DNA from: a virus | Lineage: Duplodnaviria; Heunggongvirae; Uroviricota; Caudoviricetes | Length of the DNA: 64,000 nt | Virus record (IMG/VR): IMGVR_UViG_2703718787_000017 | Direction: 5' to 3' (one strand) | Shown: piece after piece, positions 1 through 64,000 of the stretch | Numbering within the stretch: position 1 is the first letter of the stretch | Layout of the letters: every line of letters starts with the position of its first letter | Made by a program: the position numbers and the translations under genes | Notes under the pieces: generated by a model | Database searches by the model: none | Seen by the model: the letters and a program-made list of their open reading frames with translations, nothing else | Told to the model about the DNA's origin: nothing

Positions 1-1
1 T

Positions 2-154
2 AATACGCTGGGGTTACGTAATGCCCTGGCAATTGCTGGCGCGAAAAATGGTATCCGTGAAGCCGAACAGGATCGCCAGATGAACATACTGACGGGGGCT
101 TCTGCACCGGCAAGACAGAAACTGAGTGTTGGCGGACAACTGGTGGCAGCGTAA
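2..154 (+). CDS. 3' end of an upstream gene (partial, continues left of window); hypothetical protein of the same coupled module
   Basis: Open frame from window edge to TAA at 152-154; stop sits 9 nt before the next ATG with a GGAGG RBS in between. Confidence 0.4.
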   Translation, partial: NTLGLRNALAIAGAKNGIREAEQDRQMNILTGASAPARQKLSVGGQLVAA

Positions 155-163
155 GGAGGAAAT

Positions 164-415
164 ATGGGGTACGGCTTACTGGATATTGCGAATCAGTCAC
201 GGCGTGAGGCATTACAGGGAATAAGTGACGCAGACCGACGACGTGAAGAAATTGAGGCTGCGAACAAACAGATGGCGGCGCAACAGAAAGCGCAGAACAA
301 GCAGAATATCGGTACGGGCATTGGTACGGGGGCGGCTATTGGCGCATCCGTTGGTGGTCCTGTTGGTGCTGTTGCTGGAGCAGTAATTGGCGGCATTGCT
401 GGTTCTTTGTTTTAA
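164..415 (+). CDS. small protein with glycine-zipper-like Gly/Ala-rich C-terminus (GTGIGTGAAIGASVGGPVGAVAGAVIGGIAG), probably membrane-associated
   Basis: ORF with strong RBS (GGAGGAAAT-ATG); GxxxG-type repeats in translation; tightly coupled to flanking genes. Confidence 0.6.
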   Translation: MGYGLLDIANQSRREALQGISDADRRREEIEAANKQMAAQQKAQNKQNIGTGIGTGAAIGASVGGPVGAVAGAVIGGIAGSLF

Positions 416-425
416 GGAGTGGTGA

Positions 426-1691
426 ATGAGCGGATTTGCACAGGGGTTACTTGCCGGATTCAGCACGGTTGACCAGGCAATGACCCGTCGTAAGGAGCTT
501 GGTCTGCGTGAAGCACAGCTTGCCCGGCAACAGAAAAATAACGAGCGCGATTTTGAGTTTGCGCAGTCTCAGTTTGAACATAATAAAAACGTTGATCAGC
601 GGAACTTTGATTACAGAGCCAAAGTTGACGACCGTAATTATGCACTGAAGGAAAGGGAGTTTAACGCTAACCAGAATTACCGGAATGCGTCGCTGGGTAT
701 GGAGCAGCAGCGACTCCGGATGCAGAAATACAACCAGCGACGGCTTGAGTATAACGATATGCTGGCGCGCGATCAGCCTGTGATGGCGGCGCTTGGAAAG
801 GCTGTGGATGCTGGCGATCGGGATGCAGCAATGCGTCTTTACGGCCAGTTGTCAGAGGGTAATCCGCTGAGGCTGATGGCGAATGATGGCTATGTAGCGA
901 AAGCGGGTCAGGCCGTGAACAACCTGCAAAAAATCTTTGATGACAAGCCAGACAGGGCTATCGCTTCACTTAATACGCCGGAGAATCTTGATGTCCTTTC
1001 CGGGGTGTTTGGCCCGGAACTGCAACAGCGTATTGGCATGCCCGATTCAACCGGGAAAAAGACGATAAAAGAGGCCAGGATTGGCAGTATAGTACCGGCA
1101 CAGCAGGAAGGGTACATACTTATCGGCCTTGATCTCACATACAGTGATGGCTCTACAGCACATAAACCTGTAACAGAATACGGCAGTGCGCACCCTGATG
1201 ATCAAACCGTGCTGGCGATACCCGTTGATAAGGCTATCGCTCAGGTCAGGGATCGCAGCAAATTTGCAGAGATATCGAAAAATTATGGTTATTTTATGCC
1301 GAAGCAGCAGGGACTTTCTCTGAAAGAGCTTCAGAAGGGGGCCAGCAACGTCGCGGCGGACGCGATCAAGAATGGCGGTAATGCACAGGCTGCGGTGGAT
1401 GAATATTATGCTGCGACTGGTTCACAACCGCATCAACAGAAAATTCAGCAACAAAAACTTCAGCAACAGGTTATCAACTGGGCGGGAGATGATCCTGATA
1501 AGCTGTCATTTGCCAGAAATGTAGCGGCCCGTCAGCCTGAAATGCTGGAGCCTCAGAATCAGAAATTGCTGGAGAACGGGTATGCGAATTTTCTCCGTAT
1601 TCAAAAGGCCAGGGGGGAACAGGCCAGAGATGAAAGTGCTTCATCTGCATCTCAGTTTATCCGTGGACTGAAACAGAATTACGCCCAGTAA
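426..1691 (+). CDS. hypothetical Gln/Asn/Arg-rich, probably coiled-coil protein (421 aa)
   Basis: ORF with RBS (AAGGAG 7 nt upstream); begins 10 nt after previous stop; no family recognised. Confidence 0.6.
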   Translation: MSGFAQGLLAGFSTVDQAMTRRKELGLREAQLARQQKNNERDFEFAQSQFEHNKNVDQRNFDYRAKVDDRNYALKEREFNANQNYRNASLGMEQQRLRMQKYNQRRLEYNDMLARDQPVMAALGKAVDAGDRDAAMRLYGQLSEGNPLRLMANDGYVAKAGQAVNNLQKIFDDKPDRAIASLNTPENLDVLSGVFGPELQQRIGMPDSTGKKTIKEARIGSIVPAQQEGYILIGLDLTYSDGSTAHKPVTEYGSAHPDDQTVLAIPVDKAIAQVRDRSKFAEISKNYGYFMPKQQGLSLKELQKGASNVAADAIKNGGNAQAAVDEYYAATGSQPHQQKIQQQKLQQQVINWAGDDPDKLSFARNVAARQPEMLEPQNQKLLENGYANFLRIQKARGEQARDESASSASQFIRGLKQNYAQ

Positions 1692-1724
1692 TTCACGATA
1701 TTCCATTAATACCATTTCCTGATG

Positions 1725-1749
1725 CCCGGCCATTGTGCCGGGTTTTTTT
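1725..1749 (+). terminator. rho-independent terminator-like hairpin (CCCGGC-cattgt-GCCGGG followed by T7 run)
   Basis: GC stem plus U-run between the 421-aa gene and the giant gene; may act as attenuator. Confidence 0.5.
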
Positions 1750-1760
1750 ATGGAGTCTGT

Positions 1761-4700
1761 ATGGCCTATTCAGAGGAACAGCGTCCTGAGGCGCAACTCG
1801 GTAACCAGAATCGTAACAGCCTGAACATTCAGCAACCCGGCGAAACTGACAGCTATGAAGCATTTTTCTCTGATCCGAATCGCTGGAAGGATAACAGTAC
1901 GTCGTTCAGCCTGGGCGATGTATTGCCAACAATGGGTAAAGGTTTCGCCCAGTCCGTCCGGGGAACAGGGGAAATGGCCCGTGGACTCGGTGATGCGATG
2001 ATTCAGAGCCCGGTAAAAACAGGGGCGCGTATTTTAAATGAGTTCAGCCGTATGGGGCTGCCGGGTGTCGCAACTGTGCAGGATATTTTTGCCGGTGGCA
2101 GCAGGGGGGCTGATGAGGTCATCGATACCCTGCCTGATGGCAAAAACGCGGTTACTGATACTGTCGGTAAAGGTCTGAAGGCAACCGGTAAGGCTGTCAG
2201 TGATGGTGCTGAAGCCACTGATGAATGGCTGACCGGTAAGATGTCGCCGGGTGCAGTTCGTGCGCTGAATACGCCGATGACCGAAGGCTATGATGATTCT
2301 GCGGTCTGGGTGGCGAAGGGTGTAAACCTGATTGGTGCGCTTGTACCTGATATGGTTGCTGGCGGTGTGGCTAAAAAGGTGGGTGATGTCACACTGCGAA
2401 AAATGCTGACCGCCGGGCTGGAGAAAAAATACATCGCGGCAGGGATGCAGCCGGAAAGAGCCACGGCACTGGCAGCAGAAGCTGTCGATAAAAAAATGCC
2501 GGATTTATTCCAGGCGGGCCTGATCACCCATTCCACAGCCAGTGCACAGGGGCAGAGTGCAATGGCGGCAGCAGATGCTGTTCTTAATGCGGATTACTCT
2601 GAGCTGGCGCAGTCACCGAAATTTCAGCAGACGTTTTTGTCCATTGACGCCGACCCGCAGCACGCACAGCTTACTGATCGCCAGAAAATGGATCTGGCAA
2701 AAGAGCGTGTTGCCGATGAGGTGCGCGCGCAGCTGGCAACCGATCCTGAATTGCTGGCTGTGAATGCCATGGCGGCAAAACTGGGTGACGCACAACTGTT
2801 TAATCTGGTGACACGAGGCACAGCGAAGACCGTTAAAAGCGGCATTGTCAGAAATGCCACGGAACAGGGGGCGATTAATGCGGCGCAGGGCGGCTATTCA
2901 CGCTATCAGGAAAACACGGCATTGCGTGAGACCGCCGGAATGGATGTGTCACCGTGGGAGGGCGTGGCTGACGCAACGATCGAAGGTGCAGCCTTTGGTG
3001 CTGCGATGGGGGCTCCATCCGGTGCGGTTGCCGGATATCGTGGCAGACGTCAGGCCGCAGAAGAAGCAGCCATGCGTGATGCTGAAACCGTGCAGCAGGA
3101 CGACGCAGCCCCGCAACCAGAATCTGTTGATCCGGTGGCGCAGCATCGTGAATCCATGCAGGGGATGAATCGCGAGCAGCTTCTGGAGCAGTATGCTGAT
3201 GCGGATATGGCAACAGAGGGGGACGCATCCGCAGCTCATCGCCGGGAAGCTGCCAGCCAGTTGTTGAATGAACTGGACGAACAGGCGAAGCGACAGGCTG
3301 TGATGAATGAGCTGAAGGCGAAGCCGCGTTCTGAACTGCTTGAGGAATACCGCAGACTCAGCCAGAAAGAGGAGCGCACCGAGACTGAAGAACAACAGTT
3401 TCAGGCAATACGAGAAGTCATTCGCCCACAACAGGAAGTGACGCCGGAAGCACAGTCACAGCCTGAAAATGCGGAGGATGGTAACGGGAGCATTTACCCG
3501 ACGGTGCGGTTCCGGGACCCGAATGAAGTCCGCATTGAAATTAACGGGAATGGTGCGTCCAGACCAGCGGAACGCATTGAAAAGGTGCGCCCGGACAACC
3601 GTTATTTCACGGATGAGAAAAGCGCCATGGGGAGTGATGTTTTCCGTAATGCCGCCGCCACCGGCCTGAAACCGTCCGTAGTGAAGAAAGGCGAGACTCA
3701 ATATGCTGTTGAAATGGATAATCCTGCGTTCTCTGAAGATGTGGCAACGGAAACCATTAACACCCTGGCTGACGGAGAGCGTATTGCTGATGCTGACCCG
3801 ATGGAGCAGCCCGCGTTCATGCGTGACCCACGATTCCGTGGTTTCACGGGGGATGATACGGAGGTACAGGCCCGCCTTGCCCGTGGCAACGTGCCGACGG
3901 CAGAGGAGCTTGTACGTTCACAGATGGCTGAAGGTGATGCCGGTCCGACAGCACAGGAGTTAACTGAGCGTCCACGCCTGCCCGCTCCCGGCGATATTCA
4001 TCCCGGACAGGGATATCCGTTACCGGGAGAGGTGGCGCGTACGCCGGATGAGAATCAGGCAGGACGTGGTGGTCGTTTTACCACAACCGGTGAGGTTAAG
4101 GGCCAGAGTTTCCAGAAAGGACAAGCTCTGGCACCGGAAAACGCCGCTGGTCGCCAGGGGGAAACACTCGAGGGTGAAATGGTTCGTCGTGGTCTGCCGT
4201 CACCGGATGCGCAGAACGCGACAGCACCGGTACGTGAAGGGCTACCGGCTCCGGACATTACACACAATGTCCGTATGCCTCAGCCTGATCAGCTTCCCCG
4301 AACTGTTCGTAACTCATTGCCTGAGCTCGCACAGCAGGCAGAAGTACGTCGACAGGCCGGAGGAAATCGTGACATCCCGCAGCCTGAGACAATCGCACCT
4401 GAATCTGAAACAACAGTCGCTACTGACAGGGAAGCTACCGTGCGCGGAGGTGAAGTCAGGGGCAAAAAAATTGAAGACTTTGGTGAAGAAATTAAGGGCG
4501 CGGCAAAACACCGTTATGCACAGCTTGCTGAAACACTGGGTAAAACGCTGGAAGACAGGGATTATGTCACGCAACCGCTGAGCAAACTGTTCCCGAAACC
4601 GGACTACGCAAAACTGGCGAGCGAAGGGGCTGATGCTGACACCCTGGCAATGATAGCGCTGTATCGTAGCGATATTCCGGTGAAGACGAAACACAATACG

Positions 4701-7700
4701 GCAGGCTGGGGGGAGAGCGTAAAAAAAGTACGACACAGTGTATCGGAAATGCTGAACGGAACGGTCAGCGCGAAACGCCTCGCAGAATGGATGGAAGGCA
4801 GAATGCCCTCCCGTTACGCGGACACCTGGCAACTGTTACGCACTCTGCCACCCTCACAGATGGACAAGGCTTCTGCTTATCGGGTGGTATCGGGTGTGTA
4901 TCAGGCGGCAGGAGGGAAGCGTTACGATCCGCCACAGAAACTTTATTCACTGCGCAATAAGGACAATAAGGGGAGTAACCTCTTTTTCTCGGAAAGCAGG
5001 GATGAATTACTGGCAAAGGCGAAAGTCTGGTTTGCAGAGCAGGAGGAAAAATCACAGGCGAAAGGTGATGAAAAAACAGCACCGTCTCCGGATGACAAAA
5101 TCCGCTTTGACGTTTACCGGAATACCCGCAGTGGCGATATTTTTATCGCTTACGGTAAAAACAAAATGCGGGTGAGAGGTGGCTTTAAGTCAGCCAGTGA
5201 TGCGCGTAAGTACATTGATTTACATCGTGATGAGCTTGTTCGTCATGTGAAGGAGATGCGGGAGATTTCGCGTGAGGAGCAGCGCAACGCCACCAACCGC
5301 GACCGTACCGGACCAGAACGCCGCAAGGGGGATGTTTCACCGGAGCAGTTCAGTGATGCGTTTGGTTTTCGTGGTGTGCAGTTTGGTAATTATGTGGAAA
5401 GTCCGCGTCGTCAGGCTGATTTGAACCGGGCTTATGACTCGCTGCATGACCTGGCTGACGTGCTGAATGTACCGACAAAAGCGCTTTCTCTGAACGGTCG
5501 TCTTGGGCTTGCTTTTGGTGCCCGTGGTAAGGGTAAGGCGGCGGCACACTATGAGTCAGGTGAGGTGGCAATCAACCTGACAAAAGGTAACGGACCGGGT
5601 GCGCTGGCGCACGAATGGTTCCATTCTCTGGATAATTATTTTGGTCGTTATGACGTTTCCAGTGACGGGAAAATTACGTCAGGTGGCGACTTTATGACGG
5701 AAGCACAGCGTGTCAGGCGCATATTTAAAGACGGCAGGTATGTTGATGCTGAATATCCGGTACGTCAGGAGGTTTACGACGCTTTTAAAGGTGTGATTCA
5801 GGCCATTAAAAACAGTGACATGCCGCGTCGTTCAGCGCTTCTTGATGAGGTGCGCTCAAAACCGTACTGGTCAACGGATGTTGAAATGGCGGCACGTGCC
5901 TTTGAGCGTTATGTTCAGGATAAGGCGCGTATGGCTGGCGTGGAGAATGATTATCTGGTCAATATCCGTAAGGCACCTGAGCACAACACAGATAACACCT
6001 ACGCTTATCCGACGAATGCGGAACTGGATGGCGGTATTCGTGAGGCATTCGATCACCTGTTCCGCACCCTGAAAACCCGTGAGACGGACAAGGGCGTTGC
6101 GTTTTATTCCCGTAAGGGCATGACCCGCACACCTGAAGGTAATCTCATTTCGGATGTTAACCGTAGTGCGGAAGCCAAAGGCAGCCCGGTCCCGCAGGTT
6201 GAAGCGGTTGCCCGTGGCGTGATGAGCGGCATTAAGGACAGTGACCTGACGGTCCGTGTGGTGAAGTCACAGAAAGAGGCTGAAGCGCTGGCGGGTGAAT
6301 CGTTCGACGGTTACGGCAGGGTGCACGCATTCTATCGTCCGGATAAACGAGAAATTGTCCTGGTGGCGGATAACATCCCTGACGGGCAGACCGTACGCGA
6401 GAAGTTGCGTCACGAGATTATCCACCATGCCATGGAGCATGTTGTCACGCCAGCGGAATATCAGACGATTATCAAAACCGTGCTGAAAACCCGCGACAGT
6501 GATAACGCCACCATCCGTGAAGCCTGGCGTAAGGTTGATGCGTCCTATGGTAAGGAATCACCGGAAGTACAGGCGGGTGAATTTCTGGCACATATGGCGG
6601 AGAAACAGCCGAATAAATTCGTGGCGGCATGGGAGCGTGTTGTTGCCCTGGTCAAAGGGGTACTGCGTCGTACGGGGTTACTGAAGCCGACGGAACTGAA
6701 CGATATCAGACTTGTTCGCGAGACCATCCGTACGTTAGGCCAGCGTGTGCGGGAAGGTTACACGCCGCGTGAGGATGGCGTGGGCGCATCGTCTCAGTAC
6801 TCCCGTAGTGGTAAGCCTGATCCGTTCAAAGTGCCGGAAGGTGAGGGTGAACGTTATCGCGATGACCTTGCCAGAATGATGAAATCTCTGCGTACCACAG
6901 ATTTAACGGTAAACATCGGGCGTACGCCGCCGGTATTGCGTCACCTTGGTGCACCGGATTTGCCGCTGGTTATTTCCCGCGATACTGTGCGGAAGGCCAC
7001 CAATGGTGTGAAACATGTGGTGCCGATGGATGTTATCGAGAGACTACCGGAACTGATGCACGATCCGGATGCAATTTACCGCTCAGCGACAGAAAGAAAT
7101 GCGGTTGTGATGCTGCTTGATGCCGTGGATAAAAATGGTGATCCGGTAGTGTCTGCGGTGCATATGAAGGCAACCCAAAAACTTCTGGAAGTTAACCGTA
7201 TTGCTTCTGTTTACGGAACGGAAAACGGGAAAAAACTGAAGAGTATGGAAACGGCTGGCTTAACATTATACAGGAGAGAAAAACTAAACCCTGATGGTTC
7301 TCTGTACAGAGGGCTCCAATTGCCCAAAGATGAGCACTCCCGTCAGGGTTCTGCGGATAAAATACTCTATCCTGAAGATATTCGCAAGGGGCCGTATTAC
7401 TCCCGTACCAGCAGTCTGACACCGGAAGAGACAATTGCATCGCGTTTTGTGCGCCAGATGCAGGATAAATTCCAGGTGCTGAAAGCTGTTCAGGAGAATA
7501 TCCGTAAAACTGGTGGAAAAATAGACGACAGTAACAACGCTTATATGGCGGAAGAACTCTTCCACGGGAAGGCGGAAAACGACCTGAACGTGATGAAGGA
7601 GCGCTACGTTCAGCCACTGGCTAAATTACTGGCGGACTACAAAATTGCGCAGGCCGATCTGGATGAGTACCTCTACGCCCGTCACGCGCCGGAACGTAAC

Positions 7701-10142
7701 GCGCATATCGCGAAAATCAACCCGAAAATGCCGGACGGCGGTTCGGGGATGACCAACGCGGAGGCGGCGGAAATCATGCAGCGTGTACGTAACAGCGGCA
7801 AACAGGCACAGTATGACCGTCTGGCAGGGATTGTTGACGATATGCTGGCCCGTCGCCGTGAGCTTATCCGTGAGGCAGGACTGGAAGAGAGCGGCGTGGT
7901 GGATGCCTGGCAGAAAGCCTACCGTTACTACGTTCCCCTGAAAGGGCAGGATGTTGACGGTGTGGTGTCACTGCCACGTACAGGCAAGGGATTCACCATC
8001 GGCGGGCGTGAAAGTAAGCAGGCCATGGGGCGCGCATCCCGCGCACAGTCTCCTTCCACTCAGGCGATACAGGATTTGAGCGAATCACTGATCCGCAATC
8101 GCAAAAATGAAGTGGGTAACGCCTTCCTGAAACTGGTACAGGATAATCCCGACAAGGATTACTGGCAGGTATTCACCGATGACAGACCGGATACCATGCG
8201 GACGATTGCAGAGCGCAAGGACAAGGAAACTGGTGAAACCATTCGCGAAGTTGTCGAACGCCCTGTACCGATGGCAATGATGGCAGACCGGTACTTCACC
8301 ACCAAAAAGAACGGCAAAACGTACTACATCAAACTCCATGATCCGCGCCTGATGCGTGCGATGAAGAATATGGGACCGGAAACCAGTAACGCCGTAATCC
8401 GCACGCTGGGGAAAGTTAACCGCTTCCTGGCAACGGTGAACACGTCGTATAACCCGGAATTCCTGGTCAGTAACTTCATCCGTGACGTACAGACGGCGGT
8501 GATGAACCTGAAGGCGGAGCAGGGAAGGAGCGACGGCAAACTGAAAGGGCTGGATAACTTATCCGCACTGGCTGTGGTGAAAGACAGTCGGTCTGCCATG
8601 TCTGCCGTATACGCCAGTCTGCGTGGTAAAACCCTCACGGGCAACGGTGCGCAGTGGCAGAAGGTGTGGAAAGAGTTTGTTGAGGACGGAGGTAAAACCG
8701 GCTGGTTTAACATGGGTGACCTTGAAGGCCAGCAGAAGGAAATGGATCGCCTTGTATCGCTGGCGAAGGGAGGATGGAAAGGCCAGAGTATCGGTGCATG
8801 GAATTCGTTCCTTAACCTTGTCGAGGATGCCAACGGGGCGGTTGAAAACGCTCTGCGTCTTTCTGCCTATAAACACGCCCGTGATGCCGGTTTGTCACGC
8901 CAGCAGGCGGCGTCTCTTGCCAAAAACATGACGGTGAACTTTAACCGTCGTGGTGAGCAGGGGGCGCTGATGAACTCGCTGTACATGTTCGCCAACGCCA
9001 GTATTCAGGGAACGGCAAATCTGGTGAGAACGCTCGGACATCTTAATGGTGAGGGACCTTTACTGGAGCGCCTTCGCTGGAAGAATCTGAATGTTCCGCA
9101 GAAAATCGCGCTTGCCGCTGTGGGAGCGGGTTATCTGCTTGGCTCGCTTAACCGCAGCGTGGCGGGTGAGGATGATGACGGGGTTAACTGGTATGACAAA
9201 GTACCGTCTCATGTGAAAGAGCGTAACCTCGTCATTATGAAATCGGTGTTCGGGGGCAAGGCCGGAGAGTACTGGAGTATTCCTCTGCCTTACGGGTACA
9301 ACGTTTTCTTCCTGCTTGGTCACACAGCCGAAGGGGTGGCAGCGGGCGACCTGACCGCTTCACGTGCTGCCGGTAATGTTGTTGGTGGTGTGCTTGGGGC
9401 ATTCAGTCCTGTGGGCAGTGAAACGTCGGAAACACTGTCCGGGGCATTGCTGAAAAATGCAGCGCCGACCATTCTGCGTCCGTTTGCGAACCTTGCCATG
9501 AATGAAAACTTCATGGGGGCGCAGATTTACCAGGAGAACATGCCGTTTGGTACACCAAAACCTGACAGCCAGCTGGGAAGACGTTCAACGCCAGAAGCGT
9601 ACAAGGCGTTTGCATCCTGGCTGAATGCGTTCTCAGGTGGCAGCCAGTACCGTCCCGGCGCGGTGGATATCACACCGGAATCGCTGAAATTCTGGATTGA
9701 CTATATCTCCGGAGGGACAGGGCGCTTCATTTCCAAAACCACGGATGCGGCGGTGAAATCGCTGAATGGTATTGATATACCGGAACAGCAGGTGCCCTTC
9801 CTGGGGAAAATTTCGGGGGAGGTGATGCCGTATGCAGACCAGCAGAAGATGTACGACCGGATGACAGAGATTGCGCAGTATCACGCAGAGCTGAAGAGTC
9901 TGACCGGTGCAGAAAGAACGGCGTTCATTGACGAGAACAACGGAAAATTGTCGATGAACGGGCTTATGCAGGATACCCGGAAGAGACTGAAGGATTTGCG
10001 TAAACAGCGTGATGCCATTTATGCCGACAGTTCTCTCAGTCTGGCGCAGCAGGCGGCGATAGTGAAATCGGTAGAGCGGGATATGAAGGTTGCCGTGGAT
10101 CGCTTTAACCGCGAGTACAACAAAAAAGTGGGAGTGGATTAA
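1761..10142 (+). CDS. giant multidomain 'polyvalent-type' protein (about 2793 aa) with HExxH zincin-like motif (HEWFH at 5610-5624), second H-E-x-x-H-H motif near 6411, Pro/Glu-rich low-complexity linker and Gly/Ala-rich N- and C-terminal segments
   Basis: Single uninterrupted 8.4-kb frame; start ATG at 1761 preceded by GGAG; HExxH motif read directly; domain architecture otherwise unresolved without profile search. Confidence 0.8.
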   Translation: MAYSEEQRPEAQLGNQNRNSLNIQQPGETDSYEAFFSDPNRWKDNSTSFSLGDVLPTMGKGFAQSVRGTGEMARGLGDAMIQSPVKTGARILNEFSRMGLPGVATVQDIFAGGSRGADEVIDTLPDGKNAVTDTVGKGLKATGKAVSDGAEATDEWLTGKMSPGAVRALNTPMTEGYDDSAVWVAKGVNLIGALVPDMVAGGVAKKVGDVTLRKMLTAGLEKKYIAAGMQPERATALAAEAVDKKMPDLFQAGLITHSTASAQGQSAMAAADAVLNADYSELAQSPKFQQTFLSIDADPQHAQLTDRQKMDLAKERVADEVRAQLATDPELLAVNAMAAKLGDAQLFNLVTRGTAKTVKSGIVRNATEQGAINAAQGGYSRYQENTALRETAGMDVSPWEGVADATIEGAAFGAAMGAPSGAVAGYRGRRQAAEEAAMRDAETVQQDDAAPQPESVDPVAQHRESMQGMNREQLLEQYADADMATEGDASAAHRREAASQLLNELDEQAKRQAVMNELKAKPRSELLEEYRRLSQKEERTETEEQQFQAIREVIRPQQEVTPEAQSQPENAEDGNGSIYPTVRFRDPNEVRIEINGNGASRPAERIEKVRPDNRYFTDEKSAMGSDVFRNAAATGLKPSVVKKGETQYAVEMDNPAFSEDVATETINTLADGERIADADPMEQPAFMRDPRFRGFTGDDTEVQARLARGNVPTAEELVRSQMAEGDAGPTAQELTERPRLPAPGDIHPGQGYPLPGEVARTPDENQAGRGGRFTTTGEVKGQSFQKGQALAPENAAGRQGETLEGEMVRRGLPSPDAQNATAPVREGLPAPDITHNVRMPQPDQLPRTVRNSLPELAQQAEVRRQAGGNRDIPQPETIAPESETTVATDREATVRGGEVRGKKIEDFGEEIKGAAKHRYAQLAETLGKTLEDRDYVTQPLSKLFPKPDYAKLASEGADADTLAMIALYRSDIPVKTKHNTAGWGESVKKVRHSVSEMLNGTVSAKRLAEWMEGRMPSRYADTWQLLRTLPPSQMDKASAYRVVSGVYQAAGGKRYDPPQKLYSLRNKDNKGSNLFFSESRDELLAKAKVWFAEQEEKSQAKGDEKTAPSPDDKIRFDVYRNTRSGDIFIAYGKNKMRVRGGFKSASDARKYIDLHRDELVRHVKEMREISREEQRNATNRDRTGPERRKGDVSPEQFSDAFGFRGVQFGNYVESPRRQADLNRAYDSLHDLADVLNVPTKALSLNGRLGLAFGARGKGKAAAHYESGEVAINLTKGNGPGALAHEWFHSLDNYFGRYDVSSDGKITSGGDFMTEAQRVRRIFKDGRYVDAEYPVRQEVYDAFKGVIQAIKNSDMPRRSALLDEVRSKPYWSTDVEMAARAFERYVQDKARMAGVENDYLVNIRKAPEHNTDNTYAYPTNAELDGGIREAFDHLFRTLKTRETDKGVAFYSRKGMTRTPEGNLISDVNRSAEAKGSPVPQVEAVARGVMSGIKDSDLTVRVVKSQKEAEALAGESFDGYGRVHAFYRPDKREIVLVADNIPDGQTVREKLRHEIIHHAMEHVVTPAEYQTIIKTVLKTRDSDNATIREAWRKVDASYGKESPEVQAGEFLAHMAEKQPNKFVAAWERVVALVKGVLRRTGLLKPTELNDIRLVRETIRTLGQRVREGYTPREDGVGASSQYSRSGKPDPFKVPEGEGERYRDDLARMMKSLRTTDLTVNIGRTPPVLRHLGAPDLPLVISRDTVRKATNGVKHVVPMDVIERLPELMHDPDAIYRSATERNAVVMLLDAVDKNGDPVVSAVHMKATQKLLEVNRIASVYGTENGKKLKSMETAGLTLYRREKLNPDGSLYRGLQLPKDEHSRQGSADKILYPEDIRKGPYYSRTSSLTPEETIASRFVRQMQDKFQVLKAVQENIRKTGGKIDDSNNAYMAEELFHGKAENDLNVMKERYVQPLAKLLADYKIAQADLDEYLYARHAPERNAHIAKINPKMPDGGSGMTNAEAAEIMQRVRNSGKQAQYDRLAGIVDDMLARRRELIREAGLEESGVVDAWQKAYRYYVPLKGQDVDGVVSLPRTGKGFTIGGRESKQAMGRASRAQSPSTQAIQDLSESLIRNRKNEVGNAFLKLVQDNPDKDYWQVFTDDRPDTMRTIAERKDKETGETIREVVERPVPMAMMADRYFTTKKNGKTYYIKLHDPRLMRAMKNMGPETSNAVIRTLGKVNRFLATVNTSYNPEFLVSNFIRDVQTAVMNLKAEQGRSDGKLKGLDNLSALAVVKDSRSAMSAVYASLRGKTLTGNGAQWQKVWKEFVEDGGKTGWFNMGDLEGQQKEMDRLVSLAKGGWKGQSIGAWNSFLNLVEDANGAVENALRLSAYKHARDAGLSRQQAASLAKNMTVNFNRRGEQGALMNSLYMFANASIQGTANLVRTLGHLNGEGPLLERLRWKNLNVPQKIALAAVGAGYLLGSLNRSVAGEDDDGVNWYDKVPSHVKERNLVIMKSVFGGKAGEYWSIPLPYGYNVFFLLGHTAEGVAAGDLTASRAAGNVVGGVLGAFSPVGSETSETLSGALLKNAAPTILRPFANLAMNENFMGAQIYQENMPFGTPKPDSQLGRRSTPEAYKAFASWLNAFSGGSQYRPGAVDITPESLKFWIDYISGGTGRFISKTTDAAVKSLNGIDIPEQQVPFLGKISGEVMPYADQQKMYDRMTEIAQYHAELKSLTGAERTAFIDENNGKLSMNGLMQDTRKRLKDLRKQRDAIYADSSLSLAQQAAIVKSVERDMKVAVDRFNREYNKKVGVD

Positions 10143-10265
10143 CAGAAATGGCCCCGTACGGAAGTGCGGGGCTGATTAAGGAATAAACACACATTAACCT
10201 GTAATAACCGGAGCTATTAACATATAGTCAGAAAGAGTATTTCATGTGAGACAGAGAGCCGATTT

Positions 10266-10457
10266 ATGTTTAATGAAGAAAAAGTTGCGCAAATGGCAGC
10301 GTATTTGCTGAAAAAGCATGGCGGATCTATGCGTTTCATTAAGCTGATGAAGCTGATGTATCTCTCTGACCGCAAAGCAATGGAGTCTTTAACCGGGAAG
10401 GGGAGAGGTTTGAATGCTCCCCCACAATTCCCCGGCATCAAATCTCCATGCAGGTGA
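10266..10457 (+). pseudogene. possible N-terminal remnant of a DUF4065/Panacea-like gene
   Basis: 63-aa ORF; motif MAAYLLKK...IKLMKLMYLSDRKAME resembles the N-terminus of that family from memory; frame then collapses; weak RBS. Confidence 0.25.
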
Positions 10458-10543
10458 ACTATTTTACCCCCAGCGGCAAATCGCAAAAACAATCAGTGCG
10501 ATCGAAATGGCAGCCACTACAATTGCAAATGCTTCAGGCTAGG

Positions 10544-11470
10544 TCATTGGCTTACCTCCTTCGGCGGTTCTGGTAGCGGCATCCAGTGGGTTACTTCTTT
10601 GAGATGCAGGTCTTCGCCATCACCGTCATCCCAAGTGGGATTGCCATCATTAAACCAGTCGCCATATACGCCGACCTGAGTGTTGGGGATGCTTGGTGGG
10701 TAGTTGTTTTTAAAGTCAGCTGCTAACACATAGTATTGTCGCTCTCCCATTTCTGGCATTCGATCACTACAGCTTATCCAACCATCCGGAGTTACCGGAA
10801 CTGGCGGAACGGCTGTTTGCTCTCGAACGTCATTAGTCGCTATCGGTTCTGCTGCCAACTGACTGGCATATTTGTTAATGGTAACGATAAGCTCTTGCTC
10901 AGCCTCATCCAGACAATCACCGATACCTCGCCTGTCACCGTCAAAATCATCGAAATCGGCACGAATCTTGGCAACCTTCTGGATTGCGGACAACACCTCA
11001 CTAGGAATTACCGGATAGTTGGTTGACGTTTCCGCGATTTCCCGAAAATTATTGGTTGACGAATTCTTGTTTTCCCGAAAGTTTCCGGACTGAAGCATGG
11101 CGGCGCGGCAGGCATTCCAGCCTCTTACCTCTGCAATAGCGGCAACCGCATCAACCGCGTACATGCTAAGAGGATTAGGCATTGGTTTTTCTTCCGGTAC
11201 TACTGGTGCTGGAGGGGCGGCGTAAATGCCCTCTATCACTAAATGTTTGCGCTCAAAATCATCTGGCTCTCGATGATATACGTAACTCCAATCACCAAGG
11301 TTATCATTGCGCCTGCAACGGAAACCTATCGGCTCGGCTTCCAGCGCTGCCAGAGCAATTCGTGCCAGTTCTTCCGCTTCTTCTGCTGGCAGTACAACGT
11401 TGCTACCAGGTCCGTATGTTTCGCGCCACTGCTTGATTGTCAGTAGTCGCTCTTTGGTAATAGTGATCAT
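10544..11470 (-). CDS. lambdoid early-region protein with C-terminal DUF551-like segment (…HWMPLPEPP)
   Basis: 308-aa ORF; C-terminal motif typical of phage DUF551 proteins; start overlaps upstream gene stop (coupling). Confidence 0.7.
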   Translation of the reverse strand: MITITKERLLTIKQWRETYGPGSNVVLPAEEAEELARIALAALEAEPIGFRCRRNDNLGDWSYVYHREPDDFERKHLVIEGIYAAPPAPVVPEEKPMPNPLSMYAVDAVAAIAEVRGWNACRAAMLQSGNFRENKNSSTNNFREIAETSTNYPVIPSEVLSAIQKVAKIRADFDDFDGDRRGIGDCLDEAEQELIVTINKYASQLAAEPIATNDVREQTAVPPVPVTPDGWISCSDRMPEMGERQYYVLAADFKNNYPPSIPNTQVGVYGDWFNDGNPTWDDGDGEDLHLKEVTHWMPLPEPPKEVSQ

Positions 11471-11982
11471 GCCGCGTTTCCTTCTTTCTTATTAACAATT
11501 ACACCGTCATATATTTCATTAAGGTGCCCTCTCAACTCCATGCGCCTTAATGCAGATAACATGTAATCGCATTCAACCTGCTTATTCCCAATAAAAGGTT
11601 TATCTTCAGGGTTACCCCAACAGCAATTCCCCTTGGGCCATCCATGTACTTTCCGTACTCTTCCGTTAACAACGTGAAGTAATCCCCAGCCAGGTGGTAA
11701 ATCCTCAATTGAAATAATTCCCGGCTCACTAATAAAGAATCGCCAGTCGCCCATTCCAAGAGACGGATTTTTACGAAAACGCTTTTTTCTATCTGCCAAC
11801 AAGTCAGCACGAGAACATTTCGCCTCTATCAGGCATGATGCTGAATTTCTGAATCCCATAGCATCTGGCTGTTCTCCGGTACTGGTTACAGCTATAAAGC
11901 GGTCATGAAAACAAACCTTGAACCCGCTGCGCTTAAGGAACTTGTACGCAATCTGACAGAGTTCGCGGTGTGTTAACGCCAT
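11467..11982 (-). CDS. hypothetical phage protein (about 171 aa)
   Basis: ORF in operon with flanking minus-strand genes; start ATG 1 nt after upstream stop. Confidence 0.55.
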   Translation of the reverse strand: MALTHRELCQIAYKFLKRSGFKVCFHDRFIAVTSTGEQPDAMGFRNSASCLIEAKCSRADLLADRKKRFRKNPSLGMGDWRFFISEPGIISIEDLPPGWGLLHVVNGRVRKVHGWPKGNCCWGNPEDKPFIGNKQVECDYMLSALRRMELRGHLNEIYDGVIVNKKEGNAA

Positions 11983-11983
11983 A

Positions 11984-12934
11984 TCACTCTCCTTTGATGC
12001 GAATGCCAGCAAGCCAGTTTCTTATGCCGATATATTCAGCGTTCCGGAAACCGCTTTTTACATATATAAATGGCAAGCGAAGATTGTGACCATTGACTGC
12101 CAGGTAGTCTTTACAACCCTGTTCGGTGAAACAGCAGGTAACGAATTCATCAATATCTTTCACAGCAACGCGCCGCCATTTTTCTGGTGGCTCTCGAAAG
12201 TTTTCATGAAGTAGCTCGAGACGACGACTATGGCGTTTATTGGCTTCATTGCCATCTTCGTCAACCCAGACAATCCGGTCATGGTCATAATCAGCATCAA
12301 CAACGATTTCGCGCTTTTGATACACACAAAACATGGGATCTGACGTTATTCGATTGTCCTGTGTTCGAATATTTTCACCGATGATGCCAAACGAATCTGG
12401 TGCAGATTTTGTCTGCATCTCTTCGATACGTTCAGCCATCGCAGCACACTCTTCAAAGTTGCTTAATGCTTTTCGCTCCCATTCGGCGCATTGTTTTTCC
12501 AGTTCTGCTATGCGCTTACTTCCATCCGCGATTACTCCCTCGTAATATTCACGCTGCTCGTTGAGTTTTGATTTTGCTGTTTCAAGCTCAACGCGCAGCT
12601 TCCCTACCGTAAGCGCAATATCCTCGTTCTCCTGGTCGCGGCGTTTGATGTATTGCTGGTTTCTTTCCCGTTCATCCAGCAGTGCCAGCACGGTAGCCGG
12701 ATTGGCTGCGGCGATGAATTCAGCATTGGCCTGCTGTTCCATTTGGAAATCTTCATCGAAACCGCTTTCAGGATGTGCTCCTTCAATTCTGCAAATGGGA
12801 ATATATCCAGCAGCCTCGCGATGAATTAGTGCATCATCACCATCAAATCGGTTCTCTCCATATTCGAGCGACCACTCACCACGCGTTGCTTTTTCTGCCT
12901 TTTCACGCAGTACCTGATAGTTAATCTCGCTCAT
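11984..12934 (-). CDS. Ea22-like lambdoid early protein (coiled-coil; N-terminus MSEINYQ…ATRGEWS)
   Basis: N-terminal sequence resembles lambda Ea22-family proteins from memory; GGAG upstream of ATG at 12934. Confidence 0.65.
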   Translation of the reverse strand: MSEINYQVLREKAEKATRGEWSLEYGENRFDGDDALIHREAAGYIPICRIEGAHPESGFDEDFQMEQQANAEFIAAANPATVLALLDERERNQQYIKRRDQENEDIALTVGKLRVELETAKSKLNEQREYYEGVIADGSKRIAELEKQCAEWERKALSNFEECAAMAERIEEMQTKSAPDSFGIIGENIRTQDNRITSDPMFCVYQKREIVVDADYDHDRIVWVDEDGNEANKRHSRRLELLHENFREPPEKWRRVAVKDIDEFVTCCFTEQGCKDYLAVNGHNLRLPFIYVKSGFRNAEYIGIRNWLAGIRIKGE

Positions 12935-13205
12935 TTTTCTCTTCGCTCCGGTATACAAGAATTACAACGTCACCTCTGCTAATTACGCGAGCTGGATCTC
13001 CTGGCTCCATGCTGTCAATCCCGAAGGCTTCGGAAAACGCATTCATTGCCTTCTGGCGTTGATCCTGCTTACGGCATTTATTCCATTTTTTCAGTAACAA
13101 CAGCGATAGCCACCGCCCGGCGCAGAACATAATGTAAAAATAACCAAGAAGCGCCAGACCTGTGTTGAGGGCCGTATCGATCGTTATAGTGGTGTCTATG
13201 CTCAC
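12921..13205 (-). CDS. small hypothetical protein with one hydrophobic helix
   Basis: 94-aa ORF overlapping neighbours by a few nt in an operon-like arrangement. Confidence 0.45.
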   Translation of the reverse strand: MSIDTTITIDTALNTGLALLGYFYIMFCAGRWLSLLLLKKWNKCRKQDQRQKAMNAFSEAFGIDSMEPGDPARVISRGDVVILVYRSEEKNERD

Positions 13206-13423
13206 TTCACACCTCTCTGTTTGTTGATAAGTTCAATATCCTGCTGGCAACTGGCGCAAGTTCGGCATCCGCGAACAGCCTGGCGTCGCCGCTCATCTAT
13301 CGGATCGCCACACTCGCAACAATGAGTAGCAGATGGGGCATTACTTTCGGATTTGTATTTTTGCAGGGAGAGATTGCGCTGCAATTCTTCGATTTCAGCG
13401 GCATTGTCGATGATATCTGCCAT
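13202..13423 (-). CDS. TraR/DksA-family C4 zinc-finger protein
   Basis: 73 aa with CxxC…CxxC (CCECG…CRTCASC) pattern typical of phage TraR-like proteins. Confidence 0.7.
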   Translation of the reverse strand: MADIIDNAAEIEELQRNLSLQKYKSESNAPSATHCCECGDPIDERRRQAVRGCRTCASCQQDIELINKQRGVK

Positions 13424-13470
13424 TTTCCTTTCCTTCAGGCATGAAAAAAGGAGCCGAAGCTCCTTTGGTA

Positions 13471-14094
13471 TCAGAATTCAAATTGTCTTGCTCTTAGTTG
13501 CGCTAGCATACTTCTGGCCCTATGCACCATATAGTTGGCGGGATCAAGTTTTGCTGCTTCGCGGAGCAATGTGTCGCGAGTCCGGTTGGTTATATGACGA
13601 GTCTCGTAGGCCAGATCAAACAGTTTCCCGTAGTAATCAGAATTCAGTTCTCTCATGACGGGGTATAGCTGCTTACTGAGTTGTTGTGCTTTTTCCATCC
13701 AGAGTTGAACGTAGCAGAGCAGGATGATGTCTTCTGCTGTGAATTGCTGCTCAGTTTGTACTGGCTGAATGTTGCGAAGTTTCTTTTCGCACTCGATGAA
13801 GTATCGGCGTATCTGGCGGCCTTTTTCGTTACGTTCAACCATCGCAAGCTCTTTGGCTGTGTCGAGGGTGAGGTGGTAATCCTTGCGGCGGCGGCCTGGA
13901 GTTTTCGCCAAATTTGGCGAAAATAGAATGTAGTCTAAATTTTCTACGAATCCATACTCGTTTAGCTTGGCCCGTATCCAGTTAGAAAAATCTTTACCTA
14001 CCTCTAAAAATCCATGCAAATCACGCGCGTTCACCAGAAGCGTAGGTTCATTTGAGATTGTACCTTCAAACACAGGGATGAGTTGAGTGGTCAT
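13471..14094 (-). CDS. phage antirepressor (AntA-type N-terminal domain plus C-terminal domain)
   Basis: MTTQLIPVF…ARDLH…YHLTLDTAKE motif set; strong RBS AAAGGAGG; upstream in-frame extension rejected. Confidence 0.8.
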   Translation of the reverse strand: MTTQLIPVFEGTISNEPTLLVNARDLHGFLEVGKDFSNWIRAKLNEYGFVENLDYILFSPNLAKTPGRRRKDYHLTLDTAKELAMVERNEKGRQIRRYFIECEKKLRNIQPVQTEQQFTAEDIILLCYVQLWMEKAQQLSKQLYPVMRELNSDYYGKLFDLAYETRHITNRTRDTLLREAAKLDPANYMVHRARSMLAQLRARQFEF

Positions 14095-14343
14095 GATGAC
14101 CTCCTTTGGCTTTTTTCGAGAAATGCCACCACAAAATGTGGTGCCGGGAGGCTCGAAACGGCCCAAAAGATACCGCGGACTTATTCCCCTTGCGGGTGTT
14201 GTATTCGTCGCCCTCCCGACATTGATCGGGGATGTGACCGCACACTGTGCTATCACTGAATAACAGGCATAAAAAATCCAACACTGACGGGGTTGGTTTA
14301 ATCCGCTTTTGGGAGGTTTTCGAGGCCTCGGCGCGGAGTATAG

Positions 14344-14631
14344 TCAGTATTGGACGCAGTCGTCAACCATCGCCGTTTCTTTGGCTGTGTCGAGGGTGAG
14401 GTGGTAATCCTTGCGGTTGTGACCGCCTCTACCAGATGTTTGCTTTCCCAAATTGGAAAGCAAAATATAGTCTTGATTTTCAATGAATTCGTATTCTGAA
14501 ATGCGATTTGTAATCCATGCCGCAAACACCTTTTTCACGCCTAAAAAAGCATGCAGATCGCGGGCATTGCAGAGTAGGGCTGTTTCGTTGTCGATAGTGC
14601 CGTTGAATACGGGGATGAGTTGATTAGCCAT
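14344..14631 (-). CDS. truncated antirepressor paralog (AntA-type N-domain only, 95 aa)
   Basis: MANQLIPVF…YHLTLDTAKE; shares a near-identical 40-nt stretch with the downstream ant gene; RBS AGGAG. Confidence 0.65.
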   Translation of the reverse strand: MANQLIPVFNGTIDNETALLCNARDLHAFLGVKKVFAAWITNRISEYEFIENQDYILLSNLGKQTSGRGGHNRKDYHLTLDTAKETAMVDDCVQY

Positions 14632-14957
14632 AATTATGACTCCTGACGTTTTAGTATTGACTGCCACCTTAGTGGGGTGGCGGGCTTCAACTACCGCGTC
14701 AGACGGCGGAGCGTATTTCCCGAAAGGGTATTGTATTAGGCTCTCTCGACCCGCCATTGATATGGCGATACCTGTAAACAGGCATAAAAAAGCCGCAAAG
14801 CTATCGGGTGCGGTTGACCGCTGACGTTGTAGTGCAGTCAGTATGCGATAGCTCTGGCAGATTTGTCAAATCGTGCAGTAACATCCTTTTCTTCCTTGCC
14901 ATTTCTCAATGATGACAAAGGGTGGATTCGGATTGGTATTGGGACAAAAGTGAGACA

Positions 14958-14992
14958 CACAAAGCTTTGCATCGGCTTACAAAGCTTTGCAT
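14958..14992. promoter_or_regulatory. two copies of ACAAAGCTTTGCAT (each containing the perfect 10-bp palindrome CAAAGCTTTG) spaced 20 bp centre to centre; putative operator pair upstream of the antirepressor genes
   Basis: Exact repeat and palindrome read from sequence; two-helical-turn spacing. Confidence 0.35.
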
Positions 14993-15036
14993 GTTTTTCA
15001 ATGTTGGGACGTGTGAGCGCAGAAATGACGGGCTAT

Positions 15037-15150
15037 CTAATTGATTTTAAACGATACGTAACCAACTTTAAAATCTTTGCACGCCAGTTCGCAGGTTTTA
15101 CAGCCAGTACAGCGGCTGGAATCGATAAAAAATCCATATTGTGTGGTCAT
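15037..15150 (-). pseudogene. ynfG: ynfG 5' fragment: first ~28 codons (MTTQYGFFIDSSRCTGCKTCELACKD…) then out-of-family sequence and stop
   Basis: N-terminal 4Fe-4S ferredoxin-type motif CxxCxxC matches YnfG start; RBS GGAG 10 nt after ynfF stop; ORF ends after 37 codons instead of about 205. Confidence 0.7.
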
Positions 15151-15160
15151 GGGCTACTCC

Positions 15161-17587
15161 TTAAACCTTTTCGATCTGGACAAGATTGCTGTGCGACGGG
15201 TTTCCCTTTGCCAGCGGTGAAGGGCGGTGAGAGGTCAGAATATTGATACTGCCGCCGTGATCGACCCGGTCACCAAACATATCCGCTTTAAGCCACGCAC
15301 CTTGCCCGATGGCGGTAACGCCAGGCAGAATACGCGGAGTCACTTTTGCGGCAATCAGCATTTCTCCATTATTGTTAAATACCCGCACGGTATCGCCATG
15401 ACGGATACCGCGTGCCTGAGCATCAATGGGGTTGATCCACACCTCTTGTGGGCAGGCCTGCTGTAACACATCAATATTGCCGTAGCTGGAGTGGGTACGC
15501 GCTTTGTAGTGGAAGCCCGTTAACTGCAGTGGATAGGTTTTCCGCAGGGGATCGTCCCAGCCATCAAAACCTGGGGTATACGCAGGAAGGGGATGAATAA
15601 TTTCATCTTTTTTCAATTCCCAGGTATCTGCAATCTTCGCCAGTCGTTCAGAATAAATTTCGATTTTCCCCGAAGGTGTTTTCAACGGGTTTGCCTGTGG
15701 ATCTTCACGGAATGCGCGGAAAGCGACGTAGTGTTCTTCCGGGCATTTTTTCTTAAAGATCCCGGTCGTTTTCATCTCCTCGTAGTCGGGCATCTCAGGG
15801 TTACGTTCCTTCGTTTTCGCATGGAGATATTTGATCCATTCATGCTGACTGCGACCTTCAGTAAAGGTTTGATAAACGTCTGGTCCTAAGCGTTTGGCGA
15901 CTTCACTCAGCATCCAGTAGATGGGTTTGCGTTCAAATTTTGCTGAGGTTGCGGGTTGGGCGAGGATCACATAGCCCATATTCCCTGCAGATTCATGAGA
16001 GATAAGGTCTTCTTGCTCTGTTGGCATCAGGTCGGGCAACAGGATATCGCAATACTTAGCCGAGGCCGTCATGAAGTGGTCAATGCCAACAATCATCTCG
16101 CACTTGCTGTCATCCTGAAGCACCTCATGGGTGTGATTGATGTCGCCATGTTGATTGATCAATGTGTTACTGGCGTAGCACCATAAAAACTTGATGGGGA
16201 CATCCAGTTTTTCTTTTCCACGAACACCATCACGGGTCGCGGTCATTTCCGTACCATGGTCGATGGCATCTGTCCATGTAAAGACGGAAATCTGCGTTTT
16301 AACAGGATTCTCAAGCATCGGGAACCATTCTACCCCCAGATCCCAGCTACCTTCGCGTACACCTGAGTTGCCGCCGTTTATGCCGACGTTACCGGTGAGA
16401 ACGGAAAGCATGGCAATAGCGCGGGACGTTTGCTCGCCGTTGGAATGTCGTTGTGGCCCCCAACCCTGACAAATATAAGCAGGTTTTGCTGAACCGATCT
16501 CTCGTGCCAACTGGATAATTTTTTCTGCCGGGATGCTGGTGATTTTTGCTGCCCATTCCGGCGTTTTAGCTATGCCGTCAGGCCCTTCGCCCAGAATATA
16601 GGCTTTATAATGCGCGTTACGTGGTGCGTTGGCGGGCAGCGTTTTTTCATCGTAACCAACACAATATTTGTCGAGAAATGGCTGATCGACCATGTTTTCA
16701 GTAATCAGTACCCAGGCAATCGCACAGGCCAGTGCGCCATCGGTGCCAGGGCGAATGGGCAGCCATTCATCTTCACGCCCGGCAGCAGTGTCGTTATAAC
16801 ATGGATCGATGACGATCATGCGTGCGTTTGAACGTTCGCGGGCTTGCTCGACGTAGTAAGTGACACCACCGCCGCTCATCCGCGTTTCTGCCGGGTTATT
16901 TCCGAACATAACGACCAGTTTCGTATTGGCGATATCATCCGGGCTGTTGCCATCATTGGCACCGAACATATAACTCATTGCGGCACTGATCTGTGCGGTA
17001 CTGTAGCTGCCATAGCGACTGAGAAAACCACCGCAAGAGTTCATCAGACGGTACGGGACGTTTGAGTTGGTGATGTTTCCGCCATCTACGCCTGTTCCGT
17101 ACAGGACATGTACAGCCTCATTGCCGTAATCTTTCAGGATCCGCCGAAGATTATCACTGATGGTATCCAGGGCTTCGTCCCAACTTATCCGTTCAAATTT
17201 ACCTTCACCGCGCTTGCCGACGCGCTTCATGGGATATTTCAACCTATCAGGATGATTCATCCGTCGGCGGATAGAGCGCCCGCGTAAACACGCTCGAACC
17301 TGATGGTTACCGTAGACGTCGTCACCTGTCGTATCAGACTCCACCCAGTACACGGTGTCATCTTTCACATGCAAACGTAACAGACAGCGGCTCCCGCAGT
17401 TAACGGTGCAGGAACTCCAGACCGCTTTCTCTTCTACCGGAGCCTCTGCCGCCCGGACCATTTGGGAAAATGGCAGAGTGAAAGCACTGCTTGCCAGCGC
17501 AAGACTGCCAAGTGCGGAGGTTTTCATCAGACTTCTACGGCTGATTTCAGCCTTCATGAGCGCCTCTGTGGTATGGATTTTCATCAT
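15161..17587 (-). CDS. ynfF: DMSO-reductase-family molybdoenzyme catalytic subunit YnfF, with twin-arginine signal (SRRSLMK)
   Basis: 808-aa ORF; Tat motif; CTVNCGSRC Fe-S motif; paralogous to the split ynfE. Confidence 0.95.
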   Translation of the reverse strand: MMKIHTTEALMKAEISRRSLMKTSALGSLALASSAFTLPFSQMVRAAEAPVEEKAVWSSCTVNCGSRCLLRLHVKDDTVYWVESDTTGDDVYGNHQVRACLRGRSIRRRMNHPDRLKYPMKRVGKRGEGKFERISWDEALDTISDNLRRILKDYGNEAVHVLYGTGVDGGNITNSNVPYRLMNSCGGFLSRYGSYSTAQISAAMSYMFGANDGNSPDDIANTKLVVMFGNNPAETRMSGGGVTYYVEQARERSNARMIVIDPCYNDTAAGREDEWLPIRPGTDGALACAIAWVLITENMVDQPFLDKYCVGYDEKTLPANAPRNAHYKAYILGEGPDGIAKTPEWAAKITSIPAEKIIQLAREIGSAKPAYICQGWGPQRHSNGEQTSRAIAMLSVLTGNVGINGGNSGVREGSWDLGVEWFPMLENPVKTQISVFTWTDAIDHGTEMTATRDGVRGKEKLDVPIKFLWCYASNTLINQHGDINHTHEVLQDDSKCEMIVGIDHFMTASAKYCDILLPDLMPTEQEDLISHESAGNMGYVILAQPATSAKFERKPIYWMLSEVAKRLGPDVYQTFTEGRSQHEWIKYLHAKTKERNPEMPDYEEMKTTGIFKKKCPEEHYVAFRAFREDPQANPLKTPSGKIEIYSERLAKIADTWELKKDEIIHPLPAYTPGFDGWDDPLRKTYPLQLTGFHYKARTHSSYGNIDVLQQACPQEVWINPIDAQARGIRHGDTVRVFNNNGEMLIAAKVTPRILPGVTAIGQGAWLKADMFGDRVDHGGSINILTSHRPSPLAKGNPSHSNLVQIEKV

Positions 17588-17644
17588 TACTCACTTATTG
17601 CTTTTCAAACAAAATGTCATGCCAGAATTTATGATTGTCGTGGG

Positions 17645-18675
17645 TTATATTTTTTCGATCTCGACCAGATTAGTGTGCTGCGGGTTTCCCTTCGCCAGTG
17701 GTGAAGGGCGCAGAGTGGTTAGCGTATTCACACAGCCGCCATGGTCGATTTTATCGCCAGACATATTGGCCTCGTGCCAGGCTCCCTGGCCCATAGCGCT
17801 AACTCCAGGGAGAATACGTGGTGTTACTTTGGCTGGTAGCCGAACTTCGCCACGATGGTTAAACACCCGCACCATATCGCCGTTGGCAATCCCACGTTTC
17901 TGCGCATCTATAGGGTTGATCCACACCTCCTGACGGCAGGCAGCCTTCAGGAGATCAATATTGCCGTAGGTCGAGTGAGTACGGGATTTGTAATGGAAAC
18001 CAAACAGTTGCAGTGGGAAGGTTCTACGTTCAGGGGAGTCCCAGCCTTCAAAGGTAGAGGCATAAACTGGCAGTGGGCTTATCACTTCATCTTTTTCCAG
18101 TTCCCAGGTACGGGCAATTTCCGCCAGCTTGCTGGAATAAATTTCAATCTTACCGGAAGGTGTTTTAAGTGGATTTGCCTCGGGGTCGTCACGAAATGCT
18201 TTGTAGGCGACAAAATGACCATTGGGATCTTTACGCTTATAGATACCCATTTTTTTCAGTTCGTCGTAAGACGGTAACGCCGGATCTTTGGCAAGCATTT
18301 TGGCGTACAGATGTTGTAACCATTGTTCCTGCGTGCGACCTTCAGTGAACTTTTGATAGACGTCAGGTCCAAGACGTTTCGCGACTTCACTCAGGATCCA
18401 GTAAATCGGTTTGCGTTCGAATTTTTCGCTGGTGACAGGCTGGAGGAAAATGAGATATCCCATGTTACCGGCGTAGTCGTTAGGAATAATATCTTCCTGC
18501 TCAACGGTCATCAGGTCTGGCAGCAGAATGTCGGCATATTTTGCCGATGAGGTCATAAAGTTTTCGATGACCACAATCATTTCGCATTTCGATTCGTCCT
18601 GCAGAATTTCATGCGTTTTGTTGATGTCAGAATGCTGATTAACGAGGGTATTTCCCGCGTAGTTCCAGATGAACT
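17645..18675 (-). pseudogene. ynfE: ynfE 3' portion (C-terminal about 340 codons) separated from its 5' portion by the island
   Basis: Translation parallels YnfF C-terminus; native frame begins at …IKFIWNYAGNTLVNQ; upstream part of the ORF is island sequence. Confidence 0.85.
18661..18675 (+). repeat. left copy of 15-bp direct repeat AGTTCCAGATGAACT (att core / target duplication)
   Basis: Exact match to 25258-25272. Confidence 0.8.
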
Positions 18676-18736
18676 CCATTGTCAGACGGATGGATGGACT
18701 TGAAGTAGTTGACTCAATGCTACTTAAGGTCCTGAT

Positions 18737-20341
18737 ATGACTGACATTAACCATGATAATACTGTATGTCCATCCAGTTCTTTCTCTGGGTCTCCCTATC
18801 TGTATCAGCAAGTCTGCACCTCAAGTCCTGACACAAGGCTGACACAAATCAATATACTCAGCGTAGCTAAGCCTCAGTTAGTCCGTAGAGCCAATGGTCG
18901 ATATACTATCCGCTTCAGACTCAAGGGACAGACCATCCCGTTTCTTTCAGTATCGACCCGAAGCACAGACAGGAGAGTAGCCACAATGCGTCAGAGAGAG
19001 CTTGCAGCCACAGCTAAGACATTCCTACTAGACAAGCCTGAAGTTTCGCTACAGGAGCTTACAGAGCACCTCCGGTCTATGGCTGAGCAGTTCCTGACAG
19101 ACGCCAGTGATGACTACTGGAATGGACTTGAGGTCGCTACTCTGGTGGACGAGAAGTCCAACCTGAAGGAGCTAGCCGCTACGCAAGCCTTGAGTCTGGA
19201 CCAGCAGAAGGGCATAAGGTTAGCGCTTGAAGTCCTGACCGCAGCACAGCAGAGGGTAGACACTGGTGATGCCTCTGGTCTGATTAAGCTGATTGATGAT
19301 AATAACCATACTGATTACTCAACTATAGGCGACTATACGTCCATTCTGAAGAATGAGCAGGGGGATAGACCAGCAGTTTTCACACAGGTTACTGCTCCTT
19401 GCAGTCACAGCGAGCGTCAGCCATCTGTGGTTTTTTCAAGCCTAGTGTCCTCGCTGCTGGCTGAGAAGGTCCAGACCCTGAAGTCCTCCAGCTACAAGGA
19501 CCTGTCGTCCTCACTGAATACCGTCTCTCGGTTCTTACCTGAAGACATGGACCTGATGTCCCGCTCTGAGTGGCTGGCTGTCAGGGACTCTATGCTTGCT
19601 TCTGAGGTGAGACCATCGACAATCAACAAGCTGCTGACCAAAGCGAAGATGTGTCTCGATTATGGCCTGATGAATGGGCAACTTGAGGGCCGCAACCCTA
19701 TTGAACGGATGAAGCTGACCAAGGATATCGACTCCAAGCGCAGAGCGTTCACAGACGAGGAGCTGGATGGACTTCTTGTCCGGGTAGAGGCTGAGTATCA
19801 GTTCACACGACATACCGCTCACACGACCTCTGAGGCTCGCAGGTGGGCGACTCTGGTCTCTGTGGTCACTGGCGCTCGGTCTGCTGAGGTCTGCCACCTG
19901 ACTAAACGTGACATTGTAACCTTGGACAATGGACTGGTCTGTATCGACATCAATGAAGATGGGGGCGGGAAGTCCGTAAAGAACAAGCATTCAGTCCGAC
20001 TTGTACCGCTGACCGATGGCGCTTATGGGTTTGACCTGAAGTCCTTCCTCGAATGGGTAGACATGCAGCCTGACGAGGGTCCTCTCTTCGGGATGACTCC
20101 AAGCGCATACTCTAGCTGGTTTAACTCAAGGGTCCTCACAGAGGCTCTCCCAGACGCTGAGAACGTCTCTCTACACAGTCTGAGACATTGGCTGGCGACC
20201 CGGATGAAAGAGCGTGGAGTCAATCTGGTGGACGCTCAGGGCATCTTAGGTCACAGCAGTCAGTCCATTACGTATGACCTGTACGGGAAAGGACATGCAG
20301 TTGGTAGGCTGGCTGATGTGCTGAAGACAGCTTTACTTTAA
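18737..20341 (+). CDS. tyrosine recombinase (integrase), 534 aa with extended N-terminal region
   Basis: C-terminal catalytic pattern: …GARSAEVCHL… (Arg), HSLRHWLATR (His-x-x-Arg), ITYDLYGK (Tyr); gene sits just inside the left repeat. Confidence 0.85.
   Translation: MTDINHDNTVCPSSSFSGSPYLYQQVCTSSPDTRLTQINILSVAKPQLVRRANGRYTIRFRLKGQTIPFLSVSTRSTDRRVATMRQRELAATAKTFLLDKPEVSLQELTEHLRSMAEQFLTDASDDYWNGLEVATLVDEKSNLKELAATQALSLDQQKGIRLALEVLTAAQQRVDTGDASGLIKLIDDNNHTDYSTIGDYTSILKNEQGDRPAVFTQVTAPCSHSERQPSVVFSSLVSSLLAEKVQTLKSSSYKDLSSSLNTVSRFLPEDMDLMSRSEWLAVRDSMLASEVRPSTINKLLTKAKMCLDYGLMNGQLEGRNPIERMKLTKDIDSKRRAFTDEELDGLLVRVEAEYQFTRHTAHTTSEARRWATLVSVVTGARSAEVCHLTKRDIVTLDNGLVCIDINEDGGGKSVKNKHSVRLVPLTDGAYGFDLKSFLEWVDMQPDEGPLFGMTPSAYSSWFNSRVLTEALPDAENVSLHSLRHWLATRMKERGVNLVDAQGILGHSSQSITYDLYGKGHAVGRLADVLKTALL
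18829..18850. repeat. two direct copies of TGACACAA (putative integrase arm-type sites, left end)
   Basis: CTGACACAAGGCTGACACAAAT; same motif appears three times near the right end. Confidence 0.45.
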
Positions 20342-20554
20342 GTAGGAAGACCCAAGGTGTAGACCATATACGGCTTGATGGTTGAACCTTGGGTCGCTGA
20401 AGTCTGACTGAAGTTAGGGAGGGTGATAATAATCATAATCCCTCCTGACTATAGGCCCACTGGTTCGCCTTCGGCTGTCCGACTCTAAGTCTGTATGTGG
20501 TCTTATTTAAACTGGTTCCCTAACTCCAGTACTCCAAATTCCTATGGTCTCCTC

Positions 20555-20760
20555 TTGACATTCCTGTTTAACTGTGAGTCGCCTCTGGTCTCTCTTTATA
20601 TATACTTCCTTAATTCCTGAGGCGTCTTTAGTCCTTGACATTCGGTCCAACCTGTGAGTCACATCCGGTCCTCCCTCTATATATATACTTCCTTAATTCC
20701 TAGGGTCGCCTTAATCCTTGACATCCAGTCCAACCTGTGAGTCACATCCTGTCGCTAGCA
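20555..20760 (+). repeat. about 80-bp tandem repeat, 3 units, each with TTGACA, inverted repeat TGTGA-G-TCACA and a TATATATA block; candidate host-RNAP promoter/operator array
   Basis: TTGACA at 20555, 20635, 20718; units align over most of their length; third unit diverges at its 3' end. Confidence 0.6.
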
Positions 20761-20799
20761 AGCTAGCTGTCGCGCTACTGTATGCATCACCAGTGGTGG

Positions 20800-20822
20800 A
20801 CTTGATTATCACTATAGGGGAA
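20800..20822 (+). promoter_or_regulatory. T7-group single-subunit RNAP promoter-like 23-mer ACTTGATTATCACTATAGGGGAA (predicted +1 at G 20817)
   Basis: Positions -8 to +3 identical to T7 consensus TCACTATAGGG; upstream -17 to -9 differs from T7/T3/SP6; lies 30 nt upstream of an RBS and ATG. Confidence 0.5.
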
Positions 20823-20851
20823 CCAACTAATTCAACTACAGGAGATACTCT

Positions 20852-21220
20852 ATGGCACGACCAATCGCAACTCACGACAACACGTTCACCAAAGCCTACT
20901 TGCAGCAGCACTGCGGGGACCTGCTGTCATTCGATGGTCAGGGCGACCTGAGTGGTTGGCTGGATGATGTCCTTACTGGTGCTGGTCGCCTGAACGAATC
21001 AATGGCAAGCAATACCAAGCCTGTCAGCCCATACTTGATTCTGACCCAACTACTAACGCACGACACATTAACTGTAAGCGCTGTGCAGGAGTCCCTGAGC
21101 CGTAAGCGTGTCGCCTTGGGTGAACCTATGGTTTCAACTCGCTACGCTCGCTACGTCTATGCTACCGTCGTCAGCGCCAGTAAATCCGTCCAGTACCACG
21201 CCAGTAAAGCTGGTTCATGA
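20852..21220 (+). CDS. hypothetical protein (122 aa), first gene downstream of promoter-like site 1
   Basis: ORF with AGGAG 8 nt upstream of ATG; no family recognised. Confidence 0.6.
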   Translation: MARPIATHDNTFTKAYLQQHCGDLLSFDGQGDLSGWLDDVLTGAGRLNESMASNTKPVSPYLILTQLLTHDTLTVSAVQESLSRKRVALGEPMVSTRYARYVYATVVSASKSVQYHASKAGS

Positions 21221-21228
21221 TTACGGAC

Positions 21229-21251
21229 CCTAAACTATCACTATAGGGAAG
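21229..21251 (+). promoter_or_regulatory. second T7-group RNAP promoter-like 23-mer CCTAAACTATCACTATAGGGAAG (predicted +1 at G 21246)
   Basis: Shares ATCACTATAGGG with site 1; same -8 to +3 core as T7 consensus. Confidence 0.5.
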
Positions 21252-21781
21252 AGCAGCCTCCACCTCTGGTCTTGATGCGTCAAGTTATGCGGAAGCTCTC
21301 CCGACATTAAGTATCTCTCCTAAGCAATCAAGGTCTGTGACCGCCTCTGTCATTCCTGCATCCCGTGAGTGTTCTTCTGTCGTCTCGGTTAGTAGCTCGT
21401 CTACTCACTACACTGACTTAAGTCTATCAGCACCTACCAGATGCACGCCTGACATGCGGTCCCGCCTTATATGCACATGGAGAACATGGTCCAAATGTAG
21501 CCTACGAAATTTTCGTAAGCTTCGGGCAGGACCAAGGCTGGTAGAAGTCTAACCAACCCAGAAAACGGGTTTGTTAAAAAGATTAACATGGGTCACTTAG
21601 GGCAGGACGCTTCTCTACCGTCCCGCCTTTATTGACACCTGCAGGAAATCATGGTCATCCCCGACCAATCAAATCAACCCTATTCACTTTCGTAAGCACT
21701 TTCGGCGGCTCCATTTGGTAGCGCTGAATAGGTGTGGAGACCCGCAGGGGAACGAGAGTGCTTTCTAAAGGAGCTACCTTA
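21252..21781 (+). other. 530-nt apparently untranslated leader with internal repeats (TCCCGCCTT x2; TTCGTAAGC-N-CTTCGG x2); possible structured RNA, processing sites or replication origin
   Basis: No convincing ORF with RBS (the 71-aa ORF at 21337 is Ser-rich with no SD); repeats read directly. Confidence 0.3.
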
Positions 21782-22873
21782 ATGAACATCCATAAATTCA
21801 TCGACATGAACGAAGTCATCGCCAGCAATCATCCTCTTGCCAAAGGTACCACTGACAGCGTAACGCAGGTCATCGTGTCACACCTGAAGTCCGGCGATGC
21901 AGGTATCGACATCCTGAATGCGCCTAAGGCCGCTAGCGATATGTCTGCCAGCTTCCTGAATGACTTGAAGAGCAAGTATCGTGTCGTGGCTGGTCATAAC
22001 TCTGAGGGTCACATTGATGCATGGCTGGCGCATAAGCACAGCGGACGCCGGGTGACGACTAAAAGCAATGACAAGGGTTATCGCGCTGTGAGCGTGAATG
22101 GTCGCCCGTATCAGGAGCACCGCCTTATCGTGGCCCTGTTCTATGATGTGGCACTGCCGGGCTGGGTGGTAGTTAATCACGCTGTGTCCTGCACCATTTG
22201 GAACGAAGGCAAATCAAACCATCCGTTCAACCTCCGATTAACGACATCATATGGTAACCAGCTTGATAAGAAGGTCCGCGAAGGTGTTCGCAATAAGTTC
22301 ACCGGGTACTACTTCGATGAATATCGTGGCAAGTGGCGCGTCCAGATGAAGCGGCCTTTCGCTGGTGGTCCGCAGCATTTCGGCATGTACGACACCGAAG
22401 CTGAGGCCTACATTGTCCGCTGCGCTGTCCTCCACCAGCATCTTGGTGCGTTCTGGGCGATGACCACCGGGGAATCCGGTCTCGTGCCCCGAGTCAAACC
22501 TGACGGTTCTCTGGTACTGCCTACTGAGCATGGTTACGATTGGGCGGAAAACCTGCCTTATCCTGAGGACTGGGACGACGAGTTCAAGGCCCGGCTGGAG
22601 GAGATGAAGCTGTACTGGGACGCATATCATGTGTTCGGTATTGAAGACGAAGAATACTTCGGCGACTGTGTGTCAGGGCTTGATGTGAACGCAGTAGTGT
22701 TCAACGGCGTGCCTGCCATTATCGACATCACAGAAGGACTTCCGGTGTCATATGCTCACTGGTTCGGACCAAGCCAACGCTTCGAGTTCACCAACTACTA
22801 CCAGCGCTGCATTCACGCCTGTGACCTTGATGCGGAACCTGAAGAGGAAGACTGGATGGAGAACGATTTCTGA
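21782..22873 (+). CDS. HNH endonuclease with AP2-type DNA-binding domain (homing-endonuclease-like)
   Basis: YQEHRLIVALFYD…VVNH motif (HNH) followed by RLTTSYGN…YYFDEYRGKWRVQM…FGMYDTEAEA (AP2-like); RBS AAAGGAG. Confidence 0.75.
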   Translation: MNIHKFIDMNEVIASNHPLAKGTTDSVTQVIVSHLKSGDAGIDILNAPKAASDMSASFLNDLKSKYRVVAGHNSEGHIDAWLAHKHSGRRVTTKSNDKGYRAVSVNGRPYQEHRLIVALFYDVALPGWVVVNHAVSCTIWNEGKSNHPFNLRLTTSYGNQLDKKVREGVRNKFTGYYFDEYRGKWRVQMKRPFAGGPQHFGMYDTEAEAYIVRCAVLHQHLGAFWAMTTGESGLVPRVKPDGSLVLPTEHGYDWAENLPYPEDWDDEFKARLEEMKLYWDAYHVFGIEDEEYFGDCVSGLDVNAVVFNGVPAIIDITEGLPVSYAHWFGPSQRFEFTNYYQRCIHACDLDAEPEEEDWMENDF

Positions 22874-23085
22874 TGACAATTAAACAGCATATCGACCCTC
22901 GCACCGATATCGGCAGGGCAACACTTCGTTATCGTGGTCTGCCTACTCGTCATCTTCTGTCAATGCTGGGGATGGGTACTGATTCATCCGAGCGCCCTTA
23001 CTACAATCGAGACGAGCTGATAGCAATGCTGGTGGACCGTGATTTGAATAATCAGTTGCGTCGAGCCTTTGCTAAGCAGTCCTGA
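22873..23085 (+). CDS. hypothetical protein (70 aa)
   Basis: ATG overlaps stop of upstream gene (TGATG coupling). Confidence 0.5.
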   Translation: MTIKQHIDPRTDIGRATLRYRGLPTRHLLSMLGMGTDSSERPYYNRDELIAMLVDRDLNNQLRRAFAKQS

Positions 23086-23208
23086 CCATACCACCTTAAT
23101 TTAAACACCTTTTGAGAATGACCGATGCGGGGAGACCGTAGGCATAACTGTGTCTGCGATACCGATAGTTCTCACCTTCTCAAGAGGAGTAATTACTATG
23201 TCTAGCAA

Positions 23209-23707
23209 AGCTAGTGCGTTATTCAACAACAACGACTGGAAACTGTCTGTCACCGACATCAATCTCTATGAAAATACTGTGAATCTGGATGGGCAGTCCT
23301 ACCCGTTGTCTCTGGCTATCAAGACCCTCATTCCGGGCTACCTGTCAGGCTTACCGTCCACCAGCAGCGCGGCGATGGAGCTGTTAGAGGCTCTGGCTGA
23401 AGCTGGTGTAGCTATTGGCAACTTCTTCAGTAATGACCTGATGACCGCCTATGGTCGCCGCCAGCAGAACAAGCGAGCTGAGGCTGAGCGTATCGCTAAA
23501 GAGCAGCGCATTCAGGCCGAGCGCATGCGTGAAGAGAACATGACTGATGCAGAGTGGCAGAAAGAGCTACAGCGCCGCGAACAGGTCAAAGCTGAACGCC
23601 GGACCTATGGTGAGAACCTCCGCAGTGCTACCCATTCCGCTGGTCGCTCCCGTGCCGCTATTGTCGCTGACATTGAGTCAGGCGGTAACTGGATGGACAG
23701 CCTCTAA
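23209..23707 (+). CDS. hypothetical protein (166 aa) with charged coiled-coil C-terminal half
   Basis: RBS AGAGGAG 9 nt upstream of ATG; no family recognised; scaffold-like composition is speculation. Confidence 0.6.
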
Positions 23708-23781
23708 GACAGACACACAAGTGGTCCTGACCTGATGTCGGGACCCACAGTATCTAAAACTAATTTAGGAGATTGATTATT

Positions 23782-24771
23782 ATGACCATGATTAAAGATA
23801 GCTATCAGTTCGGCATTGAGCCAGTACGTATCACCGACACCGACAACATTCAGGTAAACGAAGGTCTTCCGACTAACGCCGACCCTCAGGTCTATGCCTT
23901 CCAGTTAGCTAAGCTGGTGAAGACCATGCTCAATTCTGTACTTAAAGACGCTCAGGATAACATTCCGTTCCCTGTAGAAGTCCTGCCAGCTCGCAACAGC
24001 TTACCGACGCCAATCATTGCTCACACTCTGGCTGACCGCTCTGTGGTCGTTCCTGTCCGTGGTGGTAAACGACCTGAAGTCGTGACCGCTCCGTCTGGTA
24101 CTGAAATCACCGTTGAGCCGATTGAGCAAGCTATCCTCGTGTCCCACCAAACCAAGCTATGGGACGCTAAGTCATCCACCGGATTCACTCAGGGCACACT
24201 TCAGCAGGACGCTATGAACATCTGTGAGAATGTGGTCCGTACCATCAACGCTCGCATGGTCGACGTTCTGGAGTCCTCCAAACTGTTGAAGACCGTAGAG
24301 CTTCCTGTCCTGACTGGTAGCCTGACCGCTAAGGCAGACGATATCATGGACGCTCTGTATGACAACACCGAGTCCTCTTTCGGCTCTGAAGTGTCTGATT
24401 ATGGCATCATCGCCCATGAGTCCCAACTGAAAGCGCTGTCCCGTCTGGCTGCTAAACAGGGCTTCTCTGGTGAAGACGCTATCGTGGATATGCTGGGAAC
24501 AGACATCGCCTACTACAACGGTGAAGACAAGGGTGTGTTCATGCTGGCTAAACGCTTCACGGCCCTGAGCTTCGGTTGCTTCCGTCATGATGGCGAGAAC
24601 ATTACCGTGGTCTTATCCCGGGATGGTGACTCTCAGTCTAACTCTCTGGAAATCCTCGGCAAGGTCTTCGTGGTTGCTGAAGCTGCTACGACAATCAAGA
24701 TGGGTACTGGTAGTGCTACTGCTGTCCTGCCTGTAGTCAAACGCCTGAAGTTCACCAAGACCGAAGCGTAA
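23782..24771 (+). CDS. hypothetical protein (329 aa); structural (capsid-like) role possible but unverified
   Basis: RBS TTAGGAG upstream; largest non-enzymatic ORF of the island. Confidence 0.65.
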   Translation: MTMIKDSYQFGIEPVRITDTDNIQVNEGLPTNADPQVYAFQLAKLVKTMLNSVLKDAQDNIPFPVEVLPARNSLPTPIIAHTLADRSVVVPVRGGKRPEVVTAPSGTEITVEPIEQAILVSHQTKLWDAKSSTGFTQGTLQQDAMNICENVVRTINARMVDVLESSKLLKTVELPVLTGSLTAKADDIMDALYDNTESSFGSEVSDYGIIAHESQLKALSRLAAKQGFSGEDAIVDMLGTDIAYYNGEDKGVFMLAKRFTALSFGCFRHDGENITVVLSRDGDSQSNSLEILGKVFVVAEAATTIKMGTGSATAVLPVVKRLKFTKTEA

Positions 24772-24934
24772 GACCATGAGCAGAGGTAAGTCTGGACTGA
24801 ATATCAGCAGGACTTCAGGTGGTGGATTATCAATGTAATTAATAACTATGGTCTGGACTTCGGTCTGGACCTTATTAGCGAAGTTATCCACAGCTTAATA
24901 ACATATACAACTTTATTCACATTAAGGAGGACGC

Positions 24935-25018
24935 ATGGACCTGCATAAAGTCTATCTTATCGTCTTCCTGTTGAAGCTGGTGCTGGTGGTCGTGCTTACA
25001 GTCAGGGTACGGCTGTGA
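24935..25018 (+). CDS. small hydrophobic peptide (27 aa, MDLHKVYLIVFLLKLVLVVVLTVRVRL)
   Basis: Strong RBS TAAGGAGG 5 nt upstream; single predicted TM helix; too short to be in the ORF track. Confidence 0.3.
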   Translation: MDLHKVYLIVFLLKLVLVVVLTVRVRL

Positions 25019-25128
25019 GCTGGCGAGCAGCTAACGATGAGTTTTGGACCAAAAGTTAGAGACCTGATTCAATACAATTAAGACACCAATGTTCCCCGGT
25101 GCCACCCTGAGTCCAGACCGAGGCCACC

Positions 25129-25140
25129 GGGGGGGGGGGG
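25129..25140. repeat. homopolymeric G12 tract
   Basis: Twelve consecutive G read directly, near the island right end. Confidence 0.9.
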
Positions 25141-25170
25141 CTGACCAGCCGTCTAGACATCCCGTCTAAT

Positions 25171-25204
25171 GACACAAGGCTGACACAAAGCCTGACACAA
25201 AGTC
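25171..25204. repeat. three direct copies of TGACACAA(G/A) (putative integrase arm-type sites, right end)
   Basis: ATGACACAAGGCTGACACAAAGCCTGACACAAAG; mirrors the two copies at 18829-18850. Confidence 0.5.
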
Positions 25205-25257
25205 CTTGACTCAATGCAGGACCTCAGGCCTACTAAGGGTCCGCTTCAAGTCCTTGA

Positions 25258-25272
25258 AGTTCCAGATGAACT
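25258..25272 (+). repeat. right copy of 15-bp direct repeat AGTTCCAGATGAACT
   Basis: Exact match to 18661-18675. Confidence 0.8.
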
Positions 25273-26668
25273 TAATGGGCACATCCAGTTTATCTTTGCC
25301 GCGGACGCCGTCGCGGATTGCCGTCATTTGCGGACCATGATCGATAGCATCTGTCCAGCTGAAGCAGGAGATTGACATTTTGACCGGATTATCCAGCACC
25401 GGCAGGCGTTCTATGGTAATGGTATAGGTCGATTCACGCGCGCCACTATTTCCGCCGCTGATGCCGACATTGCCCGTCAAAATAGGTAACATAGCAATAG
25501 CGCGTGCAGTCAGTTCGCCGTTTGCCTGGCGTTGCGGCCCCCAGCCCTGGCAGATATAAGCGGGTTTTGCTGTGCCAATTTCACGCGCCAGTTTGATGAT
25601 ACGGTCTACCGGGATACCGGTAATTTGCGAAGCCCACTGCGGCGTTTTCGCTGTGTTATCATCACCTTCACCAAGAATATAGGCTTTATAGTGACTATTT
25701 TTGGGTGCATCTGCGGGTAAGGTTTTTTCGTCATAGCCGACGCAGTATTTATCGAGAAAAGGTTGATCAACGAGATTTTCGTTAATCAATACCCAGGCAA
25801 TACCCGCAACCAGCGCGGCATCGGTGCCCGGGCGAATAGGGAGCCATTCATCTTCACGACCAGCAGCCGTATCGGTATATCGCGGATCGATAGCAATCAT
25901 TTTGGCGTTCGATTTCTCGCGCGCTTTTTCAAGAAGATAAGTGATGCCACCGCCGCTCATGCGGGTTTCTGCCGGGTTGTTACCAAACATCACGACCAGC
26001 TTGCTGTTTTCAATATCCGTGGTGCTGTTGCCATCATTACTGCCGTAGGTGTAGGGCATGGCACAGGAAATTTGCGCGGTGCTGTAGGAGCCATACTGAT
26101 TGAGTGAACCGCCGTAGCAGTTCATCAGGCGTTTGACCGCCGAGGCTGATGGCGAAGAGCGGGTCATATTGCCGCCAACGATCCCCGAAGAGTACTGAAT
26201 ATATACAGCCTCATTGCCATATTGTTCGACGGTTTTCTTCAGGCTACTGGCGATAGTATCCAGGGCTTCATCCCAGCTAATCCGTTCGAATTTGCCTTCG
26301 CCGCGTTTGCCCACGCGTTTCATTGGGTAATTCAAGCGATCGGGATGATTAATACGCCGACGGATGGATCGACCACGCAAACAGGCGCGTACTTGATGAT
26401 TGCCATACTCGTCGCTGCCGGTGTTGTCAGTTTCCACCCAGGTGACTTCATTATCTTTAACATGTAGACGAAGTGCACAGCGGCTACCACAGTTGACGGA
26501 ACAGGCACCCCAGATCACTTTTTCGCTGGCCTGTTGTACCGCTGCCGCTGCACTGCGCAGGGTGAACGGTAAAGAAAAACCGCCTGCAGCCAGCGCCAGA
26601 GAACCTATCGCGGTTGATTTAACGAGTGTTCTGCGGCTGATGCCCACCATTCGGTCATTTTTGGACAT
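25273..26668 (-). pseudogene. ynfE: ynfE 5' portion (N-terminal about 465 codons incl. Tat signal), interrupted by the island
   Basis: MSKNDRMVGISRRTLVK… Tat motif and CSVNCGSRC; native frame ends at …PIKFIWN then reads into island sequence. Confidence 0.85.
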
Positions 26669-26866
26669 AACTCACTCCCTGTTCTTTATCGTTATATAAA
26701 TGTTTATATATTGAATATTTAGCGCGCTAACAATAGAGGGAGTCTACCCATTTTGGGTTAAGAATTATTAATCCATATCAATAGAAGGGTATGAGTAATA
26801 AGGTGGGATTATGTTGTATGTTCAAATCGCCGGATGTGTCGTATCCGGCGTTCAGTCGATAATGTA

Positions 26867-27172
26867 TTACTGCGGTTCGGCAGGCGCGCCATCCTGGGTA
26901 GACTGCGCGGGAGCAGAGACGTTACCGCTGGTGGTGCGGGTATAGAGAATTTTATGCGTATCATTAGCGCAATGGCCGACGACCTGGGAATCAGGCTGAT
27001 CAACCTGGTCATTGGGTACAATACTTAACGTGAAGCTGCTTTCGGGTACGCCATTATTGATAATGCGCTGTGATATATCGCTCTGTATGCGCTCACAGGA
27101 TCCCGGCGCGGCGAGTACCGCGGGTGAGGCGAGGGCGAGCAGAAGCGCGGCACAGCAGGTTGAGAGTTTCAT
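26867..27172 (-). CDS. ynfD: small secreted protein YnfD (DUF1161-type)
   Basis: Signal peptide MKLSTCCAALLLALASPAVLA; position between ynfE and ynfC. Confidence 0.8.
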   Translation of the reverse strand: MKLSTCCAALLLALASPAVLAAPGSCERIQSDISQRIINNGVPESSFTLSIVPNDQVDQPDSQVVGHCANDTHKILYTRTTSGNVSAPAQSTQDGAPAEPQ

Positions 27173-27279
27173 CATAAGCTCCTTACGCGAAGATAACTTC
27201 TTTAAGCATAGCATTTAACGTGTAAAGTACTGTATTTGCTACTATGATTGAGAATCATCTCTACTCTCTGGTGACTGTT

Positions 27280-27990
27280 GTGAAATACAAATTACTACCA
27301 TGCTTACTCGCGATATTCCTCACAGGATGTGACCGCACAGAGGTAACACTTTCATTTACCCCTGAGATGGCCAGTTTCTCTAATGAATTCGATTTTGATC
27401 CGCTGCGTGGTCCGGTAAAAGATTTCACTCAGACATTAATGGATGAGCAAGGTGAAGTGACGAAACGTGTTTCTGGGACTTTGTCGGAAGAAGGCTGTTT
27501 TGATTCACTCGAATTACTGGATCTGGAAAATAATACCGTGGTCGCTCTGGTACTGGACGCCAATTATTACCGTGATGCCGAGACGCTGGAGAAGAGAGTA
27601 CGTTTACAGGGAAAATGCCAGCTAGCAGAATTACCTTCTGCCGGGGTGAGTTGGGAAACCGATGATAATGGCTTCGTGATTAAAGCCAGCAGCAAACAAA
27701 TGCAGATGGAATATCGCTATGATGATCAGGGTTATCCACTGGGTAAAACCACGAAAAGTAACGACAAAACATTATCTGTCAGCGCCACGCCATCAACGGA
27801 CCCGATCAAAAAATTAGATTACACAGCGGTTACTTTACTGAATAATCAACGAGTTGGTAATGTAAAACAGAGCTGTGAATATGACAGTCACGCCAATCCG
27901 GTGGACTGTCAGCTGATCATTGTTGATGAAGGAGTAAAACCCGCCGTCGAAAGGGTTTACACCATCAAAAATACGATCGATTATTATTAA
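27280..27990 (+). CDS. ynfC: lipoprotein YnfC (GTG start, lipobox LTGC)
   Basis: VKYKLLPCLLAIFLTGC…; 236 aa from GTG at 27280. Confidence 0.9.
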   Translation: MKYKLLPCLLAIFLTGCDRTEVTLSFTPEMASFSNEFDFDPLRGPVKDFTQTLMDEQGEVTKRVSGTLSEEGCFDSLELLDLENNTVVALVLDANYYRDAETLEKRVRLQGKCQLAELPSAGVSWETDDNGFVIKASSKQMQMEYRYDDQGYPLGKTTKSNDKTLSVSATPSTDPIKKLDYTAVTLLNNQRVGNVKQSCEYDSHANPVDCQLIIVDEGVKPAVERVYTIKNTIDYY

Positions 27991-27992
27991 TG

Positions 27993-28553
27993 CTATTGTG
28001 CGGTCGGCTTCAGGAGAGTCTGACCCGGTGTTTTGTGCTCTGCCAGATACTGATGCTGGAATATACACATGCGAATGGCATTACGATATTGACCATTAAT
28101 AAAGAACTCGTGCATCAATTCACCTTCAACCGTAAAGCCAAGCTTGCGGTAAATGTGAATCGCTTTTTCATTCTCTTTATCGACGATCAGATACAGCTTA
28201 TAGAGATTGAGAACGGTGAAGCCATAGTCCATTGCTAATTTGGCGGCACGGGTTGCCAGACCTTTCCCCTGATACTCCGGGGAGATAATTATCTGAAATT
28301 CTGCCCGGCGATGTACATGGTTAATTTCCACCAGCTCCACCAGACCGGCTTTTTCGCCGTCACATTCCACCACAAAGCGTCGTTCGCTCTGATCGTGAAT
28401 ATGCTTATCATACAGATCAGAGAGTTCAACAAAGGCTTCGTAGGGTTCCTCAAACCAGTAACGCATCACACTGGCGTTATTGTCGAGTTGATGTACATAG
28501 CGTAAATCTTCACGCTCCAGCGGGCGTAGCTTAACACTGTGGGCGCTTGGCAT
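27993..28553 (-). CDS. speG: spermidine N-acetyltransferase
   Basis: 186-aa GNAT protein [17 protein letters not shown]… recognised as SpeG. Confidence 0.95.
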
Positions 28554-28587
28554 AACGTGTCCTTACATTCCTTAAATCAATAACAGG

Positions 28588-28929
28588 TTAGGGGGTAATA
28601 ACGCGGCCAGTTCGACGGTCCAGGCAGCGCAAAGTATTTGGCTCCCAGTAGGCATTGATGTTGGCGCTTTGCTCACATTTATCGCGGTTATCAAAAGCGG
28701 CGTCGGCTTTATCCCACTCTTTTTCAGTGCGTTTATTCACTTTCTGACGCAGATTGCGCGTGTCATTCCATTGCTCTTTTTCCATAGCGGCGTGCTGGCG
28801 GCTTTGTGCACTGTCGCCAGACTCAATCACCAGTTTGTTAGTTTCGGCATGAACAGTTGTGCTCAGTGCCAGTGCGCAAGGCAGCAGAAAAGCGAGCAGG
28901 CCGATTCGTTTGCTGAGAGTGATTTTCAT
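28588..28929 (-). CDS. ynfB: secreted protein YnfB
   Basis: 113 aa with signal peptide; conserved position next to speG. Confidence 0.85.
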
Positions 28930-29063
28930 AATTCATTCCCTGTATGAATGATTAAAGGAGATTCTACACCATCCACTGCGAACGCAAAACGTACCAGGAG
29001 GGTGTTTATATTGATGATATTATGTCGCCCTATAACTATACATGATGTCAATAAGTGACAAAG

Positions 29064-29390
29064 ATGATTAAAGCAACGTTACTATTTTTTGCTACTGCGC
29101 TGTGTGAAATTATTGGATGCTTTCTGCCCTGGTTGTGGTTAAAACGAAACGCCAGTATCTGGCTGTTGCTTCCGGCGGGGATTTCACTGGCGCTGTTTGT
29201 CTGGTTGTTAACGTTGCATCCAGCGGCGAGTGGGCGTGTTTACGCGGCTTATGGTGGCGTTTATGTCTGCACGGCGTTGATGTGGCTGCGCGTTGTGGAT
29301 GGCGTGAAACTGACTCTTTATGACTGGACGGGTGCGTTGATTGCGCTTTGCGGCATGTTGATCATTGTTGCGGGCTGGGGGCGCACGTAG
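29064..29390 (+). CDS. ynfA: inner-membrane protein YnfA
   Basis: 108-aa hydrophobic protein [18 protein letters not shown]…. Confidence 0.9.
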
Positions 29391-29595
29391 GAACATAAAT
29401 CCATTTTATCAATAAGATAAGAGGAAGTGTCAGCTGACAAAAGGTATTCTATTTCATCTTTTGTCAACCATTCACAGCGCTAATATACGCCTTTTTTTGT
29501 GATCACTCCGGCTTTTTTCGATCTTTATACTTGTATGGTAGTAGCTCAGTTGCGTAGATTTCATGCATCACGACAAGCGATGCAAGGAATCGAAC

Positions 29596-30810
29596 ATGAA
29601 GATCGTAAAGGCTGAAGTTTTTGTTACCTGTCCGGGGCGTAATTTCGTCACATTAAAAATCACCACTGAGGACGGTATTACGGGCCTTGGGGATGCCACC
29701 CTCAATGGACGTGAGCTTTCCGTGGCCTCTTATTTGCAGGATCACCTTTGTCCGCAGCTTATTGGTCGCGATGCGCACCGTATCGAAGATATCTGGCAGT
29801 TTTTCTATAAAGGTGCTTACTGGCGTCGCGGTCCGGTTACGATGTCGGCCATTTCAGCGGTTGATATGGCGCTGTGGGATATTAAAGCCAAAGCTGCCAA
29901 CATGCCGCTTTACCAGTTACTCGGCGGCGCGTCTCGTGAAGGGGTGATGGTTTATTGCCATACCACCGGTCACAGTATTGATGAAGCTCTGGATGATTAT
30001 GCCCGTCATCAGGAGCTGGGATTCAAAGCCATCCGCGTGCAGTGCGGAATCCCTGGTATGAAAACCACCTACGGCATGTCGAAAGGTAAAGGTCTGGCTT
30101 ATGAACCCGCAACCAAAGGACAGTGGCCGGAAGAGCAGTTGTGGTCGACGGAGAAATACCTCGATTTCATGCCGAAATTGTTTGACGCGGTACGTAACAA
30201 GTTTGGTTTTAATGAACATTTGCTGCATGACATGCACCATCGCTTAACGCCTATTGAAGCGGCGCGCTTTGGTAAAAGCATTGAAGATTATCGCATGTTC
30301 TGGATGGAAGACCCGACGCTTGCAGAAAACCAGGAATGCTTCCGTCTCATTCGCCAACATACCGTCACACCCATCGCAGTGGGTGAAGTCTTCAACAGCA
30401 TCTGGGACTGCAAACAACTGATTGAAGAGCAACTCATCGATTATATCCGCACCACGCTGACCCATGCAGGCGGAATTACCGGTATGCGCCGGATTGCCGA
30501 TTTTGCTTCGCTGTATCAGGTACGTACTGGCTCACACGGTCCTTCCGATTTGTCACCAGTCTGCATGGCTGCAGCGCTGCACTTTGATCTGTGGGTCCCC
30601 AATTTCGGTGTCCAGGAATACATGGGTTATTCCGAACAAATGCTCGAAGTCTTCCCGCACAACTGGACTTTCGATAACGGCTATATGCATCCGGGAGACA
30701 AACCGGGTCTTGGCATCGAATTCGATGAAAAGCTGGCGGCGAAATATCCCTATGAACCTGCTTATCTACCAGTCGCACGTCTGGAAGATGGCACGCTGTG
30801 GAACTGGTAA
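29596..30810 (+). CDS. rspA: starvation-sensing protein RspA (enolase-superfamily dehydratase)
   Basis: [40 protein letters not shown]…; 404 aa. Confidence 0.95.
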
Positions 30811-30821
30811 GGAGTAAGATA

Positions 30822-31841
30822 ATGAAAAGCATATTAATTGAAAAACCGAATCAACTGGCGATTGTCGAACGTGAAATACCCACCCCGTCAGCGGGTGAAG
30901 TACGAGTAAAAGTGAAACTTGCCGGAATTTGTGGTTCAGATAGCCATATTTATCGTGGGCATAATCCTTTTGCGAAATATCCGCGCGTCATTGGACATGA
31001 ATTCTTTGGCGTCATTGATGCGGTGGGTGACGGCGTGGAAAGCGCCAGAGTCGGTGAACGTGTTGCTGTCGATCCGGTGGTCAGCTGTGGGCATTGCTAT
31101 CCGTGCTCTATAGGTAAACCGAACGTTTGTACGACACTTGCTGTATTAGGTGTGCACGCTGACGGTGGTTTCAGTGAATATGCCGTGGTTCCGGCAAAAA
31201 ATGCGTGGAAAATTCCTGAAGCAGTGGCCGATCAATATGCGGTGATGATCGAACCTTTTACCATTGCGGCTAACGTAACCGGACATGGTCAACCGACTGA
31301 AAATGATACCGTTCTGGTTTATGGTGCCGGTCCAATCGGCCTGACGATCGTTCAGGTATTAAAAGGCGTCTATAACGTTAAAAATGTGATTGTTGCCGAT
31401 CGCATTGATGAACGACTGGAAAAAGCGAAAGAGAGCGGGGCAGACAGGGCGATTAATAACAGCCAGACACCGCTTGGCGAGATTTTCGCTGAAAAAGGCA
31501 TCAAGCCGACATTAATTATCGATGCGGCTTGTCATCCTTCTATCCTGAAAGAGGCCGTTACGCTGGCTTCTCCAGCGGCACGTATTGTATTGATGGGCTT
31601 CTCCAGTGAACCGTCTGAAGTGATTCAGCAAGGAATTACCGGAAAAGAACTCTCTATTTTCTCTTCACGCTTAAATGCAAATAAATTTCCGGTTGTTATC
31701 GACTGGTTAAGTAAAGGGTTAATTAAACCAGAAAAATTAATTACCCATACGTTTGATTTCCAGCATGTTGCTGATGCCATTAGTTTATTTGAACAGGATC
31801 AAAAACATTGCTGCAAAGTCTTACTCACTTTTTCTGAATAA
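30822..31841 (+). CDS. rspB: starvation-sensing protein RspB (Zn-dependent alcohol dehydrogenase family)
   Basis: MKSILIEKPNQL…GICGSDSHIY…GHEF…CGHCYPC; 339 aa. Confidence 0.95.
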   Translation: MKSILIEKPNQLAIVEREIPTPSAGEVRVKVKLAGICGSDSHIYRGHNPFAKYPRVIGHEFFGVIDAVGDGVESARVGERVAVDPVVSCGHCYPCSIGKPNVCTTLAVLGVHADGGFSEYAVVPAKNAWKIPEAVADQYAVMIEPFTIAANVTGHGQPTENDTVLVYGAGPIGLTIVQVLKGVYNVKNVIVADRIDERLEKAKESGADRAINNSQTPLGEIFAEKGIKPTLIIDAACHPSILKEAVTLASPAARIVLMGFSSEPSEVIQQGITGKELSIFSSRLNANKFPVVIDWLSKGLIKPEKLITHTFDFQHVADAISLFEQDQKHCCKVLLTFSE

Positions 31842-31898
31842 TACCAATAACGGCGAGTAAGTAGTACGCATCTTACCTCTTTTTTAGAGATAACCATT

Positions 31899-32009
31899 AT
31901 GACAATAGAAAAACATGAAAGAAGCACTAAGGATTTGGTGAAAGCAGCAGTATCGGGATGGCTGGGCACTGCGCTTGAATTTATGGATTTCAAGAGTCAT
32001 GCGTGTTAA
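31899..32009 (+). pseudogene. 36-codon ORF between rspB and the prophage integrase; possibly the 5' fragment of a host gene split by prophage integration (att region)
   Basis: ATG at 31899; hydrophobic transporter-like start; assignment to a specific host gene is inferred from E. coli K-12 gene order only. Confidence 0.3.
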
Positions 32010-32028
32010 CTATTTGATAAATATTAAA

Positions 32029-33324
32029 TTAATTTTTCATTGATTCGTTATGGGGCATGGTTGGGGCAAACTCGCTTAACTGTGTATTTAACAAAGCTAC
32101 CTGTGCATTATTGTTTTCAGACATCCATTTTCCGTATACCTGAAATACCATTTGCGCATCTGCATGGCCCATCTGGTTTGCTATAAATGCCGGGTTAGCA
32201 CCAGCTGTCAGCGACCAGCAGGCATAAGTATGTCTCGACTGATATGATTTTCGATGGCGGAGTCCGGCACGTTTTATCGCTGCGTCCCACATCTGCCTTA
32301 TTGAGTCAACGGTAAAATGGTCACCATAATTTTTTACTCTCGCTGACACTTCAGGTTGAAAAACAAAGGTGCATTTTTGTTTTTCTGTTCTGCCATACTC
32401 TCTGAGGTGAACATCAATGATATGCTCTTTGCTCAGTCTCGTTAATGTCATCTGACTCCGGAGAGCGTCGATTGCTGGCTTAATAAGATGAATGGCCCGA
32501 TTGGTTCCCGCCTGTGTTTTTGGTACCGTGAAACGGTCTTTTGCTAAATTTCTCCTGATCATCATTGTTCCATTTTTCAGATCTATGTCCTCCCATCCAA
32601 GTGCACACAGCTCACCAGGGCGAACGCCAGTATAAACAGAAACACACCATAAATTTTTTGCTTGCTGATTTCTGCACGCATCGATAAGACGGATAAATTC
32701 CTCCCGCGAAAGAGGATCCGGAATGGTTCTTGATTCCTTTAATGGCGAGATCCCCTTAAACGGATTATCTGCCAGGTAACCGTTATCAACACCAAACTGG
32801 AACACGGCGTTAAGATTTGTCATGTAATTATTTACAGTTACAGCCGATCTCCCTGGTTGTGTAACAATATAGTTACTTTTGGGGATCTGGTATCCAGTCA
32901 GTAGCTCTTTACGAACCTCCAGTAATTTTTCTTTATTAATCGATGAGGCAAGATTTTTTTCACCGATTATGCTCAGGATATTTTTGATGACGGCACGGTA
33001 TGTGTTGAGTGATGTTTTGGCGACTTCAGTTTCTTTCAGTGCCAGAAATTTTTCAGCCAGTTCTTTTATGGTTAAATCTTGTCGGGCCTCACCAAATTTT
33101 TCCAGATTGCGTGAGGAGGGAAACTGTTTTGCATAGTCGAAAACACCAGTTTTTATTGCGTAACAAACAGAGGAGCGTAGTTCACCTGCAACGCGCCTGT
33201 TTTTTGCTGTGTCAGGAACCCCCAGATTTTCCCTGACTCTTACGCCTTTATAAACAAACCAGATACGTAATTTCCCTCCATGGTTTTCCACGCCTGTCGG
33301 ATATTTCATTTCAACTTCTCTCAT
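32029..33324 (-). CDS. prophage tyrosine integrase (intact IntQ-like)
   Basis: N-terminal arm-binding-type region …GGKLRIWFVYKGVRV… and C-terminal HRKSYQSRH…VFQVYGKW (His-x-x-Arg … Tyr). Confidence 0.9.
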   Translation of the reverse strand: MREVEMKYPTGVENHGGKLRIWFVYKGVRVRENLGVPDTAKNRRVAGELRSSVCYAIKTGVFDYAKQFPSSRNLEKFGEARQDLTIKELAEKFLALKETEVAKTSLNTYRAVIKNILSIIGEKNLASSINKEKLLEVRKELLTGYQIPKSNYIVTQPGRSAVTVNNYMTNLNAVFQFGVDNGYLADNPFKGISPLKESRTIPDPLSREEFIRLIDACRNQQAKNLWCVSVYTGVRPGELCALGWEDIDLKNGTMMIRRNLAKDRFTVPKTQAGTNRAIHLIKPAIDALRSQMTLTRLSKEHIIDVHLREYGRTEKQKCTFVFQPEVSARVKNYGDHFTVDSIRQMWDAAIKRAGLRHRKSYQSRHTYACWSLTAGANPAFIANQMGHADAQMVFQVYGKWMSENNNAQVALLNTQLSEFAPTMPHNESMKN

Positions 33325-33343
33325 TAGTTAGTGTGGCTTTTAG

Positions 33344-33595
33344 TCAAGTAAGATGACATCTTGGTCTCGCTGATGCTTGGCGCTCAATCCAGCGATCAAT
33401 TTCTTCCAGGTTGTAAAAGCATGGACTGTTATCCCATGGCATACCGTCATGAGCGACATGCTTATATTCCCTTCCTTCCATAAACGATTTTTCCCGAGCC
33501 TTTTTTAACGTACCTTTTTTTATTCCTTTCAGCGCAATTAACTGCTCTTCGGATACCCATTTGCCGGGAGAGACAATCATGATTACTTCGCTCAT
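33344..33595 (-). CDS. small DNA-binding protein, excisionase-like (AlpA/Xis-type), immediately upstream of int
   Basis: 83 aa; position and size typical of xis; family not verified. Confidence 0.55.
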   Translation of the reverse strand: MSEVIMIVSPGKWVSEEQLIALKGIKKGTLKKAREKSFMEGREYKHVAHDGMPWDNSPCFYNLEEIDRWIERQASARPRCHLT

Positions 33596-33667
33596 CGATT
33601 TCTTTATCTCTTACATCAGACGAGCGCCGGTTGCAGAATACCAGTCACAACCGGCGACAGTTGAACA

Positions 33668-36139
33668 TTAAGAATCAGCCTGACTCGGGATCAGTTTTTG
33701 CCAGATAACTGAAACGTATTTTGCCTGGTAACGGGCGTCATCAAGTGCATTATGGCGCTCACCTTCGAATGGAATAGCCGTTCTGGCATCGAAGTCTATG
33801 GCTTTCCCCAGCTCAACGATTGTGCGTACATCGCGATCGTTGTAGTAACGCCACGGGCAGGGGATCCCCTGCCGTTCATATGAACGGCGCAAAATCGTGT
33901 TGTCGAAGTTGGCTCCATTTCCCCAAACCTGAACAAAAAATTCACCGGAGTTTTCGTCGATAAATTCCCGCAATTGTAACAGTGCATCATCTAACGGGAT
34001 TTCATCGGTCATAATGGCAGATTGCGCTTCGCGTGATTGCTTAAGCCACCATTTAATGGTGTCCCGATCAATGACTCCGCCAGCAGTTTCCAGATCGATA
34101 GTCTTACTAAATTCCGGTCCCATATCTCCGGTTTGCGGATCGAAAAATATTGCACCTATTGAGATGATCGGGGCATCAGGATTTTTTCCCATGGTTTCAA
34201 GGTCGATCATTAGATGGTCACACGTCCTGCTGGTGGATGTGATTTCGTGATGACCGTTCACCTTAATTGGGTGATCTGCCGTCTCGCCAGTTTCATTATC
34301 GCTATTGTGATGCTGATTGCCGCCAGTGTTCTCCTTGTGTGGATGTTCAGCGCCTTCCATTTCCTCCGGATCATCTTCCTGAACTTCAACCTGATACTCT
34401 TCATCGAATGTTTCTTGGTATGTTGCGTCGCCCATCACCGCGCCACAATCAGGGCAGTTGCCGCCGCCGGTCTGACCGCAGGCGGTGCAGACCTTTTCCA
34501 CTTCCTGTTGCGCCACTGGTTCAGGCTGTTTCGTTTCTGGCTCGTTTTGTAACGCATTTGGACTGTTTTGTTCCGCTTTTTGGTAGTTCCGTTCCGATTC
34601 ATGCTGGTTCTGGTTCACAGAATCGCGGGTCTGGATCCCCTTAACCCATTTCGGATCATTCGGGTCACTAATCCCTTCAACAAATTCACCACGTGATGCA
34701 GCAAGCAACTTATCGGCGTCAGGCTGGCTGATATTGGCTGCCTGCATAATTTTGTTTACTTCGTCAGCGGTAACTTTTATCGGCTCTGGTTGTTCTGAAT
34801 CTTCAGCGGTATCTACATTTTGCGGTAAGCCCGTGTATGTGCCATTTTTTCGGGCAAAATATTCTTCTTTTGTGATTTCAGTGGCGCCAGCAGCCAGTGC
34901 CTTATCCAGACCAGAAAGTTTGTTTGCGCGACCGTATTTTTCTCCGTCCTTATCTGCGAAGAGGAAATAGAACGGCCCCTCACGCTCTACAGATGGTTCA
35001 GCTTCCGGCGCGGTTTCATTTTTTGGGATATCAGATACCTCAGTTTCCACTGCATCAGTTTGTGTTTCTGATGACTGGAGAACATCAACAGTGCCCAGGT
35101 CTGTTTCTTCATTCTCAAACACGCCCTTTGTCGTCAGGTATTCGCAGATATATTTGTTCAGTGCTACGGGATCTTTGTGAATGTCGATCGGACGCTCACG
35201 GACAAGGCCAAAAATAGTTTGGCGGTCGTAGCGAAGGGCATCAGGCTGTTTGCGCATTGATGCCGAGATACGCTTCCAGTCTTCGCGGTCGTTGTCGATA
35301 ACTTCTTTTTTTGCCCAGCGATGGATGCTGCCGTCAATGTTTCCGGCATCCACATCACCAGGCCAGAGAGCGTAGGCCAGTTCGTCATCCAGTGTTTTCC
35401 ATGTCTGCTTGTATTCGCGATGAATGGCAGCAATGACCGGGCTGATTTTTCCTGTTGAATTTTCAGTGTACTGTTGATTGGCTCTGGCGCGGGCGAGATC
35501 AACAACAGACGTGTATTTTCCGGTTTCCTTGCGTTCACCTTCGCGACGTTTTTTCCAGATGCGCATCTCTGCCTGAATTTCGGGCCATTTAGCACCAGGA
35601 ATACATTTATGCTTAACCCACCCAATGGCGTGCAACTTAAGCTCCGGATACATGGCGTTAACTTCTGGCATTTTCATCAACGCTTCAACGATATGTCCGT
35701 CGAATGTTGCCATGTCTTCCTGCAACAATTCCTGTGCGCTAATAACCATATCAACGGTGATGTTTTCACATGTGTCGAACTTAACCATGACAGCGTTCTG
35801 TACTTCAGGGGCCAGCTTGTCAAAAGTGACGTTCATCGGATCGGATTCAGTCTCAACCGGGACAAAAGAAGCAGACTCCTCATCCCAGCGGTTTTCCTGC
35901 ATATATTCAGCATCCCATGAATCGAGGGCAGGGCGGGGTATGCCAGGTTTATCCTCGCAGACAATAAATTTATAAGCGCAGTCCTGAGCAGCCGGATAAT
36001 GTTCCAGGAATTGCCAGTGAAATTTTGCTCGAGCACGGCGTTCGTCGCCAGCTTCAATGGCTGTGGCTACAGCCACAGCGCCTTCTTCCCTTGTTGCCAG
36101 TTCGTCAGGAATAGCGGCGCAAATAAAGACTTTACTCAT
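33668..36139 (-). CDS. 823-aa protein with C-terminal DnaQ-like (DEDDh) 3'-5' exonuclease domain; full-length counterpart of the K-12 ydfE remnant position
   Basis: C-terminal motifs DLETMG…(Exo I) and HNALDDARY (Exo III, His-type); long acidic N-terminal region. Confidence 0.8.
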   Translation of the reverse strand: MSKVFICAAIPDELATREEGAVAVATAIEAGDERRARAKFHWQFLEHYPAAQDCAYKFIVCEDKPGIPRPALDSWDAEYMQENRWDEESASFVPVETESDPMNVTFDKLAPEVQNAVMVKFDTCENITVDMVISAQELLQEDMATFDGHIVEALMKMPEVNAMYPELKLHAIGWVKHKCIPGAKWPEIQAEMRIWKKRREGERKETGKYTSVVDLARARANQQYTENSTGKISPVIAAIHREYKQTWKTLDDELAYALWPGDVDAGNIDGSIHRWAKKEVIDNDREDWKRISASMRKQPDALRYDRQTIFGLVRERPIDIHKDPVALNKYICEYLTTKGVFENEETDLGTVDVLQSSETQTDAVETEVSDIPKNETAPEAEPSVEREGPFYFLFADKDGEKYGRANKLSGLDKALAAGATEITKEEYFARKNGTYTGLPQNVDTAEDSEQPEPIKVTADEVNKIMQAANISQPDADKLLAASRGEFVEGISDPNDPKWVKGIQTRDSVNQNQHESERNYQKAEQNSPNALQNEPETKQPEPVAQQEVEKVCTACGQTGGGNCPDCGAVMGDATYQETFDEEYQVEVQEDDPEEMEGAEHPHKENTGGNQHHNSDNETGETADHPIKVNGHHEITSTSRTCDHLMIDLETMGKNPDAPIISIGAIFFDPQTGDMGPEFSKTIDLETAGGVIDRDTIKWWLKQSREAQSAIMTDEIPLDDALLQLREFIDENSGEFFVQVWGNGANFDNTILRRSYERQGIPCPWRYYNDRDVRTIVELGKAIDFDARTAIPFEGERHNALDDARYQAKYVSVIWQKLIPSQADS

Positions 36140-36232
36140 TTTGTTTTAACCTCATGACAGATTTAAGGATGAACAAATCCCTGCCATTGCTGGCATATAA
36201 GAATGAAACCGGATATTTATTACGGAACTGTT

Positions 36233-36424
36233 TTAAAGACCTGCCGGGATTTCGATATTATCCTGGTGAATAACTTTATCGACCGGGTAACAGTTACCGG
36301 GAATTTTCTGTTCGGTTGCTGCAGTCATACACTCCTGCATTGTCCTGTGAACACTGACTGCAATATCAACTGGCACTCCGGAAACAAGAAAAACTGTCAG
36401 AACAAGCGCAAATGCTGAATTCAT
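36233..36424 (-). CDS. ydfD: Qin-type small lysis-associated protein YdfD
   Basis: 63 aa MNSAFALVLTVFLVSG…VDKVIHQDNIEIPAGL; start overlaps dicB stop. Confidence 0.8.
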   Translation of the reverse strand: MNSAFALVLTVFLVSGVPVDIAVSVHRTMQECMTAATEQKIPGNCYPVDKVIHQDNIEIPAGL

Positions 36425-36609
36425 TGTGCACATCCTTTTGGCATCAGACGTAAACGAGCCAGCATTGAAACAATGCATATTTTATTTAATAGCTCCCGTT
36501 CTTGTTTTCTCTTGTTAATGGCATCTTCAGTAAATACAGGGTTACTGATAGTGACACCAATTTCAAAACAACCTTCAGACGTATTAACGTTTGGTAATAA
36601 CGTTTTCAT
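36421..36609 (-). CDS. dicB: cell-division inhibitor DicB
   Basis: 62 aa MKTLLPNVNTSEGCFEIGVTISNPVF… recognised as DicB. Confidence 0.85.
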   Translation of the reverse strand: MKTLLPNVNTSEGCFEIGVTISNPVFTEDAINKRKQERELLNKICIVSMLARLRLMPKGCAQ

Positions 36610-36783
36610 TATCGCGTCCTCAACAATGAATTTTGTGATGCAGTGCCTGGTGCCTCCAGGTGACGTTAACCAGTTAACAATTAACGTCGGATACAGAGAA
36701 TCCACCCATAACACTGTTTTTGGTTTTAACTGTTCCGCGTGCGCTTAGCCGCATTCACCGCATCACAAAATTCACTTTAAAAA

Positions 36784-36836
36784 CGGCGGCAGAGCAGTCA
36801 CGGAGTAAAACTGATACCGCCAAACGTCACCAGAAA
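36784..36836 (-). ncRNA. dicF: DicF small RNA (ftsZ-targeting Hfq-dependent sRNA)
   Basis: Minus-strand sequence TTTCTGGTGACGTTTGGCGGTATCAGTTTTACTCCGTGACTGCTCTGCCGCC matches remembered DicF; 175 nt upstream of dicB as in K-12. Confidence 0.8.
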
Positions 36837-37113
36837 ATTGATAACAGAGGGCGTTGCAGCGGGGTTGTCACTTAAGCGTATGGTCAACCTGACAACTCGG
36901 TGTCCTCAACGGGGAAGGAATAACCCCGCCATACTTACCGCCGCGCCATTTTGCGGGTTGCCACAACCGGAAGCGCACGGTCGAATTAAATTTAACGACA
37001 CCGTACAGCGAGACGAACTTCGCCGTGCGCTTTCGTGTTGTGTGCCTGCTTTTAACCACGTCAGGCGAGGTGGTATCCTTAAAATCACCACAGTTTTAAG
37101 GATTCATTAAGCA

Positions 37114-37434
37114 ATGTCGCAACCACCAATAAATCCGCTTAAGAACATGAAAATTGATTACTGGTATAAAGCGCTTACAGTTGTTGGCGCTGCGTTGTTT
37201 GTCTTTAATGGAACGTCTTTTTTTGACAGATATCCCGTTGTTCCATTGGGTTTTTTGTCCTCCGGCATCTTTTTTATTGGTTTGGGGGAGTGGATTAATC
37301 ACCCTCTCAAAGTGAGATTTATTGGTCCTGGAGTTTGGACTCGTGGATATAATAGTTCTTCGTGCGCACTCGGTATCATCTTCGACATACTTGGTTGTTT
37401 CCTGATTGTTACAGGAGTCGTCAAGTTCTTCTGA
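37114..37434 (+). CDS. putative small membrane protein with three predicted TM helices, antisense to the dicA-dicB operon
   Basis: 106-aa ORF with three clean hydrophobic segments; RBS weak (GGA 12 nt upstream); conflicts with a minus-strand ORF at 37299-37547. Confidence 0.45.
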   Translation: MSQPPINPLKNMKIDYWYKALTVVGAALFVFNGTSFFDRYPVVPLGFLSSGIFFIGLGEWINHPLKVRFIGPGVWTRGYNSSSCALGIIFDILGCFLIVTGVVKFF

Positions 37435-37482
37435 TGTAAAACCGCAAATGGGGCACGTAACGGGAATTTTGAAAAGCGTTTC

Positions 37483-37671
37483 TCAGGGTTCCAGAACAAA
37501 ATTTTCTGCGGTCTGATTTTGCTTCTCATATTTGTGCTCCGCGTCATTGTGAGAGCACATTCTTATTCTGAGTGCCTGTTTAAACTCACTGAAGCTGAGA
37601 GCTTCTTCGCCTTCGGCAAGGCCTTCGAAGTATTCTTCGTAAGCCTTTTCCATGATTGTGTCGAAATCCAT
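37483..37671 (-). CDS. small acidic protein, YdfB-like
   Basis: MDFDTIMEKAYEEYFEGL…; start 1 nt after ydfA stop. Confidence 0.55.
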   Translation of the reverse strand: MDFDTIMEKAYEEYFEGLAEGEEALSFSEFKQALRIRMCSHNDAEHKYEKQNQTAENFVLEP

Positions 37672-37672
37672 A

Positions 37673-37828
37673 TCACTCACCTGAGTTTCTTTCCAGCCAG
37701 CGACGGGCACCATTTTCGGTTTTAAACGTTTTGCTTTTGGTATACGTCATCGCGGTGAACGTACCGTCCTGGTTGGGGAATACGCCACATACCAGAGATT
37801 CGTTGTTGCCAAGATCGATAGTATCCAT
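37673..37828 (-). CDS. ydfA: small protein YdfA
   Basis: 51 aa MDTIDLGNNESLVCGVFPNQDGTFTAMTY…. Confidence 0.7.
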   Translation of the reverse strand: MDTIDLGNNESLVCGVFPNQDGTFTAMTYTKSKTFKTENGARRWLERNSGE

Positions 37829-38020
37829 GCTGACCTCATTTCCCCTTAACGCCGGGGTAGCGGAACTGTTTGCTGAGAACACCGTGCGGTGTCTTGATGG
37901 AGGTAATTTAGTTTTCTCATTGTTTTTCGTCAAGGTTTTTTGATGAGAAAACTCAAGTATTGGCGCAAGATAAAGCCAATACATTGAAATGTAAGGCTTT
38001 AAAATTTTGTGAAGGGATGA

Positions 38021-38428
38021 TTATTGATGCTTGTTGCGTTTGCGAGCCTCTAATAGCTCGGTGAACAGGCGATTAAAATTCTCAACGCGGGCGCGGAGTT
38101 CGCTGAGTTGTGCTTGTTGCTCTGATTTAGGAAGTGCGCGATACAAACGCAGCATCTCTAACTCATCTTCCGATAAGTCTAAGGCACTATCGAGTGAAAC
38201 AGGGGGAGCTGGTGTTTTGTCCTCGTCGCCAAACAGTATCCAGGTTGGTGAACATTGCAATACCTCGGCGAGGCGATGCAAATTTTGCCCGCGCGGGGCT
38301 GTATGGTCACTTTCCCATAATGAAATTGATGAGCCAGATACGCCAGCAGCTTTGCTTAAACCGTTTTGACTTAAGCCTACCTGCTTACGTCTTTCTCTAA
38401 TGCGTTGACCTAAAGTTTTCTCGTTCAT
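38021..38428 (-). CDS. dicA: DicA-like XRE-family HTH repressor (135 aa)
   Basis: HTH region QRIRERRKQVGLSQNGLSKAAGVSGSSISLWE; C-terminus …LQCSPTWILFGDEDK… as in DicA; divergent from dicC. Confidence 0.85.
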   Translation of the reverse strand: MNEKTLGQRIRERRKQVGLSQNGLSKAAGVSGSSISLWESDHTAPRGQNLHRLAEVLQCSPTWILFGDEDKTPAPPVSLDSALDLSEDELEMLRLYRALPKSEQQAQLSELRARVENFNRLFTELLEARKRNKHQ

Positions 38429-38505
38429 ATTTAGATATCTTAATAACCCTTGACTTGAGATTCCTTGAGTGATTAGCATTGAGAAAACTCAATATTGGAG
38501 GTGCG

Positions 38506-38733
38506 ATGTTTAAATCAGACGTAATTAATTTTTACGGTACGAAAGCCAAAGTAGCGAAAGCTGCTGGCGTTGACCCATCTGCTGTTTCTCAATGGCAAGA
38601 GCTGGTTCCTGAAGGTCGCGCGATGCGTCTACAGGAGGCATCTGGCGGCGAGCTTCAGTATGATCCCAAGGTTTATGACGAATATCGTAAGACGAAGCGG
38701 GCGGGGCGGTTGAACAATGAAAATCACTCCTGA
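38506..38733 (+). CDS. dicC: DicC-like Cro-type regulator
   Basis: …GRAMRLQEASGGELQYDPKVYDEYRKTKRAGRLNNENHS matches remembered DicC C-terminus. Confidence 0.8.
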   Translation: MFKSDVINFYGTKAKVAKAAGVDPSAVSQWQELVPEGRAMRLQEASGGELQYDPKVYDEYRKTKRAGRLNNENHS

Positions 38734-39238
38734 ACAGGCTCGTGAGGCTCTGGATGCCTGGATATGTCGACCAGGAATGACACAGGAGCAGGCGACGATA
38801 TTAATCACTGAAGCATTCTGGGCTTTGAAAGAGCGCCCGAACATCGATGTTCAGCGTGTCACAGATGAAGGTGGCGCGGTTGATCAGCGAGCGCTTGGCG
38901 TTAATCGAGTGAAGATATTCGAACGCTGGAAGGCTATCGACACCAGGGATAAGCGTGAAAAGTTCACGGCGCTAGTGCCTGCAATTATGGAGGCTATCCG
39001 GATTAATGATTTCAGGTTGTATCGTGAAATTAGTGACGGAAAAAGCATCACGTACATGATCGCCGGGTTAAACAAAGAATATGGCGATGTGGTGGAGTCC
39101 GGACTGCTTTTTGCTGATCCTGCCGTAGTGGATCGTGAAACTGACGAACTTATAGAAAAAGCAATTGCTTTCAAACTTGCGTATCGACAGCAATACCAAC
39201 AAAAAGCTGGATGGAATTATGAGCCTTCTTTTTGCTGA
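38717..39238 (+). CDS. hypothetical early-region protein (CII/YdaT-like position), 173 aa
   Basis: ORF overlapping dicC end; family assignment by position only. Confidence 0.5.
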   Translation: MKITPEQAREALDAWICRPGMTQEQATILITEAFWALKERPNIDVQRVTDEGGAVDQRALGVNRVKIFERWKAIDTRDKREKFTALVPAIMEAIRINDFRLYREISDGKSITYMIAGLNKEYGDVVESGLLFADPAVVDRETDELIEKAIAFKLAYRQQYQQKAGWNYEPSFC

Positions 39239-40184
39239 ACGCCCACTGGTTATAAACACACAGCTTGCGATGAAGATTGGCTTAAATGAAGCCATTGTGT
39301 TGCAGCAGTTGCATTACTGGTTGAGAGATACCAATTCCGGTATGGAATGTGATGGTGTTCGCTGGATTTACAACACAACGGAACAATGGCTGGAACAGTT
39401 CCCATTCTGGTCAGAGTCAACGTTAAAGCGCGCGTTTGCAAGTCTGAAAACGCTGGGGCTTTTGCGTTGTGAAAAGCTCAATAAATCAAAGCGCGATATG
39501 ACCAATTTCTACACGATCAACTACGGGAGCGAGCTTTTAGATGATGGCAAATTGAGCGAATCCATCGGTTCAAAATGCGCCGCTCCATCAGGTCAAAATG
39601 ACACGATGGAAGAGGTCAAAATGAAACGCTCCATTGGTTCAAAACGATCCAATGTCATCGGGTCAAAATGGCCTGATGATCTTACAGAGAATACAACAGA
39701 GATTACTACAGAGAATAAAAACACTTTTCGTCCGGAAGCTTCGCAACCGGACCCGCAGACGACTGAACAGGATTTTTTAACCCGGAACTCCGACGCGGTT
39801 GTGTTTAGTGCGAAAAAACGCCAGTGGGGTAGCAGGGAGGATTTGGCGTGTGCGCAGTGGATCTGGGGGCGGATCGTGGGCCTCTACGAACAGGCAGCCA
39901 GTGATGATGGCGAGATCATGAGACCAAAAGAGCCTAACTGGACTGTCTGGGCCAATGACGTGCGCACAATGCGGATGCTGGATGGCAGAAGCCACAGACA
40001 AATTTGCGAAATGTTTGGTCGGGTTCAGCGAGATCCATTCTGGGTAAAAAACATCATGAGCCCGTCAAAGCTCCGCGAAAAATGGGACGAACTGGTCATC
40101 CGCCTGGGACGTTCACCTGTACAGCGTTGTGTTAATCATATTTCTGAACCGGATACAGAAATTCCGCCTGGTTTCAGAGGATAA
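39219..40184 (+). CDS. phage replication initiation protein (lambda O-like N-terminal domain) with internal origin iterons
   Basis: N-terminus …LVINTQLAMKIGLNEAIVLQQLHYWL…; five GGT(T)CAAAATG iterons inside the coding region. Confidence 0.8.
   Translation: MSLLFAERPLVINTQLAMKIGLNEAIVLQQLHYWLRDTNSGMECDGVRWIYNTTEQWLEQFPFWSESTLKRAFASLKTLGLLRCEKLNKSKRDMTNFYTINYGSELLDDGKLSESIGSKCAAPSGQNDTMEEVKMKRSIGSKRSNVIGSKWPDDLTENTTEITTENKNTFRPEASQPDPQTTEQDFLTRNSDAVVFSAKKRQWGSREDLACAQWIWGRIVGLYEQAASDDGEIMRPKEPNWTVWANDVRTMRMLDGRSHRQICEMFGRVQRDPFWVKNIMSPSKLREKWDELVIRLGRSPVQRCVNHISEPDTEIPPGFRG
39566..39670 (+). repeat. five direct iterons (consensus GGTCAAAATG) inside the O-like gene; putative replication origin
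   Basis: Repeats at about 39566, 39591, 39614, 39636, 39661. Confidence 0.6.
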
Positions 40185-40224
40185 GTGTTGATTTCAGGTC
40201 ATGAGGTAATTTTAAGGGGGACTT

Positions 40225-40647
40225 GTGGCAAAAGTTTTTACACAAGAAGAGCGGGAAAAAATTAAAGGGCAGGTGGTGGAACTCGTGCGCCAGAGCGGTC
40301 GTGAGACGTTACGGCAACTGGAAGCTAAAACAGGTGCGACTAGATATCTGATGAGCGTTCTTGCCAGAGAGCAGGTAGCCAGTGGCGATGTATACAACTC
40401 CGGCTACGGGTTATTCCCGTCTGAACAGGCGCGTAAGGACTGGCAAAACGCCCGCAAAAAACTCTCGAGGGCAAAGGTGAAGAAACCTGCTGTGGTTGAT
40501 CCGGACCTTATCTGGTCATTACCTGACGGAGAAATACGCCGCTACGACAGTCGTCTAAACATAATCTGTCGCGAGTGCCGGAAGAGCGAAGTTATGCAGC
40601 GTGTTCTGACGTTTTATCAGGGGAATTATCGGGAGGTGATGCTGTGA
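40225..40647 (+). CDS. hypothetical protein (140 aa, GTG start) downstream of the O-like gene
   Basis: RBS AAGGGGGA; occupies the position of a helicase loader but no similarity recognised. Confidence 0.55.
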   Translation: MAKVFTQEEREKIKGQVVELVRQSGRETLRQLEAKTGATRYLMSVLAREQVASGDVYNSGYGLFPSEQARKDWQNARKKLSRAKVKKPAVVDPDLIWSLPDGEIRRYDSRLNIICRECRKSEVMQRVLTFYQGNYREVML

Positions 40648-40877
40648 GTACATCGGCTACCATTCTCGACATGTGCTGTGGCAGTCGCATGCTCTGGTTC
40701 GATAAGAATGACGAATGGTCGATATTTAGCGATATCAGGAAAGAGGAACATTCGCTATGTGATGGACGTCACCCGATTATTAATCCCGACATTATCGCTG
40801 ATTTTCGTGCGCTGCCGTGGTTGTCTGCTTTGCATCAAAAGCAGACATTACCAGATTTAGACATCTGTTTCCGATAG
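40644..40877 (+). pseudogene. 78-codon ORF resembling the N-terminus of a class I methyltransferase (LDMCCGSRM…SIFSDIR…), apparently truncated
   Basis: GTG start with GGAGG RBS; motif-I-like sequence; frame ends early and overlaps the next gene region. Confidence 0.3.
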
Positions 40878-40930
40878 CCCGTTCTGATGCTACACTTTTT
40901 GCTATTTTCATGAACCTCATAAACACATTT

Positions 40931-41596
40931 ATGACTGTTGCTGATTTCAAACGCCCCAAATTGGAGCTCCCAAACGGGGCAAAAAAACTATTACTGCACT
41001 CTTGCTGTGCTCCATGTTCCGGTGAAGTGATGGAGGCGCTTCAGGCCTCGGGAATCGACTACACCATCTTTTTCTACAACCCGAACATTCATCCTCAGAA
41101 AGAGTATTTAATTCGTAAGGATGAGAATATTCGCTTTGCTAAACAACACGGCGTGCCATTTATTGATGCTGATTACGACACAGACAACTGGTTTGAGCGA
41201 GCCAAAGGAATGGAATGGGAGCCTGAACGAGGGATCCGTTGTACCATGTGTTTTGACATGCGTTTTGAGCGGACTGCACTGTATGCCGCTGAAAATGGTT
41301 TCAGTGTGATCAGTAGCTCACTGGGCATTTCACGCTGGAAAAATATGCAGCAGGTTAACGACTGTGGACGGCGAGCCGTCGCGCATTATCCGGGCATGGT
41401 GTACTGGGATTATAACTGGCGAAAACAGGGCGGCTCTTCCCGCATGATTGAAATCAGCAAGCGCGAACAATTCTATCAGCAGGAATATTGTGGCTGCGTG
41501 TATTCACTGCGCGATACCAATCTACACCGCAAATCTCAGGGACGCCCTCTAATCAAAATTGGTCAACTGCACTACGGTAAGGAAGGACAGGAATGA
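40931..41596 (+). CDS. DUF208/QueH-like protein (putative epoxyqueuosine reductase family), 221 aa
   Basis: N-terminal …[13 protein letters not shown]… signature plus later Cys residues recalled as the QueH hallmark; start codon uncertain (no clear SD). Confidence 0.55.
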
Positions 41597-42208
41597 TTTT
41601 ATATTATGCCAACGGAGCGTAGCAGTGTTTCTATATATAGTACGCCTACCTTAATTTTCAAATAATCATGATTAATGAGCAGGTCATCAGTGCAAGCAAT
41701 GACCTGCTCATCTTGTTGAAATTAGAGGAAATCTTGCAGCCATGATATGGCTTAAAATAACGTTTGATTATTTTACCTGCTGTTTGTCCCTGGTTTAAAG
41801 TCGGTTGTCTGATTTGATTACGCGCAACTGACGCTTACGTATTGAAGTAACGAGCACGAAGACACATATTTATCAGTGCCTGTATACGTCAAGAGCAGGA
41901 GATTTATGTGCTGGTTCTCAAATGCACGCTGGCTATTGTGGCTGTAATGGCAATTTATTGTCTTGTTATTGTTCTTATGGATCACCTTTCTGATTGATTT
42001 CATATTGGCGAGGTAACGGTAGTTAAGTAGAATGGCTGCGGGTGCTTGAGGCTATCTGCCTCGGGCATGAACACCAACGGCAGATAGAGAAAAGCCCCAG
42101 TTAACATTACGCGTCCTGCAAGACGCTTAACATTAATCTGAGGCCAATTTCATGCTAGACACATGTAGGTTAGCCTCTTACGTGCCGAAAGGCAAGGAGA
42201 AGCAGGCT

Positions 42209-42364
42209 ATGAAGCAGCAAAAGGCGATGTTAATCGCCCTGATCGTCATCTGTTTAACCGTCATAGTGACGGCACTGGTAACGAGGAAAGACCTCTGCGA
42301 GGTACGAATCCGAACCGGCCAGACGGAGGTCGCTGTCTTCACAGCTTACGAACCTGAGGAGTAA
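42209..42364 (+). CDS. hokD: Hok-family type I toxin HokD (RelF)
   Basis: 51 aa MKQQKAMLIALIVICLTVIVTALVTRKDLCEVRIRTGQTEVAVFTAYEPEE. Confidence 0.85.
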   Translation: MKQQKAMLIALIVICLTVIVTALVTRKDLCEVRIRTGQTEVAVFTAYEPEE

Positions 42365-42432
42365 GAGACCCGGCGAGGGAGAAATCCCTCGCCACCTCTG
42401 ATGTGGCAGGCATCCTCAACGCACCCGCACTT

Positions 42433-42456
42433 AACCCGCTTCGGCGGGTTTTTGTT
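42433..42456 (+). terminator. rho-independent terminator downstream of hokD
   Basis: CCCGC-ttcg-GCGGG hairpin followed by TTTTTGTTTTT. Confidence 0.6.
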
Positions 42457-42580
42457 TTTATTTTCAACGCGTTTGAAGTTCTGGACGGTGCCGGAATAGA
42501 ATCAAAAATACTTAAGTAGCGCGCAGGGATAAGAGGGATGGTCCCTTAAAGGGGAGAGCTAATTATCCGGAAGGATTCTG

Positions 42581-42832
42581 ATGATGAACATCGAAGAACT
42601 GCGTAAAATTTTTTGTGAAGATGGCCTCTATGCTGTGTGCGTTGAAAATGGAAACATTGTTAGTCATTACCGCATTCTGTGTTTGCGAAAGAATGGGGCT
42701 GCGTTAATTAATTTTGTGGATGCTCGGGTCACGGACGGATTTATCTTGCGCGAAGGTGAGTTTGTCACTTCATTACAGGCACTGAAAGAGATCGGAATAA
42801 AAGCAGGCTTTTCAGCTTTTGCAGAAGAATAA
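42581..42832 (+). CDS. rem: Qin prophage protein Rem
   Basis: 83 aa MMNIEELRKIFCEDGLYAVCVENGN…. Confidence 0.8.
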   Translation: MMNIEELRKIFCEDGLYAVCVENGNIVSHYRILCLRKNGAALINFVDARVTDGFILREGEFVTSLQALKEIGIKAGFSAFAEE

Positions 42833-42898
42833 ACTCATCTACAATCTTGCGCGGGGCTGAACTCCCGCTGAGTAACACCGTGCCACCGGAGAAAACCG

Positions 42899-43177
42899 AT
42901 GGCACGCAACGTAAAATATTACAATTCTGATAATTCGCCCGTTCTTGTCTGCACGCACGAGCGGTATTCTCACGCATTCAAGTCTGAATGGTTCCAACAC
43001 CCTCCATGCACTGAAGAGCAGGCTGAATGGATAATTCAGTGTTACCGCAGGCGCGGATACGAGGTTAAGAAAGCCCTTAGCCTCGACTACCGTCACTGGA
43101 TAATCTCAGTCAGATTGCCTTACTCCGAACGCCCACCACGTGCGTCCCGCACTTTCCAGCAACGGATCTGGAGGTAA
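42899..43177 (+). CDS. hypothetical protein (92 aa), stop 1 nt before the ydfU-like GTG start
   Basis: ORF with translational coupling geometry; no family recognised. Confidence 0.4.
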   Translation: MARNVKYYNSDNSPVLVCTHERYSHAFKSEWFQHPPCTEEQAEWIIQCYRRRGYEVKKALSLDYRHWIISVRLPYSERPPRASRTFQQRIWR

Positions 43178-43178
43178 C

Positions 43179-44228
43179 GTGCGGGTATTACTTAGACCTG
43201 TTCTGGTGCCTGAGCTTGGGCTGGTGGTCCTTAAGCCGGGCCGTGAATCCATACAGATATTTCATAATCCTCGAGTGCTGGTGGAACCGGAACCAAAAAG
43301 CATGCGTAATCTGCCATCCGGAGTCGTTCCTGCCGTTCGCCAGCCGCTGGCGGAAGACAAAACATTGCTGCCGTTTTTTAGTAACGAACGGGTGATTCGT
43401 GCTGCTGGCGGCGTTGGCGCATTGTCTGACTGGCTATTACGTCATGTTACATCCTGCCAGTGGCCTAATGGCGATTACCATCACTCTGAAACAGTCATTC
43501 ACCGTTATGGTACCGGCGCAATGGTGTTGTGTTGGCACTGCGACAACCAACTGCGTGACCAGACATCGGAATCACTGGATCTGCTTGCTCAACAAAATCT
43601 GACAGCATGGGTGATTGACGTCATCCGTCACGCAATAAGCGGTACGCAGGAACGTGAATTATCTCTGGCTGAATTATCCTGGTGGGCGGTCCGCAATCAG
43701 GTGGCGGACGCGCTACCGGAAGCGGTATTACGTCGTTCGCTGGGATTACCAGCGGAAAAAATCTGCTCGGTGTACCGCGAGAGCGACATCGTACCGGGAG
43801 AGCAGACCGCCACCAGCATATTGAAACAACGCACAAAAAATCTTGCACCGTTGCCTTACGCCCACCAGCAACAAAAACTACCACAGGAAAAGACGGTGGT
43901 AAGCATCACCGTTGATCCAGAGTCTCCGGAATCTTTCATGAAGCTGCCTAAACGTCGCCGCTGGGTTAAGGAGAAATACACACGTTGGGTTAAGACACAG
44001 CCGTGTGCTTGCTGCGGTATGCCAGCCGACGATCCGCATCATCTGATTGGTCACGGGCAGGGCGGAATGGGAACAAAAGCACATGATCTCTTTGTGTTGC
44101 CTTTGTGCAGAAAGCATCACAACGAGCTGCATAGGGATACAGTGGCATTTGAAGAGAAGTATGGCTCCCAACTGGAGCTGATATTTCGTTTTATCGATCG
44201 CGCGCTGGCAATTGGCGTACTGGCGTAA
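43179..44228 (+). CDS. ydfU: YdfU-like protein (DUF968-type) with C-terminal HNH-like Cys/His cluster
   Basis: GTG start with GGAGG RBS; 349 aa; C-terminus …CACCGMPADDPHHLIGHG…CRKHHNELH. Confidence 0.75.
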   Translation: MRVLLRPVLVPELGLVVLKPGRESIQIFHNPRVLVEPEPKSMRNLPSGVVPAVRQPLAEDKTLLPFFSNERVIRAAGGVGALSDWLLRHVTSCQWPNGDYHHSETVIHRYGTGAMVLCWHCDNQLRDQTSESLDLLAQQNLTAWVIDVIRHAISGTQERELSLAELSWWAVRNQVADALPEAVLRRSLGLPAEKICSVYRESDIVPGEQTATSILKQRTKNLAPLPYAHQQQKLPQEKTVVSITVDPESPESFMKLPKRRRWVKEKYTRWVKTQPCACCGMPADDPHHLIGHGQGGMGTKAHDLFVLPLCRKHHNELHRDTVAFEEKYGSQLELIFRFIDRALAIGVLA

Positions 44229-44241
44229 GTGGAGAACGAGC

Positions 44242-44994
44242 ATGAACCTTGAAGCCTTACCAAAATATTACTCCCCAAAATCTCCAAAATTGAGCGATGA
44301 CTCTCCAGCGACAGGCACCGGTTGTTTAACAATTACGGATGTAATGGCAGCGCAGGGGATGGTGCAGTCGAAAGCACCACTTGGGTTGGCCTTATTTCTG
44401 GCAAAAGTTGGTGTTCAGGACCCTCAGTTTGCGATTGAAGGCCTGCTAAATTACGCGATGGCACTGGATAACCCGACATTGAACAAATTGAGTGAAGAAA
44501 TCCGGTTACAGATTATTCCTTACCTCGTGAGTTTTGCCTTTGCTGATTACTCCAGGTCTGCGGCAAGTAAGGCTCGCTGTGAGCATTGTTCAGGTACGGG
44601 ATTTTATAATGTATTGCGCGAAGTGGTGAAACACTACAGACGCGGGGAATCTGTAATCAAGGAAGAATGGGTGAAGGAACTATGTCAGCATTGCCATGGT
44701 AAGGGCGAAGTCAGCACAGCGTGCAGAGGGTGTAAGGGTAAAGGGATTGTTCTGGATGAAAAAAGAACCCGGTTTCATGGCGTACCGGTATATAAGATTT
44801 GTGGGCGTTGTAATGGAAACCGGTTTAGTCGTTTACCGACCACGCTGGCACGACGTCATGTCCAGAAGCTGGTACCAGACCTGACCGATTATCAGTGGTA
44901 TAAGGGGTATGCGGACGTCATTGATAAACTGGTAACAAAGTGCTGGCAGGAAGAAGCATACGCGGAAGCGCAATTGAGGAAGGTGACGAGATAA
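44242..44994 (+). CDS. quuQ: late-gene antiterminator Q homologue (QuuQ)
   Basis: 250 aa with Cys-rich zinc-binding region (CEHCSGTG…CQHCHGKG…CRGCKGKG); GGAG RBS. Confidence 0.85.
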
Positions 44995-45101
44995 ATGATT
45001 TTTGCTGAAGATGGCGACATGATGTTTGCATTTTTCAAAAAACATGGATAAGATTTTCTCAACGATGGGCTTTGTGTATCCGACGTTTAGAAAAAAGTAG
45101 A

Positions 45102-45127
45102 AAACCCGCTGATAAGCGGGTTTTTGT
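45102..45127 (+). terminator. rho-independent terminator about 110 nt after quuQ (tR'-like)
   Basis: AAACCCGC-tgataa-GCGGGTTT followed by TTGTG. Confidence 0.6.
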
Positions 45128-45669
45128 GCTTTAAATGGGGCAATAGAGATATTGAATCTCATCCCGGGATAAACATTGGGAGTTGAAGGTCCACGCGAAC
45201 CATTTATCCGGCAAAATTCCACGCGTAATCCTGTGGTAATTTCTTCTGCATCTCGAAGATTGAGAGCTGAAACGTGAAGCTGGGCATCGATACGCCATCG
45301 GATGGGAATATAAGACCTTTGCTGCTTTTGTAGTCAAAGTTTTTGACAATTCCTGTCATTTTAGGGGACAGAAAAACTCCTTAATACTGATAACCTGGTG
45401 CACCATACACACGTTCCTGGAGAAAACTACTTTGTTGATAGGGTTGAAGGTGTCTGGATGTCTAAAATAAACATTGCTTCATATGTTCAACTATGAGTTA
45501 ATGACTGCGTCGGTTTGAAGAACAGACGATATACGAAGTAGTTTACTAAAGCAGTTCTCATTTCAGGTGTTATTCACTTATTCCTTCTTTGAGTCTCTCC
45601 AATTAAGTACGAAGTCGTTTCTGTTATGCAAACCATTTATGCCGAAAGGCTCAAGTTAAGGAATGTAGA

Positions 45670-45885
45670 ATGTCAAATAAAATGACTGGTTTAGTAAAAT
45701 GGTTTAACGCTGATAAAGGTTTCGGCTTTATTTCTCCTGTTGATGGTAGTAAAGATGTGTTTGTGCATTTTTCTGCGATTCAGAATGATAATTATCGAAC
45801 CTTATTTGAAGGTCAAAAGGTTACCTTCTCTATAGAGAGTGGTGCTAAAGGTCCTGCAGCAGTAAATGTCATCATTACTGATTAA
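45670..45885 (+). CDS. cspB: cold-shock protein CspB-like
   Basis: [38 protein letters not shown]… CSD with RNP motifs; long AT-rich 5' leader. Confidence 0.9.
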
Positions 45886-46166
45886 AATTCATCGCTCGTC
45901 TGTATACGATAACGAAGAAGGCTGATGCCTGAGTAGAGATACGGACAGAGTAGTGAATATTGGATTTCTTTAATAAAAATTAAGGAGGTCCAATACATGA
46001 AACAATGGCCAGCATATTTGGCAAAATCTTAATCAGGAAAAGTATGCTAACCATTGTGGTGAAGTGCAGGTTTGCTGCATGAATAGTTTTACAGCAGAAG
46101 CTAACTGCTGGCATGGCAAAACAAAGTGCGTAAGTGGATGACTCCCACAAAAAGCACCACAATCTC

Positions 46167-46189
46167 AAACCCGCTCAGGCGGGTTTTTT
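46167..46189 (+). terminator. rho-independent terminator after cspB
   Basis: AAACCCGC-tcag-GCGGGTTT followed by TTTT. Confidence 0.6.
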
Positions 46190-46247
46190 ATTATCTGCTT
46201 TAAATATATTATTAAAATATAAAAATACTTGTTACTAATAAAATCAA

Positions 46248-46418
46248 TCAGGCTACAGCTTTAAGATTTGTCTGGAATACTTTGTTGCAATGAGGGCAGA
46301 TCAAAAGGGCACCTTTTTGTACTCTTGAAAAACTGTGTTCTGACTCTTGGGTGCAGTTTGGGCAGGAACATTTAACGAGATAATTACGGCGTGATTTTGA
46401 GTCTTTACGTTCTGACAT
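46248..46418 (-). CDS. small zinc-ribbon protein (CSCPNC…CPHCNK)
   Basis: 56 aa; RBS AGGAAAAGCC-ATG on minus strand. Confidence 0.5.
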   Translation of the reverse strand: MSERKDSKSRRNYLVKCSCPNCTQESEHSFSRVQKGALLICPHCNKVFQTNLKAVA

Positions 46419-46637
46419 AGGCTTTTCCTGTATAAATGGCCGTATACAGTACACTAAATATGAAAACATTTCTCGTATTATTATTTTATATATGACTTTC
46501 TTTCAAAATAATTACTCACATTTTTAATGTGTATGTTTCTTTAGCGCCGTTGAGAACAACGTGTGCTGTCAAAACTACCCCGTAGACTCCGATCTTTTCA
46601 AACATATTGCACCATCCGTGTACATCGGGGTGAGGAT

Positions 46638-46853
46638 ATGAAATCAATGGATAAGTTAACAACAGGTGTTGCCTATGGCACATCGGCGGGTAATGCTGGT
46701 TTCTGGGCATTGCAGTTACTCGATAAAGTAACTCCGTCACAGTGGGCTGCAATCGGTGTGCTGGGTAGCCTGGTTTTTGGCCTGCTGACGTATCTGACAA
46801 ATCTTTATTTCAAGATTAAAGAAGACAGGCGTAAGGCTGCGAGAGGAGAGTAA
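46638..46853 (+). CDS. essQ: phage 21-type class II holin (S21-like), dual-start motif MKSMDK
   Basis: 71 aa [18 protein letters not shown]…[36 protein letters not shown]. Confidence 0.85.
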
Positions 46854-46857
46854 TCCA

Positions 46858-47165
46858 ATGACTCAAGACTATGAACTGGTTGTGAAAGGAGTCCGTAATT
46901 TTGAGAATAAAGTTACGGTAACTGTAGCCTTACAGGACAAAGAACGCTTTGACGGTGAAATTTTTGGCCTGGATGTCGCCATGGACCGTGTTGAAGGAGC
47001 TGCGCTGGAGTTTTATGAGGCAGCAGCCAGAAGGAGCGTCCGGCAAGTCTTCCTGGAAGTAGCAGAAAAATTGTCAGAAAAAGTTGAGTCTTATCTGCAG
47101 CATCAGTACTCCTTTAAGATTGAAAATCCTGCCAATAAGCACGAGCGTCCTCATCATAAATATAT

Positions 47166-47169
<4 letters not shown>
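46858..47169 (+). CDS. ydfR: Qin prophage protein YdfR (DUF1327-type)
   Basis: 103 aa between holin and endolysin. Confidence 0.75.
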
Positions 47170-48193
<1,024 letters not shown>

Positions 48194-48554
48194 GGTAATA
48201 TTAAATCGGAACATTTACATCGCGGAATGTAAAATTTAAATAAAAAGGACTCTTCCATGAGCCAAAATTCCTGAAATCTTAAGGGTAAGATAAAAGGTCT
48301 TAATCAGAATGACACGTTTTATTAATAAATAAAGCTATTCTTTCATTGCTGTGTTTTTCTTTACAAAAGTAATCCTTGCTATGGGTGGTTAATCATGCGT
48401 TAATGGTGTTCTGGTTTGTTACAAATTTATCTGAAGCAGTCATTGTTATAATTTTATTATTTGTACCTCTTGAGATTTCCTTGTTGGTTTTTCTCTCTGA
48501 TATTTTTTTCGGACCATTCTGCCCAAGGGCTAATTTCTTCAAAAGGTAATAATT

Positions 48555-48767
48555 ATGTCTAACAAAATGACTGGTTTAGTGAAATGGTTTAACCCTGAAA
48601 AAGGTTTTGGTTTCATCACGCCGAAAGATGGCAGCAAAGATGTGTTTGTCCATTTCTCAGCAATTCAGAGCAACGATTTCAAAACATTAACTGAGAATCA
48701 GGAAGTTGAATTTGGTATTGAGAACGGACCTAAAGGTCCTGCCGCTGTTCATGTAGTGGCGCTTTGA
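48555..48767 (+). CDS. cspI: cold-shock protein CspI-like
   Basis: [38 protein letters not shown]…. Confidence 0.9.
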
Positions 48768-49038
48768 GGTAGACAATATTACAAACCATATTCACTTTAG
48801 ATGCCCGTGTTGTCATGGTTCCCAGTATAGAACATCATCTTTTGATGTTTCTGACATGAATCCTTTCGGGGCAAAATGTATCTTTTGTAAATCAATGATG
48901 ATTACATTTGATAATATTTCACAATACTTAAATGCCAGCCGTCTGTCGTTGGATTTAAAAAAGTGAAAATGAAGGCTCCTTCGGGAGCTTTTTTGCTTGG
49001 TGTCTATTCGATGGATACTCACATACTACGGTAACATC

Positions 49039-49269
49039 ATGAAAAAAATCATAGTTTTTTTTAACTCTGAACCAGCAGTGGTAGTGCCAGCGATGACTGG
49101 AGTTAACACCATCATGCGTGAATATCCAAATGGCGAAAAAACACACCTTACTGTAATGGCCGCAGGGTTTCCATCTCTGACCGGAGATCATAAAGTCATT
49201 TATGTAGCCGCGGATCGACATGTCACTTCAGAAGAAATTCTGGAAGCAGCAATAAGGCTCTTGAGTTGA
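49039..49269 (+). CDS. hypothetical protein (76 aa)
   Basis: ORF MKKIIVFFNSEPAVVVPAMTG…; no clear RBS. Confidence 0.4.
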   Translation: MKKIIVFFNSEPAVVVPAMTGVNTIMREYPNGEKTHLTVMAAGFPSLTGDHKVIYVAADRHVTSEEILEAAIRLLS

Positions 49270-49440
49270 TTTGATGCTATTGCATTGATAATTCAGGAAA
49301 ATTCTCTTTGTCTGTTTGTGTAAAATTTAGACTATCGTATGTTGATTATTGCGATGTTTCATCTTATCTTTTACACGTTTGCACCATATAATCGACTTAC
49401 TGTGTAACTGGAAAGTCATAACAGACTAAAAGAGGAAATG

Positions 49441-49614
49441 ATGAATATTGAAGACTTAAAAACAAAAGCAGAAGCAGATATTTCTGAATATATAACAAAA
49501 AAAATTATTGAACTTAAGAAAAAGACCGGGAAAGAAGTTACCAGTATTCAGTTTACCGCACGGGAAAAAATGACGGGTCTTGAAAGCTATGATGTCAAGA
49601 TTAATTTAATCTGA
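49441..49614 (+). CDS. gnsB: GnsB (Gns-family small protein)
   Basis: 57 aa MNIEDLKTKAEADISEYITKKIIELKKKTGKEVTSIQFTAREKMTGLESYDVKINLI; RBS AAGAGGAAATG; below the ORF-track length cut-off. Confidence 0.8.
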   Translation: MNIEDLKTKAEADISEYITKKIIELKKKTGKEVTSIQFTAREKMTGLESYDVKINLI

Positions 49615-49765
49615 TGTATTCAATAATAAAATTTATCCATAAACCTCGTTTTTACGGGGTTTTGTTATATTTGAATGGTTCCGAATATCTAAATCACAAT
49701 TGTTGATGGTTTTTATTAAACCAATGCAGTCCGGCTCAGGAGTGAGAGAAGCCGGACGTTATGGT

Positions 49766-50176
49766 TTAGCGTGGTAAGATCTGTGTAGTTTTCTGGATGC
49801 TTTCAGTAAATAGTAATGAGTTATCAAAGGCATAGTAATATCTTTGGTGTTCCTGGATATTTGTAACCCATCGGAAAACTCCTGCTTTAGCAAGATTTTC
49901 CCTGTATTGTTGAAATGTGATTTCTTTTGATTTCAACTTATTATAGGAGGTCTCTATAAGATGTTTGTTTCTGGAGAATTTAACATTTACAACCTTTTTG
50001 AGTCCTTTTACTAACACTATGTTGTCGTTTTCTAACACAATGTGAATATTATCTGTGGCTAAATAGTAAATATAAAGTGAGACATTGTGACGTTTTAGCT
50101 CAGAATAAAATAATTCACAGTTTAAATCTTTACGCACTTGATCGAATATTTCTTTAAAAATGGCAGCCTGAGCCAT
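49766..50176 (-). CDS. ydfO: YdfO-like protein (DUF1398-type)
   Basis: 136 aa from [24 protein letters not shown]…. Confidence 0.7.
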
Positions 50177-50476
50177 TGGTAAACCTTCCATGTGATACGA
50201 TAGCGCGTAGTTTGCATTATCGTGTTTATTGTTTCAATCTGGTCTGACCTCTTTGTGTTTTGTTGATGATTTATGTCAAATATTAAGCCTGTTTTTAATG
50301 AATAGTGTTGATTGCGTAACAAAGTTGAGCCTTGCTGGCATCCAGGAGGGATATGCAACCGACAGATGTATGTAAGGTCGATGTACTCAAACTTTCATAC
50401 TTTTCCTCTTTTATGCAGAAAGATTTGAAGTAATATTTTAACCGCTAGATGACGAGCAAACGCATGGAGCGACAAA

Positions 50477-50683
50477 ATGAATAAAGAACAATCTGCTGAT
50501 GAACTCTCGTTGGATCTGATTCGTGTAAAAAATATGCTTAATAGCACCATTTCTATGAGTTACCCGGATGTTGTAATTGCATGTATAGAACATCAGGTGT
50601 CTCTGGAAGCATTCAGGGCAATTGAGGCAGCGTTGGTGAAGCACGATAAGAATTCGAAGGATTATTCCCTGGTGGTTGACTGA
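50477..50683 (+). CDS. hypothetical protein (68 aa)
   Basis: ORF upstream of cos/terminase; no family recognised. Confidence 0.45.
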
Positions 50684-51039
50684 GCACCATAACTGCTAAT
50701 CATTCAAACTATTTCACCTGTGACAGAGTCAATGTCGCATTCTGTCACTGTCATGCTAATACAGAGCTGCAATTCAACTACTGCAATGTCCTCGTAATTA
50801 GGTGAATTTACAATATCGTCCTGTTCGGATGCCGGCTGCATTGCTGAAGATGAGGCATTTATGGTTCGCATATTTTCCCCTCATGCTCGTCAGTCCTGTG
50901 CGTAGGAAGAAACAGGACACTCACACTAATTTGTGTGGGCATGCTGTGATGTCCTTCTGAATTATTCCTATGCCATTATGTAAAGCGCTGTATCAGATGC
51001 TCGTCACGGCTGTCAGGCTGTCGGGTCCTCCCGGTGGGG

Positions 51040-51110
51040 CCCCTGCCACGGGGCGGGAGCGTCGCGGAAAAAGGCTAGTTTTTGAAATTTTATTCGTCAT
51101 CACCACTACT
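51040..51110 (+). other. lambda-like cos region (cosN-like GGGGCGGGAGCGTCGCGG followed by AT-rich terminase-binding region)
   Basis: CACGGGGCGGGAGCGTCGCGGAAAAAGG…TTTTATTCGTCATCAC parallels lambda ACGGGGCGGCGACCTCGCGGGTTTTCGC…TTCGTCATAAC. Confidence 0.55.
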
Positions 51111-51236
51111 GTAATTGATTGATATTACAGTTGTTTTATTTTTATGGTGTCGATTCTGATTGTTTTTTGTTCATCACTAACACCGTTTGCCTAAAGTTGT
51201 TCGCAAGATGCATGTTTAAAACATTCTGGAGCGGGT

Positions 51237-51731
51237 ATGGATCGAGAGTTAAAAAATCTGACGCTGAATATCAGTCAACTGGCGGCATTGTCAGGTGTAC
51301 ATCGCCAGACTGCTGCGGCAAGGCTGCAAAATCTACCCGTTGCAGGGGGGCATGAAAGCAACCTCAAGCTTTATCGGGTGGTTGATATTGTGTCGGCATT
51401 TCTGGCATTACCACCGCCGGTTGCAGAAGGCGAAATGGACGCGCATGAGCGCAAAGCCTGGTATCAGTCTGAACGTGAGCGTCTTAAGTTCGAACAGGAA
51501 ACGGCACAACTCATTCCGGCCAGTGATGTCAGACGGGAGTTTGCCATCTGGGCAAAAGCGGTCGTGCAGGTGCTGGAGACATTACCGGATATTCTTGAAC
51601 GTGACTGCGGTCTGCAGCCTGCCGCTGTGAGCCGTGTTCAGTCCATTATTGATGATCTGCGCGATCAGATAGCCCTGCGGGTGACTGAAGCAGGTGCGGA
51701 TGATGAGGAGGAATTACAGCAGGAGGAGTAA
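51237..51731 (+). CDS. nohA: terminase small subunit (Nu1-like)
   Basis: HTH-type N-terminus MDRELKNLTLNISQLAALSGVHRQT; overlaps large-subunit start. Confidence 0.85.
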   Translation: MDRELKNLTLNISQLAALSGVHRQTAAARLQNLPVAGGHESNLKLYRVVDIVSAFLALPPPVAEGEMDAHERKAWYQSERERLKFEQETAQLIPASDVRREFAIWAKAVVQVLETLPDILERDCGLQPAAVSRVQSIIDDLRDQIALRVTEAGADDEEELQQEE

Positions 51732-53833
51732 TGCTGAATCAGGAAACCGCAAAGGCAGCACGAACCGATTCAGGTTATATCCTTCGCGCACCGAGACGAA
51801 TGCGGGTTGCTGATGCCGTTGCTCAGTATATGCGGGTGCCCATGGGGGCAGGGAACTCAGTCCCGTGGGATCCGCTGGTGGCACCGTATGTTATTGAGCC
51901 TATGAACTGCCTGGCCTCGCGTGAATACGACGCAGTGATATTTGTTGGCCCGGCACGAACCGGCAAGACTATCGGCCTGATTGACGGCTGGGTGATTTAC
52001 AACGTGATTTGCGATCCTGCTGATATGCTGATCATTCAGATGACGGAGGAAAAAGCCCGCGAACACTCCAAAAAACGACTCGCCAGAACGTTTCGCGTCA
52101 GCCCGGAAGTGGTCAGTCGCCTGAGTCCGAACAAAAATGACAACAACGTTTATGACAGAACATTCCTTGCTGGCAACTACCTGAAAATCGGCTGGCCGTC
52201 AGTCAATATCATGTCTTCATCAGATTATAAATGCGTGGCGCTGACGGATTATGACCGTTTTCCGGAAGATATTGATGGTGAGGGGGATGCCTTCTCTCTT
52301 GCCTCAAAACGTACCACCACATTTATGTCCAGTGGTATGACGCTGGTGGAGAGTTCCCCCGGCAGGGATGTGAAGGATGTGAAATGGCGACGGACTTCAC
52401 CGCATGAGGCTCCACCAACCACGGGGATCCTGTCGCTCTATAACCGTGGCGATCGCCGTCGCTGGTACTGGCCCTGTCCACACTGTGGTGAGTATTTTCA
52501 GCCCTGCGGCGATGTGGTTGCTGGTTTCCGTGATATTGCCGATCCTGTGCTGGCAAGTGAGGCGGCTTATATTCAGTGTCCTTCCTGTTCAGGACGGATT
52601 TTGCCTGAACAAAAACGCGAGCTGAACGGACGTGGGGTCTGGTTACGGGATGGTGAATCCATCAATGCAGATGGCAGTCGTTATGGTGATCCCCGGCGTT
52701 CACGTATTGCGTCATTCTGGATGGAGGGGCCGGCAGCTGCTTATCAGACACTCTCGCAACTCGTTTACAAACTGCTTACTGCAGAACAGGAATACGAGAC
52801 AACCGGAAGTGAAGAGACACTCAAGACGGTTATCAATACCGACTGGGGATTACCTTATCTTCCCCGCGCCAGCATGGAGCAACGAAAAAGTGAATTGCTT
52901 GAGCAGCGGGCAGAGCCAGTTCCTTCCCGCAGTGTGCCGGATGGCGTTAATTTCCTTGTGGCGACAGTGGATGTGCAGGCGGGACGTCATCGCCGTTTTG
53001 TGGTTCAGGTAACGGGCTATGGCAGCCGTGGCGAACGCTGGATTATTGATCGTTACAACATCACGCAGTCATTGCGCGGTGACAGCGACGGGGAGAGCCA
53101 GCGAATTGATCCGGCCAGCTATCCGGAAGACTGGGATGTCCTGCTGACGGATGTTTTTCATAAAAGCTGGCCGCTGGCCTCCGATCCTTCTCAACAAATG
53201 CGACTGATGGCAATGGCGGTGGACTCCGGCGGTGAAGACGGGGTCACTGATAATGCCTATAAATTCTGGCGTCGTTGCCGTCGTGATGGCCTTGGTAAAC
53301 GTATTTACCTGTTTAAGGGCGACAGCATCCGGCGCGCAAAACTGATCACCCGTACATTCCCTGATAACACCGGACGAACGGGCCGACGGGCGCAGGCCGC
53401 AGGTGATGTACCGCTCTGGCTTCTTCAGACGGATGCCCTGAAAGACCGGGTGAATAACGCGTTATGGCGTGACTCGCCAGGTCCCGGCTATGTGCATTTC
53501 CCTGACTGGCTGGGGAGCTGGTTTTACGACGAACTGACGTATGAAGAGCGGAGCAGTGACGGGAAATGGAGTAAGCCGGGTCGCGGTGCCAACGAAGCTT
53601 TTGACCTGATGGTGTATGCCGAGGCTCTGGTCATTCTGCATGGATACGAAAAGATCCGCTGGCCGGATGCACCGGAGTGGGCGAGCCGGGAAACCTGGCT
53701 GGAGTGTGTCCCGGACAGTACCGAACCGTCACCCACACCGGAACCGGTATCCACGCCTGTTAAAAAACAAAAACGGAAGAAAACAGTAACTGACGATGTT
53801 AACCCCTGGCTGACTTCCGGAGGATGGTTATGA
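51731..53833 (+). CDS. terminase large subunit (lambda gpA-like), 700 aa
   Basis: Size, position after Nu1-like gene, Walker-A-like VIFVGPARTGKT. Confidence 0.9.
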   Translation: MLNQETAKAARTDSGYILRAPRRMRVADAVAQYMRVPMGAGNSVPWDPLVAPYVIEPMNCLASREYDAVIFVGPARTGKTIGLIDGWVIYNVICDPADMLIIQMTEEKAREHSKKRLARTFRVSPEVVSRLSPNKNDNNVYDRTFLAGNYLKIGWPSVNIMSSSDYKCVALTDYDRFPEDIDGEGDAFSLASKRTTTFMSSGMTLVESSPGRDVKDVKWRRTSPHEAPPTTGILSLYNRGDRRRWYWPCPHCGEYFQPCGDVVAGFRDIADPVLASEAAYIQCPSCSGRILPEQKRELNGRGVWLRDGESINADGSRYGDPRRSRIASFWMEGPAAAYQTLSQLVYKLLTAEQEYETTGSEETLKTVINTDWGLPYLPRASMEQRKSELLEQRAEPVPSRSVPDGVNFLVATVDVQAGRHRRFVVQVTGYGSRGERWIIDRYNITQSLRGDSDGESQRIDPASYPEDWDVLLTDVFHKSWPLASDPSQQMRLMAMAVDSGGEDGVTDNAYKFWRRCRRDGLGKRIYLFKGDSIRRAKLITRTFPDNTGRTGRRAQAAGDVPLWLLQTDALKDRVNNALWRDSPGPGYVHFPDWLGSWFYDELTYEERSSDGKWSKPGRGANEAFDLMVYAEALVILHGYEKIRWPDAPEWASRETWLECVPDSTEPSPTPEPVSTPVKKQKRKKTVTDDVNPWLTSGGWL

Positions 53834-54042
53834 ATCAGAATGATATTGAAGCCATGATTCAGCGTTATACGGAAGCTGAAATGGCAGTGCTGGACGGAAA
53901 ATCCGTCACTTTTAATGGTCAGCAGATGACCATGGAAAACTTATCTGAGATCCGGCAGGGGCGGCAGGAGTGGGAGCGCCGCCTTGCGGCTCTGATTACA
54001 CGACGACGGGGGCATCCCGGGTACCGGCTGGCGAGGTTCTGA
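53824..54042 (+). CDS. head-tail joining protein (gpW-like)
   Basis: 72 aa between terminase and portal; TGATG overlap with portal start. Confidence 0.6.
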   Translation: MVMNQNDIEAMIQRYTEAEMAVLDGKSVTFNGQQMTMENLSEIRQGRQEWERRLAALITRRRGHPGYRLARF

Positions 54043-55550
54043 TGGCAATTCTTGATGATGTGATTGGCGTTTTTTCACCAGGATGGAAAGCGGCAAGGCT
54101 GCGTTCCCGAGCGGTGATCCAAGCTTATGAGGCCGTAAAAACGACGCGGACACACAAAGCCCGACGGGAGAACCGAACTGCCGACCAGTTAAGCCAGTAC
54201 GGGGCCGTGTCGTTACGTGAGCAGGCCCGTTACCTTGATAACAACCACGATCTGGTCATTGGTGTATTTGACAAGCTGGAAGAACGGGTGGTGGGGAAAA
54301 ACGGGATTATTGTCGAGCCACATCCGGTATTACGCAATGGTGCCATTGCCCGTGACCTGGCAGCGGAGATACGTACCCGATGGAGTGAATGGTCTGTCAG
54401 TCCGGAAGTCACCGGGCAGTTTACCCGTCCGATGCTGGAACGTCTGATGCTGCGTACCTGGCTGCGCGATGGTGAGGTGTTTGCCCAGATGGTTTCCGGG
54501 CGCATAAACAGCCTGACGCCTTCTGCCGGTGTTCATTTCTGGCTGGAGGCGCTCGAGCCGGACTTTATTCCCATGACCAGTGATGAGAGCAACAGGCTGA
54601 ATCAGGGCGTGTTTGTTGATGACTGGGGGCGTCCCGAAAAATATCTGGTGTATAAAAGTCGTCCTGTATCCGGACGGCAGATGGAAACCAAAGAAGTGGA
54701 TGCAGAGCGAATGCTGCATCTTAAATTTGTTCGCCGTCTGCACCAGATGCGCGGGACGTCTTTATTGTCCGGTGTGCTGATCCGCCTCAGCGCCCTGAAA
54801 GAGTATGAAGATTCTGAGCTGACTGCAGCAAGGATCGCCGCTGCTCTGGGGATGTACATCCGGAAAGGCGACGGACAGAGCTATGAAACGGATGGTAATG
54901 ACAGCAAGGAGAATGAACGCGAGCTTACCATTCAGCCAGGCATTATTTACGACGATCTGAAACCCGGCGAAGAAATCGGAATGGTGAAGTCGGATCGTCC
55001 CAATCCTAACCTTGAAACTTTTCGTAATGGTCAGTTGCGTGCCGTGGCGGCGGGCAGTCGTCTGAGTTTTTCCAGTACGGCACGCAACTATAACGGCACT
55101 TACAGCGCCCAGCGTCAGGAACTGGTTGAGTCTACTGATGGCTACCTGATCCTGCAGGACTGGTTTATTGGTGCCGTCACCCGCCCGATGTATCGTGCCT
55201 GGCTGAAACAGGCTGTGGCATCCGGTGTTATCAGGCTACCCCGCGATCTTGACCGTTCTTCACTGTATACCGCGGTGTATTCCGGACCAGTGATGCCGTG
55301 GATTGACCCTGTTAAGGAGGCTGAGGCCTGGAAAATCCAGATTCGTGGTGGAGCGGCGACAGAATCAGACTGGGTACGTGCTGGTGGTCGTAATCCGGAT
55401 GATGTCAAACGTCGGCGCAAGGCCGAAATTGATGAAAACCGCAAGCTGGATCTGGTATTTGATACCGATCCGGCCAGTGATAAAGGAGGCAGCAGTGCCG
55501 CAACGAAACGACAGGAGCCGCAGCACACCGACGACCAGTCCGAAGAATAA
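54042..55550 (+). CDS. portal protein (lambda gpB-like)
   Basis: 502 aa; canonical position; acidic C-terminus. Confidence 0.9.
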   Translation: MAILDDVIGVFSPGWKAARLRSRAVIQAYEAVKTTRTHKARRENRTADQLSQYGAVSLREQARYLDNNHDLVIGVFDKLEERVVGKNGIIVEPHPVLRNGAIARDLAAEIRTRWSEWSVSPEVTGQFTRPMLERLMLRTWLRDGEVFAQMVSGRINSLTPSAGVHFWLEALEPDFIPMTSDESNRLNQGVFVDDWGRPEKYLVYKSRPVSGRQMETKEVDAERMLHLKFVRRLHQMRGTSLLSGVLIRLSALKEYEDSELTAARIAAALGMYIRKGDGQSYETDGNDSKENERELTIQPGIIYDDLKPGEEIGMVKSDRPNPNLETFRNGQLRAVAAGSRLSFSSTARNYNGTYSAQRQELVESTDGYLILQDWFIGAVTRPMYRAWLKQAVASGVIRLPRDLDRSSLYTAVYSGPVMPWIDPVKEAEAWKIQIRGGAATESDWVRAGGRNPDDVKRRRKAEIDENRKLDLVFDTDPASDKGGSSAATKRQEPQHTDDQSEE

Positions 55551-55563
55551 TTCCTGGTTCAGG

Positions 55564-57522
55564 ATGCAGGCTGGTCACCAGAGTGACGCGGATATTTATA
55601 TTTATGACGAGATTGGTTTCTGGGGTGTTACAGCGAAGCAGTTTATCAGTGATCTGAATGCACTGGGCGATATCACCCACATTAATCTCCATATTAATTC
55701 ACCGGGTGGCGATGTCTTTGAAGGCATCGCCATTTTTAATGCGCTGAAAACACATGGTGCGTCCATTACCGTTTATGTCGACGGTGTGGCGGCGTCAATG
55801 GCGTCGGTCATTGCGATGGTGGGAAACCCGGTCATTATGCCGGAAAACACTTTCATGATGATTCATAAACCATTTGGCTTTACGGGCGGTGATGCGGAGG
55901 ACATGCGCACCTATGCCGACCTGCTCGATAAAGTTGAGGCGGTTCTGTTACCCGCTTATGCACAGAAAACCGGGAAAACCACCGATGAAATTGCTGCCAT
56001 GCTGGCGGATGAGACCTGGATGTCCGGTGCCGAATGTCTGGCACATGGATTTGCTGATCAGGTAACGCCAGCCGTTAAGGCAATGGCATGTATTCAGTCA
56101 AAACGTACAGAGGAATTTAAAAAGATGCCGGAATCCATTCGAAACATGATTACTCCGCCACGCAACAGTGCTCCACGCGTACAGGATGATGAACCTGCAG
56201 CCTCCCGGACGCCAGTGCAGGCAGCAGCACCCGTGGTGGATGAAAACAGTATCCGTGCGCAGGTACTGGCAGAGCAAAAAGCGCGTGTAAACGGTATTAA
56301 TGATCTGTTTGCCATGTTTGGCGGGCGTTATCAGACTCTGCAGGCTCAGTGTCTTGCCGATCCTGAATGTTCGCTGGAGCAGGCCCGCGAAAAGCTGTTG
56401 AACGAGATGGGGCGCGAGTCCACGCCATCCAATAAAAATACCCCGGCTCATATTTATGCCGGTAACGGTAATTTTGTGGGGGACGGGATCCGCCAGGCGC
56501 TGATGGCGCGTGCCGGATTTGAAAAAACCGAACGTGATAATGTCTACAACGGGATGACCCTGCGTGAATATGCCCGTATGTCACTGACTGAACGGGGTAT
56601 TGGGGTTTCCAGTTATAACCCGATGCAGATGGTCGGTGCGGCGTTCACACACAGTACGTCTGACTTCGGTAATATTCTGCTGGATGTTGCGAACAAAGCC
56701 ATTCTGCAGGGCTGGGAAGATGCTCCTGAAACCTATGAACAGTGGACGCGGAAAGGTCAGTTGTCTGATTTTAAAATTGCCCATCGTGTGGGTATGGGGG
56801 GCTTCAGTGCTCTGCGTCAGGTGCGTGAAGGGGCGGAATATAAATACGTCACCACCGGAGATAAACAGGCCACTATTGCACTGGCGACCTATGGCGAGCT
56901 GTTCAGTATCACCCGTCAGGCCATTATCAATGATGATCTGAATATGCTGACCGATGTCCCGATGAAGCTGGGCCGTGCGGCGAAATCCACCATTGCCGAT
57001 CTGGTTTATGCCATTCTGACGTCTAACCCGAAAATCTCCACAGATAATGTAAGTCTGTTCGATAAAGCGAAACATGCAAACGTACTGGAGAGCGCTGCAA
57101 TGGACGTGGCATCGCTGGATAAAGCCCGCCAGTTGATGCGCGTTCAGAAAGAGGGGGAGCGTCATCTGAATATTCGTCCTGCGTTCGTACTGGTACCGAC
57201 GGCGATGGAGTCTGTTGCTAACCAGGTCATTCGCTCCTCAAGTGTCAAGGGGGCTGACATTAACGCAGGTATTATTAACCCGGTGAAAGATTTTGCGACC
57301 GTTATTGCAGAGCCTCGTCTTGATGATAACAGCCAGACCACCTTCTACCTGGCTGCGTCCAAAGGCTCCGATACGATTGAAGTGGCTTATCTCAACGGTG
57401 TGGATACGCCATATATTGATCAGATGGAGGGCTTCAGTGTGGATGGCGTGACAACGAAAGTGCGTATTGACGCCGGTGTCGCGCCAGTTGATCACCGCGG
57501 TCTGGTGAAATGTACGGCGTAA
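55564..57522 (+). CDS. prohead protease (ClpP/S49-like) fused to scaffold-like linker and major capsid protein
   Basis: N-terminal …DIYIYDEIGFWGV…INSPGGDVFEGIAIFNAL… ClpP-like serine protease motif; Pro/Ala-rich linker; long C-terminal capsid-like domain. Confidence 0.8.
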   Translation: MQAGHQSDADIYIYDEIGFWGVTAKQFISDLNALGDITHINLHINSPGGDVFEGIAIFNALKTHGASITVYVDGVAASMASVIAMVGNPVIMPENTFMMIHKPFGFTGGDAEDMRTYADLLDKVEAVLLPAYAQKTGKTTDEIAAMLADETWMSGAECLAHGFADQVTPAVKAMACIQSKRTEEFKKMPESIRNMITPPRNSAPRVQDDEPAASRTPVQAAAPVVDENSIRAQVLAEQKARVNGINDLFAMFGGRYQTLQAQCLADPECSLEQAREKLLNEMGRESTPSNKNTPAHIYAGNGNFVGDGIRQALMARAGFEKTERDNVYNGMTLREYARMSLTERGIGVSSYNPMQMVGAAFTHSTSDFGNILLDVANKAILQGWEDAPETYEQWTRKGQLSDFKIAHRVGMGGFSALRQVREGAEYKYVTTGDKQATIALATYGELFSITRQAIINDDLNMLTDVPMKLGRAAKSTIADLVYAILTSNPKISTDNVSLFDKAKHANVLESAAMDVASLDKARQLMRVQKEGERHLNIRPAFVLVPTAMESVANQVIRSSSVKGADINAGIINPVKDFATVIAEPRLDDNSQTTFYLAASKGSDTIEVAYLNGVDTPYIDQMEGFSVDGVTTKVRIDAGVAPVDHRGLVKCTA

Positions 57523-57608
57523 ACGTCGCAGACAACAACTCTGATGGCCCGTAAGGGCTTTTTTTGTACCTGAAATCAGCCTCTGAACGGGGCTGTACGG
57601 AGACAGTT

Positions 57609-57932
57609 ATGGCAAAGAATTTTGTAGAAGAAGGAAAAACGGTGGCGATTGTTGCCAGTGCAGCCATCAGCAGCGGAGATCTGGTGCAGGTGGGTGATGT
57701 TTTTGCGGTGGCGCTGACCGATATTCCACAGGGTGAAACAGGCGACGGCATGACCGAAGGTGTGTTTATCCTGCCTAAACTGAAAACGGATGACATGAAA
57801 ACGGGTAAGAAGGTTTATCTGAAGTCCGGAAAAGTTCAGCTGACTAACAGCGGCTCTGATCCGCTGGTCGGGGTTGTCTGGGCAGATGCCGGAACCAGTG
57901 CAGAAGAAGTGCCGGTAAAACTCAATGTCTGA
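57609..57932 (+). CDS. small head-associated protein (DUF2190-like, decoration/cement candidate)
   Basis: 108 aa; GGAG RBS; position after capsid gene. Confidence 0.6.
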   Translation: MAKNFVEEGKTVAIVASAAISSGDLVQVGDVFAVALTDIPQGETGDGMTEGVFILPKLKTDDMKTGKKVYLKSGKVQLTNSGSDPLVGVVWADAGTSAEEVPVKLNV

Positions 57933-58200
57933 TCCCTTTTCCCGGCTGGCAGCGCGTATGGATGCGATCACGGTCAGAAAGATGGGAAAGACAGCCTCGA
58001 TTAATGATGTCGATATGGCTGTGATCCCGGGCGAAACACTGGCAGAGCTGAATGCTCTGTCCGGACCTGCGGTCTCTCTGGTGGTGTTTTCTTCGGGATA
58101 CCGCCCACGGCGCGGGGATCGCGTTGTTTATGACGGACAACAATGGACGGTCACACGGCATGAACGTTTTAACGGTAAGCCAATGATCTTTATTGAGTAA
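57925..58200 (+). CDS. hypothetical head-tail connector protein (91 aa)
   Basis: Coupled to upstream gene (ATG overlaps stop region). Confidence 0.55.
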   Translation: MSDPFSRLAARMDAITVRKMGKTASINDVDMAVIPGETLAELNALSGPAVSLVVFSSGYRPRRGDRVVYDGQQWTVTRHERFNGKPMIFIE

Positions 58201-58211
58201 AGAGGTGTGGG

Positions 58212-58790
58212 ATGAAGGGGCTTGAGAATGCCATCCGCAATCTGAACAGCCTTGATACCCGTATGGTGCCACAGGCCAGCGCATGGGCGATAAACCGTGT
58301 GGCACAGAAAGCGGTCTCGGTTGCCACCCGGCAGGTTGCCGGGAATACCGTTGCGGGAGATAACCAGGTGAAAGGGATCCCCCTGAAACTGGTACGTCAG
58401 CGTGTCCGGGTGTTTAAAGCCAGTCCGTCAGGAAAAATGACGGCCAGGATCCGCGTTAACCGGGGCAATCTGCCCGCCATTAAGCTGGGGACAGCCCGGG
58501 TCAGACTGGCCCGGCGTGGTGGAAAACTGCAGTACCGTGGCAGTGTGCTGAAGGTGGGTAAATATCTTTTCCGGGATGCGTTTATTCAGCAACTGGCGAA
58601 TGGTCGCTGGCATGTGATGCGGCGTATTGATGGCAAAAATCGTTACCCCATTGATGTGGTGAAAATCCCGCTGTCCGGACCGCTGACACAGGCATTTGAA
58701 GATGCCCGCGACCACATCATTGCTGCGGAAATGCCGAAACAGCTGGGGTATGCACTGAAACAACAACTGAGGTTATGGCTGACCCGATGA
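58212..58790 (+). CDS. tail completion protein (gpZ-like by size and position)
   Basis: 192 aa, same length as lambda Z; order capsid-…-Z-U-V. Confidence 0.6.
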   Translation: MKGLENAIRNLNSLDTRMVPQASAWAINRVAQKAVSVATRQVAGNTVAGDNQVKGIPLKLVRQRVRVFKASPSGKMTARIRVNRGNLPAIKLGTARVRLARRGGKLQYRGSVLKVGKYLFRDAFIQQLANGRWHVMRRIDGKNRYPIDVVKIPLSGPLTQAFEDARDHIIAAEMPKQLGYALKQQLRLWLTR

Positions 58791-59188
58791 ACCGGCATAC
58801 ACAAATCCGCCAGGCCGTACTGGCACGCCTTCGGGAACAGTGTGGAGACAGCGCCACGTTTTTTGACGGGCTTCCGGCATTTATTGATGCGCAGGAACTG
58901 CCTGCCGTGGCGGTGTGGCTGAGTGATGCTCAGTACACCGGAAAAATGACGGATGAAGATGACTGGCAGGCTGTTCTGCATATTGCCGTCTTCATCCGGG
59001 CACAGGCACCGGATTCAGAGCTGGATATGTGGATGGAGAGCACCATTTTCCCTGCCCTGAATGATATACCGGCACTTTCCGGACTCATCGACACCCTGAT
59101 CCCACTCGGTTTTAACTATCAACGTGATAATGAGATGGCCACCTGGGCGATGGCGGAAATCACGTACCAGATCACGTACACGAATTAA
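58775..59188 (+). CDS. tail terminator (gpU-like by size and position)
   Basis: 137 aa immediately upstream of major tail gene. Confidence 0.6.
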   Translation: MADPMNRHTQIRQAVLARLREQCGDSATFFDGLPAFIDAQELPAVAVWLSDAQYTGKMTDEDDWQAVLHIAVFIRAQAPDSELDMWMESTIFPALNDIPALSGLIDTLIPLGFNYQRDNEMATWAMAEITYQITYTN

Positions 59189-59198
59189 GGAGGTGGTA

Positions 59199-59942
59199 AT
59201 GACCACACCAAATCCACTGGCAAAGACGAAAGGTGCGGGGACGACGTTCTGGATGTATACCGGCAACGGCGATGCGTTTGCGAACCCTTTGTCGGACACT
59301 GACTGGCTGCGTCTTGCGATGGTGAAGGATCTGCAACCTGGCGAAATGACCGCTGATGCAGAAGATGACACTTATCTCGATGATGAAGATGCAGACTGGA
59401 AAACGACAACCCAGGGGCAGAAATCCGTTGGTGATACTTCGGCGACGCTGGCCTGGCGTCCGGGTGACAGCGGGCAGAAAAAACTGGTTCAGTTGTTCGA
59501 CTCCGGTGAAGTCTGCGCGTTTCGTATCAAATATCCCAACGGCACTGTTGATGTTTTCCGTGGCTGGCTGAGCTCACTGGGTAAAACCATTGCCTCAAAA
59601 GACGTGATGACCCGCACTGTGAAAATCAGCGGTGTGGGGCGTCCGTATCTGGCAGAGGAAGGCACTGAAACCGTGAGCGTTACCGGGCTGACAGTATCAC
59701 CGGCGTCTGCCAGTGTAAAAGTGGGAGCAACCACCACGCTGACCTTTACAGTAAAACCTGACGGAGCCAGTGACAAAGCGATCAGTGTGCATTCGTCAGA
59801 TCCACAGACTGCCACGGTTACCCTGAACGGACTTGTGGCCACGGTAAAAGGCGTGAAGCAGGGCAGTGTCAGCATTGTGGGCATGACCGCTGACGGGAAT
59901 TTTGTGGCTGTGACTGCGGTGACTGTCAGCGCAGCAGGTTAA
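59199..59942 (+). CDS. major tail protein (gpV-like) with C-terminal Ig-like (Big_2-type) domain
   Basis: 247 aa; strong RBS AAGGAGG; C-terminal …VSVTGLTVSPASASVKVGATTTLTFTVKPDGASD…. Confidence 0.85.
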   Translation: MTTPNPLAKTKGAGTTFWMYTGNGDAFANPLSDTDWLRLAMVKDLQPGEMTADAEDDTYLDDEDADWKTTTQGQKSVGDTSATLAWRPGDSGQKKLVQLFDSGEVCAFRIKYPNGTVDVFRGWLSSLGKTIASKDVMTRTVKISGVGRPYLAEEGTETVSVTGLTVSPASASVKVGATTTLTFTVKPDGASDKAISVHSSDPQTATVTLNGLVATVKGVKQGSVSIVGMTADGNFVAVTAVTVSAAG

Positions 59943-59999
59943 CAGGACGATACTCATCATTTGCCCCGGTTATGCGGGGCTTTTTTGCAGGTGGAGAAC

Positions 60000-60389
60000 A
60001 TGATGTTTCTGAAACAGGACACGTTTAATTATGAAAAACAGTCCGTGGTGCTCAGTGAGCTGTCCGGGCTGCAGAGAATTGAATATCTGACGTTTGTTCA
60101 GCAGCGAACGGCAAAGTTTGATGCCGGGGAGGGAGAACTGCCGGAGGCTGAACGACAGATTGCTTTTCTGCGGATGGGGATGGATATCAATGCCTGGCTG
60201 GTTTCCCGCTCACTGTGGAATGCGGATCAGTCTAAGGATGTAGAGACGCTTTGCGCATCCGTTATTACAACATGGTCGTATGATGCCCTGGGTGCGGGGG
60301 CGGAGATGGTTCTGTCGCTGAGCGGTATGGGGGCCATTGATAATGCCGTGGATGATGAGCATGAGGCGCTGACGCCGGAAAAGTCCTGA
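60000..60389 (+). CDS. tail assembly chaperone (gpG-like)
   Basis: 129 aa upstream of tape measure; GGAG RBS. Confidence 0.75.
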   Translation: MMFLKQDTFNYEKQSVVLSELSGLQRIEYLTFVQQRTAKFDAGEGELPEAERQIAFLRMGMDINAWLVSRSLWNADQSKDVETLCASVITTWSYDALGAGAEMVLSLSGMGAIDNAVDDEHEALTPEKS

Positions 60390-60727
60390 CGCGGGAAATG
60401 CAGTTTGTCATGCGGCTTGCCCGGGAGTTCCGGCGGGCAGACTGGCGGCGGATGCTGTCGGAAATGTCGGCCACTGAGCTTGGTGAGTGGGGCGATTATT
60501 TCCGGATGCAGAGCTTCAGTGATGTGTGGATGGATGCGCAGTTTGCCTCGCTGAAGGCATTGATCGTGAGAATGGTGTCCGGCAGCAGTGATGCTGCGGT
60601 GGCTGATTTCAGCCTTTTACCGGAAGAGAACGGGATACCGGAGCGAACGGACGAAGAACTGATGCATCTTGGGGAAGGTATTTCCGGAGGTGTGCGTTAT
60701 GGACCAGATAGCCAACCTGGTCATTGA
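60365..60727 (+). CDS. gpT-like extension reached by putative -1 programmed frameshift from the G-like gene (G-T fusion)
   Basis: -1 frame opens at 60365 and overlaps the last 8 G codons; A-rich candidate slip site CGGAAAAG at 60376-60383. Confidence 0.45.
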   Translation, partial: GADAGKVLTREMQFVMRLAREFRRADWRRMLSEMSATELGEWGDYFRMQSFSDVWMDAQFASLKALIVRMVSGSSDAAVADFSLLPEENGIPERTDEELMHLGEGISGGVRYGPDSQPGH

Positions 60728-63700
60728 TTTGGGGATTGATGCGGCAGAGTTTAAAAATGAAATTCCCCGTATCAAAAACCTTCTGAATGGTGCAGCCAGC
60801 GATGCAGAACGGTCTTCTGCCCGTATGCAGCGTTTTATGGAGCGTCAGACTCAGGCCGCCCGGCAGACAACGCAGGCAGCTTCTTCGGCTGCAACAGCCG
60901 CATCCGTCCATGCGCAGACGGTGGAGAAGAACGCACAGGCTCATGAACGCATGGCCCGCGAGGTGGAGAAAACCCGCCAGCGCATGGAGGCACTGAGCCA
61001 GAAAATGCGCGAGGAACAGGCGCAGGCCATGGCTCTGGCGGAGGTTCAGGATAAAGCGGCTGCTGCGTTTTATCGTCAGATTGACAGTGTGAAACAGGCC
61101 AGTGCGGGGCTGCAGGAATTACAGCGTATTCAGCAGCAGATCCGACAGGCCAGAAACAGTGGCGGGATTGGTCAGCAGGATTATCTGGCGCTGATTTCTG
61201 AGGTTACTGCGAAAACCCGTGTTCTTACACAGGCTGAGGAAGAGGCTACCCGACAGAAAGTGGCGTTTATCCGTCAGCTTAAAGAGCAGGCAACCCGCCT
61301 GAATCTTTCATCTTCTGAGTTGCTTCGTGCTAAGGCAGCCCAGCTGGGGGTAAGCAGTGCTGCAGAAGTGTATATCCGCAAAATGGAGCAGGCAGGAAAA
61401 GCCACGCATTCGCTGGGTCTGAAAAGTGCATCAGCCCGCCAGGAGATAGGCGTTCTGATAGGTGAACTGGCCCGCGGCAATTTAGGGGCGCTGAGGGGAT
61501 CCGGGATAACGCTGGCTAACCGTGCCGGATGGATAGACACACTGATGTCACCGAAAGGCATGATGCTTGGCGGGGTTATTGGCGGTATTGCCGCGGCCGT
61601 CTATGGTCTGGGTAAAGCCTGGTATGACGGTCAGAAGGAGGGGGAAGAATTTAACCGCCAGTTGTCGCTGACGGGGCATTATGCCGGAGTCACTGCCGGG
61701 CAGCTGTGGACGCTCAGTCGTGCTATTTCCGGGAATGGTATCACGCAACATGCTGCAGCCGGTGCGCTGGCTCAGGTGGTGGGGAGTGGTGCATTTCGTG
61801 GAAACGATATCGGTATGGTGGCGAGAGCTGCCGCACAGATGGAGCGATCGGTTGGCCAGTCGGTCAGCGATACCATAAATCAGTTTAAGCGGCTGAAGGA
61901 TGATCCTGTAAATGCCGCGAAGGCTCTGGACAATGAGCTGCATTTTCTTACTGCCACTCAGCTTGAGCAGATACGCGTCCTTGGGGAGCAGGGGCGGTCC
62001 AGTGATGCTGCACGGATAGCCATGTCTGCACTGGCAGAGGAAACCGGTCGGCGTACTGCGGATATTGATAATAACCTCAATGCGCTTGGCAGTACGCTGA
62101 AGTATCTGTCTGATTTGTGGAGTCGTTTCTGGGATGCGGCCATGAATATTGGTCGTGAAGACTCGCTGGATGAACAGATTGCCGCTTTACAGGAGAAAGT
62201 GTCGCGGGCGAAAAGACTCCCCTGGACGGCATCATCTTCTCAGGTTGAATACGATCAGCAGCGTCTTAACGATCTTCAGGAGAAAAAACGCCAGAAGGAT
62301 TTGCAGGATGCAAAAGAGCAGGCAGAGCGGAATTATCAGGAGCAACAGAAACGCCGTAATGCTGAAAATGCTGCACTGAACCGGATGAATGAAACGGAAG
62401 CAGCACGACATCAGCGTGAAATTGCGCGTATTAATGCCATGCAGTACGCCGATCAGGCTGTCAGGGATGCGGCGATACAACGTGAAAATGAACGTTACGA
62501 GAAAGCCCTGGCATCCGGTAAGAAAAAAACACGCGAAACCCGTAATGATGAGGCCACCCGGTTATTGCTGCAGTACAGTCAGCAACAGGCACAGGTGGAA
62601 GGACAGATTGCTGCTGCCAGACAGTCAGCAGGCATTGCCACGGAAAGGATGACAGAAGCGCATAAACAGCTTCTGGCTCTGCAGCAGCGCATCAGCGACC
62701 TGGACGGGAAAAAACTTACGGCAGATGAAAAGAGTGTGCTGGCCCGTAAAGATGAACTGATTCAGGCACTGACGCTGCTGGATGTAAAACAGCAGGAGCT
62801 TCAGAAACAGACGGCACTCAACGAGCTGAAGAAAAAAACAATTCAGCTGACCAGTCAACTGGCTGAAGAAGAGCGCGCTCAGCGTCAGCAACATGACCTG
62901 GATATCGCCACGGTGGGTATGGGTGATCAGCAGCGACAGCGATATCAGGTACAACTGAGTCTTCGCCAGAAATACCAGCAACAGCTGGAGCAGTTGAGGC
63001 GGGATAGTGAGCAGAAAGGGACATATAACACGGATGACTACAGAAAGGCCGAGCAGGCGCTGACGGAGAGCCTGAACCGACAACTGAATGAGAATCGCCG
63101 TTACTGGCAACAGCTTGAAGTTGTGCAGGGTAACTGGAAAAACGGAGTCCTGCGTGCATTTCAGGATTTTACCGTGGATGCAGATAATACGGCAGAAACA
63201 GCAGAACAGGTGTTCTCGTCAGCCTTCAGCAACATGGGAAATGGCCTGGCAACTTTTGTCACTACCGGCAAACTCAATTTCAAATCCTTCACCTCTTCTG
63301 TGCTGTCAGATATGGCGAAAATCCTGGCGCAGGCAACCATGATGAAATCGATAAAAGGGATTGGCAGTGTACTGGGATTTGATCTCAGCAGCCTTTCCCT
63401 GAATGCCAATGGGGGGATTTATCAGTCTGCTGATTTGAGTCGTTACAGTGGCACGGTGGTTAACCGTCCGACGTTTTTTGCTTTTGCAAAAGGCGCGGGT
63501 GTGATGGGGGAAGCGGGACCTGAAGCCATTCTGCCATTGCGTCGTGGTGCTGACGGTAAGCTGGGGGTTGTGGCGGATATTGGGGGTTCAGGTATGGCGA
63601 TGTTTTCCCCGCAGTACAACATCGAGATCAATAACGATGGCACGAACGGGCAGATAGGTCCGGCTGCCCTGAAGGCGGTTTATGACCTCGGGAAAAAAGC

Positions 63701-63764
63701 GGCAGCGGACTTTATGCAACAGCAGGCCCGTGATGGTGGTCGGTTAAGTGGAGCATATCGGTAA
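60699..63764 (+). CDS. tail tape measure protein (1021 aa)
   Basis: Long coiled-coil Ala/Gln-rich protein after G/T; GGAGG RBS. Confidence 0.9.
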   Translation: MDQIANLVIDLGIDAAEFKNEIPRIKNLLNGAASDAERSSARMQRFMERQTQAARQTTQAASSAATAASVHAQTVEKNAQAHERMAREVEKTRQRMEALSQKMREEQAQAMALAEVQDKAAAAFYRQIDSVKQASAGLQELQRIQQQIRQARNSGGIGQQDYLALISEVTAKTRVLTQAEEEATRQKVAFIRQLKEQATRLNLSSSELLRAKAAQLGVSSAAEVYIRKMEQAGKATHSLGLKSASARQEIGVLIGELARGNLGALRGSGITLANRAGWIDTLMSPKGMMLGGVIGGIAAAVYGLGKAWYDGQKEGEEFNRQLSLTGHYAGVTAGQLWTLSRAISGNGITQHAAAGALAQVVGSGAFRGNDIGMVARAAAQMERSVGQSVSDTINQFKRLKDDPVNAAKALDNELHFLTATQLEQIRVLGEQGRSSDAARIAMSALAEETGRRTADIDNNLNALGSTLKYLSDLWSRFWDAAMNIGREDSLDEQIAALQEKVSRAKRLPWTASSSQVEYDQQRLNDLQEKKRQKDLQDAKEQAERNYQEQQKRRNAENAALNRMNETEAARHQREIARINAMQYADQAVRDAAIQRENERYEKALASGKKKTRETRNDEATRLLLQYSQQQAQVEGQIAAARQSAGIATERMTEAHKQLLALQQRISDLDGKKLTADEKSVLARKDELIQALTLLDVKQQELQKQTALNELKKKTIQLTSQLAEEERAQRQQHDLDIATVGMGDQQRQRYQVQLSLRQKYQQQLEQLRRDSEQKGTYNTDDYRKAEQALTESLNRQLNENRRYWQQLEVVQGNWKNGVLRAFQDFTVDADNTAETAEQVFSSAFSNMGNGLATFVTTGKLNFKSFTSSVLSDMAKILAQATMMKSIKGIGSVLGFDLSSLSLNANGGIYQSADLSRYSGTVVNRPTFFAFAKGAGVMGEAGPEAILPLRRGADGKLGVVADIGGSGMAMFSPQYNIEINNDGTNGQIGPAALKAVYDLGKKAAADFMQQQARDGGRLSGAYR

Positions 63765-64000
63765 TGGAGACGTTTCACTGGAAAGTGCGCCCGGATATGA
63801 ATGTGGTATCAGAGCCGAAAGTGGTGACAGTGAAGCTGGGCGATGGTTATGAACAGCGTCGTGCGGCGGGACTGAATAACCAGTTGTCGACTTACAGCGT
63901 GACGATACGTGTTCGTAAATGTGAACACCCATCTTTAAAAGCCTTTCTGGAACGGCACGGTGGCGTCCGTGCATTTCAGTGGACTGTAGTGGTCAAGTAA
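63764..64000 (+). CDS. minor tail protein (gpM-like)
   Basis: METFHWKVRPDMNVVSEPKVVTVKLGDGYEQRRAAGLN… resembles lambda M N-terminus; ends with a stop at the last window base. Confidence 0.65.
   Translation: METFHWKVRPDMNVVSEPKVVTVKLGDGYEQRRAAGLNNQLSTYSVTIRVRKCEHPSLKAFLERHGGVRAFQWTVVVK

What the first reader, a model, noticed from the sequence alone, without database searches (positions are those of the whole stretch)
21782..22873. HNH-AP2 homing-endonuclease-like gene inside the island
HNH motif (…HRLIVALFYD…VVNH) followed by an AP2-type DNA-binding domain is the architecture of free-standing homing endonucleases common in lytic phage genomes. On an island that depends on a helper phage it could cleave helper or competitor DNA.
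Basis: partly seen in the sequence, partly recalled or inferred. Interest (0 to 1): 0.5.

Follow-up and report, generated by a model that had tools for sequence, protein, structure and literature searches.

The report
Domesticated HNH-AP2 nuclease on T7-type satellite
The gene is real and does encode an HNH nuclease plus AP2 DNA-binding module, but it is an island-specific, enlarged version sitting behind a K1F/T7-type phage promoter and ending in a tail that copies the polymerase-docking tail of the helper phage's helicase, so it probably manipulates helper-phage DNA replication rather than acting as an ordinary selfish homing endonuclease.

Summary
ORF 21782-22873 (+) is a genuine, selectively maintained gene of 363 aa (dN/dS 0.2-0.3). 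Pfam HNH_3 and AP2 do not hit it directly. Other evidence places residues ~86-225 in the I-HmuI-type HNH + AP2 family: PHROG 99 (2e-16), about 360 phmmer relatives that are themselves HNH_3+AP2, a family profile against PDB sequences (I-HmuI 6.6e-14, WRI1 7.7e-12), and an AlphaFold model with Foldseek matches.

The catalytic His and all three Asn residues are present. The metal-binding Asp is Asn (N132), a change fixed in this island lineage.

The protein is twice the usual size. It occupies a slot that sister islands fill with KilA-N or Rha proteins. It lies 530 nt downstream of a phage-type promoter identical to those of K1F-like phages. Its end (…EEEDWMENDF) resembles those phages' primase-helicase tail (…EEDSGSWEDNDF), which in T7 docks on the DNA polymerase.

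The ~6.6-kb island in ynfE also copies K1F-type concatemer-junction sequences.

Best reading (about 0.4): a phage-RNAP-induced protein that binds or nicks DNA and captures helper polymerase. A plain anti-helper nuclease, a dead regulator and a selfish homing endonuclease remain possible. Nothing here was tested biochemically.

The parts
21782..22873 (+). HNH-AP2 gene, 363 aa plus stop
   Evidence: ORF. SD AAGGAG at 21768-21773. RefSeq homologues are called 'AP2 domain-containing protein'. dN/dS is 0.2-0.3 between alleles.
21782..22036 (+). N-terminal extension (residues 1-85), lineage-specific, no known domain
   Evidence: No Pfam, PHROG or NCBIfam hit. Absent from generic ~165-aa relatives. 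33% identical to P0006. The model shows helices followed by a beta-hairpin.
22037..22276 (+). HNH (beta-beta-alpha-metal) nuclease module, residues 86-165. H113 is at 22118-22120, N132 at 22175-22177, H133 at 22178-22180, N146 at 22217-22219, N150 at 22229-22231 and N159 at 22256-22258.
   Evidence: PHROG 99. Family profile against I-HmuI, 6.6e-14. Foldseek match to 1u3e. Residue conservation. This is the most conserved block against P0006, 70% identity in the core.
22277..22456 (+). AP2-type DNA-binding domain, residues 166-225
   Evidence: phmmer to WRI1. Family profile against AP2/ERF structures. Model has three strands plus a helix. AtERF1 superposes at rmsd 1.5 A. G175, W185, G201 and A209 are conserved.
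22457..22816 (+). C-terminal extension, residues 226-345. The GExGxxPRV...SLVxP block (about residues 230-247) is shared with P0006 and P0012. The rest is an orphan.
   Evidence: Alignment A2. No family hit. Low model confidence. dN/dS 0.13-0.35.
22817..22870 (+). Acidic C-terminal tail, residues 346-363 (…CDLDAEPEEEDWMENDF-COOH), resembling the gp4 primase-helicase tail
   Evidence: T7 gp4 ends …ESTDWSNDTDF. Kayfunavirus-type gp4 ends …EEDSGSWEDQDF / SWEDNDF / SWENQDF. K1F encodes …SWENNDF one G out of frame. WMENDF is invariant in the island alleles. The chance estimate is 3e-7 per protein. pLDDT is below 50, so the tail is probably flexible.
21229..21251 (+). K1F/T7-type phage RNA polymerase promoter, CCTAAACTATCACTATA-GGGAAG, the nearest promoter-like site upstream of the gene
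   Evidence: Sequence. The 16-mer occurs in 70 IMG/VR stretches, nearly all from ~39-40-kb contigs and several times per contig. 120 blastn-short hits fall in those loci. It is conserved in L003, L086 and L042. No sigma-70 or terminator signal above chance lies between it and the gene.
21600..21781 (+). Leader that belongs to the same swappable cassette as the gene
   Evidence: The window and L042 (KilA-N variant) align well up to about 21600 and diverge from there to the start codon.
20800..20822 (+). Second K1F/T7-type promoter (TTGATTATCACTATA-GGGGAA) in front of ORF 20852-21220
22873..23085 (+). 70-aa backbone ORF whose ATG overlaps the HNH-AP2 stop codon (TGATG)
   Evidence: A 51%-identical ORF follows the KilA-N gene in L042.
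18661..25272 (.). The island: ~6.6 kb inserted in ynfE, bounded by the 15-bp direct repeat AGTTCCAGATGAACT
   Evidence: Repeat at 18661 and 25258. Split ynfE annotation in L001, L003 and L086. Tyrosine integrase 18737/18962-20341.

Best explanation
The gene encodes a domesticated descendant of a phage HNH-AP2 homing endonuclease that has become a working part of a small integrative element parasitic on K1F-like (Kayfunavirus, T7-type) phages.

Proposed sequence of events:
1. The gene has no recognisable host promoter, so it stays silent until such a phage supplies its RNA polymerase. That polymerase fires the phage-type promoter at 21229-21251.
2. The AP2 domain and the HNH module bind a specific DNA site. 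The HNH module has its catalytic His and three Asn residues intact, with the metal-binding Asp changed to Asn. Like I-HmuI, it most likely nicks the site.
3. The flexible acidic tail …EEEDWMENDF-COOH imitates the C-terminal tail of the helper primase-helicase gp4. In T7 that tail docks on basic patches of the DNA polymerase. The imitation would capture helper polymerase at the bound site.
4. The outcome is polymerase diverted to the island, with replication primed from the nick, and/or polymerase withheld from the helper replisome.

Shown here: the gene, domain homology, residue pattern, purifying selection, promoter identity, island context and tail resemblance.

Inferred: timing of expression, nicking, polymerase binding and outcome.
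For: - Domain identity is established.
- The HNH core is the best-conserved block between island clades at 70%, against 18-42% for the other regions outside the tail. H133, N146, N150 and N159 are kept, and N132 is kept as well.
- dN/dS is 0.2-0.3 in every region.
- The same enlarged lineage occurs in two further integrase islands. In each it sits directly after a long non-coding stretch carrying phage-type promoters: T3-like in L010 and another type in L004.
- The promoter word is that of ~40-kb Kayfunavirus genomes.
- In the Kayfunavirus-type contigs that carry this promoter word, gp4 ends …EEDSGSWE[DNET][NQ]DF (K1F itself). The island protein ends …EPEEEDWMENDF: W at -6, [NQ]DF-COOH and an acidic run. 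WMENDF is invariant across alleles, and the chance expectation is about 3e-7 per protein.
- The acidic gp4 tail and its terminal Phe bind T7 DNA polymerase (PMC12230644 and PMC5997990, read).
- No island ORF gave a replication-protein match (polymerase, helicase or primase) in Pfam, NCBIfam or PHROGs.
- The island copies helper cis elements, so it must use helper machinery.
Against: - N132 replaces the metal-binding Asp, which is D in 133 of 141 relatives. Catalysis may therefore be weak or lost.
- The tail is confined to the E. coli clade. P0006 ends …EEVCHAAA and P0012 has no tail, so the tail cannot be the ancestral function of the lineage.
- From general knowledge, a T7-type origin needs only a phage promoter, so an initiator protein may be unnecessary.
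- Sister islands fill the slot with KilA-N or Rha proteins that lack any such tail.
- No binding or cleavage site was identified, and no sequence shared between the leader and the helper genomes was found.
- The tail resemblance was noticed after the fact.
- Only 28 of 310 E. coli islands of this family carry the gene.
Confidence: 0.4

Rival explanations
1. Anti-helper or anti-competitor nuclease. The protein is induced by the phage polymerase. It cuts or nicks helper or rival-element DNA at AP2-specified sites, as PLE NixI does to ICP1. The tail has no role, or only an auxiliary one.
For: - The HNH catalytic His and Asn residues are kept and are the best-conserved part of the protein.
- The closest phage relatives are homing endonucleases living in T7-supergroup genomes.
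- Sister islands carry another anti-T7 gene, RAZR/PD-T7-4, overlapping the integrase, so the family does invest in anti-T7 functions.
- The slot is variable, like a defence hotspot.
- A satellite nickase acting against its helper has precedent (PMC9410903, listed and not read here).
Against: - There is no PADLOC hit.
- N132 replaces the metal ligand.
- No target sequence is known.
- This reading does not explain the gp4-like tail or the conserved extensions.
Confidence: 0.25
2. A catalytically dead DNA-binding regulator. The HNH-AP2 scaffold is kept only for sequence-specific binding. It would control transcription, excision or packaging of the island, equivalent in function to the KilA-N and Rha proteins found in the same slot.
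For: - The D132N change is fixed in the island clade.
- The alternative occupants of the slot are DNA-binding proteins of regulator or antirepressor type.
- The island has an integrase but no recognised excisionase.
Against: - H133, N146, N150 and N159 remain invariant even at 47% overall identity, and the HNH core is the most conserved block. That is unexpected for a dead site.
- Asn can still ligate a metal ion (general knowledge).
Confidence: 0.2
3. An ordinary selfish free-standing homing endonuclease that has invaded the island and contributes nothing to it.
For: - HNH_3+AP2 is the standard architecture of homing endonucleases.
- Distribution is patchy: 28 of 310 related E. coli islands.
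- In L004 the gene is an extra gene upstream of the KilA-N gene.
Against: - The protein is twice the usual length, with extensions conserved across three island lineages that use different phage promoters.
- Selection is purifying in all regions.
- The gene replaces another gene rather than filling an empty site.
- It has a helper-like tail.
Confidence: 0.1

Closest known systems
I-HmuI (phage SPO1 HNH homing endonuclease, PDB 1U3E)
   Same: It is the best structural and profile match to the HNH module. It shares the HR…(D/N)H…N…NL…N motif layout. I-HmuI is a nicking enzyme (general knowledge).
   Different: I-HmuI has the canonical D74-H75 pair, whereas this protein has N132-H133 and a 7-residue insertion after the His. 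I-HmuI uses different C-terminal DNA-binding modules, not AP2. It is intron-encoded, has 174 aa and has no acidic tail.
Free-standing HNH_3 + AP2 endonucleases of phages (for example the 153-aa HNH of Escherichia phage PSK2 and Klebsiella KP34-like phages)
   Same: Same two-domain core, 33-35% identity over residues 99-224. Pfam HNH_3 and AP2 are found in 26 and 21 of 30 aligned sequences.
   Different: Those proteins are ~150-180 aa, sit between DNA-metabolism genes of lytic phages and keep the Asp. This protein has 363 aa, carries extra N- and C-terminal regions, and lives on an integrative island behind a phage promoter.
Acidic C-terminal tails of T7-type gp4 primase-helicase and gp2.5 SSB
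   Same: An acidic run, an aromatic W a few residues from the end and a terminal D-F-COOH. In T7 these tails dock on the DNA polymerase.
   Different: Here the tail is attached to a nuclease and DNA-binding protein with no helicase or SSB homology. No DNA-level similarity to the phage gene was detected. Binding is untested.
PLE NixI (nicking nuclease of a Vibrio cholerae satellite directed at helper phage ICP1)
   Same: It is a satellite-encoded site-specific nuclease deployed during helper infection, a functional analogy drawn from the title and abstract of PMC9410903.
   Different: No homology was tested or expected. The helper family is different. NixI has no known polymerase-docking tail.
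Plant AP2/ERF DNA-binding domains (AtERF1 1GCC, WRI1 7WQ5)
   Same: Same three-strand-plus-helix fold and the same conserved G/W/G/A positions.
   Different: Those are eukaryotic transcription factors with no nuclease module.

Membership tests
HNH / His-Me finger nuclease, Pfam HNH_3 (PF13392) subgroup | Scores above the Pfam HNH_3 gathering threshold | tested here: not met
   No Pfam hit at E<=10 for either start codon. P0006 and P0012 also give no HNH_3 hit.
HNH / His-Me finger nuclease, Pfam HNH_3 (PF13392) subgroup | Significant sequence homology to bona fide members | tested here: met
   PHROG 99 at 2e-16. 361 phmmer hits, of which 26 of 30 sampled are HNH_3. Family profile against I-HmuI at 6.6e-14.
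HNH / His-Me finger nuclease, Pfam HNH_3 (PF13392) subgroup | Beta-beta-alpha-metal fold | tested here: met
   The AF2 model has strands 130-133 and 151-154 and helix 156-161, with pLDDT ~60-90. Its top PDB match is I-HmuI with probability 1.0. It has 109 BFVD matches with E<=1e-3, and the listed top matches are mostly phage HNH endonucleases.
HNH / His-Me finger nuclease, Pfam HNH_3 (PF13392) subgroup | General-base His and the conserved Asn residues | tested here: met
   H133, N146, N150 and N159 align with columns that are 95-99% conserved in 141 sequences.
HNH / His-Me finger nuclease, Pfam HNH_3 (PF13392) subgroup | Metal-binding Asp immediately before the catalytic His (the D-H pair) | tested here: not met
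   N132 stands where 133 of 141 relatives have D. Among the 141 sequences N occurs in the six island-clade sequences and one other.
HNH / His-Me finger nuclease, Pfam HNH_3 (PF13392) subgroup | Metal-dependent DNA cleavage or nicking | not testable with these tools
   Needs biochemistry.
AP2 DNA-binding domain (PF00847) | Scores above the Pfam AP2 gathering threshold | tested here: not met
   No hit.
AP2 DNA-binding domain (PF00847) | Homology and fold: a three-stranded sheet packed on a helix, with conserved G, W, G and A positions | tested here: met
   WRI1 by phmmer at E 0.22. Family profile against WRI1 at 7.7e-12, and against TEM1, ERF096 and ERF1. 21 of 30 relatives are Pfam AP2. Model strands 176-179, 184-190 and 197-203 and helix 206-221. 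1gcc superposes at TMt 0.66 and rmsd 1.5 A. G175, W185, G201 and A209 are conserved.
Free-standing homing endonuclease gene | Presence/absence polymorphism at an otherwise collinear site, with an empty allele as the target | tested here: not met
   Backbone-identical islands carry a KilA-N gene (L042) in the same place, and the related tRNA-Gly islands (L014, L015) carry a Rha gene there. The swap includes ~180 nt of leader. In L004 the gene is an extra gene upstream of the KilA-N gene, so the evidence is mixed.
Free-standing homing endonuclease gene | Compact protein made only of nuclease and DNA-binding modules | tested here: not met
   363 aa against ~150-250 aa for relatives. The additional 85-aa N-terminal and 138-aa C-terminal regions are under purifying selection.
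Free-standing homing endonuclease gene | Cleaves the endonuclease-less allele and is copied into it | not testable with these tools
   Needs cleavage mapping and co-infection crosses.
T7-type polymerase-docking acidic tail (gp4 / gp2.5 type) | Acidic, flexible C-terminus ending in an aromatic residue (Phe), with an upstream Trp in gp4 | tested here: met
   The island tail is …EPEEEDWMENDF. The gp4 tails from the T7 reference record, the T3 reference record and the promoter-bearing IMG/VR contigs are. The K1F reference tail is. pLDDT is below 50 over 359-363 and most of 287-357.
T7-type polymerase-docking acidic tail (gp4 / gp2.5 type) | Binds the basic patches of phage DNA polymerase | not testable with these tools
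   No complex-prediction or binding assay was available.
Phage satellite (the element that carries the gene) | Integrase, att repeats and helper-type cis signals for expression and packaging | tested here: met
   Tyrosine integrase. 15-bp att repeat. K1F-type promoters. A 28-nt hairpin and a 28-nt junction-adjacent element are shared with Kayfunavirus, plus a terminal-repeat-end-like motif.
Phage satellite (the element that carries the gene) | Helper-dependent excision, replication and packaging | not testable with these tools
   No episomal or virion-derived contigs were found. The short contigs examined were chromosomal fragments, and IMG/VR holds only integrated copies.

The most novel reading that the evidence does not exclude
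The protein would be the first described satellite factor that hijacks a T7-type DNA polymerase by molecular mimicry of the helper helicase's docking tail. The mimic tail is fused to a site-specific HNH-AP2 nicking module, so helper polymerase would start synthesis on satellite DNA and/or be stripped from the helper replisome. The protein would belong to a so far undescribed family of ~6-7-kb satellites of virulent K1F/T7/T3-like phages. These satellites copy their helpers' promoters and concatemer junctions and are present in about 6% of complete E. coli genomes.
Probability: 0.3. Interest if true: 0.85.

Novelty: new variant of a known kind. Interest (0 to 1): 0.62.

Why it matters
T7-like phages are strictly virulent model phages and candidates for phage therapy. 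No satellite of them turned up in nine full-text searches of the held library.

If this element is such a satellite, the HNH-AP2 protein is one of its few possible effectors. It would show how a homing endonuclease can be recruited into a parasite-of-a-parasite life cycle.

The tail resemblance gives a directly testable idea: a short peptide motif may be enough to steal the best-studied replicative polymerase. It also offers a route to explaining resistance of some E. coli strains to K1F-like therapeutic phages.

Even on the modest reading, the N-H variant of the D-H active-site pair, conserved across clades, is a natural experiment on His-Me finger catalysis.

Tried and rejected
- Pfam and NCBIfam scans of the protein gave nothing, so domain assignment had to go through relatives and structure.
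- Word-indexed protein searches found only close E. coli copies and P0012.
- Scans of genome contigs and viral contigs with the clade alignment found nothing.
- PADLOC gave no hit for the protein.
- I asked whether the Rha, KilA-N and 133-aa neighbours share the C-terminal domain or tail. They do not.
- I asked whether P0006 and P0012 have the gp4-like tail, or whether P0006 matches the T3 gp4 tail. They do not.
- I tested whether the downstream 325-aa and DUF6971-like proteins are a T7-type capsid and scaffold. hhalign against gp10A and gp9 was negative, tblastn against phages was empty and the AlphaFold model failed at pLDDT 36. Their identity stays open and I do not call them a capsid.
- I looked for episomal island contigs. 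The 6.4-7.3-kb contigs are chromosomal fragments.
- I looked for leader or gene sequence shared with helper genomes as a hint to a target site. There was none.
- Sigma-70 promoter and terminator scans were at chance level.
- The short in-frame 'deletion' variants P0003-P0005 are single TPA or short-read records. They were not used as evidence.
- Literature searches for satellites of T7-like phages, DUF6971 and K1F satellites found no description.
Full report

The + strand carries an ORF from GTG 21734 or ATG 21782 to the stop at 22871-22873. ATG 21782 is preceded by AAGGAG at 21768-21773. It is also the start used for near-identical RefSeq genes named 'AP2 domain-containing protein'.

Pfam HNH_3 and AP2 give no hit even at E<=10, and NCBIfam gives nothing. 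Four other lines of evidence agree, however.

- PHROG 99 'HNH endonuclease' matches residues 85-223 at 2e-16.
- An exhaustive phmmer search of 1.84 billion representatives gives 361 hits. Almost all are ~160-180-aa proteins aligned to residues ~85-225. Of 30 aligned sequences, 26 are Pfam HNH_3 and 21 are Pfam AP2.
- A profile of that alignment hits I-HmuI at 6.6e-14 and AP2/ERF structures at 7.7e-12 to 6e-4.
- An AlphaFold2 model is confident over residues 50-220. Its best PDB match is I-HmuI. AtERF1 superposes at 1.5 A. It has 109 BFVD matches with E<=1e-3, and the listed top matches are mostly phage HNH or homing endonucleases.

**2. Catalytic residues**

In a 141-sequence alignment, H113, H133, N146, N150 and N159 fall in columns that are 95-99% conserved. 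The residue before the catalytic His is D in 133 of 141 sequences. It is N in this gene, in its E. coli alleles, in the 47%-identical P0006 and in one unrelated sequence.

By alignment with I-HmuI, this residue is the Asp of the D-H pair. From general knowledge of I-HmuI, T4 endonuclease VII and the Cas9 HNH domain, that Asp ligates the metal ion together with the last Asn. The island clade also has a 7-residue insertion after the His.

The HNH core is nevertheless the most conserved block between the E. coli clade and P0006. It is 70% identical, against 18-42% for the other regions outside the tail. Between E. coli alleles dN/dS is 0.15-0.45 in the HNH region and 0.2-0.3 overall. The site is therefore maintained, but in an unusual N-H form. 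Whether it still cuts cannot be decided here.

**3. It is not an ordinary free-standing homing endonuclease**

The nearest phage-encoded relatives (33-35% identity over residues 99-224) are ~150-aa HNH genes. They lie among DNA-metabolism genes of KP34-like and PSK2 podophages of the T7 supergroup. That is a plausible origin.

This protein is 363 aa. Residues 1-85 and 226-363 have no detectable family but are under purifying selection. The same enlarged lineage appears in two other small integrase islands. It includes a GExGxxPRV…SLVxP block after AP2.

- P0006, 359 aa (loci L010-L013).
- P0012, 269 aa, which keeps the canonical D-H pair (loci L004-L009).

In both, the gene follows a 1-1.3-kb non-coding stretch containing phage-RNA-polymerase-type promoters and AT-rich repeats. 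L010 has three T3-like sites, such as AATTAACCCTCACTAGCGGGAGGA. The annotated T3 phi2.5 promoter is TAATTACCCTCACTAAAGGGAAC. L004 has two copies of AATTAACACCCACAATTGGGAAGG.

Within E. coli the gene is in 28 of 5,426 complete genomes. The downstream gene pair of the island is in 310. Islands with the same backbone carry a different protein in the same slot.

- L042 carries a 252-aa KilA-N protein. Its orf122 is 100% identical, and its downstream pair is 94-95% identical.
- L014, L015 and L064 carry a 243-aa Rha-family protein.

The exchanged cassette starts about 180 nt upstream of the start codon. This is gene replacement, not insertion into an empty site.

**4. The island and its helper**

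The element spans ~6.6 kb and is bounded by the 15-bp repeat AGTTCCAGATGAACT at 18661 and 25258. It splits ynfE and starts with a tyrosine integrase.

It holds two phage-type promoters, at 20800-22 and 21229-51. Their core, ACTATCACTATAGGGA, occurs in 70 IMG/VR stretches. Nearly all come from ~39-40-kb contigs, with several copies per contig. These contigs are Kayfunavirus, that is, K1F-like.

Three more pieces of the island match those phages.

- A 28-nt hairpin at 20418-45 is identical to one lying ~110 nt downstream of the promoter that follows the terminase gene.
- A 28-nt element at 25035-62 matches 27 of 28 nt. In the phage it ends 5 nt before TCTCACAG, the T7-type genome end.
- A motif at 18793-18809 (TCCCTATCTGTATCAGC) resembles phage sequence ~185 nt inside the terminal region.

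Across the att junction these pieces lie in the same order as in the phage. No sigma-70 promoter or terminator signal exceeds chance.

Mobilisation itself is not shown, because no episomal contigs were found.

Sister islands encode RAZR/PD-T7-4 overlapping the integrase. RAZR is an experimentally shown anti-T7 defence that is activated by T3 and T7 portal proteins.

**5. The tail**

The protein ends …CDLDAEPEEEDWMENDF. T7 gp4 ends …SHSESTDWSNDTDF and T7 gp2.5 ends …EEADEDGDF. T3 gp4 ends …GWTEQDGQSDF.

In the phages that carry the island's promoter word, gp4 ends …GEEDSGSWEDQDF, …SWEDNDF, …SWENQDF or …SWEEQDF. The K1F reference encodes …SWENNDF one G out of frame.

The island tail shares the acidic run, the W at position -6 and [NQ]DF-COOH. 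WMENDF is invariant in all alleles while upstream residues vary. A rough composition-based estimate gives 3e-7 per protein for such an ending. That figure should be discounted for after-the-fact noticing. The tail is low-confidence in the model and presumably flexible.

In T7, the acidic gp4 tail and its terminal Phe bind two basic patches of the DNA polymerase and serve in loading and exchange (PMC12230644, PMC5997990). P0006 and P0012 lack this tail, so it is a specialisation of the E. coli clade.

**6. Mechanism**

The proposal has four steps.

- The phage polymerase transcribes the gene from 21229-51. This is inferred from promoter identity and the absence of host signals.
- AP2 and HNH bind a specific site and probably nick it. 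This is inferred from homology to I-HmuI-type enzymes and from conservation of the site.
- The tail binds helper DNA polymerase. This is inferred from the resemblance.
- Polymerase is directed to island DNA and/or withheld from the helper.

I give this reading about 0.4. The rivals are:

- a catalytically dead regulator equivalent to the KilA-N and Rha occupants of the slot, at about 0.2;
- a selfish passenger endonuclease, at about 0.1.

The main weaknesses are N132, the clade-restricted tail, the lack of any identified target, and the fact that a T7-type origin may need no initiator.

**7. Comparison with known systems and novelty**

The core belongs by homology and fold to the HNH_3/I-HmuI and AP2 families, although it fails both Pfam thresholds and lacks the canonical Asp. 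It fails two defining features of a free-standing homing endonuclease: an empty-site polymorphism and a compact architecture. The closest functional analogue is PLE NixI, and the closest analogues of the tail are the gp4 and gp2.5 tails.

I found no paper describing satellites of T7-like phages, this island family as a satellite, or this protein. Vassallo et al. noted only that PD-T7-4 'often overlaps an integrase gene'.

I rate the gene as a new variant of a known kind. Its context is potentially a new satellite family.

Noticed in passing
window 18661-25272: The whole ~6.6-kb element looks like an undescribed satellite of K1F-like (Kayfunavirus) phages. It is inserted in ynfE with a 15-bp att repeat, AGTTCCAGATGAACT. 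Further end-proximal repeats are TTGACTCAATGC (18709 and 25206) and TGACACAAGGCTGACACAAA (18829 and 25170).
   Followed up: partly
window 25035-25062, 25129-25140, 25170-25217 and 18779-18848: A copy of the helper's junction-adjacent sequence, CGATGAGTTTTGGACCAAAAGTTAGAGA, is present. In the phage it ends 5 nt before the TCTCACAG genome end. It is followed by a G12 run, TGACACAAAG repeats and, across the att site, a TATCTGTATCAGC motif that resembles the inner end of the phage terminal region. Together they suggest a mimic of the concatemer junction or pac site that is reconstituted on circularisation.
   Followed up: partly
window 20418-20445: A 28-nt hairpin, GGAGGGTGATAATAATCATAATCCCTCC, is identical to a sequence in 12 Kayfunavirus-like loci. 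There it lies ~110 nt downstream of the promoter that follows the terminase gene. Its function is unknown.
   Followed up: partly
window 20554-20753: Three tandem ~80-nt repeats each begin with CTTGACAT. The arrangement recalls the three tandem early host-polymerase promoters at the left end of T7. The simple sigma-70 scan does not call them, because no good -10 hexamer is present.
   Followed up: no
window 23198-23707 and 23794-24771: A DUF6971-like 169-aa protein and a 325-aa protein form a conserved pair. The pair is present in 310 of 5,426 complete E. coli genomes, and also in Shigella, Citrobacter and Rouxiella. No similarity to T7 scaffold or capsid was detected, no phage hit was found, and AlphaFold failed (pLDDT 36). 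A capsid role is only a guess.
   Followed up: partly
L015 4387-5046, L014 1664-2323, L010 3622-4251, L085 3343-4002: Sister islands at tRNA-Gly next to the ETT2 cluster, and the P0006 island, encode a DUF4145 protein overlapping the integrase. In L015 this protein scored PD-T7-4 at E 1e-102. PD-T7-4 is RAZR, a published anti-T7 abortive-infection RNase. The window's island lacks it.
   Followed up: partly
L042 1178-1936; L015 5970-6698; L085 2051-2536: The slot held by the HNH-AP2 gene is variable. Other islands carry a KilA-N protein, a Rha-family protein or another 161-aa protein in the same position, on otherwise near-identical backbones.
   Followed up: partly
window 21467-21617: A ~150-nt segment of the leader contains TCTAACCAACCCAGAAAACGGGTTTGTTAAAAAGATTAACATGGGTC. 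It is flanked by GTCCCGCCTT repeats. It is absent from alleles L003 and L086 and occurs twice in L042, so it behaves like a small repeat-bounded indel.
   Followed up: no
L087 4501-5592 and L088 (E. coli GPEC1031, CH468): IS100 or ISEc12 is inserted between the phage-type promoter and the HNH-AP2 gene. The L087 allele differs from L003 by 17 non-synonymous and 0 synonymous changes. That suggests either decay after uncoupling from the promoter or sequencing error.
   Followed up: no
L094 4078-4200 (phage K1F reference NC_007456, gene 4): The annotated primase-helicase reads through the usual …SWENNDF stop because of one extra G, giving a 27-residue non-acidic extension. This is either a sequencing error or a real variant lacking the polymerase-docking tail.
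   Followed up: partly
window 24936-25017: A small ORF with a good SD (AAGGAGG) encodes a very hydrophobic 27-aa peptide, MDLHKVYLIVFLLKLVLVVVLTVRVRL. It lies just before the junction-like sequences.
   Followed up: no
window 1722-10142 and 10544-14757: A 2,806-aa ORF corresponds to an LPD5-domain protein in the matching E. coli record. It is followed on the opposite strand by prophage-type genes (DUF551, Ea22-like, TraR/DksA, Ant). This is a separate prophage remnant next to ynfF and is unrelated to the finding.
   Followed up: no

What the first reader, a model, noticed from the sequence alone, without database searches (positions are those of the whole stretch)
37114..37434. Three-TM membrane protein ORF antisense to the dicA-ydfA-ydfB-dicF-dicB operon
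The plus-strand ORF has three clean hydrophobic helices, which is unlikely by chance. It converges on the minus-strand operon and overlaps a less protein-like minus-strand ORF. Candidate superinfection-exclusion or abortive-infection membrane protein.
Basis: seen in the sequence. Interest (0 to 1): 0.45.

Follow-up and report, generated by a model that had tools for sequence, protein, structure and literature searches.

The report
Prophage membrane gene with antisense partner
The plus-strand ORF is a real, conserved gene for a small three-helix membrane protein in the immunity region of a Qin-like prophage, and in related phages the same DNA also encodes a second conserved protein on the opposite strand, a rare two-strand coding arrangement that databases often annotate on one strand only.

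Summary
Observation confirmed. The ORF at 37114-37434(+) is intact, 106 aa, and has three hydrophobic helices. It lies antisense inside a dicA-ydfA-ydfB-DicF-dicB early operon.

It is a genuine gene. dN/dS is 0.06-0.2. Full-length homologs at 35-57% identity occur in many bacterial phyla (484 clusters), with invariant DYWYKA and GEWINHP motifs. No Pfam, PHROG, PADLOC, NCBIfam or PDB match was found.

It occupies the same slot and orientation as sieB in Rac and lambda but is not homologous to SieB. An exclusion or abortive-infection role is therefore plausible by position only.

The unexpected result is on the minus strand. In every phage-borne relative examined, a convergent ORF starts just 3' of the membrane gene and reads antisense through 59-100% of it. 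Its roughly 20-35 N-terminal codons lying outside the overlap (..PGE..IP..CPxCG.. or ..FFERL..PGSV..GW.L) are under purifying selection. The overlapping tail shows no amino-acid constraint, yet 11 of 11 diverged clusters have no stop codons there. Of 23 other clusters, 20 have stops (Fisher p=1e-6).

In this window the partner is inactivated by a rare nonsense allele (TGA at 37483-85). Several phage records and PHROG 35040 annotate only the minus ORF.

The parts
37114..37434 (+). Gene for a 106-aa three-helix inner-membrane protein of an unnamed family (motifs DYWYKA and GLGEWINHP)
   Evidence: ORF. Homologs. dN/dS of 0.12-0.21. AF2 pLDDT 82. PGAP calls it WP_122990131.1 in an identical genome.
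37098..37102 (+). Shine-Dalgarno-like AAGGA, 11 nt upstream of the ATG
   Evidence: Sequence. AAGGA or AGGGA is likewise found 9-10 nt before the TTG start of the Enterobacter-type homologs.
37038..37085 (.). Conserved block upstream of the gene. It contains TTAACC (37052-57), a 16-nt spacer and TGgTATCCT (37071-79), plus the inverted repeat GCCTG..CAGGC. Candidate promoter or regulatory site (inferred).
   Evidence: Nearly invariant in six lineages whose flanks have diverged, including Yersinia. The strict consensus promoter scan did not detect it.
37099..37482 (-). Remnant of the partner ('O') reading frame: 128 open codons, codon-aligned antisense to the membrane gene, with no start codon before the motif. 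CPICG is encoded at 37441-37455; the stop TAA is at 37096-98.
   Evidence: The same frame is a 205-aa ORF in phage HannyBb and in 76 of 79 related prophages.
37483..37485 (-). TGA nonsense codon (GGA to TGA in the conserved PGE motif) that cuts the partner ORF. A rare allele.
   Evidence: Alignments. Present in 2 of 79 related contigs. PGAP flags ydfB as a pseudogene lacking its C-terminus in the identical genome.
37483..37713 (-). YdfB-like ORF (76 aa here), the N-terminal part of the 205-aa fusion ORF in relatives
   Evidence: PHROG 35040 matches positions 1-76 of its 205-position profile, and PHROG 2061 also matches. Homology with K-12 ydfB breaks after EFKQAL.
37673..37828 (-). ydfA (DUF1391)
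   Evidence: Pfam PF07151, E=2e-28. PGAP annotation.
38021..38428 (-). DicA-like HTH repressor, the first gene on this strand
   Evidence: 57% identical to K-12 DicA. HTH_3 domain. PGAP annotation.
36784..36835 (-). DicF sRNA
   Evidence: Rfam RF00039, 72.5 bits, E=3e-15.
36421..36609 (-). dicB
   Evidence: Pfam DicB, E=1e-39. PGAP annotation.
36233..36424 (-). ydfD (DUF1482 lysis protein)
   Evidence: Pfam PF07358. PGAP annotation.

Best explanation
37114-37434(+) encodes a real 106-aa inner-membrane protein with three helices. By the positive-inside rule the N-terminus and the conserved DYWYK and GEWINHP/beta-hairpin face are probably cytoplasmic. It belongs to a widespread, uncharacterised family carried mostly on mobile elements.

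In temperate phages the gene is an accessory ('moron') gene placed next to the immunity genes and antisense to an early operon. Here it replaces ydfC of K-12 Qin, in the slot that holds sieB in Rac.

It most likely acts at the membrane of the lysogen to protect against incoming phage, by superinfection exclusion or abortive infection. This step is inferred from position and protein type only.

In phages it comes as a module with a convergent partner gene on the other strand. The partner has a short selected N-terminal hairpin or Cys-knuckle part, followed by a tail read antisense through the membrane gene. The tail is kept free of stops but not conserved in sequence. Transcription and translation of the partner strand across the gene probably couple the two expression states negatively and keep the early transcript translated. 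This step is also inferred.

In this window the partner is inactivated by a nonsense mutation, while the membrane gene is intact.
For: The gene is real.
- dN/dS is 0.12-0.21 against four diverged enterobacterial lineages and 0.06-0.15 in the Enterobacter/Pantoea/mEp390 group.
- 60 homologs were found, including Yersinia, Herminiimonas and Reinekea. 14 columns are invariant. 484 representatives at 50% clustering score E<=1e-3.
- In non-phage homologs the antisense frame has 3-17 stops, so only the plus frame can be coding there.

Slot.
- sieB is antisense in lambda pL and in Rac between kilR and ydaF/ydaG.
- The cassette boundaries against K-12 Qin put the gene where ydfC sits.
- Homologs always lie beside cI/cro in phages.

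Partner gene.
- The motif ..IP..CPxCG.. lies in exact register next to the plus-strand stop in E. coli, Escherichia sp., two further lineages, Yersinia and Roseateles. Variation in these codons is at wobble positions.
- For the N-part of the Enterobacter type, sd/nd is 17.7/9.3 with saturated dS.
- There are no antisense stops in 11 of 11 clusters that have a full partner, against 3 of 23 others (Fisher p=1.3e-6). The per-lineage probability of zero stops is 0.005-0.11.
- Tail dN/dS of 1.1-1.5 equals the simulated expectation without constraint, median 1.5-1.7.
- Phage lineages with stops still have a 90-134-aa partner with an SD and ATG, covering 59-95% of the gene.

Precedent. In phage Fc02, olg1 and gene 10 form an antisense pair next to ner and the repressor, and both show exclusion activity (PMC9936078).
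Against: - There are no expression data for either strand.
- No defence-system model matches the protein, and there is no homology to SieB. The fold search returned only generic helical bundles.
- Homologs outside phages have no consistent neighbours. The family's function need not be anti-phage.
- The strict promoter scan found nothing upstream.
- The pair occurs in both orientations relative to cI. A simple 'membrane gene in lysogeny, partner in lysis' scheme therefore cannot hold everywhere.
- The Yersinia partner frame lacks a canonical start before the motif.
- Burkholderia phage Bcep176 carries the gene antisense to its neighbours without a recognisable partner.
Confidence: 0.5

Rival explanations
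1. The membrane protein and its antisense partner form a toxin/antidote-type module for addiction or abortive infection. The membrane protein would be the harmful effector. The convergent partner transcript, and possibly its protein, would hold it in check, as in type I toxin-antitoxin pairs whose RNAs overlap at their 3' ends.
For: - The two genes are convergent and overlap tail to tail in all phage-borne members.
- The partner always begins within about 100 nt of the 3' end of the membrane gene and has its own SD and ATG.
- The module moves as a unit and is inserted in either orientation beside cI/cro.
- The family is spread on mobile elements.
- The 3'-overlapping type I systems txpA/RatA and bsrG/SR4 in Bacillus prophages are recalled from my own knowledge.
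Against: - The protein has 106 aa and three helices, which is far larger than known type I toxins.
- In this window and in 2 of 79 relatives the partner ORF is cut while the membrane gene is intact. That would be hard to tolerate if the partner protein were an essential antidote, although an RNA antidote would survive the mutation.
- Many homologs exist with no partner at all.
Confidence: 0.2
2. The membrane protein is a phage developmental regulator rather than a defence factor. For example, it could modulate a host membrane protease or complex such as FtsH/HflKC and so bias the lysis-lysogeny decision.
For: - In the largest phage group the gene lies between cro and cII on the cI strand. That is where a pRE-like leftward transcript would start.
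- By the positive-inside rule the conserved motifs face the cytoplasm.
- The role of lambda CIII and FtsH is recalled from my own knowledge.
Against: - Homologs occur in non-phage contexts in Beta-, Gamma- and Deltaproteobacteria, Actinomycetes and others.
- The window prophage is a dicBF-type element in which the gene replaces the non-essential ydfC.
- There is no similarity to known regulators.
Confidence: 0.08
3. Only the long minus-strand ORF is a gene, and the plus ORF is its non-coding shadow. This is how GenBank annotates phage HannyBb and mEp390_039, how RefSeq annotates strain A8, and what PHROG 35040 implies.
For: - The minus ORF is longer: 205 aa against 106 aa.
- It is the ORF chosen by several annotation pipelines.
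- Its protein cluster has 1798 members against 141 for the plus ORF.
Against: - Within the overlap, substitutions are synonymous for the plus frame (dN/dS 0.06-0.2) and non-synonymous for the minus frame (1.1-1.5).
- The plus protein has homologs in genomes where the minus frame carries 3-17 stops.
- AF2 gives pLDDT 82 for the plus protein and below 50 for the whole minus tail.
Confidence: 0.03
4. The open antisense frame is a by-product of codon usage or chance, and no partner gene exists.
For: - The codon-aligned antisense frame of any gene tends to be open.
- Three clusters with no recognisable partner also have no antisense stops: two are GC-rich (L109, L130; GC 0.53-0.58) and one is not (L118, GC 0.47).
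Against: - The probability of zero stops is 0.005-0.11 per lineage. The product over seven lineages with saturated synonymous divergence is about 10^-12.6.
- Simulation gives 8-12% survival of an open frame after only 41-54 substitutions.
- Relatives with comparable GC3 but no full partner have 1-12 stops.
- The conserved N-part lies outside the overlap and shows a coding pattern.
Confidence: 0.02

Closest known systems
SieB superinfection-exclusion protein of lambda, P22 and the Rac prophage
   Same: It is encoded antisense inside the early-left operon close to the repressor gene. In Rac it sits in the very slot between kilR and ydaF/ydaG that corresponds to dicB/DicF and ydfB/ydfA here. It is a prophage accessory gene.
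   Different: There is no sequence relationship (hhalign probability 0.2%; no Pfam SieB hit). SieB has 162-192 aa against 106 aa here. No antisense partner ORF is annotated opposite sieB.
olg1 (sie1)/gene 10 antisense pair of Pseudomonas phage Fc02 (PMC9936078)
   Same: Two protein-coding genes lie on opposite strands of the same DNA in the lysis-lysogeny region. One is on the repressor strand and the other follows ner/cro in the early lytic operon, which is exactly the cI|cro|partner|cII layout of the Enterobacter-type relatives. One product is found in the insoluble fraction. Both have experimentally shown exclusion activity.
   Different: This is a different phage group (Mu-like). Homology was not tested here. 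In Fc02 the insoluble protein is the early-operon gene, whereas here the membrane protein is the gene antisense to the operon. Activity of the present pair is untested.
Small inner-membrane exclusion proteins such as HK97 gp15 and T4 Imm (own knowledge, not tested)
   Same: They are small multi-helix inner-membrane proteins expressed from a prophage or phage and act alone to block DNA entry.
   Different: No sequence comparison was made. Those genes are not embedded antisense in an operon and have no overlapping partner.
Type I toxin-antitoxin systems with convergent 3' overlap, such as txpA/RatA and bsrG/SR4 in Bacillus prophages (own knowledge)
   Same: A membrane-protein gene is overlapped at its 3' end by a convergent transcript, and the system is carried on a prophage.
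   Different: Those toxins have fewer than 60 aa and one helix, and the antitoxin is a non-coding RNA. Here the protein has three helices and the partner strand carries a selected coding region.
Antisense overlapping genes reported in E. coli O157:H7 (nog1, asa, laoB, ano, pop and others; PMC9927249, PMC5960689)
   Same: They are long antisense ORFs embedded in annotated genes of E. coli, and annotation pipelines discard one of the two.
   Different: Those genes are mostly young and taxonomically restricted, and are supported by Ribo-seq. The present pair is supported by comparative evidence across many diverged phage lineages but has no expression data.

Membership tests
Unnamed three-helix membrane protein family (defined here) | Motifs D-Y-W-Y-K-A before helix 1 and G-x-G-E-W-I-N-H-P after helix 2 | tested here: met
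   Y16 W17 Y18 K19 A20 G56 G58 E59 W60 N62 H63 P64 are invariant in 32 sequences, including the window protein.
Unnamed three-helix membrane protein family (defined here) | About 100-110 aa, three hydrophobic helices and a beta-hairpin between helices 2 and 3 | tested here: met
   The protein has 106 aa. AF2 predicts H17-32, H42-62, E65-71/E74-79 and H85-105 with pLDDT 82.
SieB (Pfam PF14163) | Sequence homology to SieB | tested here: not met
   hhalign of the family profile against Rac SieB gives probability 0.2%. There is no Pfam hit.
SieB (Pfam PF14163) | Gene antisense within the early-left operon near the repressor | tested here: met
   Window layout, compared with lambda and Rac.
SieB (Pfam PF14163) | Abortive exclusion of superinfecting phage | not testable with these tools
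   Needs plating assays.
Known anti-phage defence systems (PADLOC-DB 2.0) | Match to a defence protein model | tested here: not met
   No families matched the window protein or three homologs.
Antisense overlapping gene pair in a phage immunity region (Fc02 olg1/gene 10 type) | Protein-level purifying selection on the plus-strand gene | tested here: met
   dN/dS of 0.06-0.21.
Antisense overlapping gene pair in a phage immunity region (Fc02 olg1/gene 10 type) | Coding signature on the opposite strand | tested here: met
   Met in relatives. The N-part is under purifying selection and stop codons are avoided. In the window itself the ORF is interrupted by TGA at 37483-85.
Antisense overlapping gene pair in a phage immunity region (Fc02 olg1/gene 10 type) | Both products are made, and both have exclusion activity | not testable with these tools
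   Shown for Fc02 only (PMC9936078).
Type I toxin-antitoxin | Small (under 60 aa) single-helix hydrophobic toxin | tested here: not met
   106 aa and three helices.
Type I toxin-antitoxin | Antisense RNA overlapping the toxin mRNA | tested here: inconclusive
   A convergent overlapping gene is present at the DNA level. Transcripts were not observed.
Holin | Location in a lysis cassette next to an endolysin | tested here: not met
   The gene lies in the immunity and early region in all phage contexts.
dicBF operon of Qin-like prophages (context) | DicA-type repressor, ydfA, ydfB, DicF RNA, dicB and ydfD in this order on one strand | tested here: met

The most novel reading that the evidence does not exclude
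The roughly 320-bp stretch is a true two-strand coding module conserved across many temperate phages of Gamma- and Betaproteobacteria. The membrane protein and a Cys-knuckle/hairpin protein encoded antisense to it would work together, for example as an exclusion or toxic effector together with its controller or antidote. This would be a new kind of phage accessory system in which both partners are written on complementary strands of the same DNA.
Probability: 0.3. Interest if true: 0.8.

Novelty: new variant of a known kind. Interest (0 to 1): 0.6.

Why it matters
1. It identifies a widespread membrane-protein family (484 clusters at 50% identity) that has no name in Pfam, PHROGs, NCBIfam or PADLOC. 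In temperate phages it sits in the classic place for lysogen-protecting genes, which makes it a concrete candidate for a new exclusion or abortive-infection function.

2. It provides one of the better comparative cases for a long antisense overlap of two protein-coding genes in bacterial viruses. One strand is under strong amino-acid constraint. The other is constrained outside the overlap and stays free of stops inside it, across many lineages whose synonymous sites are saturated. Long antisense overlaps are disputed, and this case can be tested cleanly, because TTG to TTA changes are silent on one strand and nonsense on the other.

3. It exposes a systematic annotation error. Phage HannyBb, mEp390, RefSeq strain A8 and PHROG 35040 record only the longer minus ORF and so hide the better-conserved gene.

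Tried and rejected
- SieB homology: rejected.
- Family and structure libraries: Pfam, PHROGs, PADLOC, NCBIfam and PDB sequence searches gave nothing for either protein. UniRef names the Roseateles partner an FmdB-type zinc-ribbon protein, but Pfam did not confirm this.
- Conserved neighbours of non-phage homologs: none were found. The reverse transcriptase next to one Reinekea-type copy looks like a group II intron-type RT and is not linked.
- Integron-cassette idea for the Reinekea array: no attC-like repeat family was found.
- Consensus promoter and terminator scan: no plus-strand promoter or terminator for the gene was found.
- Hydrophobicity as a chance test: not decisive.
- AF2 of the partner protein: pLDDT 44. 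Only the YdfB-like helices are moderately confident, and the alignment is shallow, so this is weak evidence for a disordered tail.
- The 82-aa minus ORF at 37299-37547 lies in a different frame, which carries 1-4 stops in relatives. It was treated as spurious.
- Rho-dependent termination in the dicBF operon: the paper searched (PMC10448788) does not address it.

Full report
**Observation**

The ORF at 37114..37434(+) is present: ATG start, 106 aa, TGA stop. AAGGA lies 11 nt upstream of the ATG. Hydropathy shows three peaks at residues 20-31, 45-57 and 85-104. AlphaFold2, run with a 32-sequence alignment, predicts three helices (17-32, 42-62, 85-105) and a beta-hairpin (65-79) at mean pLDDT 82.

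Only helix 3 passes a strict 19-residue threshold, and two other ORFs of similar size in the window also score as multi-helix. One of these is the host gene ynfA. The other is an antisense shadow inside the exonuclease gene. Hydrophobicity alone is therefore not proof of a gene.

- a DicA homolog, 57% identical to K-12 DicA;
- ydfA (DUF1391) and a ydfB-like ORF (for ydfA; for ydfB);
- DicF at 36784-36835, Rfam 72.5 bits;
- dicB, ydfD and a large exonuclease.

A published study of K-12 describes one DicA-repressed transcript covering ydfABC-dicF-dicB-ydfDE (PMC10448788).

**The plus ORF is a real gene**

PGAP calls it WP_122990131.1 in a 100% identical genome. A protein search found 60 relatives. 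Many are full-length proteins of 100-111 aa at 35-57% identity, from Yersinia, Herminiimonas, Reinekea and many metagenomes. Fourteen columns are invariant, forming the motifs DYWYKA and G.GEW.NHP. A profile search of a library clustered at 50% identity found 484 representatives at E<=1e-3, of which 212 score <=1e-10.

Nei-Gojobori dN/dS in the plus frame is 0.12-0.21 against four diverged enterobacterial lineages. It is 0.06-0.15 within a second phage group. In homologs outside phages, the codon-aligned antisense frame carries 3-17 stops, so only the plus frame can be coding there.

No Pfam, PHROG, PADLOC, NCBIfam or PDB entry matches. Fold searches gave only generic helical bundles.

**Where the gene sits**

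Comparison with K-12 Qin shows a replaceable cassette. Homology breaks inside ydfB, at about window 37575, and resumes at about 37050. K-12 has the end of ydfB and ydfC in that interval. About 790 of 5426 complete E. coli genomes carry the window's version.

The slot and orientation match those of sieB. In Rac, sieB (+) lies between kilR/kilS and ydaF/ydaG (-), downstream of racR. In lambda, sieB is antisense in the pL operon. The protein is nevertheless not related to SieB (hhalign probability 0.2%).

In every phage or prophage context retrieved, the homolog lies beside cI/cro. Outside phages the neighbours vary: an island next to DUF5677, arrays of small ORFs, and elements carrying an integrase.

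A 48-bp block upstream of the gene (37038-37085) is nearly invariant in six lineages whose flanks have diverged. It contains TTAACC, a 16-nt spacer, TGgTATCCT and an inverted repeat. It is a candidate promoter or operator, but the consensus scan did not flag it.

**The minus strand**

In strain A8, Escherichia sp. and phage HannyBb, a 205-221-aa minus ORF covers the whole gene. PGAP (A8) and the GenBank records of HannyBb and mEp390 annotate only that ORF. PHROG 35040 corresponds to it. Its 90%-identity cluster has 1798 members, against 141 for the plus protein.

Among 80 near-identical IMG/VR contigs, the plus ORF is intact in 79 and the 205-aa minus ORF in 76. The window's allele, GGA to TGA at 37483-85, occurs in 2. 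The 82-aa ORF lies in another frame, which carries stops in relatives.

**Is the minus ORF more than a shadow?**

*Inside the overlap.* The minus frame behaves like a shadow. Its dN/dS is 1.2-1.5 and 1.1-1.5. A simulation with the plus frame at 0.13 and no other constraint gives a median of 1.5-1.7.

*Stop codons are avoided.* The plus gene contains no TTA, CTA or TCA codons in any of the enterobacterial phage lineages, although their synonymous sites are saturated. Resampling synonymous codons gives a probability of 0.005-0.11 per lineage for zero stops. The product over seven lineages is about 10^-12.6. In the simulation, only 8-12% of sequences remain open after 41-54 substitutions.

*Outside the overlap.* The minus frame encodes a conserved peptide immediately 3' of the plus stop:
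- Type B is ..PGE.[LIV]..[IF]P..CP.CG[FHC]... It is found in exact register in E. coli, Escherichia sp., two further lineages, Yersinia and the betaproteobacterium Roseateles aquae. In Roseateles it lies beside a P4-type primase.
- Type A is M.YEFFERL..PGSV.I....TV.L.GW.L. It is found in the Enterobacter/Pantoea/mEp390 group.

These codons vary at wobble positions. For type A, sd/nd is 17.7/9.3 over 32 codons with saturated dS. For type B, pS is 0.5-1.1 against pN of 0.06-0.54.

*A wider sample.* A second scan of viral contigs gave 40 further distinct genes. All sequences were clustered at 70% identity. All 11 clusters with a full-length partner have zero antisense stops. Of the other 23 clusters, 20 have at least one (Fisher p=1.3e-6).

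The phage lineages that do have stops still carry a convergent partner ORF of 90-134 aa. It has a GAGG-type SD, an ATG and a type B N-part, and it covers 59-95% of the membrane gene. The pair occurs in two layouts:
- cI | cro | partner | cII, with the membrane gene on the cI strand;
- repressor followed by the partner on one strand, with the membrane gene convergent. The window has this layout.

AF2 gives the partner tail pLDDT below 50, but the alignment is shallow.

**Interpretation**

Shown:
- The plus ORF is a conserved gene for a small membrane protein.
- In phages it is coupled to a convergent partner gene whose N-part is selected and whose antisense tail is kept open without sequence constraint.
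- In this window the partner is a pseudogene.

Inferred:
- The membrane protein is an accessory function of the lysogen, most likely exclusion or abortive infection. This rests on its position (the sieB slot), its type (a small inner-membrane protein) and the Fc02 precedent. In Fc02, an antisense pair next to ner and the repressor was shown experimentally to exclude phages (PMC9936078).
- The open tail may serve to keep the operon transcript translated across a stretch that cannot hold an independent gene, thereby avoiding polarity, and to couple the two strands' expression negatively.

Rivals:
- a toxin/antidote-like module;
- a lysis-lysogeny regulator;
- the database view that only the minus ORF is real, which the substitution pattern contradicts;
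- chance, which is excluded statistically.

**Verdict**

The gene itself is a new, unnamed member of the class of prophage immunity-region accessory genes. The conserved antisense partner makes it a new variant of a known kind. It also gives an unusually clean comparative case of two-strand coding, and it reveals a recurring annotation error.

Noticed in passing
L027 2983-3600 (phage HannyBb PP925841); L026 3456-3911 (mEp390_039); L002 1879-2460 (strain A8); PHROG 35040: Public annotations record only the longer minus-strand ORF and omit the better-conserved membrane-protein gene on the other strand. PGAP switches between the two depending on whether the minus ORF is intact.
   Followed up: yes
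P0207-P0209; compare L141 1524-1742 (K-12 ydfC): In some E. coli prophages the partner ORF has no stop after clearing the membrane gene. It runs in frame into ydfC, giving 245-271-aa fusion ORFs.
   Followed up: partly
L003 1950-2135(+), 2322-2711(-) and 3286-3764(-) (E. coli O157 AR-0428): In O157 the same slot between DicF/dicB and ydfB holds different cargo. There is a 61-aa plus-strand ORF with CPxC and CPEH motifs and a 129-aa minus ORF. A RelE/RelB pair is inserted between ydfA and the repressor.
   Followed up: partly
window 36577-36786 (-): A sub-threshold Rfam match to STnc100 (33.5 bits against a gathering score of 47, E=9e-5) covers the DicF-dicB intergenic region.
   Followed up: no
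window 37038-37085: A 48-bp block with the inverted repeat GCCTG..CAGGC and a second pair CCAC..GTGG is conserved from E. coli to Yersinia upstream of the membrane gene. It could be a promoter, an operator or an RNA structure on either strand.
   Followed up: partly
window 29055-29390 (+): A 111-aa ORF, apparently the host gene ynfA (UPF0060 membrane protein; recognised from memory), lies about 4 kb from the prophage exonuclease gene. From memory ynfA lies near Qin in K-12, so the prophage may occupy the Qin locus (not checked).
   Followed up: no
window 34214-34552 (+): A 112-aa hydrophobic ORF lies antisense inside the 823-aa exonuclease gene. It is probably a shadow of the acidic N-terminal region of that gene.
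   Followed up: no
L121, L122, L123 (Arcobacter sp. Pygsuia-1 chromosome): One genome holds three copies of a family member, each with the same 37% identity to the query (residues 7-98). This suggests carriage on a repeated mobile element.
   Followed up: no
L028 2884-3348 (Burkholderia phage Bcep176 gp33): gp33 is a family member lying antisense to all its neighbours. Its annotated start probably adds a spurious N-terminal extension, and no partner motif was found.
   Followed up: partly
L155, minus strand next to 2501-2824: One phage lineage has both N-part motif types in tandem in its partner ORF (..P.AV.SDE.SGV..LEG followed by FIPLYDHCPKCGCDL). This hints that the two types are related by duplication or loss of the cysteines.
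   Followed up: no
L007 1309-2601: A 430-aa reverse transcriptase lies two genes upstream of a Reinekea-type family member on a metagenome contig. Its best PADLOC match is the generic RT model, and it looks like a group II intron type.
   Followed up: partly
window 37673-37828 (-) / L001 3474-3629: PGAP marks ydfA as a pseudogene with an internal stop in the identical genome, although the 103-aa ORF at 37673-37984 is open in the window. The discrepancy was not resolved.
   Followed up: no

Follow-up and report, generated by a model that had tools for sequence, protein, structure and literature searches.

An intact queH gene carried as a compact module in lambdoid Escherichia coli prophages, with a predicted B12-independent role in queuosine synthesis

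QueH is an epoxyqueuosine reductase (EC 1.17.99.6): at position 34 of tRNA-Asp, -Asn, -His and -Tyr it converts epoxyqueuosine (oQ) to queuosine (Q). Escherichia coli has QueG, an enzyme that needs B12, and E. coli cannot make B12. Acinetobacter baylyi is said, from work of Zallot in 2017, to have both QueG and QueH. In E. coli, QueG (b4166), which depends on a [4Fe-4S] cluster as well as on cobalamin, takes oQ34 to Q34 in tRNA (PMC5372724). E. coli has been shown to make oQ-tRNA (PMC5372724, PMC7026641) and to accumulate oQ in M9 medium because B12 is absent (PMC7026641); this accumulation without B12 is attributed to Frey 1988 where that work is cited in PMC6850298. QueH has been described as a cobalamin-independent replacement for QueG (PMC5615194), one that is iron-dependent and non-orthologous (PMC5615194, PMC9508795), and the two enzymes coexist and are expressed differently in S. 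aureus (PMC13443448).

The phage systems nearest to this pathway are the 7-deazaguanine clusters (DpdA, FolE, QueC, QueD, QueE) of phages such as 9g and CAjan, which belong to the same pathway family as queH (PMC6884629). Those clusters combine the preQ0 branch with a DNA transglycosylase, whereas the prophage described here has a tRNA-specific last-step enzyme alone. Among the viruses analysed by Hutinet et al. 2019, none had a homologue of QueA, QueG or QueH (PMC6884629). As for the position of the gene, the closest described arrangement is that of the Qin prophage of E. coli K-12, which occupies the same chromosomal site and reads dicA-dicC-ydfX-ydfW-flxA-ydfV-relB-relE-hokD-rem-ydfU-ydfT, with relBE and hokD as its moron cargo.

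Here we describe a queH gene in a 64,000-nucleotide stretch of viral DNA (the window), within a Qin-like lambdoid E. coli prophage integrated beside rspB. Judging from sequence comparisons, this gene probably encodes a functional, cobalamin-independent QueH that was captured and now circulates as prophage cargo, providing a B12-independent backup for the conversion of oQ to Q.

Family membership of the prophage protein

The gene is an intact open reading frame (ORF) of 221 codons that begins with ATG. Its coding sequence and the codons of its metal-site cysteines are located as follows.

40931–41596, + strand: queH coding sequence, 221 amino acids plus stop (ORF list, Pfam PF02677, PDB 7lc5, predicted fold, RefSeq CDS)
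41003–41017, + strand: CCAPC codons (C25-C26-A-P-C29), metal-site cysteines, from the 39-sequence alignment
41240–41251, + strand: codons of C104 and C107, metal-site cysteines
41489–41497, + strand: codons of C187 and C189, metal-site cysteines

The ORF has exactly the coordinates of the RefSeq coding sequence WP_001595803.1 of E. coli S19-651 (NZ_CP075852). RefSeq names this protein "epoxyqueuosine reductase QueH", and the QueH identity of the gene is in this sense already known. S19-651 differs from the window by 3 bases across 28500–54200 and by 3 mismatches across 53763–64000; the left 25 kb of the window differ from it and annotation there is not transferable. The reading frame can be extended upstream to a GTG at 40817. 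However, 5 of the 21 nucleotides preceding the ATG at 40931 vary between alleles, compared with a divergence of about 6% within the ORF, and this ATG is therefore the likely start. By the same measure of allele divergence the extension is unlikely to be coding, and the GTG was dropped as a start. No Shine-Dalgarno sequence precedes the ATG.

The initial annotation had recognized a QueH signature near the N-terminus, and profile search confirmed the family. More specifically, PF02677 (QueH, formerly DUF208) was matched over profile positions 1–174 of 175 with an E-value of 1.7e-65 and a score of 220.8 bits, for a curated cut-off of 23.5, and the protein was assigned to no other cysteine-rich family. 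Searching the PDB by sequence retrieved the Thermotoga maritima QueH structure 7lc5 (E-value 5e-22), and T. maritima QueH and its mutants were the only solved structures matched at an E-value of 0.001 or below. The predicted fold agrees: the five best PDB matches of the AlphaFold2 model (pLDDT 76.6, pTM 0.78) are all T. maritima QueH (target-normalized TM 0.78–0.85), among them a GMP complex and the queuosine complex (9deu), and the next folds, TtuA and argininosuccinate synthetase, follow at a TM of about 0.3. An NCBIfam search of the protein gave no match, which leaves the Pfam and PDB matches unaffected; the RefSeq name must therefore stem from another rule.

We aligned the prophage protein with T. 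maritima QueH and 37 representatives (39 sequences in total, 33–72% identity), the representatives being drawn from a search of 1.84 billion cluster representatives. Six cysteines, C25, C26, C104, C107, C187 and C189, are invariant across the alignment; they make up the CC...CxxC...CxC metal site and align with C9, C10, C87, C90, C169 and C171 of T. maritima QueH. All conserved metal-binding residues of QueH are accordingly present in the prophage protein, which shares domain, six cysteines and predicted fold with the T. maritima enzyme (PDB 7LC5, 7LC7, 9DEU). The two differ in the CCAPC motif of the prophage protein, at the last Cys of which T. maritima QueH has Asp. Since 38 of the 39 sequences have Cys at this position, C29, and T. 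maritima alone has Asp (Asp13), CCAPC is the family norm and T. maritima the exception. Li et al. 2021 reportedly found that QueH uses a [4Fe-4S] cluster with an adjacent iron and that Asp13 of the T. maritima enzyme is a ligand of this extra iron. Asp13 was also mutated by the structure depositors (D13N, PDB 9DCO). When compared with 25 close orthologues, the prophage protein deviates at two of the positions conserved at 85% or more, both times conservatively (V142 for I, H214 for Y). Family membership thus confirms the product of 40931–41596 as a genuine, intact QueH with predicted epoxyqueuosine reductase activity.

Position, edges and distribution of the queH module

The prophage begins with int, xis, exo, ydfD, dicB, the DicF RNA, the repressor gene and a cro-like gene, continues with a YdaT-like gene, an O-like gene and DUF977, and then has a truncated methyltransferase gene, queH, hokD/sok, rem, ydfU and the Q antiterminator gene (ydfT); csp genes, lysis and terminase genes and the head and tail genes follow. 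queH is thus preceded by the replication genes (O-like, DUF977) and followed by hokD-rem-ydfU-ydfT(Q). The initial annotation had placed it where K-12 Qin carries its ydfV and relBE cargo, and comparison of the gene orders shows this to be correct: the slot is the one that holds ydfV-relB-relE upstream of hokD in K-12. The features flanking queH are these.

40644–40829, + strand: methyltransferase pseudogene, N-terminal 62 amino acids, class I SAM-dependent (RefSeq pseudo CDS 'methyltransferase, missing C-terminus')
40861–40930, + strand: minimal upstream segment accompanying queH, the only stretch (about 70 bp) common to 13 upstream variants from 86 loci
42040–42364, + strand: hokD/sok type I toxin-antitoxin locus (Rfam sok RF01794, 115 bits; hokD CDS)

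In 66 of 80 IMG/VR loci compared with the window, homology begins at 40810–40860 on the left and ends at about 41600 on the right. The shared leader reaches back to about 40811 in most loci, and at least nine unrelated upstream contexts and three downstream contexts surround the gene. The methyltransferase gene carries an LDMCCGS motif; tblastn matched it at 66–72% identity to genes annotated as methyltransferases in Klebsiella, Erwinia and Escherichia phages. It is broken after 62 codons, at the left edge of the module. Downstream, a hok/sok-type region is found in 73 of the 83 loci compared. O157:H7 Z1814 (7851–9861) and eight IMG/VR loci have Dcm and NgoMIV, a DNA cytosine methyltransferase paired with an NgoMIV-family restriction endonuclease, after queH instead of hokD, suggesting that the slot adjoining queH is a hotspot for defence and addiction cargo. 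Together with about 70–120 bp of upstream DNA, the ORF behaves as a discrete cargo module with constant edges in variable backgrounds. In its compactness, conserved edges and mosaic contexts it is like the relBE/hokD cargo of K-12 Qin, which sits in the same slot. It differs from the usual morons, which are toxin-antitoxin, defence or virulence genes, in being a housekeeping-type tRNA modification enzyme, and from the typical definition of a moron in that its own promoter and terminator are putative.

The 389 bp between queH and hok/sok (41597–41985) are unannotated. Specific to this variant, the segment is missing from the common ST131/O157-type arrangement, and just 68 of 5426 complete E. 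coli genomes have it at a coverage of 80% or more. It contains a hairpin with a 12-bp stem (41676–41710), and a 61-codon ORF lies in the region, at 41818–42003 on the minus strand.

The gene content of the prophage also bears on the substrate of the enzyme. The initial annotation had raised a relation to 7-deazaguanine chemistry, and phages have recruited other Q-pathway enzymes for DNA modification (PMC6884629). A phage QueH acting on a substrate other than tRNA, such as a small molecule or an epoxide-carrying 7-deazaguanine within DNA, in the service of DNA modification or counter-defence could also be accommodated by a slot that hosts restriction-modification and toxin-antitoxin cargo. However, the annotated prophage genes from int to tfaQ/ydfK include no DpdA/Tgt-like protein, FolE, QueC, QueD or QueE, nor any other queuosine or 7-deazaguanine gene. 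In addition, the protein is 79–87% identical to chromosomal QueH, with just the two conservative deviations at conserved positions, and it had no match in a PADLOC search. We consider such a substrate highly improbable, and the link to 7-deazaguanine DNA chemistry was not borne out: with the defining genes absent from the annotation, prophage queH is not part of the phage 7-deazaguanine DNA-modification systems. A reading of the protein as part of a defence system was dropped on the PADLOC result.

We found queH in 995 of 5426 complete E. coli genomes (18%), with an identity of at least 99% in 63, 95–99% in 78 and 90–95% in 854, and with at least 80% of the gene covered in 985 of the 995 matches. 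All matches listed among the E. coli genomes are annotated as QueH. The gene is carried by E. coli B REL606 and E. coli C and by ST131, O104:H4 and O157:H7 genomes, among others; the Qin region of K-12 lacks it. In IMG/VR, 189 contigs have queH, and within the 80 loci retained the copies show an identity of 97% or more. Every context examined is the early-right region of a lambdoid prophage. By contrast with the E. coli genomes, any tblastn match at all was obtained for only 25 of 50,697 GenBank phage records, among which we judge Escherichia phage HannyBb (PP925841) to be the only credible isolate. The view that queH is unusual in a lambdoid prophage, taken in the initial annotation, thus holds for sequenced phage isolates and does not hold for the lambdoid prophages of E. 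coli. HannyBb, a relative of the present prophage that was deposited as a phage genome, annotates the queH ORF as 'hypothetical'. In PHROGs the family is phrog_3217, of 'unknown function', and its 188-position model begins at Met34 and so lacks the CCAPC motif. Phage-centred resources (PHROG 3217, the HannyBb annotation) therefore miss the QueH function. The literature searched for QueH or DUF208 with phage or prophage contained nothing on prophage queH, and this context of the gene appears to be undescribed there; the published absence of QueA, QueG and QueH from viruses calls for a small qualification.

Outside E. coli, the closest QueH proteins are those of Erwinia (86% identity), Providencia and Proteus (84–87%), Gibbsiella (83–84%) and Photorhabdus (79–80%). 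The three neighbourhoods examined are core chromosomal: an Erwinia-type contig has a purL-queH-glrK-type order, the Providencia gene is near tmcA and purC, and the Photorhabdus gene adjoins benE. Across Erwinia, Providencia, Proteus and Photorhabdus the chromosomal proteins are 79–87% identical to the prophage copy, which itself sits in a species with QueG on its chromosome. Between the window allele and the common ST131/O157 allele we counted 36 synonymous and 7 non-synonymous changes, a dN/dS of 0.04, and prophage queH is thus under purifying selection. queH therefore appears to be a housekeeping gene that was captured recently and has stayed functional.

Among the E. coli B strains, REL606 retains both the methyltransferase remnant and queH, and a deletion of about 1.4 kb took out both in BL21(DE3). 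The loss of queH was read from the annotation of BL21(DE3), whose locus (NC_012892.2, 1587941–1595043) was compared with that of REL606; the comparison concerns about 40590–41880 of the window. BL21(DE3), BLR(DE3), NEBExpress_Iq and a BL21 record have only the last 100 bp or so of the segment that follows queH, abutting a shortened DUF977. REL606 and BL21(DE3) thus form a natural queH+/queH- pair, and we know of no obvious harm to BL21(DE3) from the loss. This loss, the full redundancy with a universal queG, the position beside a methyltransferase remnant in a scarred stretch of DNA and the missing Shine-Dalgarno sequence would all suit a neutral or decaying passenger, functionless in E. coli and spread by recombination within the mosaic early region. 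Selection argues the other way, with a dN/dS of 0.04 between alleles that are 6% divergent in DNA. Furthermore, 985 of the 995 carrying genomes cover at least 80% of the gene, all catalytic residues are retained, and the same module edges are seen again and again across many backgrounds. We therefore regard a mere passenger as very unlikely.

Expression signals and proposed role

Candidate expression signals were found on both sides of the gene.

40888–40896, + strand: TGCTACACT, extended -10-like motif (TGn + TACACT), 34 nt before the ATG, invariant in 13 of 13 upstream variants
40900–40908, + strand: second motif, TGnTATTTT, upstream of queH
41676–41710, + strand: 12-bp GC-rich hairpin with a poor T-tract (TCTTGTTG), from the RNA fold of 41590–41740 (z -2.0), 80 nt past the queH stop

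The first motif, TGCTACACT, is also present 31 nt before the ATG of the chromosomal queH in the Erwinia-type contig; this match and its spacing were read from the raw sequences, and MAFFT misaligned that upstream region. The segment 40861–40930 is the likely location of a putative promoter belonging to queH itself, with TGCTACACT as a candidate promoter element. Because a strict consensus scan called no promoter upstream of queH, we infer this promoter from the conserved motif only. In one group of loci the module is directly preceded by a GC-rich hairpin, and there an internal promoter would be needed, or at least favoured. Past the gene, the hairpin at 41676–41710 may be a weak terminator; it has no proper T-tract and was not called by the terminator scan, which called none for queH and none between queH and the upstream early genes. 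With no promoter called and no Shine-Dalgarno sequence, expression of queH may be low. From these signals, expression in the lysogen from a promoter of its own is plausible.

Since no terminator was called between queH and the early genes, transcription from the phage early promoter alone is equally possible. queH would then be a lytic-cycle function, silent in the lysogen, transcribed with the early-right (pR) operon after induction and completing Q on host tRNAs for translation of phage genes. The gene is co-oriented with cro, the O-like gene and DUF977 without a predicted terminator between them, no strong consensus promoter was called upstream of it, and the free phage HannyBb retains it, all of which would be expected of such a function. 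On the other hand, the conserved 70-bp leader, whose invariant extended -10-like motif is found at chromosomal queH as well, argues against purely lytic expression, as does the GC-rich hairpin directly upstream of the module in some loci. The slot otherwise has cargo expressed in the lysogen (hok/sok, relBE in K-12, or a restriction-modification system), and turnover of tRNA modification within a short lytic cycle would seem to bring little benefit. Overall, we find an exclusively lytic role unlikely.

The role we favour, that of a backup enzyme able to complete Q synthesis without B12, is suggested by the presence of B12-dependent queG throughout the species. Whether the host has queG had been posed as a check in the initial annotation; we found it in all 5426 complete E. 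coli genomes, and queH is therefore always a second copy of the function. The reaction predicted for prophage QueH is that of QueG, in the same cells, but the two belong to unrelated protein families and QueG is the one that requires B12. Activity of the enzyme in E. coli is predicted from its 79–87% identity to chromosomal orthologues. We propose that queH was captured from an enterobacterial chromosome and that the module now circulates among lambdoid E. coli prophages as compact cargo (a 'moron'), lodged in a variable slot that has the replication genes on one side and hokD and the Q antiterminator gene on the other. As QueG needs B12 and E. coli cannot make it, prophage QueH would free the last step of Q synthesis from the B12 supply, and it would be redundant when B12 is available. 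The idea that the gene reprogrammes host tRNA modification, also put forward at the outset, is plausible in this restricted form, as conversion of oQ to Q made independent of B12, and not in any wider sense. We know of no functional difference between oQ and Q in decoding, and any fitness benefit of prophage queH is thus conjectural.

A more far-reaching version of the backup role would make prophage QueH a lysogenic-conversion factor acting on host tRNA modification, expressed from its own promoter, uncoupling Q from B12 in about one fifth of E. coli strains and measurably affecting translation or fitness when B12 is limiting. We put this forward tentatively, as possible but rather doubtful. 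B12-limited settings in which it might apply are gut competition, btuB-resistant mutants and minimal media. If true, prophage QueH would be the first documented phage-borne enzyme of the tRNA-specific queuosine branch. About 18% of complete E. coli genomes have, on a prophage, what is predicted to be a second and B12-independent queuosine route. Since REL606 and E. coli C carry queH, and K-12 and BL21(DE3) are without that copy, the choice of strain could silently shift oQ/Q ratios in tRNA studies done without B12.

Other features of the window

Rfam identified the DicF sRNA at 36784–36835 and cspA-type thermoregulator leaders at 45509–45932 and 48410–48794, the latter upstream of cspB/cspI according to the S19-651 annotation; both are as expected for a Qin-type prophage. 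In the S19-651 record, a tail gene that directly follows the tape-measure gene in the Qin-like prophage is interrupted by an IS3-family element (75730–76907); by transfer, this site corresponds to about 63990–64000 of the window. ydfA and ydfB are pseudogenes in the S19-651 prophage. Given the interrupted tail gene and these pseudogenes, this Qin-like copy may be defective.

To the left of the prophage, an island of about 6.58 kb (18676–25257) is inserted in ynfE with a 15-bp overlap at the junctions, splitting the gene into ORFs at 17645–18811 and 25211–26668 on the minus strand. The island has a 534-amino-acid ORF at 18737–20341 on the plus strand, and in related copies the annotation includes a site-specific integrase and a protein with an AP2 domain. 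It is missing from the otherwise near-identical strain S19-651, and a similar island was found in only 14 complete E. coli genomes, the best among the matches listed having about 92–95% identity. It may be a small integrative element or a phage satellite.

The first 14,700 or so nucleotides of the window are the right end of a second, unrelated prophage that adjoins a truncated ynfG. A giant 8.4-kb ORF with an LPD38 domain is located at about 1761–10142, as determined by comparison with S19-651, whose coordinates are shifted by 6597. Near antirepressor genes, Rfam sRNA-Xcc1 matches were found at 14135–14220 and 14671–14755, both on the minus strand.

What the first reader, a model, noticed from the sequence alone, without database searches (positions are those of the whole stretch)
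60365..60400. Putative -1 programmed frameshift joining the G-like and T-like tail chaperone frames
The -1 frame opens at 60365 and overlaps the last 8 codons of the G-like gene, which ends at 60389. The overlap contains an A-rich stretch (CGGAAAAG) that could act as a slippery site, analogous to lambda G/GT, though it is not the canonical GGGAAAG.
Basis: inference. Interest (0 to 1): 0.4.

Follow-up and report, generated by a model that had tools for sequence, protein, structure and literature searches.

The report
Lambda-type G/GT tail-chaperone frameshift site
This is the expected "slip-back-one-base" site that lets a lambda-like prophage make a small amount of a fused G-T tail-assembly chaperone; it is an ordinary, well-known device, using a slightly off-consensus slippery sequence (G_GAA_AAG) that databases do not annotate in this phage group.

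Summary
The G-like gene (60003-60389) belongs to the lambda gpG family. The -1 frame opens at 60365 and encodes a lambda gpT-family domain up to 60727. The 22-nt overlap holds one shift-prone motif, G_GAA_AAG (60377-60383).

- The heptamer lies exactly where lambda has its proven G_GGA_AAG. Homology between the two -1 frames begins at the Gly-Lys of the site, 8 codons upstream of ATG 60398.
- In 25 of 27 divergent clusters, six heptamer positions are invariant and position 3 is only A (19) or G (6). The other two clusters carry A_AAA_AAG.
- ATG 60398 exists only in the mEp460/cdtI clade (Leu or Val elsewhere) and has no Shine-Dalgarno sequence.
- One relative leaves only a 13-nt overlap, holding little more than the heptamer.
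- No conserved downstream RNA structure was found, as reported for lambda.

It is not new in kind. The phage N15 GenBank record already labels GGAAAAG in its homologous genes 14/15 as the "slippery sequence for -1 translational frameshift". HK225, phi80 and Gifsy-1/2 carry the same heptamer.

Verdict: an unannotated member of a known recoding family, of low interest. One minor curiosity remains: biochemists use this heptamer as a poorly slippery control.

The parts
60003..60389 (+). G gene: lambda gpG-family tail assembly chaperone, 128 aa, stop TGA at 60387-60389. Some records start it at the adjacent ATG 60000.
   Evidence: PF06894 E=4e-40; TIGR01674 equivalog, 184.7 bits against a cut-off of 74; phrog_42. 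Homologues begin MFLK with a single Met. PGAP uses 60003 and mEp460 uses 60000.
60365..60386 (+). The 22-nt stretch where the G frame and the open -1 (T) frame overlap. A productive shift can only happen here.
   Evidence: Stop TGA in the -1 frame at 60362-60364 and G stop at 60387-60389.
60377..60383 (+). Slippery heptamer G_GAA_AAG. P-site codon GAA (Glu) re-pairs to GGA. A-site codon AAG (Lys) re-pairs to AAA.
   Evidence: It sits at the position homologous to lambda G_GGA_AAG. Positions 1, 2 and 4-7 are invariant and position 3 is A or G only in 25 representative clusters. The same 7-mer is annotated 'slippery sequence for -1 translational frameshift' in the N15 record.
60383..60727 (+). 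T segment read in the -1 frame after the slip. The first -1 codon is GTC (Val) at 60383-60385; 114 aa; stop TGA at 60725-60727. Predicted GT fusion: 241 aa, junction ...TPEK-VLTREMQF...
   Evidence: PF06223 E=5e-15, phrog_39 E=8e-43, TIGR01715 equivalog. G and T map colinearly onto the fused-GT family phrog_32165. Fusion built.
60398..60400 (+). ATG that databases use as the start of a separate T gene. Probably just an internal Met of GT.
   Evidence: PGAP and mEp460 annotate T from here. The aligned codon is CTG or GTG in all other lineages. No SD: -0.4 kcal/mol.
59199..59942 (+). Context: lambda V-like major tail tube protein with a C-terminal Big_2 domain.
   Evidence: PF16461 E=5e-67 and PF02368; PGAP coordinates.
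60699..63764 (+). Context: tape measure protein. Its start overlaps the end of the T frame by 29 nt.
   Evidence: PF06791, PF09718, PF24622; strong SD GGAGGT, -10.2 kcal/mol.

Best explanation
This is a lambda-type G/GT programmed -1 ribosomal frameshift.

Most ribosomes translate G (60003-60389) and stop at TGA 60387, making the 128-aa chaperone. A small fraction slips back one base when GAA (Glu) is in the P site and AAG (Lys) is in the A site at 60378-60383. tRNA-Lys re-pairs with AAA, which its mnm5s2U34 anticodon prefers to AAG. tRNA-Glu re-pairs with GGA through a G.U pair at the middle position. Translation then continues with GTC at 60383 through the T frame to 60727. The product is a 241-aa GT fusion with junction ...TPEK|VLTREMQF.

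By analogy with lambda, the G part binds the tape measure protein and the T part recruits the tail tube protein, and neither ends up in the virion.

Shown here: the anatomy, the homology and the conservation.
Inferred: that slippage occurs, its rate, and the function. The rate is probably below lambda's ~4%, perhaps about 1%.
For: 1. Family and synteny. G and T are lambda gpG and gpT equivalogs lying between V-like and tape measure genes.
2. Frame. T is in the -1 frame of G, with a 22-nt overlap that holds one in-frame A_AAG motif.
3. Homology reaches the site. BLASTP of the window -1 ORF against the lambda -1 ORF starts at AGKV/CGKV, the Gly-Lys of the proven lambda slip site. That is 8 residues before Met 60398.
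4. Spread. Of 200 fetched loci, 134 have GGAAAAG, 61 GGGAAAG, 2 AAAAAAG and 1 GGCAAAG at this position. Two further loci are degenerate: one has no in-frame A_AAG and one has a truncated G.
5. Lineages. Of 27 clusters at 90% identity, 19 carry G_GAA_AAG, 6 G_GGA_AAG and 2 A_AAA_AAG.
6. Nucleotide-level constraint. In 25 representatives, heptamer positions 1, 2 and 4-7 are invariant and position 3 is A or G, never C or T. GGC and GGT make up 55% of Gly codons in this phage's late genes, and nearby third positions show all four bases.
7. Shift site pinned. In relative L132 the overlap is only 13 nt (AGCGGAAAAGCGC), which leaves no other place to shift.
8. No conserved start. ATG 60398 is confined to the mEp460/cdtI clade and lacks an SD.
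9. Precedent. The N15 record labels GGAAAAG as the -1 slip site in its homologous genes 14/15. Gifsy-1/2 notes call T part of a frameshift product.
10. Slipperiness in E. coli. In the dnaX context in vivo, A_GAA_AAG gave 20% frameshifting, G_GGA_AAG 57% and A_AAA_AAG 81%. These are Tsuchihashi and Brown data tabulated in PMC6787027 Supplementary Table 3.
Against: - No protein evidence of any kind was available here.
- The heptamer breaks the X_XXY_YYZ rule. tRNA-Glu on GGA has a second-position G.U pair.
- In a reconstituted E. coli system without stimulators, AUG GAA AAG was chosen as the 'unfavorable for slippage' control and gave mainly 0-frame product (PMC6924986).
- No stimulator was found that could compensate. 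The downstream fold has z=0.08. The RNAalifold consensus is -1.5 kcal/mol with no covariation. The upstream SD-like GAGG is not consistently present.
- In this clade an ATG lies 8 nt after the G stop, so termination-reinitiation could also yield free T.
- Every database record of this clade annotates T as a separate gene.
Confidence: 0.85

Rival explanations
1. T is a separate gene translated from ATG 60398, for example by termination-reinitiation after the G stop 8 nt upstream. No fusion is made, or none is needed.
For: The ATG is present in all ~90 loci of the mEp460/cdtI clade. PGAP, mEp460 and cdtI annotate it this way. Translational coupling without an SD appears to be used elsewhere in this operon: the U start at 58775 has no SD and overlaps the upstream gene.
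Against: The aligned codon is CTG or GTG (Leu or Val) in every other lineage, including Gifsy-1/2, Fels-1, N15, phi80 and lambda. So it looks like a conservative Leu/Val/Met position, not a conserved start. There is no SD: -0.4 kcal/mol. Homology to lambda T extends 8 codons upstream of it, to the slip site. The heptamer is conserved at nucleotide level. In lambda the G part of gpGT binds the tape measure protein and the T part binds the tail tube protein, linking them, so free T would lack the tether (PMC5009743).
Confidence: 0.08
2. The frameshift happens, but by slippage of tRNA-Lys alone on the tetramer A_AAG, as at IS3/IS1222-type sites. The P-site tRNA-Glu does not re-pair, and GGA/GGG at positions 1-3 merely encodes Gly in the T frame.
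For: A_AAG is the only element invariant in all 198 loci with a recognisable site, including G_GCA_AAG in L185, where P-site re-pairing is poor. A_AAG is a recognised minimal -1 motif in E. coli whose efficiency depends on the 5' codon (PMC5009743). [quoted passage not shown]
Against: If only A_AAG mattered, the T-frame Gly codon should often be GGC or GGT, which make up 55% of Gly codons here. Yet it is GGA or GGG in 25 of 25 representative clusters whose heptamer starts with GG. This argues that position 3 is selected for P-site re-pairing or for P-site tRNA identity. The two models give the same peptide and cannot be separated by sequence.
Confidence: 0.25
3. The fusion arises from transcriptional slippage on the A4 run, or the T frame is a decaying remnant with no product.
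For: None specific. The A run is there.
Against: Four A's is far shorter than the homopolymer runs known to cause RNA polymerase slippage (established knowledge). The T ORF is intact, matches its equivalog model above cut-off, and is kept in 1846 of 5426 complete E. coli genomes.
Confidence: 0.02

Closest known systems
Phage lambda G/GT -1 programmed frameshift (Levin, Hendrix and Casjens 1993; Xu, Hendrix and Duda 2004, 2013, 2014)
   Same: The G and T proteins are homologous (33% and 39% identity). The gene order V-G-T-H is the same. T is in the -1 frame of G. The slip site is at the aligned position. The T frame reads Gly-Lys-Val at the junction. No stimulatory RNA structure was found.
   Different: The heptamer is G_GAA_AAG instead of G_GGA_AAG. 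The P-site tRNA is therefore tRNA-Glu re-pairing with a middle-position G.U, not tRNA-Gly re-pairing at the wobble position. The G stop comes 1 codon after the site (6 codons in lambda). The overlap is 22 nt (61 nt in lambda).
Phage N15 genes 14/15; also HK225, phi80, mEp213, Gifsy-1/2 and Fels-1
   Same: They have the same heptamer GGAAAAG at the same aligned position. In the N15 GenBank record it is explicitly labelled 'slippery sequence for -1 translational frameshift'. HK225 names the product 'tail assembly protein GT'. Gifsy notes mention the frameshift.
   Different: These are different lineages: the fused GT query matches the N15/HK225/phi80/mEp213 group at 37-41% identity (tblastn), and the G protein is 57-59% identical to those of Gifsy-1/2 and Fels-1. 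None of them has an ATG at the position of 60398. I found no experimental demonstration for any of them.
E. coli dnaX A_AAA_AAG frameshift
   Same: The A-site event is the same: the single E. coli tRNA-Lys (mnm5s2U34) slips from AAG to AAA. Two relatives of this family (L149, L186) actually carry A_AAA_AAG at this spot.
   Different: dnaX has an upstream SD-like element and a downstream stem-loop and shifts at ~50-80%. Here no conserved stimulator was found and a low rate is expected.
Tetramer or hexamer A_AAG sites (IS3, IS1222 G_CGA_AAG, Bacillus cdd A_CGA_AAG)
   Same: They have a non-XXX P-site codon followed by A_AAG, and efficiency depends on the 5' codon (PMC5009743).
   Different: In my recollection (not checked here) the IS sites rely on downstream structures. 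The gene family and purpose are different.

Membership tests
Lambda-like G/GT tail assembly chaperone frameshift | The upstream gene is a gpG-type tail assembly chaperone. | tested here: met
   PF06894 E=4e-40; TIGR01674 equivalog 184.7 bits, above the cut-off of 74.45.
Lambda-like G/GT tail assembly chaperone frameshift | The downstream segment is a gpT homologue, in the -1 frame of G, overlapping its 3' end. | tested here: met
   PF06223 E=5e-15; TIGR01715 136.5 bits, above the cut-off of 77.35. Frame phases 0 and 2, with a 22-nt overlap.
Lambda-like G/GT tail assembly chaperone frameshift | The pair lies between the major tail gene and the tape measure gene. | tested here: met
   V-like 59199-59942, G, T, tape measure 60699-63764.
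Lambda-like G/GT tail assembly chaperone frameshift | A shift-prone sequence lies in the overlap at the position of the lambda slip site and is conserved among relatives. | tested here: met
   G_GAA_AAG aligns with lambda G_GGA_AAG. Six of seven positions are invariant in 25 clusters.
Lambda-like G/GT tail assembly chaperone frameshift | The T segment has no conserved start codon or RBS of its own. | tested here: met
   The ATG occurs only in this clade (Leu or Val elsewhere). SD energy is -0.4 kcal/mol.
Lambda-like G/GT tail assembly chaperone frameshift | Both G and a minor GT fusion are produced (about 30:1 in lambda), and both are needed for tail assembly. | not testable with these tools
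   This needs protein detection and genetics. No database protein carries the junction TPEKVLTREM.
Canonical tandem-slippage heptamer X_XXY_YYZ | Positions 1-3 are identical and positions 4-6 are identical, so that both tRNAs re-pair with a mismatch only at the wobble position. | tested here: not met
   Positions 1-3 are GGA. tRNA-Glu (GAA) would re-pair on GGA with a G.U pair at codon position 2 (sequence; same reasoning in PMC6924986).
dnaX-type stimulated frameshift | An upstream SD-like element at ~10 nt and a downstream stem-loop. | tested here: inconclusive
   The window has GAGG (60363-60366) 10 nt upstream. Such elements occur in only 8 of 19 GGAAAAG lineages, 1 of 8 others and ~20% of background positions (p=0.15 and p=0.02, uncorrected for relatedness). 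No downstream structure was found.

The most novel reading that the evidence does not exclude
G_GAA_AAG, which ribosome biochemists use as a poorly slippery control, is the predominant and possibly ancestral natural slip site of the enterobacterial lambda G/T family (19 of 27 sampled clusters). It would then work as a genuine tandem site in vivo.

Both of its tRNAs (Glu and Lys) carry mnm5s2U34. The GT dose of these phages could therefore be even more tightly coupled to host tRNA 2-thiolation than shown for lambda (PMC3296357). Alternatively, it may depend on a so far unrecognised weak stimulator, such as the SD-like GAGG ~10 nt upstream seen in part of the lineages.
Probability: 0.2. Interest if true: 0.45.

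Novelty: new member of a known kind. Interest (0 to 1): 0.2.

Why it matters
The main value is for annotation. This exact G/T module occurs in 1846 of 5426 complete E. coli genomes and in phages mEp460, cdtI, PhiR55_1 and others. Everywhere it is annotated as two separate genes, with T starting at a non-conserved ATG. The real product is most likely a 241-aa GT fusion.

A secondary point concerns recoding research. Among the lineages sampled here, the heptamer seen in most of them (G_GAA_AAG) violates the X_XXY_YYZ rule and is treated as non-slippery in vitro. It would make a convenient, evolutionarily validated test case for P-site second-position G.U re-pairing, and for the role of mnm5s2U34 tRNAs in setting low frameshift rates.

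Tried and rejected
- Downstream stimulatory RNA. The 87-nt downstream fold is no better than shuffles (z=0.08). For 27 representatives, z ranges from -2.6 to +2.2. The RNAalifold consensus is -1.5 kcal/mol with no covarying pairs. Rejected.
- Known RNA families. Rfam gave only chance-level hits at E~0.5.
- Upstream SD-like stimulator, as in dnaX. The window has GAGG 10 nt upstream, but the enrichment across lineages is weak and not corrected for relatedness. It may simply reflect the acidic, GAG/GAN-rich C-terminal tail of G. Left as a hint.
- Other shift sites or directions. The +1 frame is closed: only a 34-aa ORF with no homology. No other in-frame A_AAG or XXXYYYZ lies in the 22-nt overlap.
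- Annotated fusion proteins. The protein database search gave no entry with the predicted junction. It gave only four singleton in-frame G-T fusions caused by deletions.
- Literature. Searches for GGAAAAG or 'G GAA AAG' with frameshifting found only the Peng et al. control construct.
- Papers not held. Xu et al. 2004 (Mol Cell) and Licznar et al. 2003 (EMBO J) could not be read. I could not check whether they list or measure this heptamer.
- Stop-codon distance. A stop 1 codon or 6 codons after the site does not correlate with heptamer type.

Full report
**Observation**

- The G-like gene reads ...GCG CTG ACG CCG GAA AAG TCC TGA and ends at 60389.
- The -1 frame is closed by TGA at 60362-60364, opens at 60365 and runs to 60727.
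- The two frames overlap for 22 nt (60365-60386).
- CGGAAAAG lies at 60376-60383. Phased on the G frame, the heptamer is G_GAA_AAG (60377-60383).
- ATG 60398 is in the -1 frame.

The 7-mer GGAAAAG is not rare in itself: 13 copies in the window against 9.7 expected. Its meaning comes from its phase and location.

**What the genes are**

- G (60003-60389) matches Pfam PF06894 (lambda tail assembly chaperone G, E=4e-40) and the NCBIfam equivalog TIGR01674.
- The -1 ORF matches PF06223 (minor tail protein T), phrog_39 and the equivalog TIGR01715.
- Both halves map colinearly onto phrog_32165, a 290-position family that covers both the G and T parts.
- Upstream lies a lambda V-like tail tube gene with a Big_2 domain (59199-59942). 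Downstream lies the tape measure gene (60699-63764).

The DNA is 100% identical to phage PhiR55_1 and about 99% identical to mEp460 and cdtI. It is present in 1846 of 5426 complete E. coli genomes. In all these records T is annotated as a separate gene starting at the ATG equivalent to 60398, without ribosomal slippage.

**Comparison with lambda**

In lambda the proven site is GCG GGA AAG in the G frame, read as C GGG AAA GTG (Gly-Lys-Val) in the T frame. In the window, CCG GAA AAG is read as C GGA AAA GTC (Gly-Lys-Val) in the T frame. BLASTP of the two -1 ORFs begins at AGKV/CGKV, exactly at the slip site. That is eight residues upstream of the Met encoded by ATG 60398. The heptamer therefore differs from lambda's at one base, position 3 (A instead of G).

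**Comparative survey**

I fetched 200 loci encoding gpG relatives from one genome collection and two viral-contig scans. For each I located the G stop, the -1 ORF and the in-frame A_AAG in the overlap.
- 134 loci have GGAAAAG, 61 GGGAAAG, 2 AAAAAAG and 1 GGCAAAG. Two further loci are degenerate: one has no in-frame A_AAG and one has a truncated G.
- After clustering the predicted GT fusions at 90% identity, 19 of 27 clusters carry G_GAA_AAG, 6 carry G_GGA_AAG and 2 carry A_AAA_AAG.
- A neighbour-joining tree needs at least four changes of state.

These counts depend on how loci were retrieved and are not prevalence estimates.

In 25 representatives, heptamer positions 1, 2 and 4-7 are invariant and position 3 is A (19) or G (6), never C or T. 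This holds although GGC and GGT make up 55% of Gly codons in the late genes of this phage, and although nearby third-codon positions show all four bases. It is the only fully conserved 7-nt run between -14 and +55.

In relative L132 a TAA in the -1 frame leaves an overlap of only 13 nt (AGCGGAAAAGCGC). That pins the shift to the heptamer.

The codon aligned with ATG 60398 is CTG or GTG in every lineage outside the mEp460/cdtI clade. The ATG itself has no Shine-Dalgarno sequence: -0.4 kcal/mol, against -6.5 for G and -10.2 for the tape measure gene.

**Stimulators**

- The 87 nt downstream fold no better than shuffled sequence (z=0.08).
- Representatives scatter around zero.
- RNAalifold finds no conserved or covarying helix.
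- Rfam finds nothing.
- An SD-like GAGG lies 10 nt upstream (60363-60366), the spacing that works in dnaX. Comparable elements occur in only 8 of 19 GGAAAAG lineages, 1 of 8 other lineages and about 20% of background positions.

I regard the SD-like element as unproven. The acidic C-terminal tail of G produces GAG/GGA-rich sequence anyway.

**Mechanism**

The most likely event is tandem -1 slippage with tRNA-Glu on GAA in the P site and tRNA-Lys on AAG in the A site.
- tRNA-Lys moves to AAA, which E. coli's single tRNA-Lys (mnm5s2U34) pairs with more strongly. The estimate is -2.9 to -4.6 kJ/mol (PMC6787027).
- tRNA-Glu moves to GGA, which requires a G.U pair at the middle position.

Relevant measurements from the literature:
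- In the dnaX context in vivo, A_GAA_AAG gave 20% frameshifting, G_GGA_AAG 57% and A_AAA_AAG 81% (Tsuchihashi and Brown data in PMC6787027 Supplementary Table 3). A_GAA_AAG has an additional first-position mismatch, so G_GAA_AAG should do at least as well. This is my inference.
- In a stimulator-free reconstituted system, AUG GAA AAG was used as the 'unfavorable' control and gave mainly 0-frame product (PMC6924986).
- Lambda itself shifts only about 4% of the time, and a high G:GT ratio (about 30:1) is required (PMC3296357; PMC5009743).

A weak site is therefore compatible with function. I expect a rate below lambda's, around 1%, which is inference.

A model in which tRNA-Lys alone slips on A_AAG cannot be excluded. 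It does not explain why position 3 is never a pyrimidine. Both models predict the same peptide...TPEK-VLTREMQF...

**Comparison with what is known**

The lambda G/GT frameshift and its conservation in tailed phages are textbook knowledge. The non-canonical heptamer is not new either.
- The GenBank record of phage N15 carries a misc_feature 'slippery sequence for -1 translational frameshift' that is exactly GGAAAAG in its homologous genes 14/15.
- HK225, phi80 and mEp213 have GCG GAA AAG at the same place. HK225 names the product 'tail assembly protein GT'.
- The Gifsy-1/2 records mention the frameshift in their notes.
- The PRFect paper lists a 'twofour' motif class for -1 shifts; its name implies a pattern of two identical bases then four, which GGAAAA would fit (my reading, since the definition is in a supplementary figure I did not open). 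It separately notes that tRNA-Glu (GAA) can re-pair on GGA if G:U pairs are allowed (PMC10885494).

What is missing is the annotation for the mEp460/cdtI clade, and any experimental test that I could find. No database protein has the predicted junction.

**Verdict**

It is a new, unannotated member of a known kind and of low interest. Two things remain useful. The first is an annotation correction that affects a very common E. coli prophage module. The second is the contrast between the natural prevalence of G_GAA_AAG and its reputation as non-slippery in vitro.

Noticed in passing
window 59963-59980 (T run to 59986): Between the tail tube gene V and G there is a terminator-like hairpin, GCCCCG-gttatg-CGGGGC, followed by TTTTTT. 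mEp460, Ayreon, N15 and HK225 annotate a terminator or stem-loop at the same place. It may act as a conserved attenuator lowering expression of G/T/H relative to V.
   Followed up: partly
L027-L039 (genome contigs): Loci with the same 32% match to the window's G as phage lambda itself. At least 15 of the genome-contig loci (L008-L044) share lambda's junction sequence exactly, but one search does not list which. They sit on short contigs, several at ~1x coverage where coverage is given, attributed to unrelated genera (Kitasatospora, Pseudoxanthomonas, Oceanobacillus, Leeuwenhoekiella, Psychrobacter and others). This looks like lambda DNA contamination in those assemblies.
   Followed up: no
P0001, P0002, P0003, P0016 (protein database): Four singleton proteins join the G and T domains in one frame through deletions near the junction, for example ...AIDNA|DAGKVLTREM... 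These are probably decayed prophage copies or assembly errors. None has the predicted frameshift junction.
   Followed up: partly
L149:1893-1899, L186:1893-1899, and L185 (the same aligned position; coordinates not computed): Rare alternative heptamers occur at the same aligned position. L149 and L186 have A_AAA_AAG, the dnaX motif, with an extra Lys in the T frame. L185 has G_GCA_AAG, a single variant inside an otherwise GGAAAAG cluster.
   Followed up: partly
window 60376: The base just 5' of the heptamer is C in 23 of 25 representative clusters (T in 2). The T-frame amino acid there varies (A, C, H, R, G, S...), while the G-frame residue is Pro, Ala or Thr. This could be an extended slip-site context (E-site codon NCG), or just selection for a small residue in the G tail.
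   Followed up: no
window 60363-60366: An SD-like GAGG lies 10 nt upstream of the heptamer, the spacing that stimulates dnaX frameshifting. It is present in part of the GGAAAAG lineages only, and the statistics are weak.
   Followed up: partly
window 60000-60005: There is a tandem ATG ATG at the start of G. PGAP starts at 60003 and the mEp460 record at 60000. Homologues have a single Met (MFLK...), and the SD core (GGAG, 59993-59996) lies only 3 nt before ATG 60000 but 6 nt before ATG 60003 (sequence), so 60003 is the likelier start.
   Followed up: partly
window 55303-57522: A long ORF upstream (739 aa as listed) appears from its translation to join a ClpP-like prohead protease segment to a major capsid protein segment. 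This was not tested with any profile search here.
   Followed up: no
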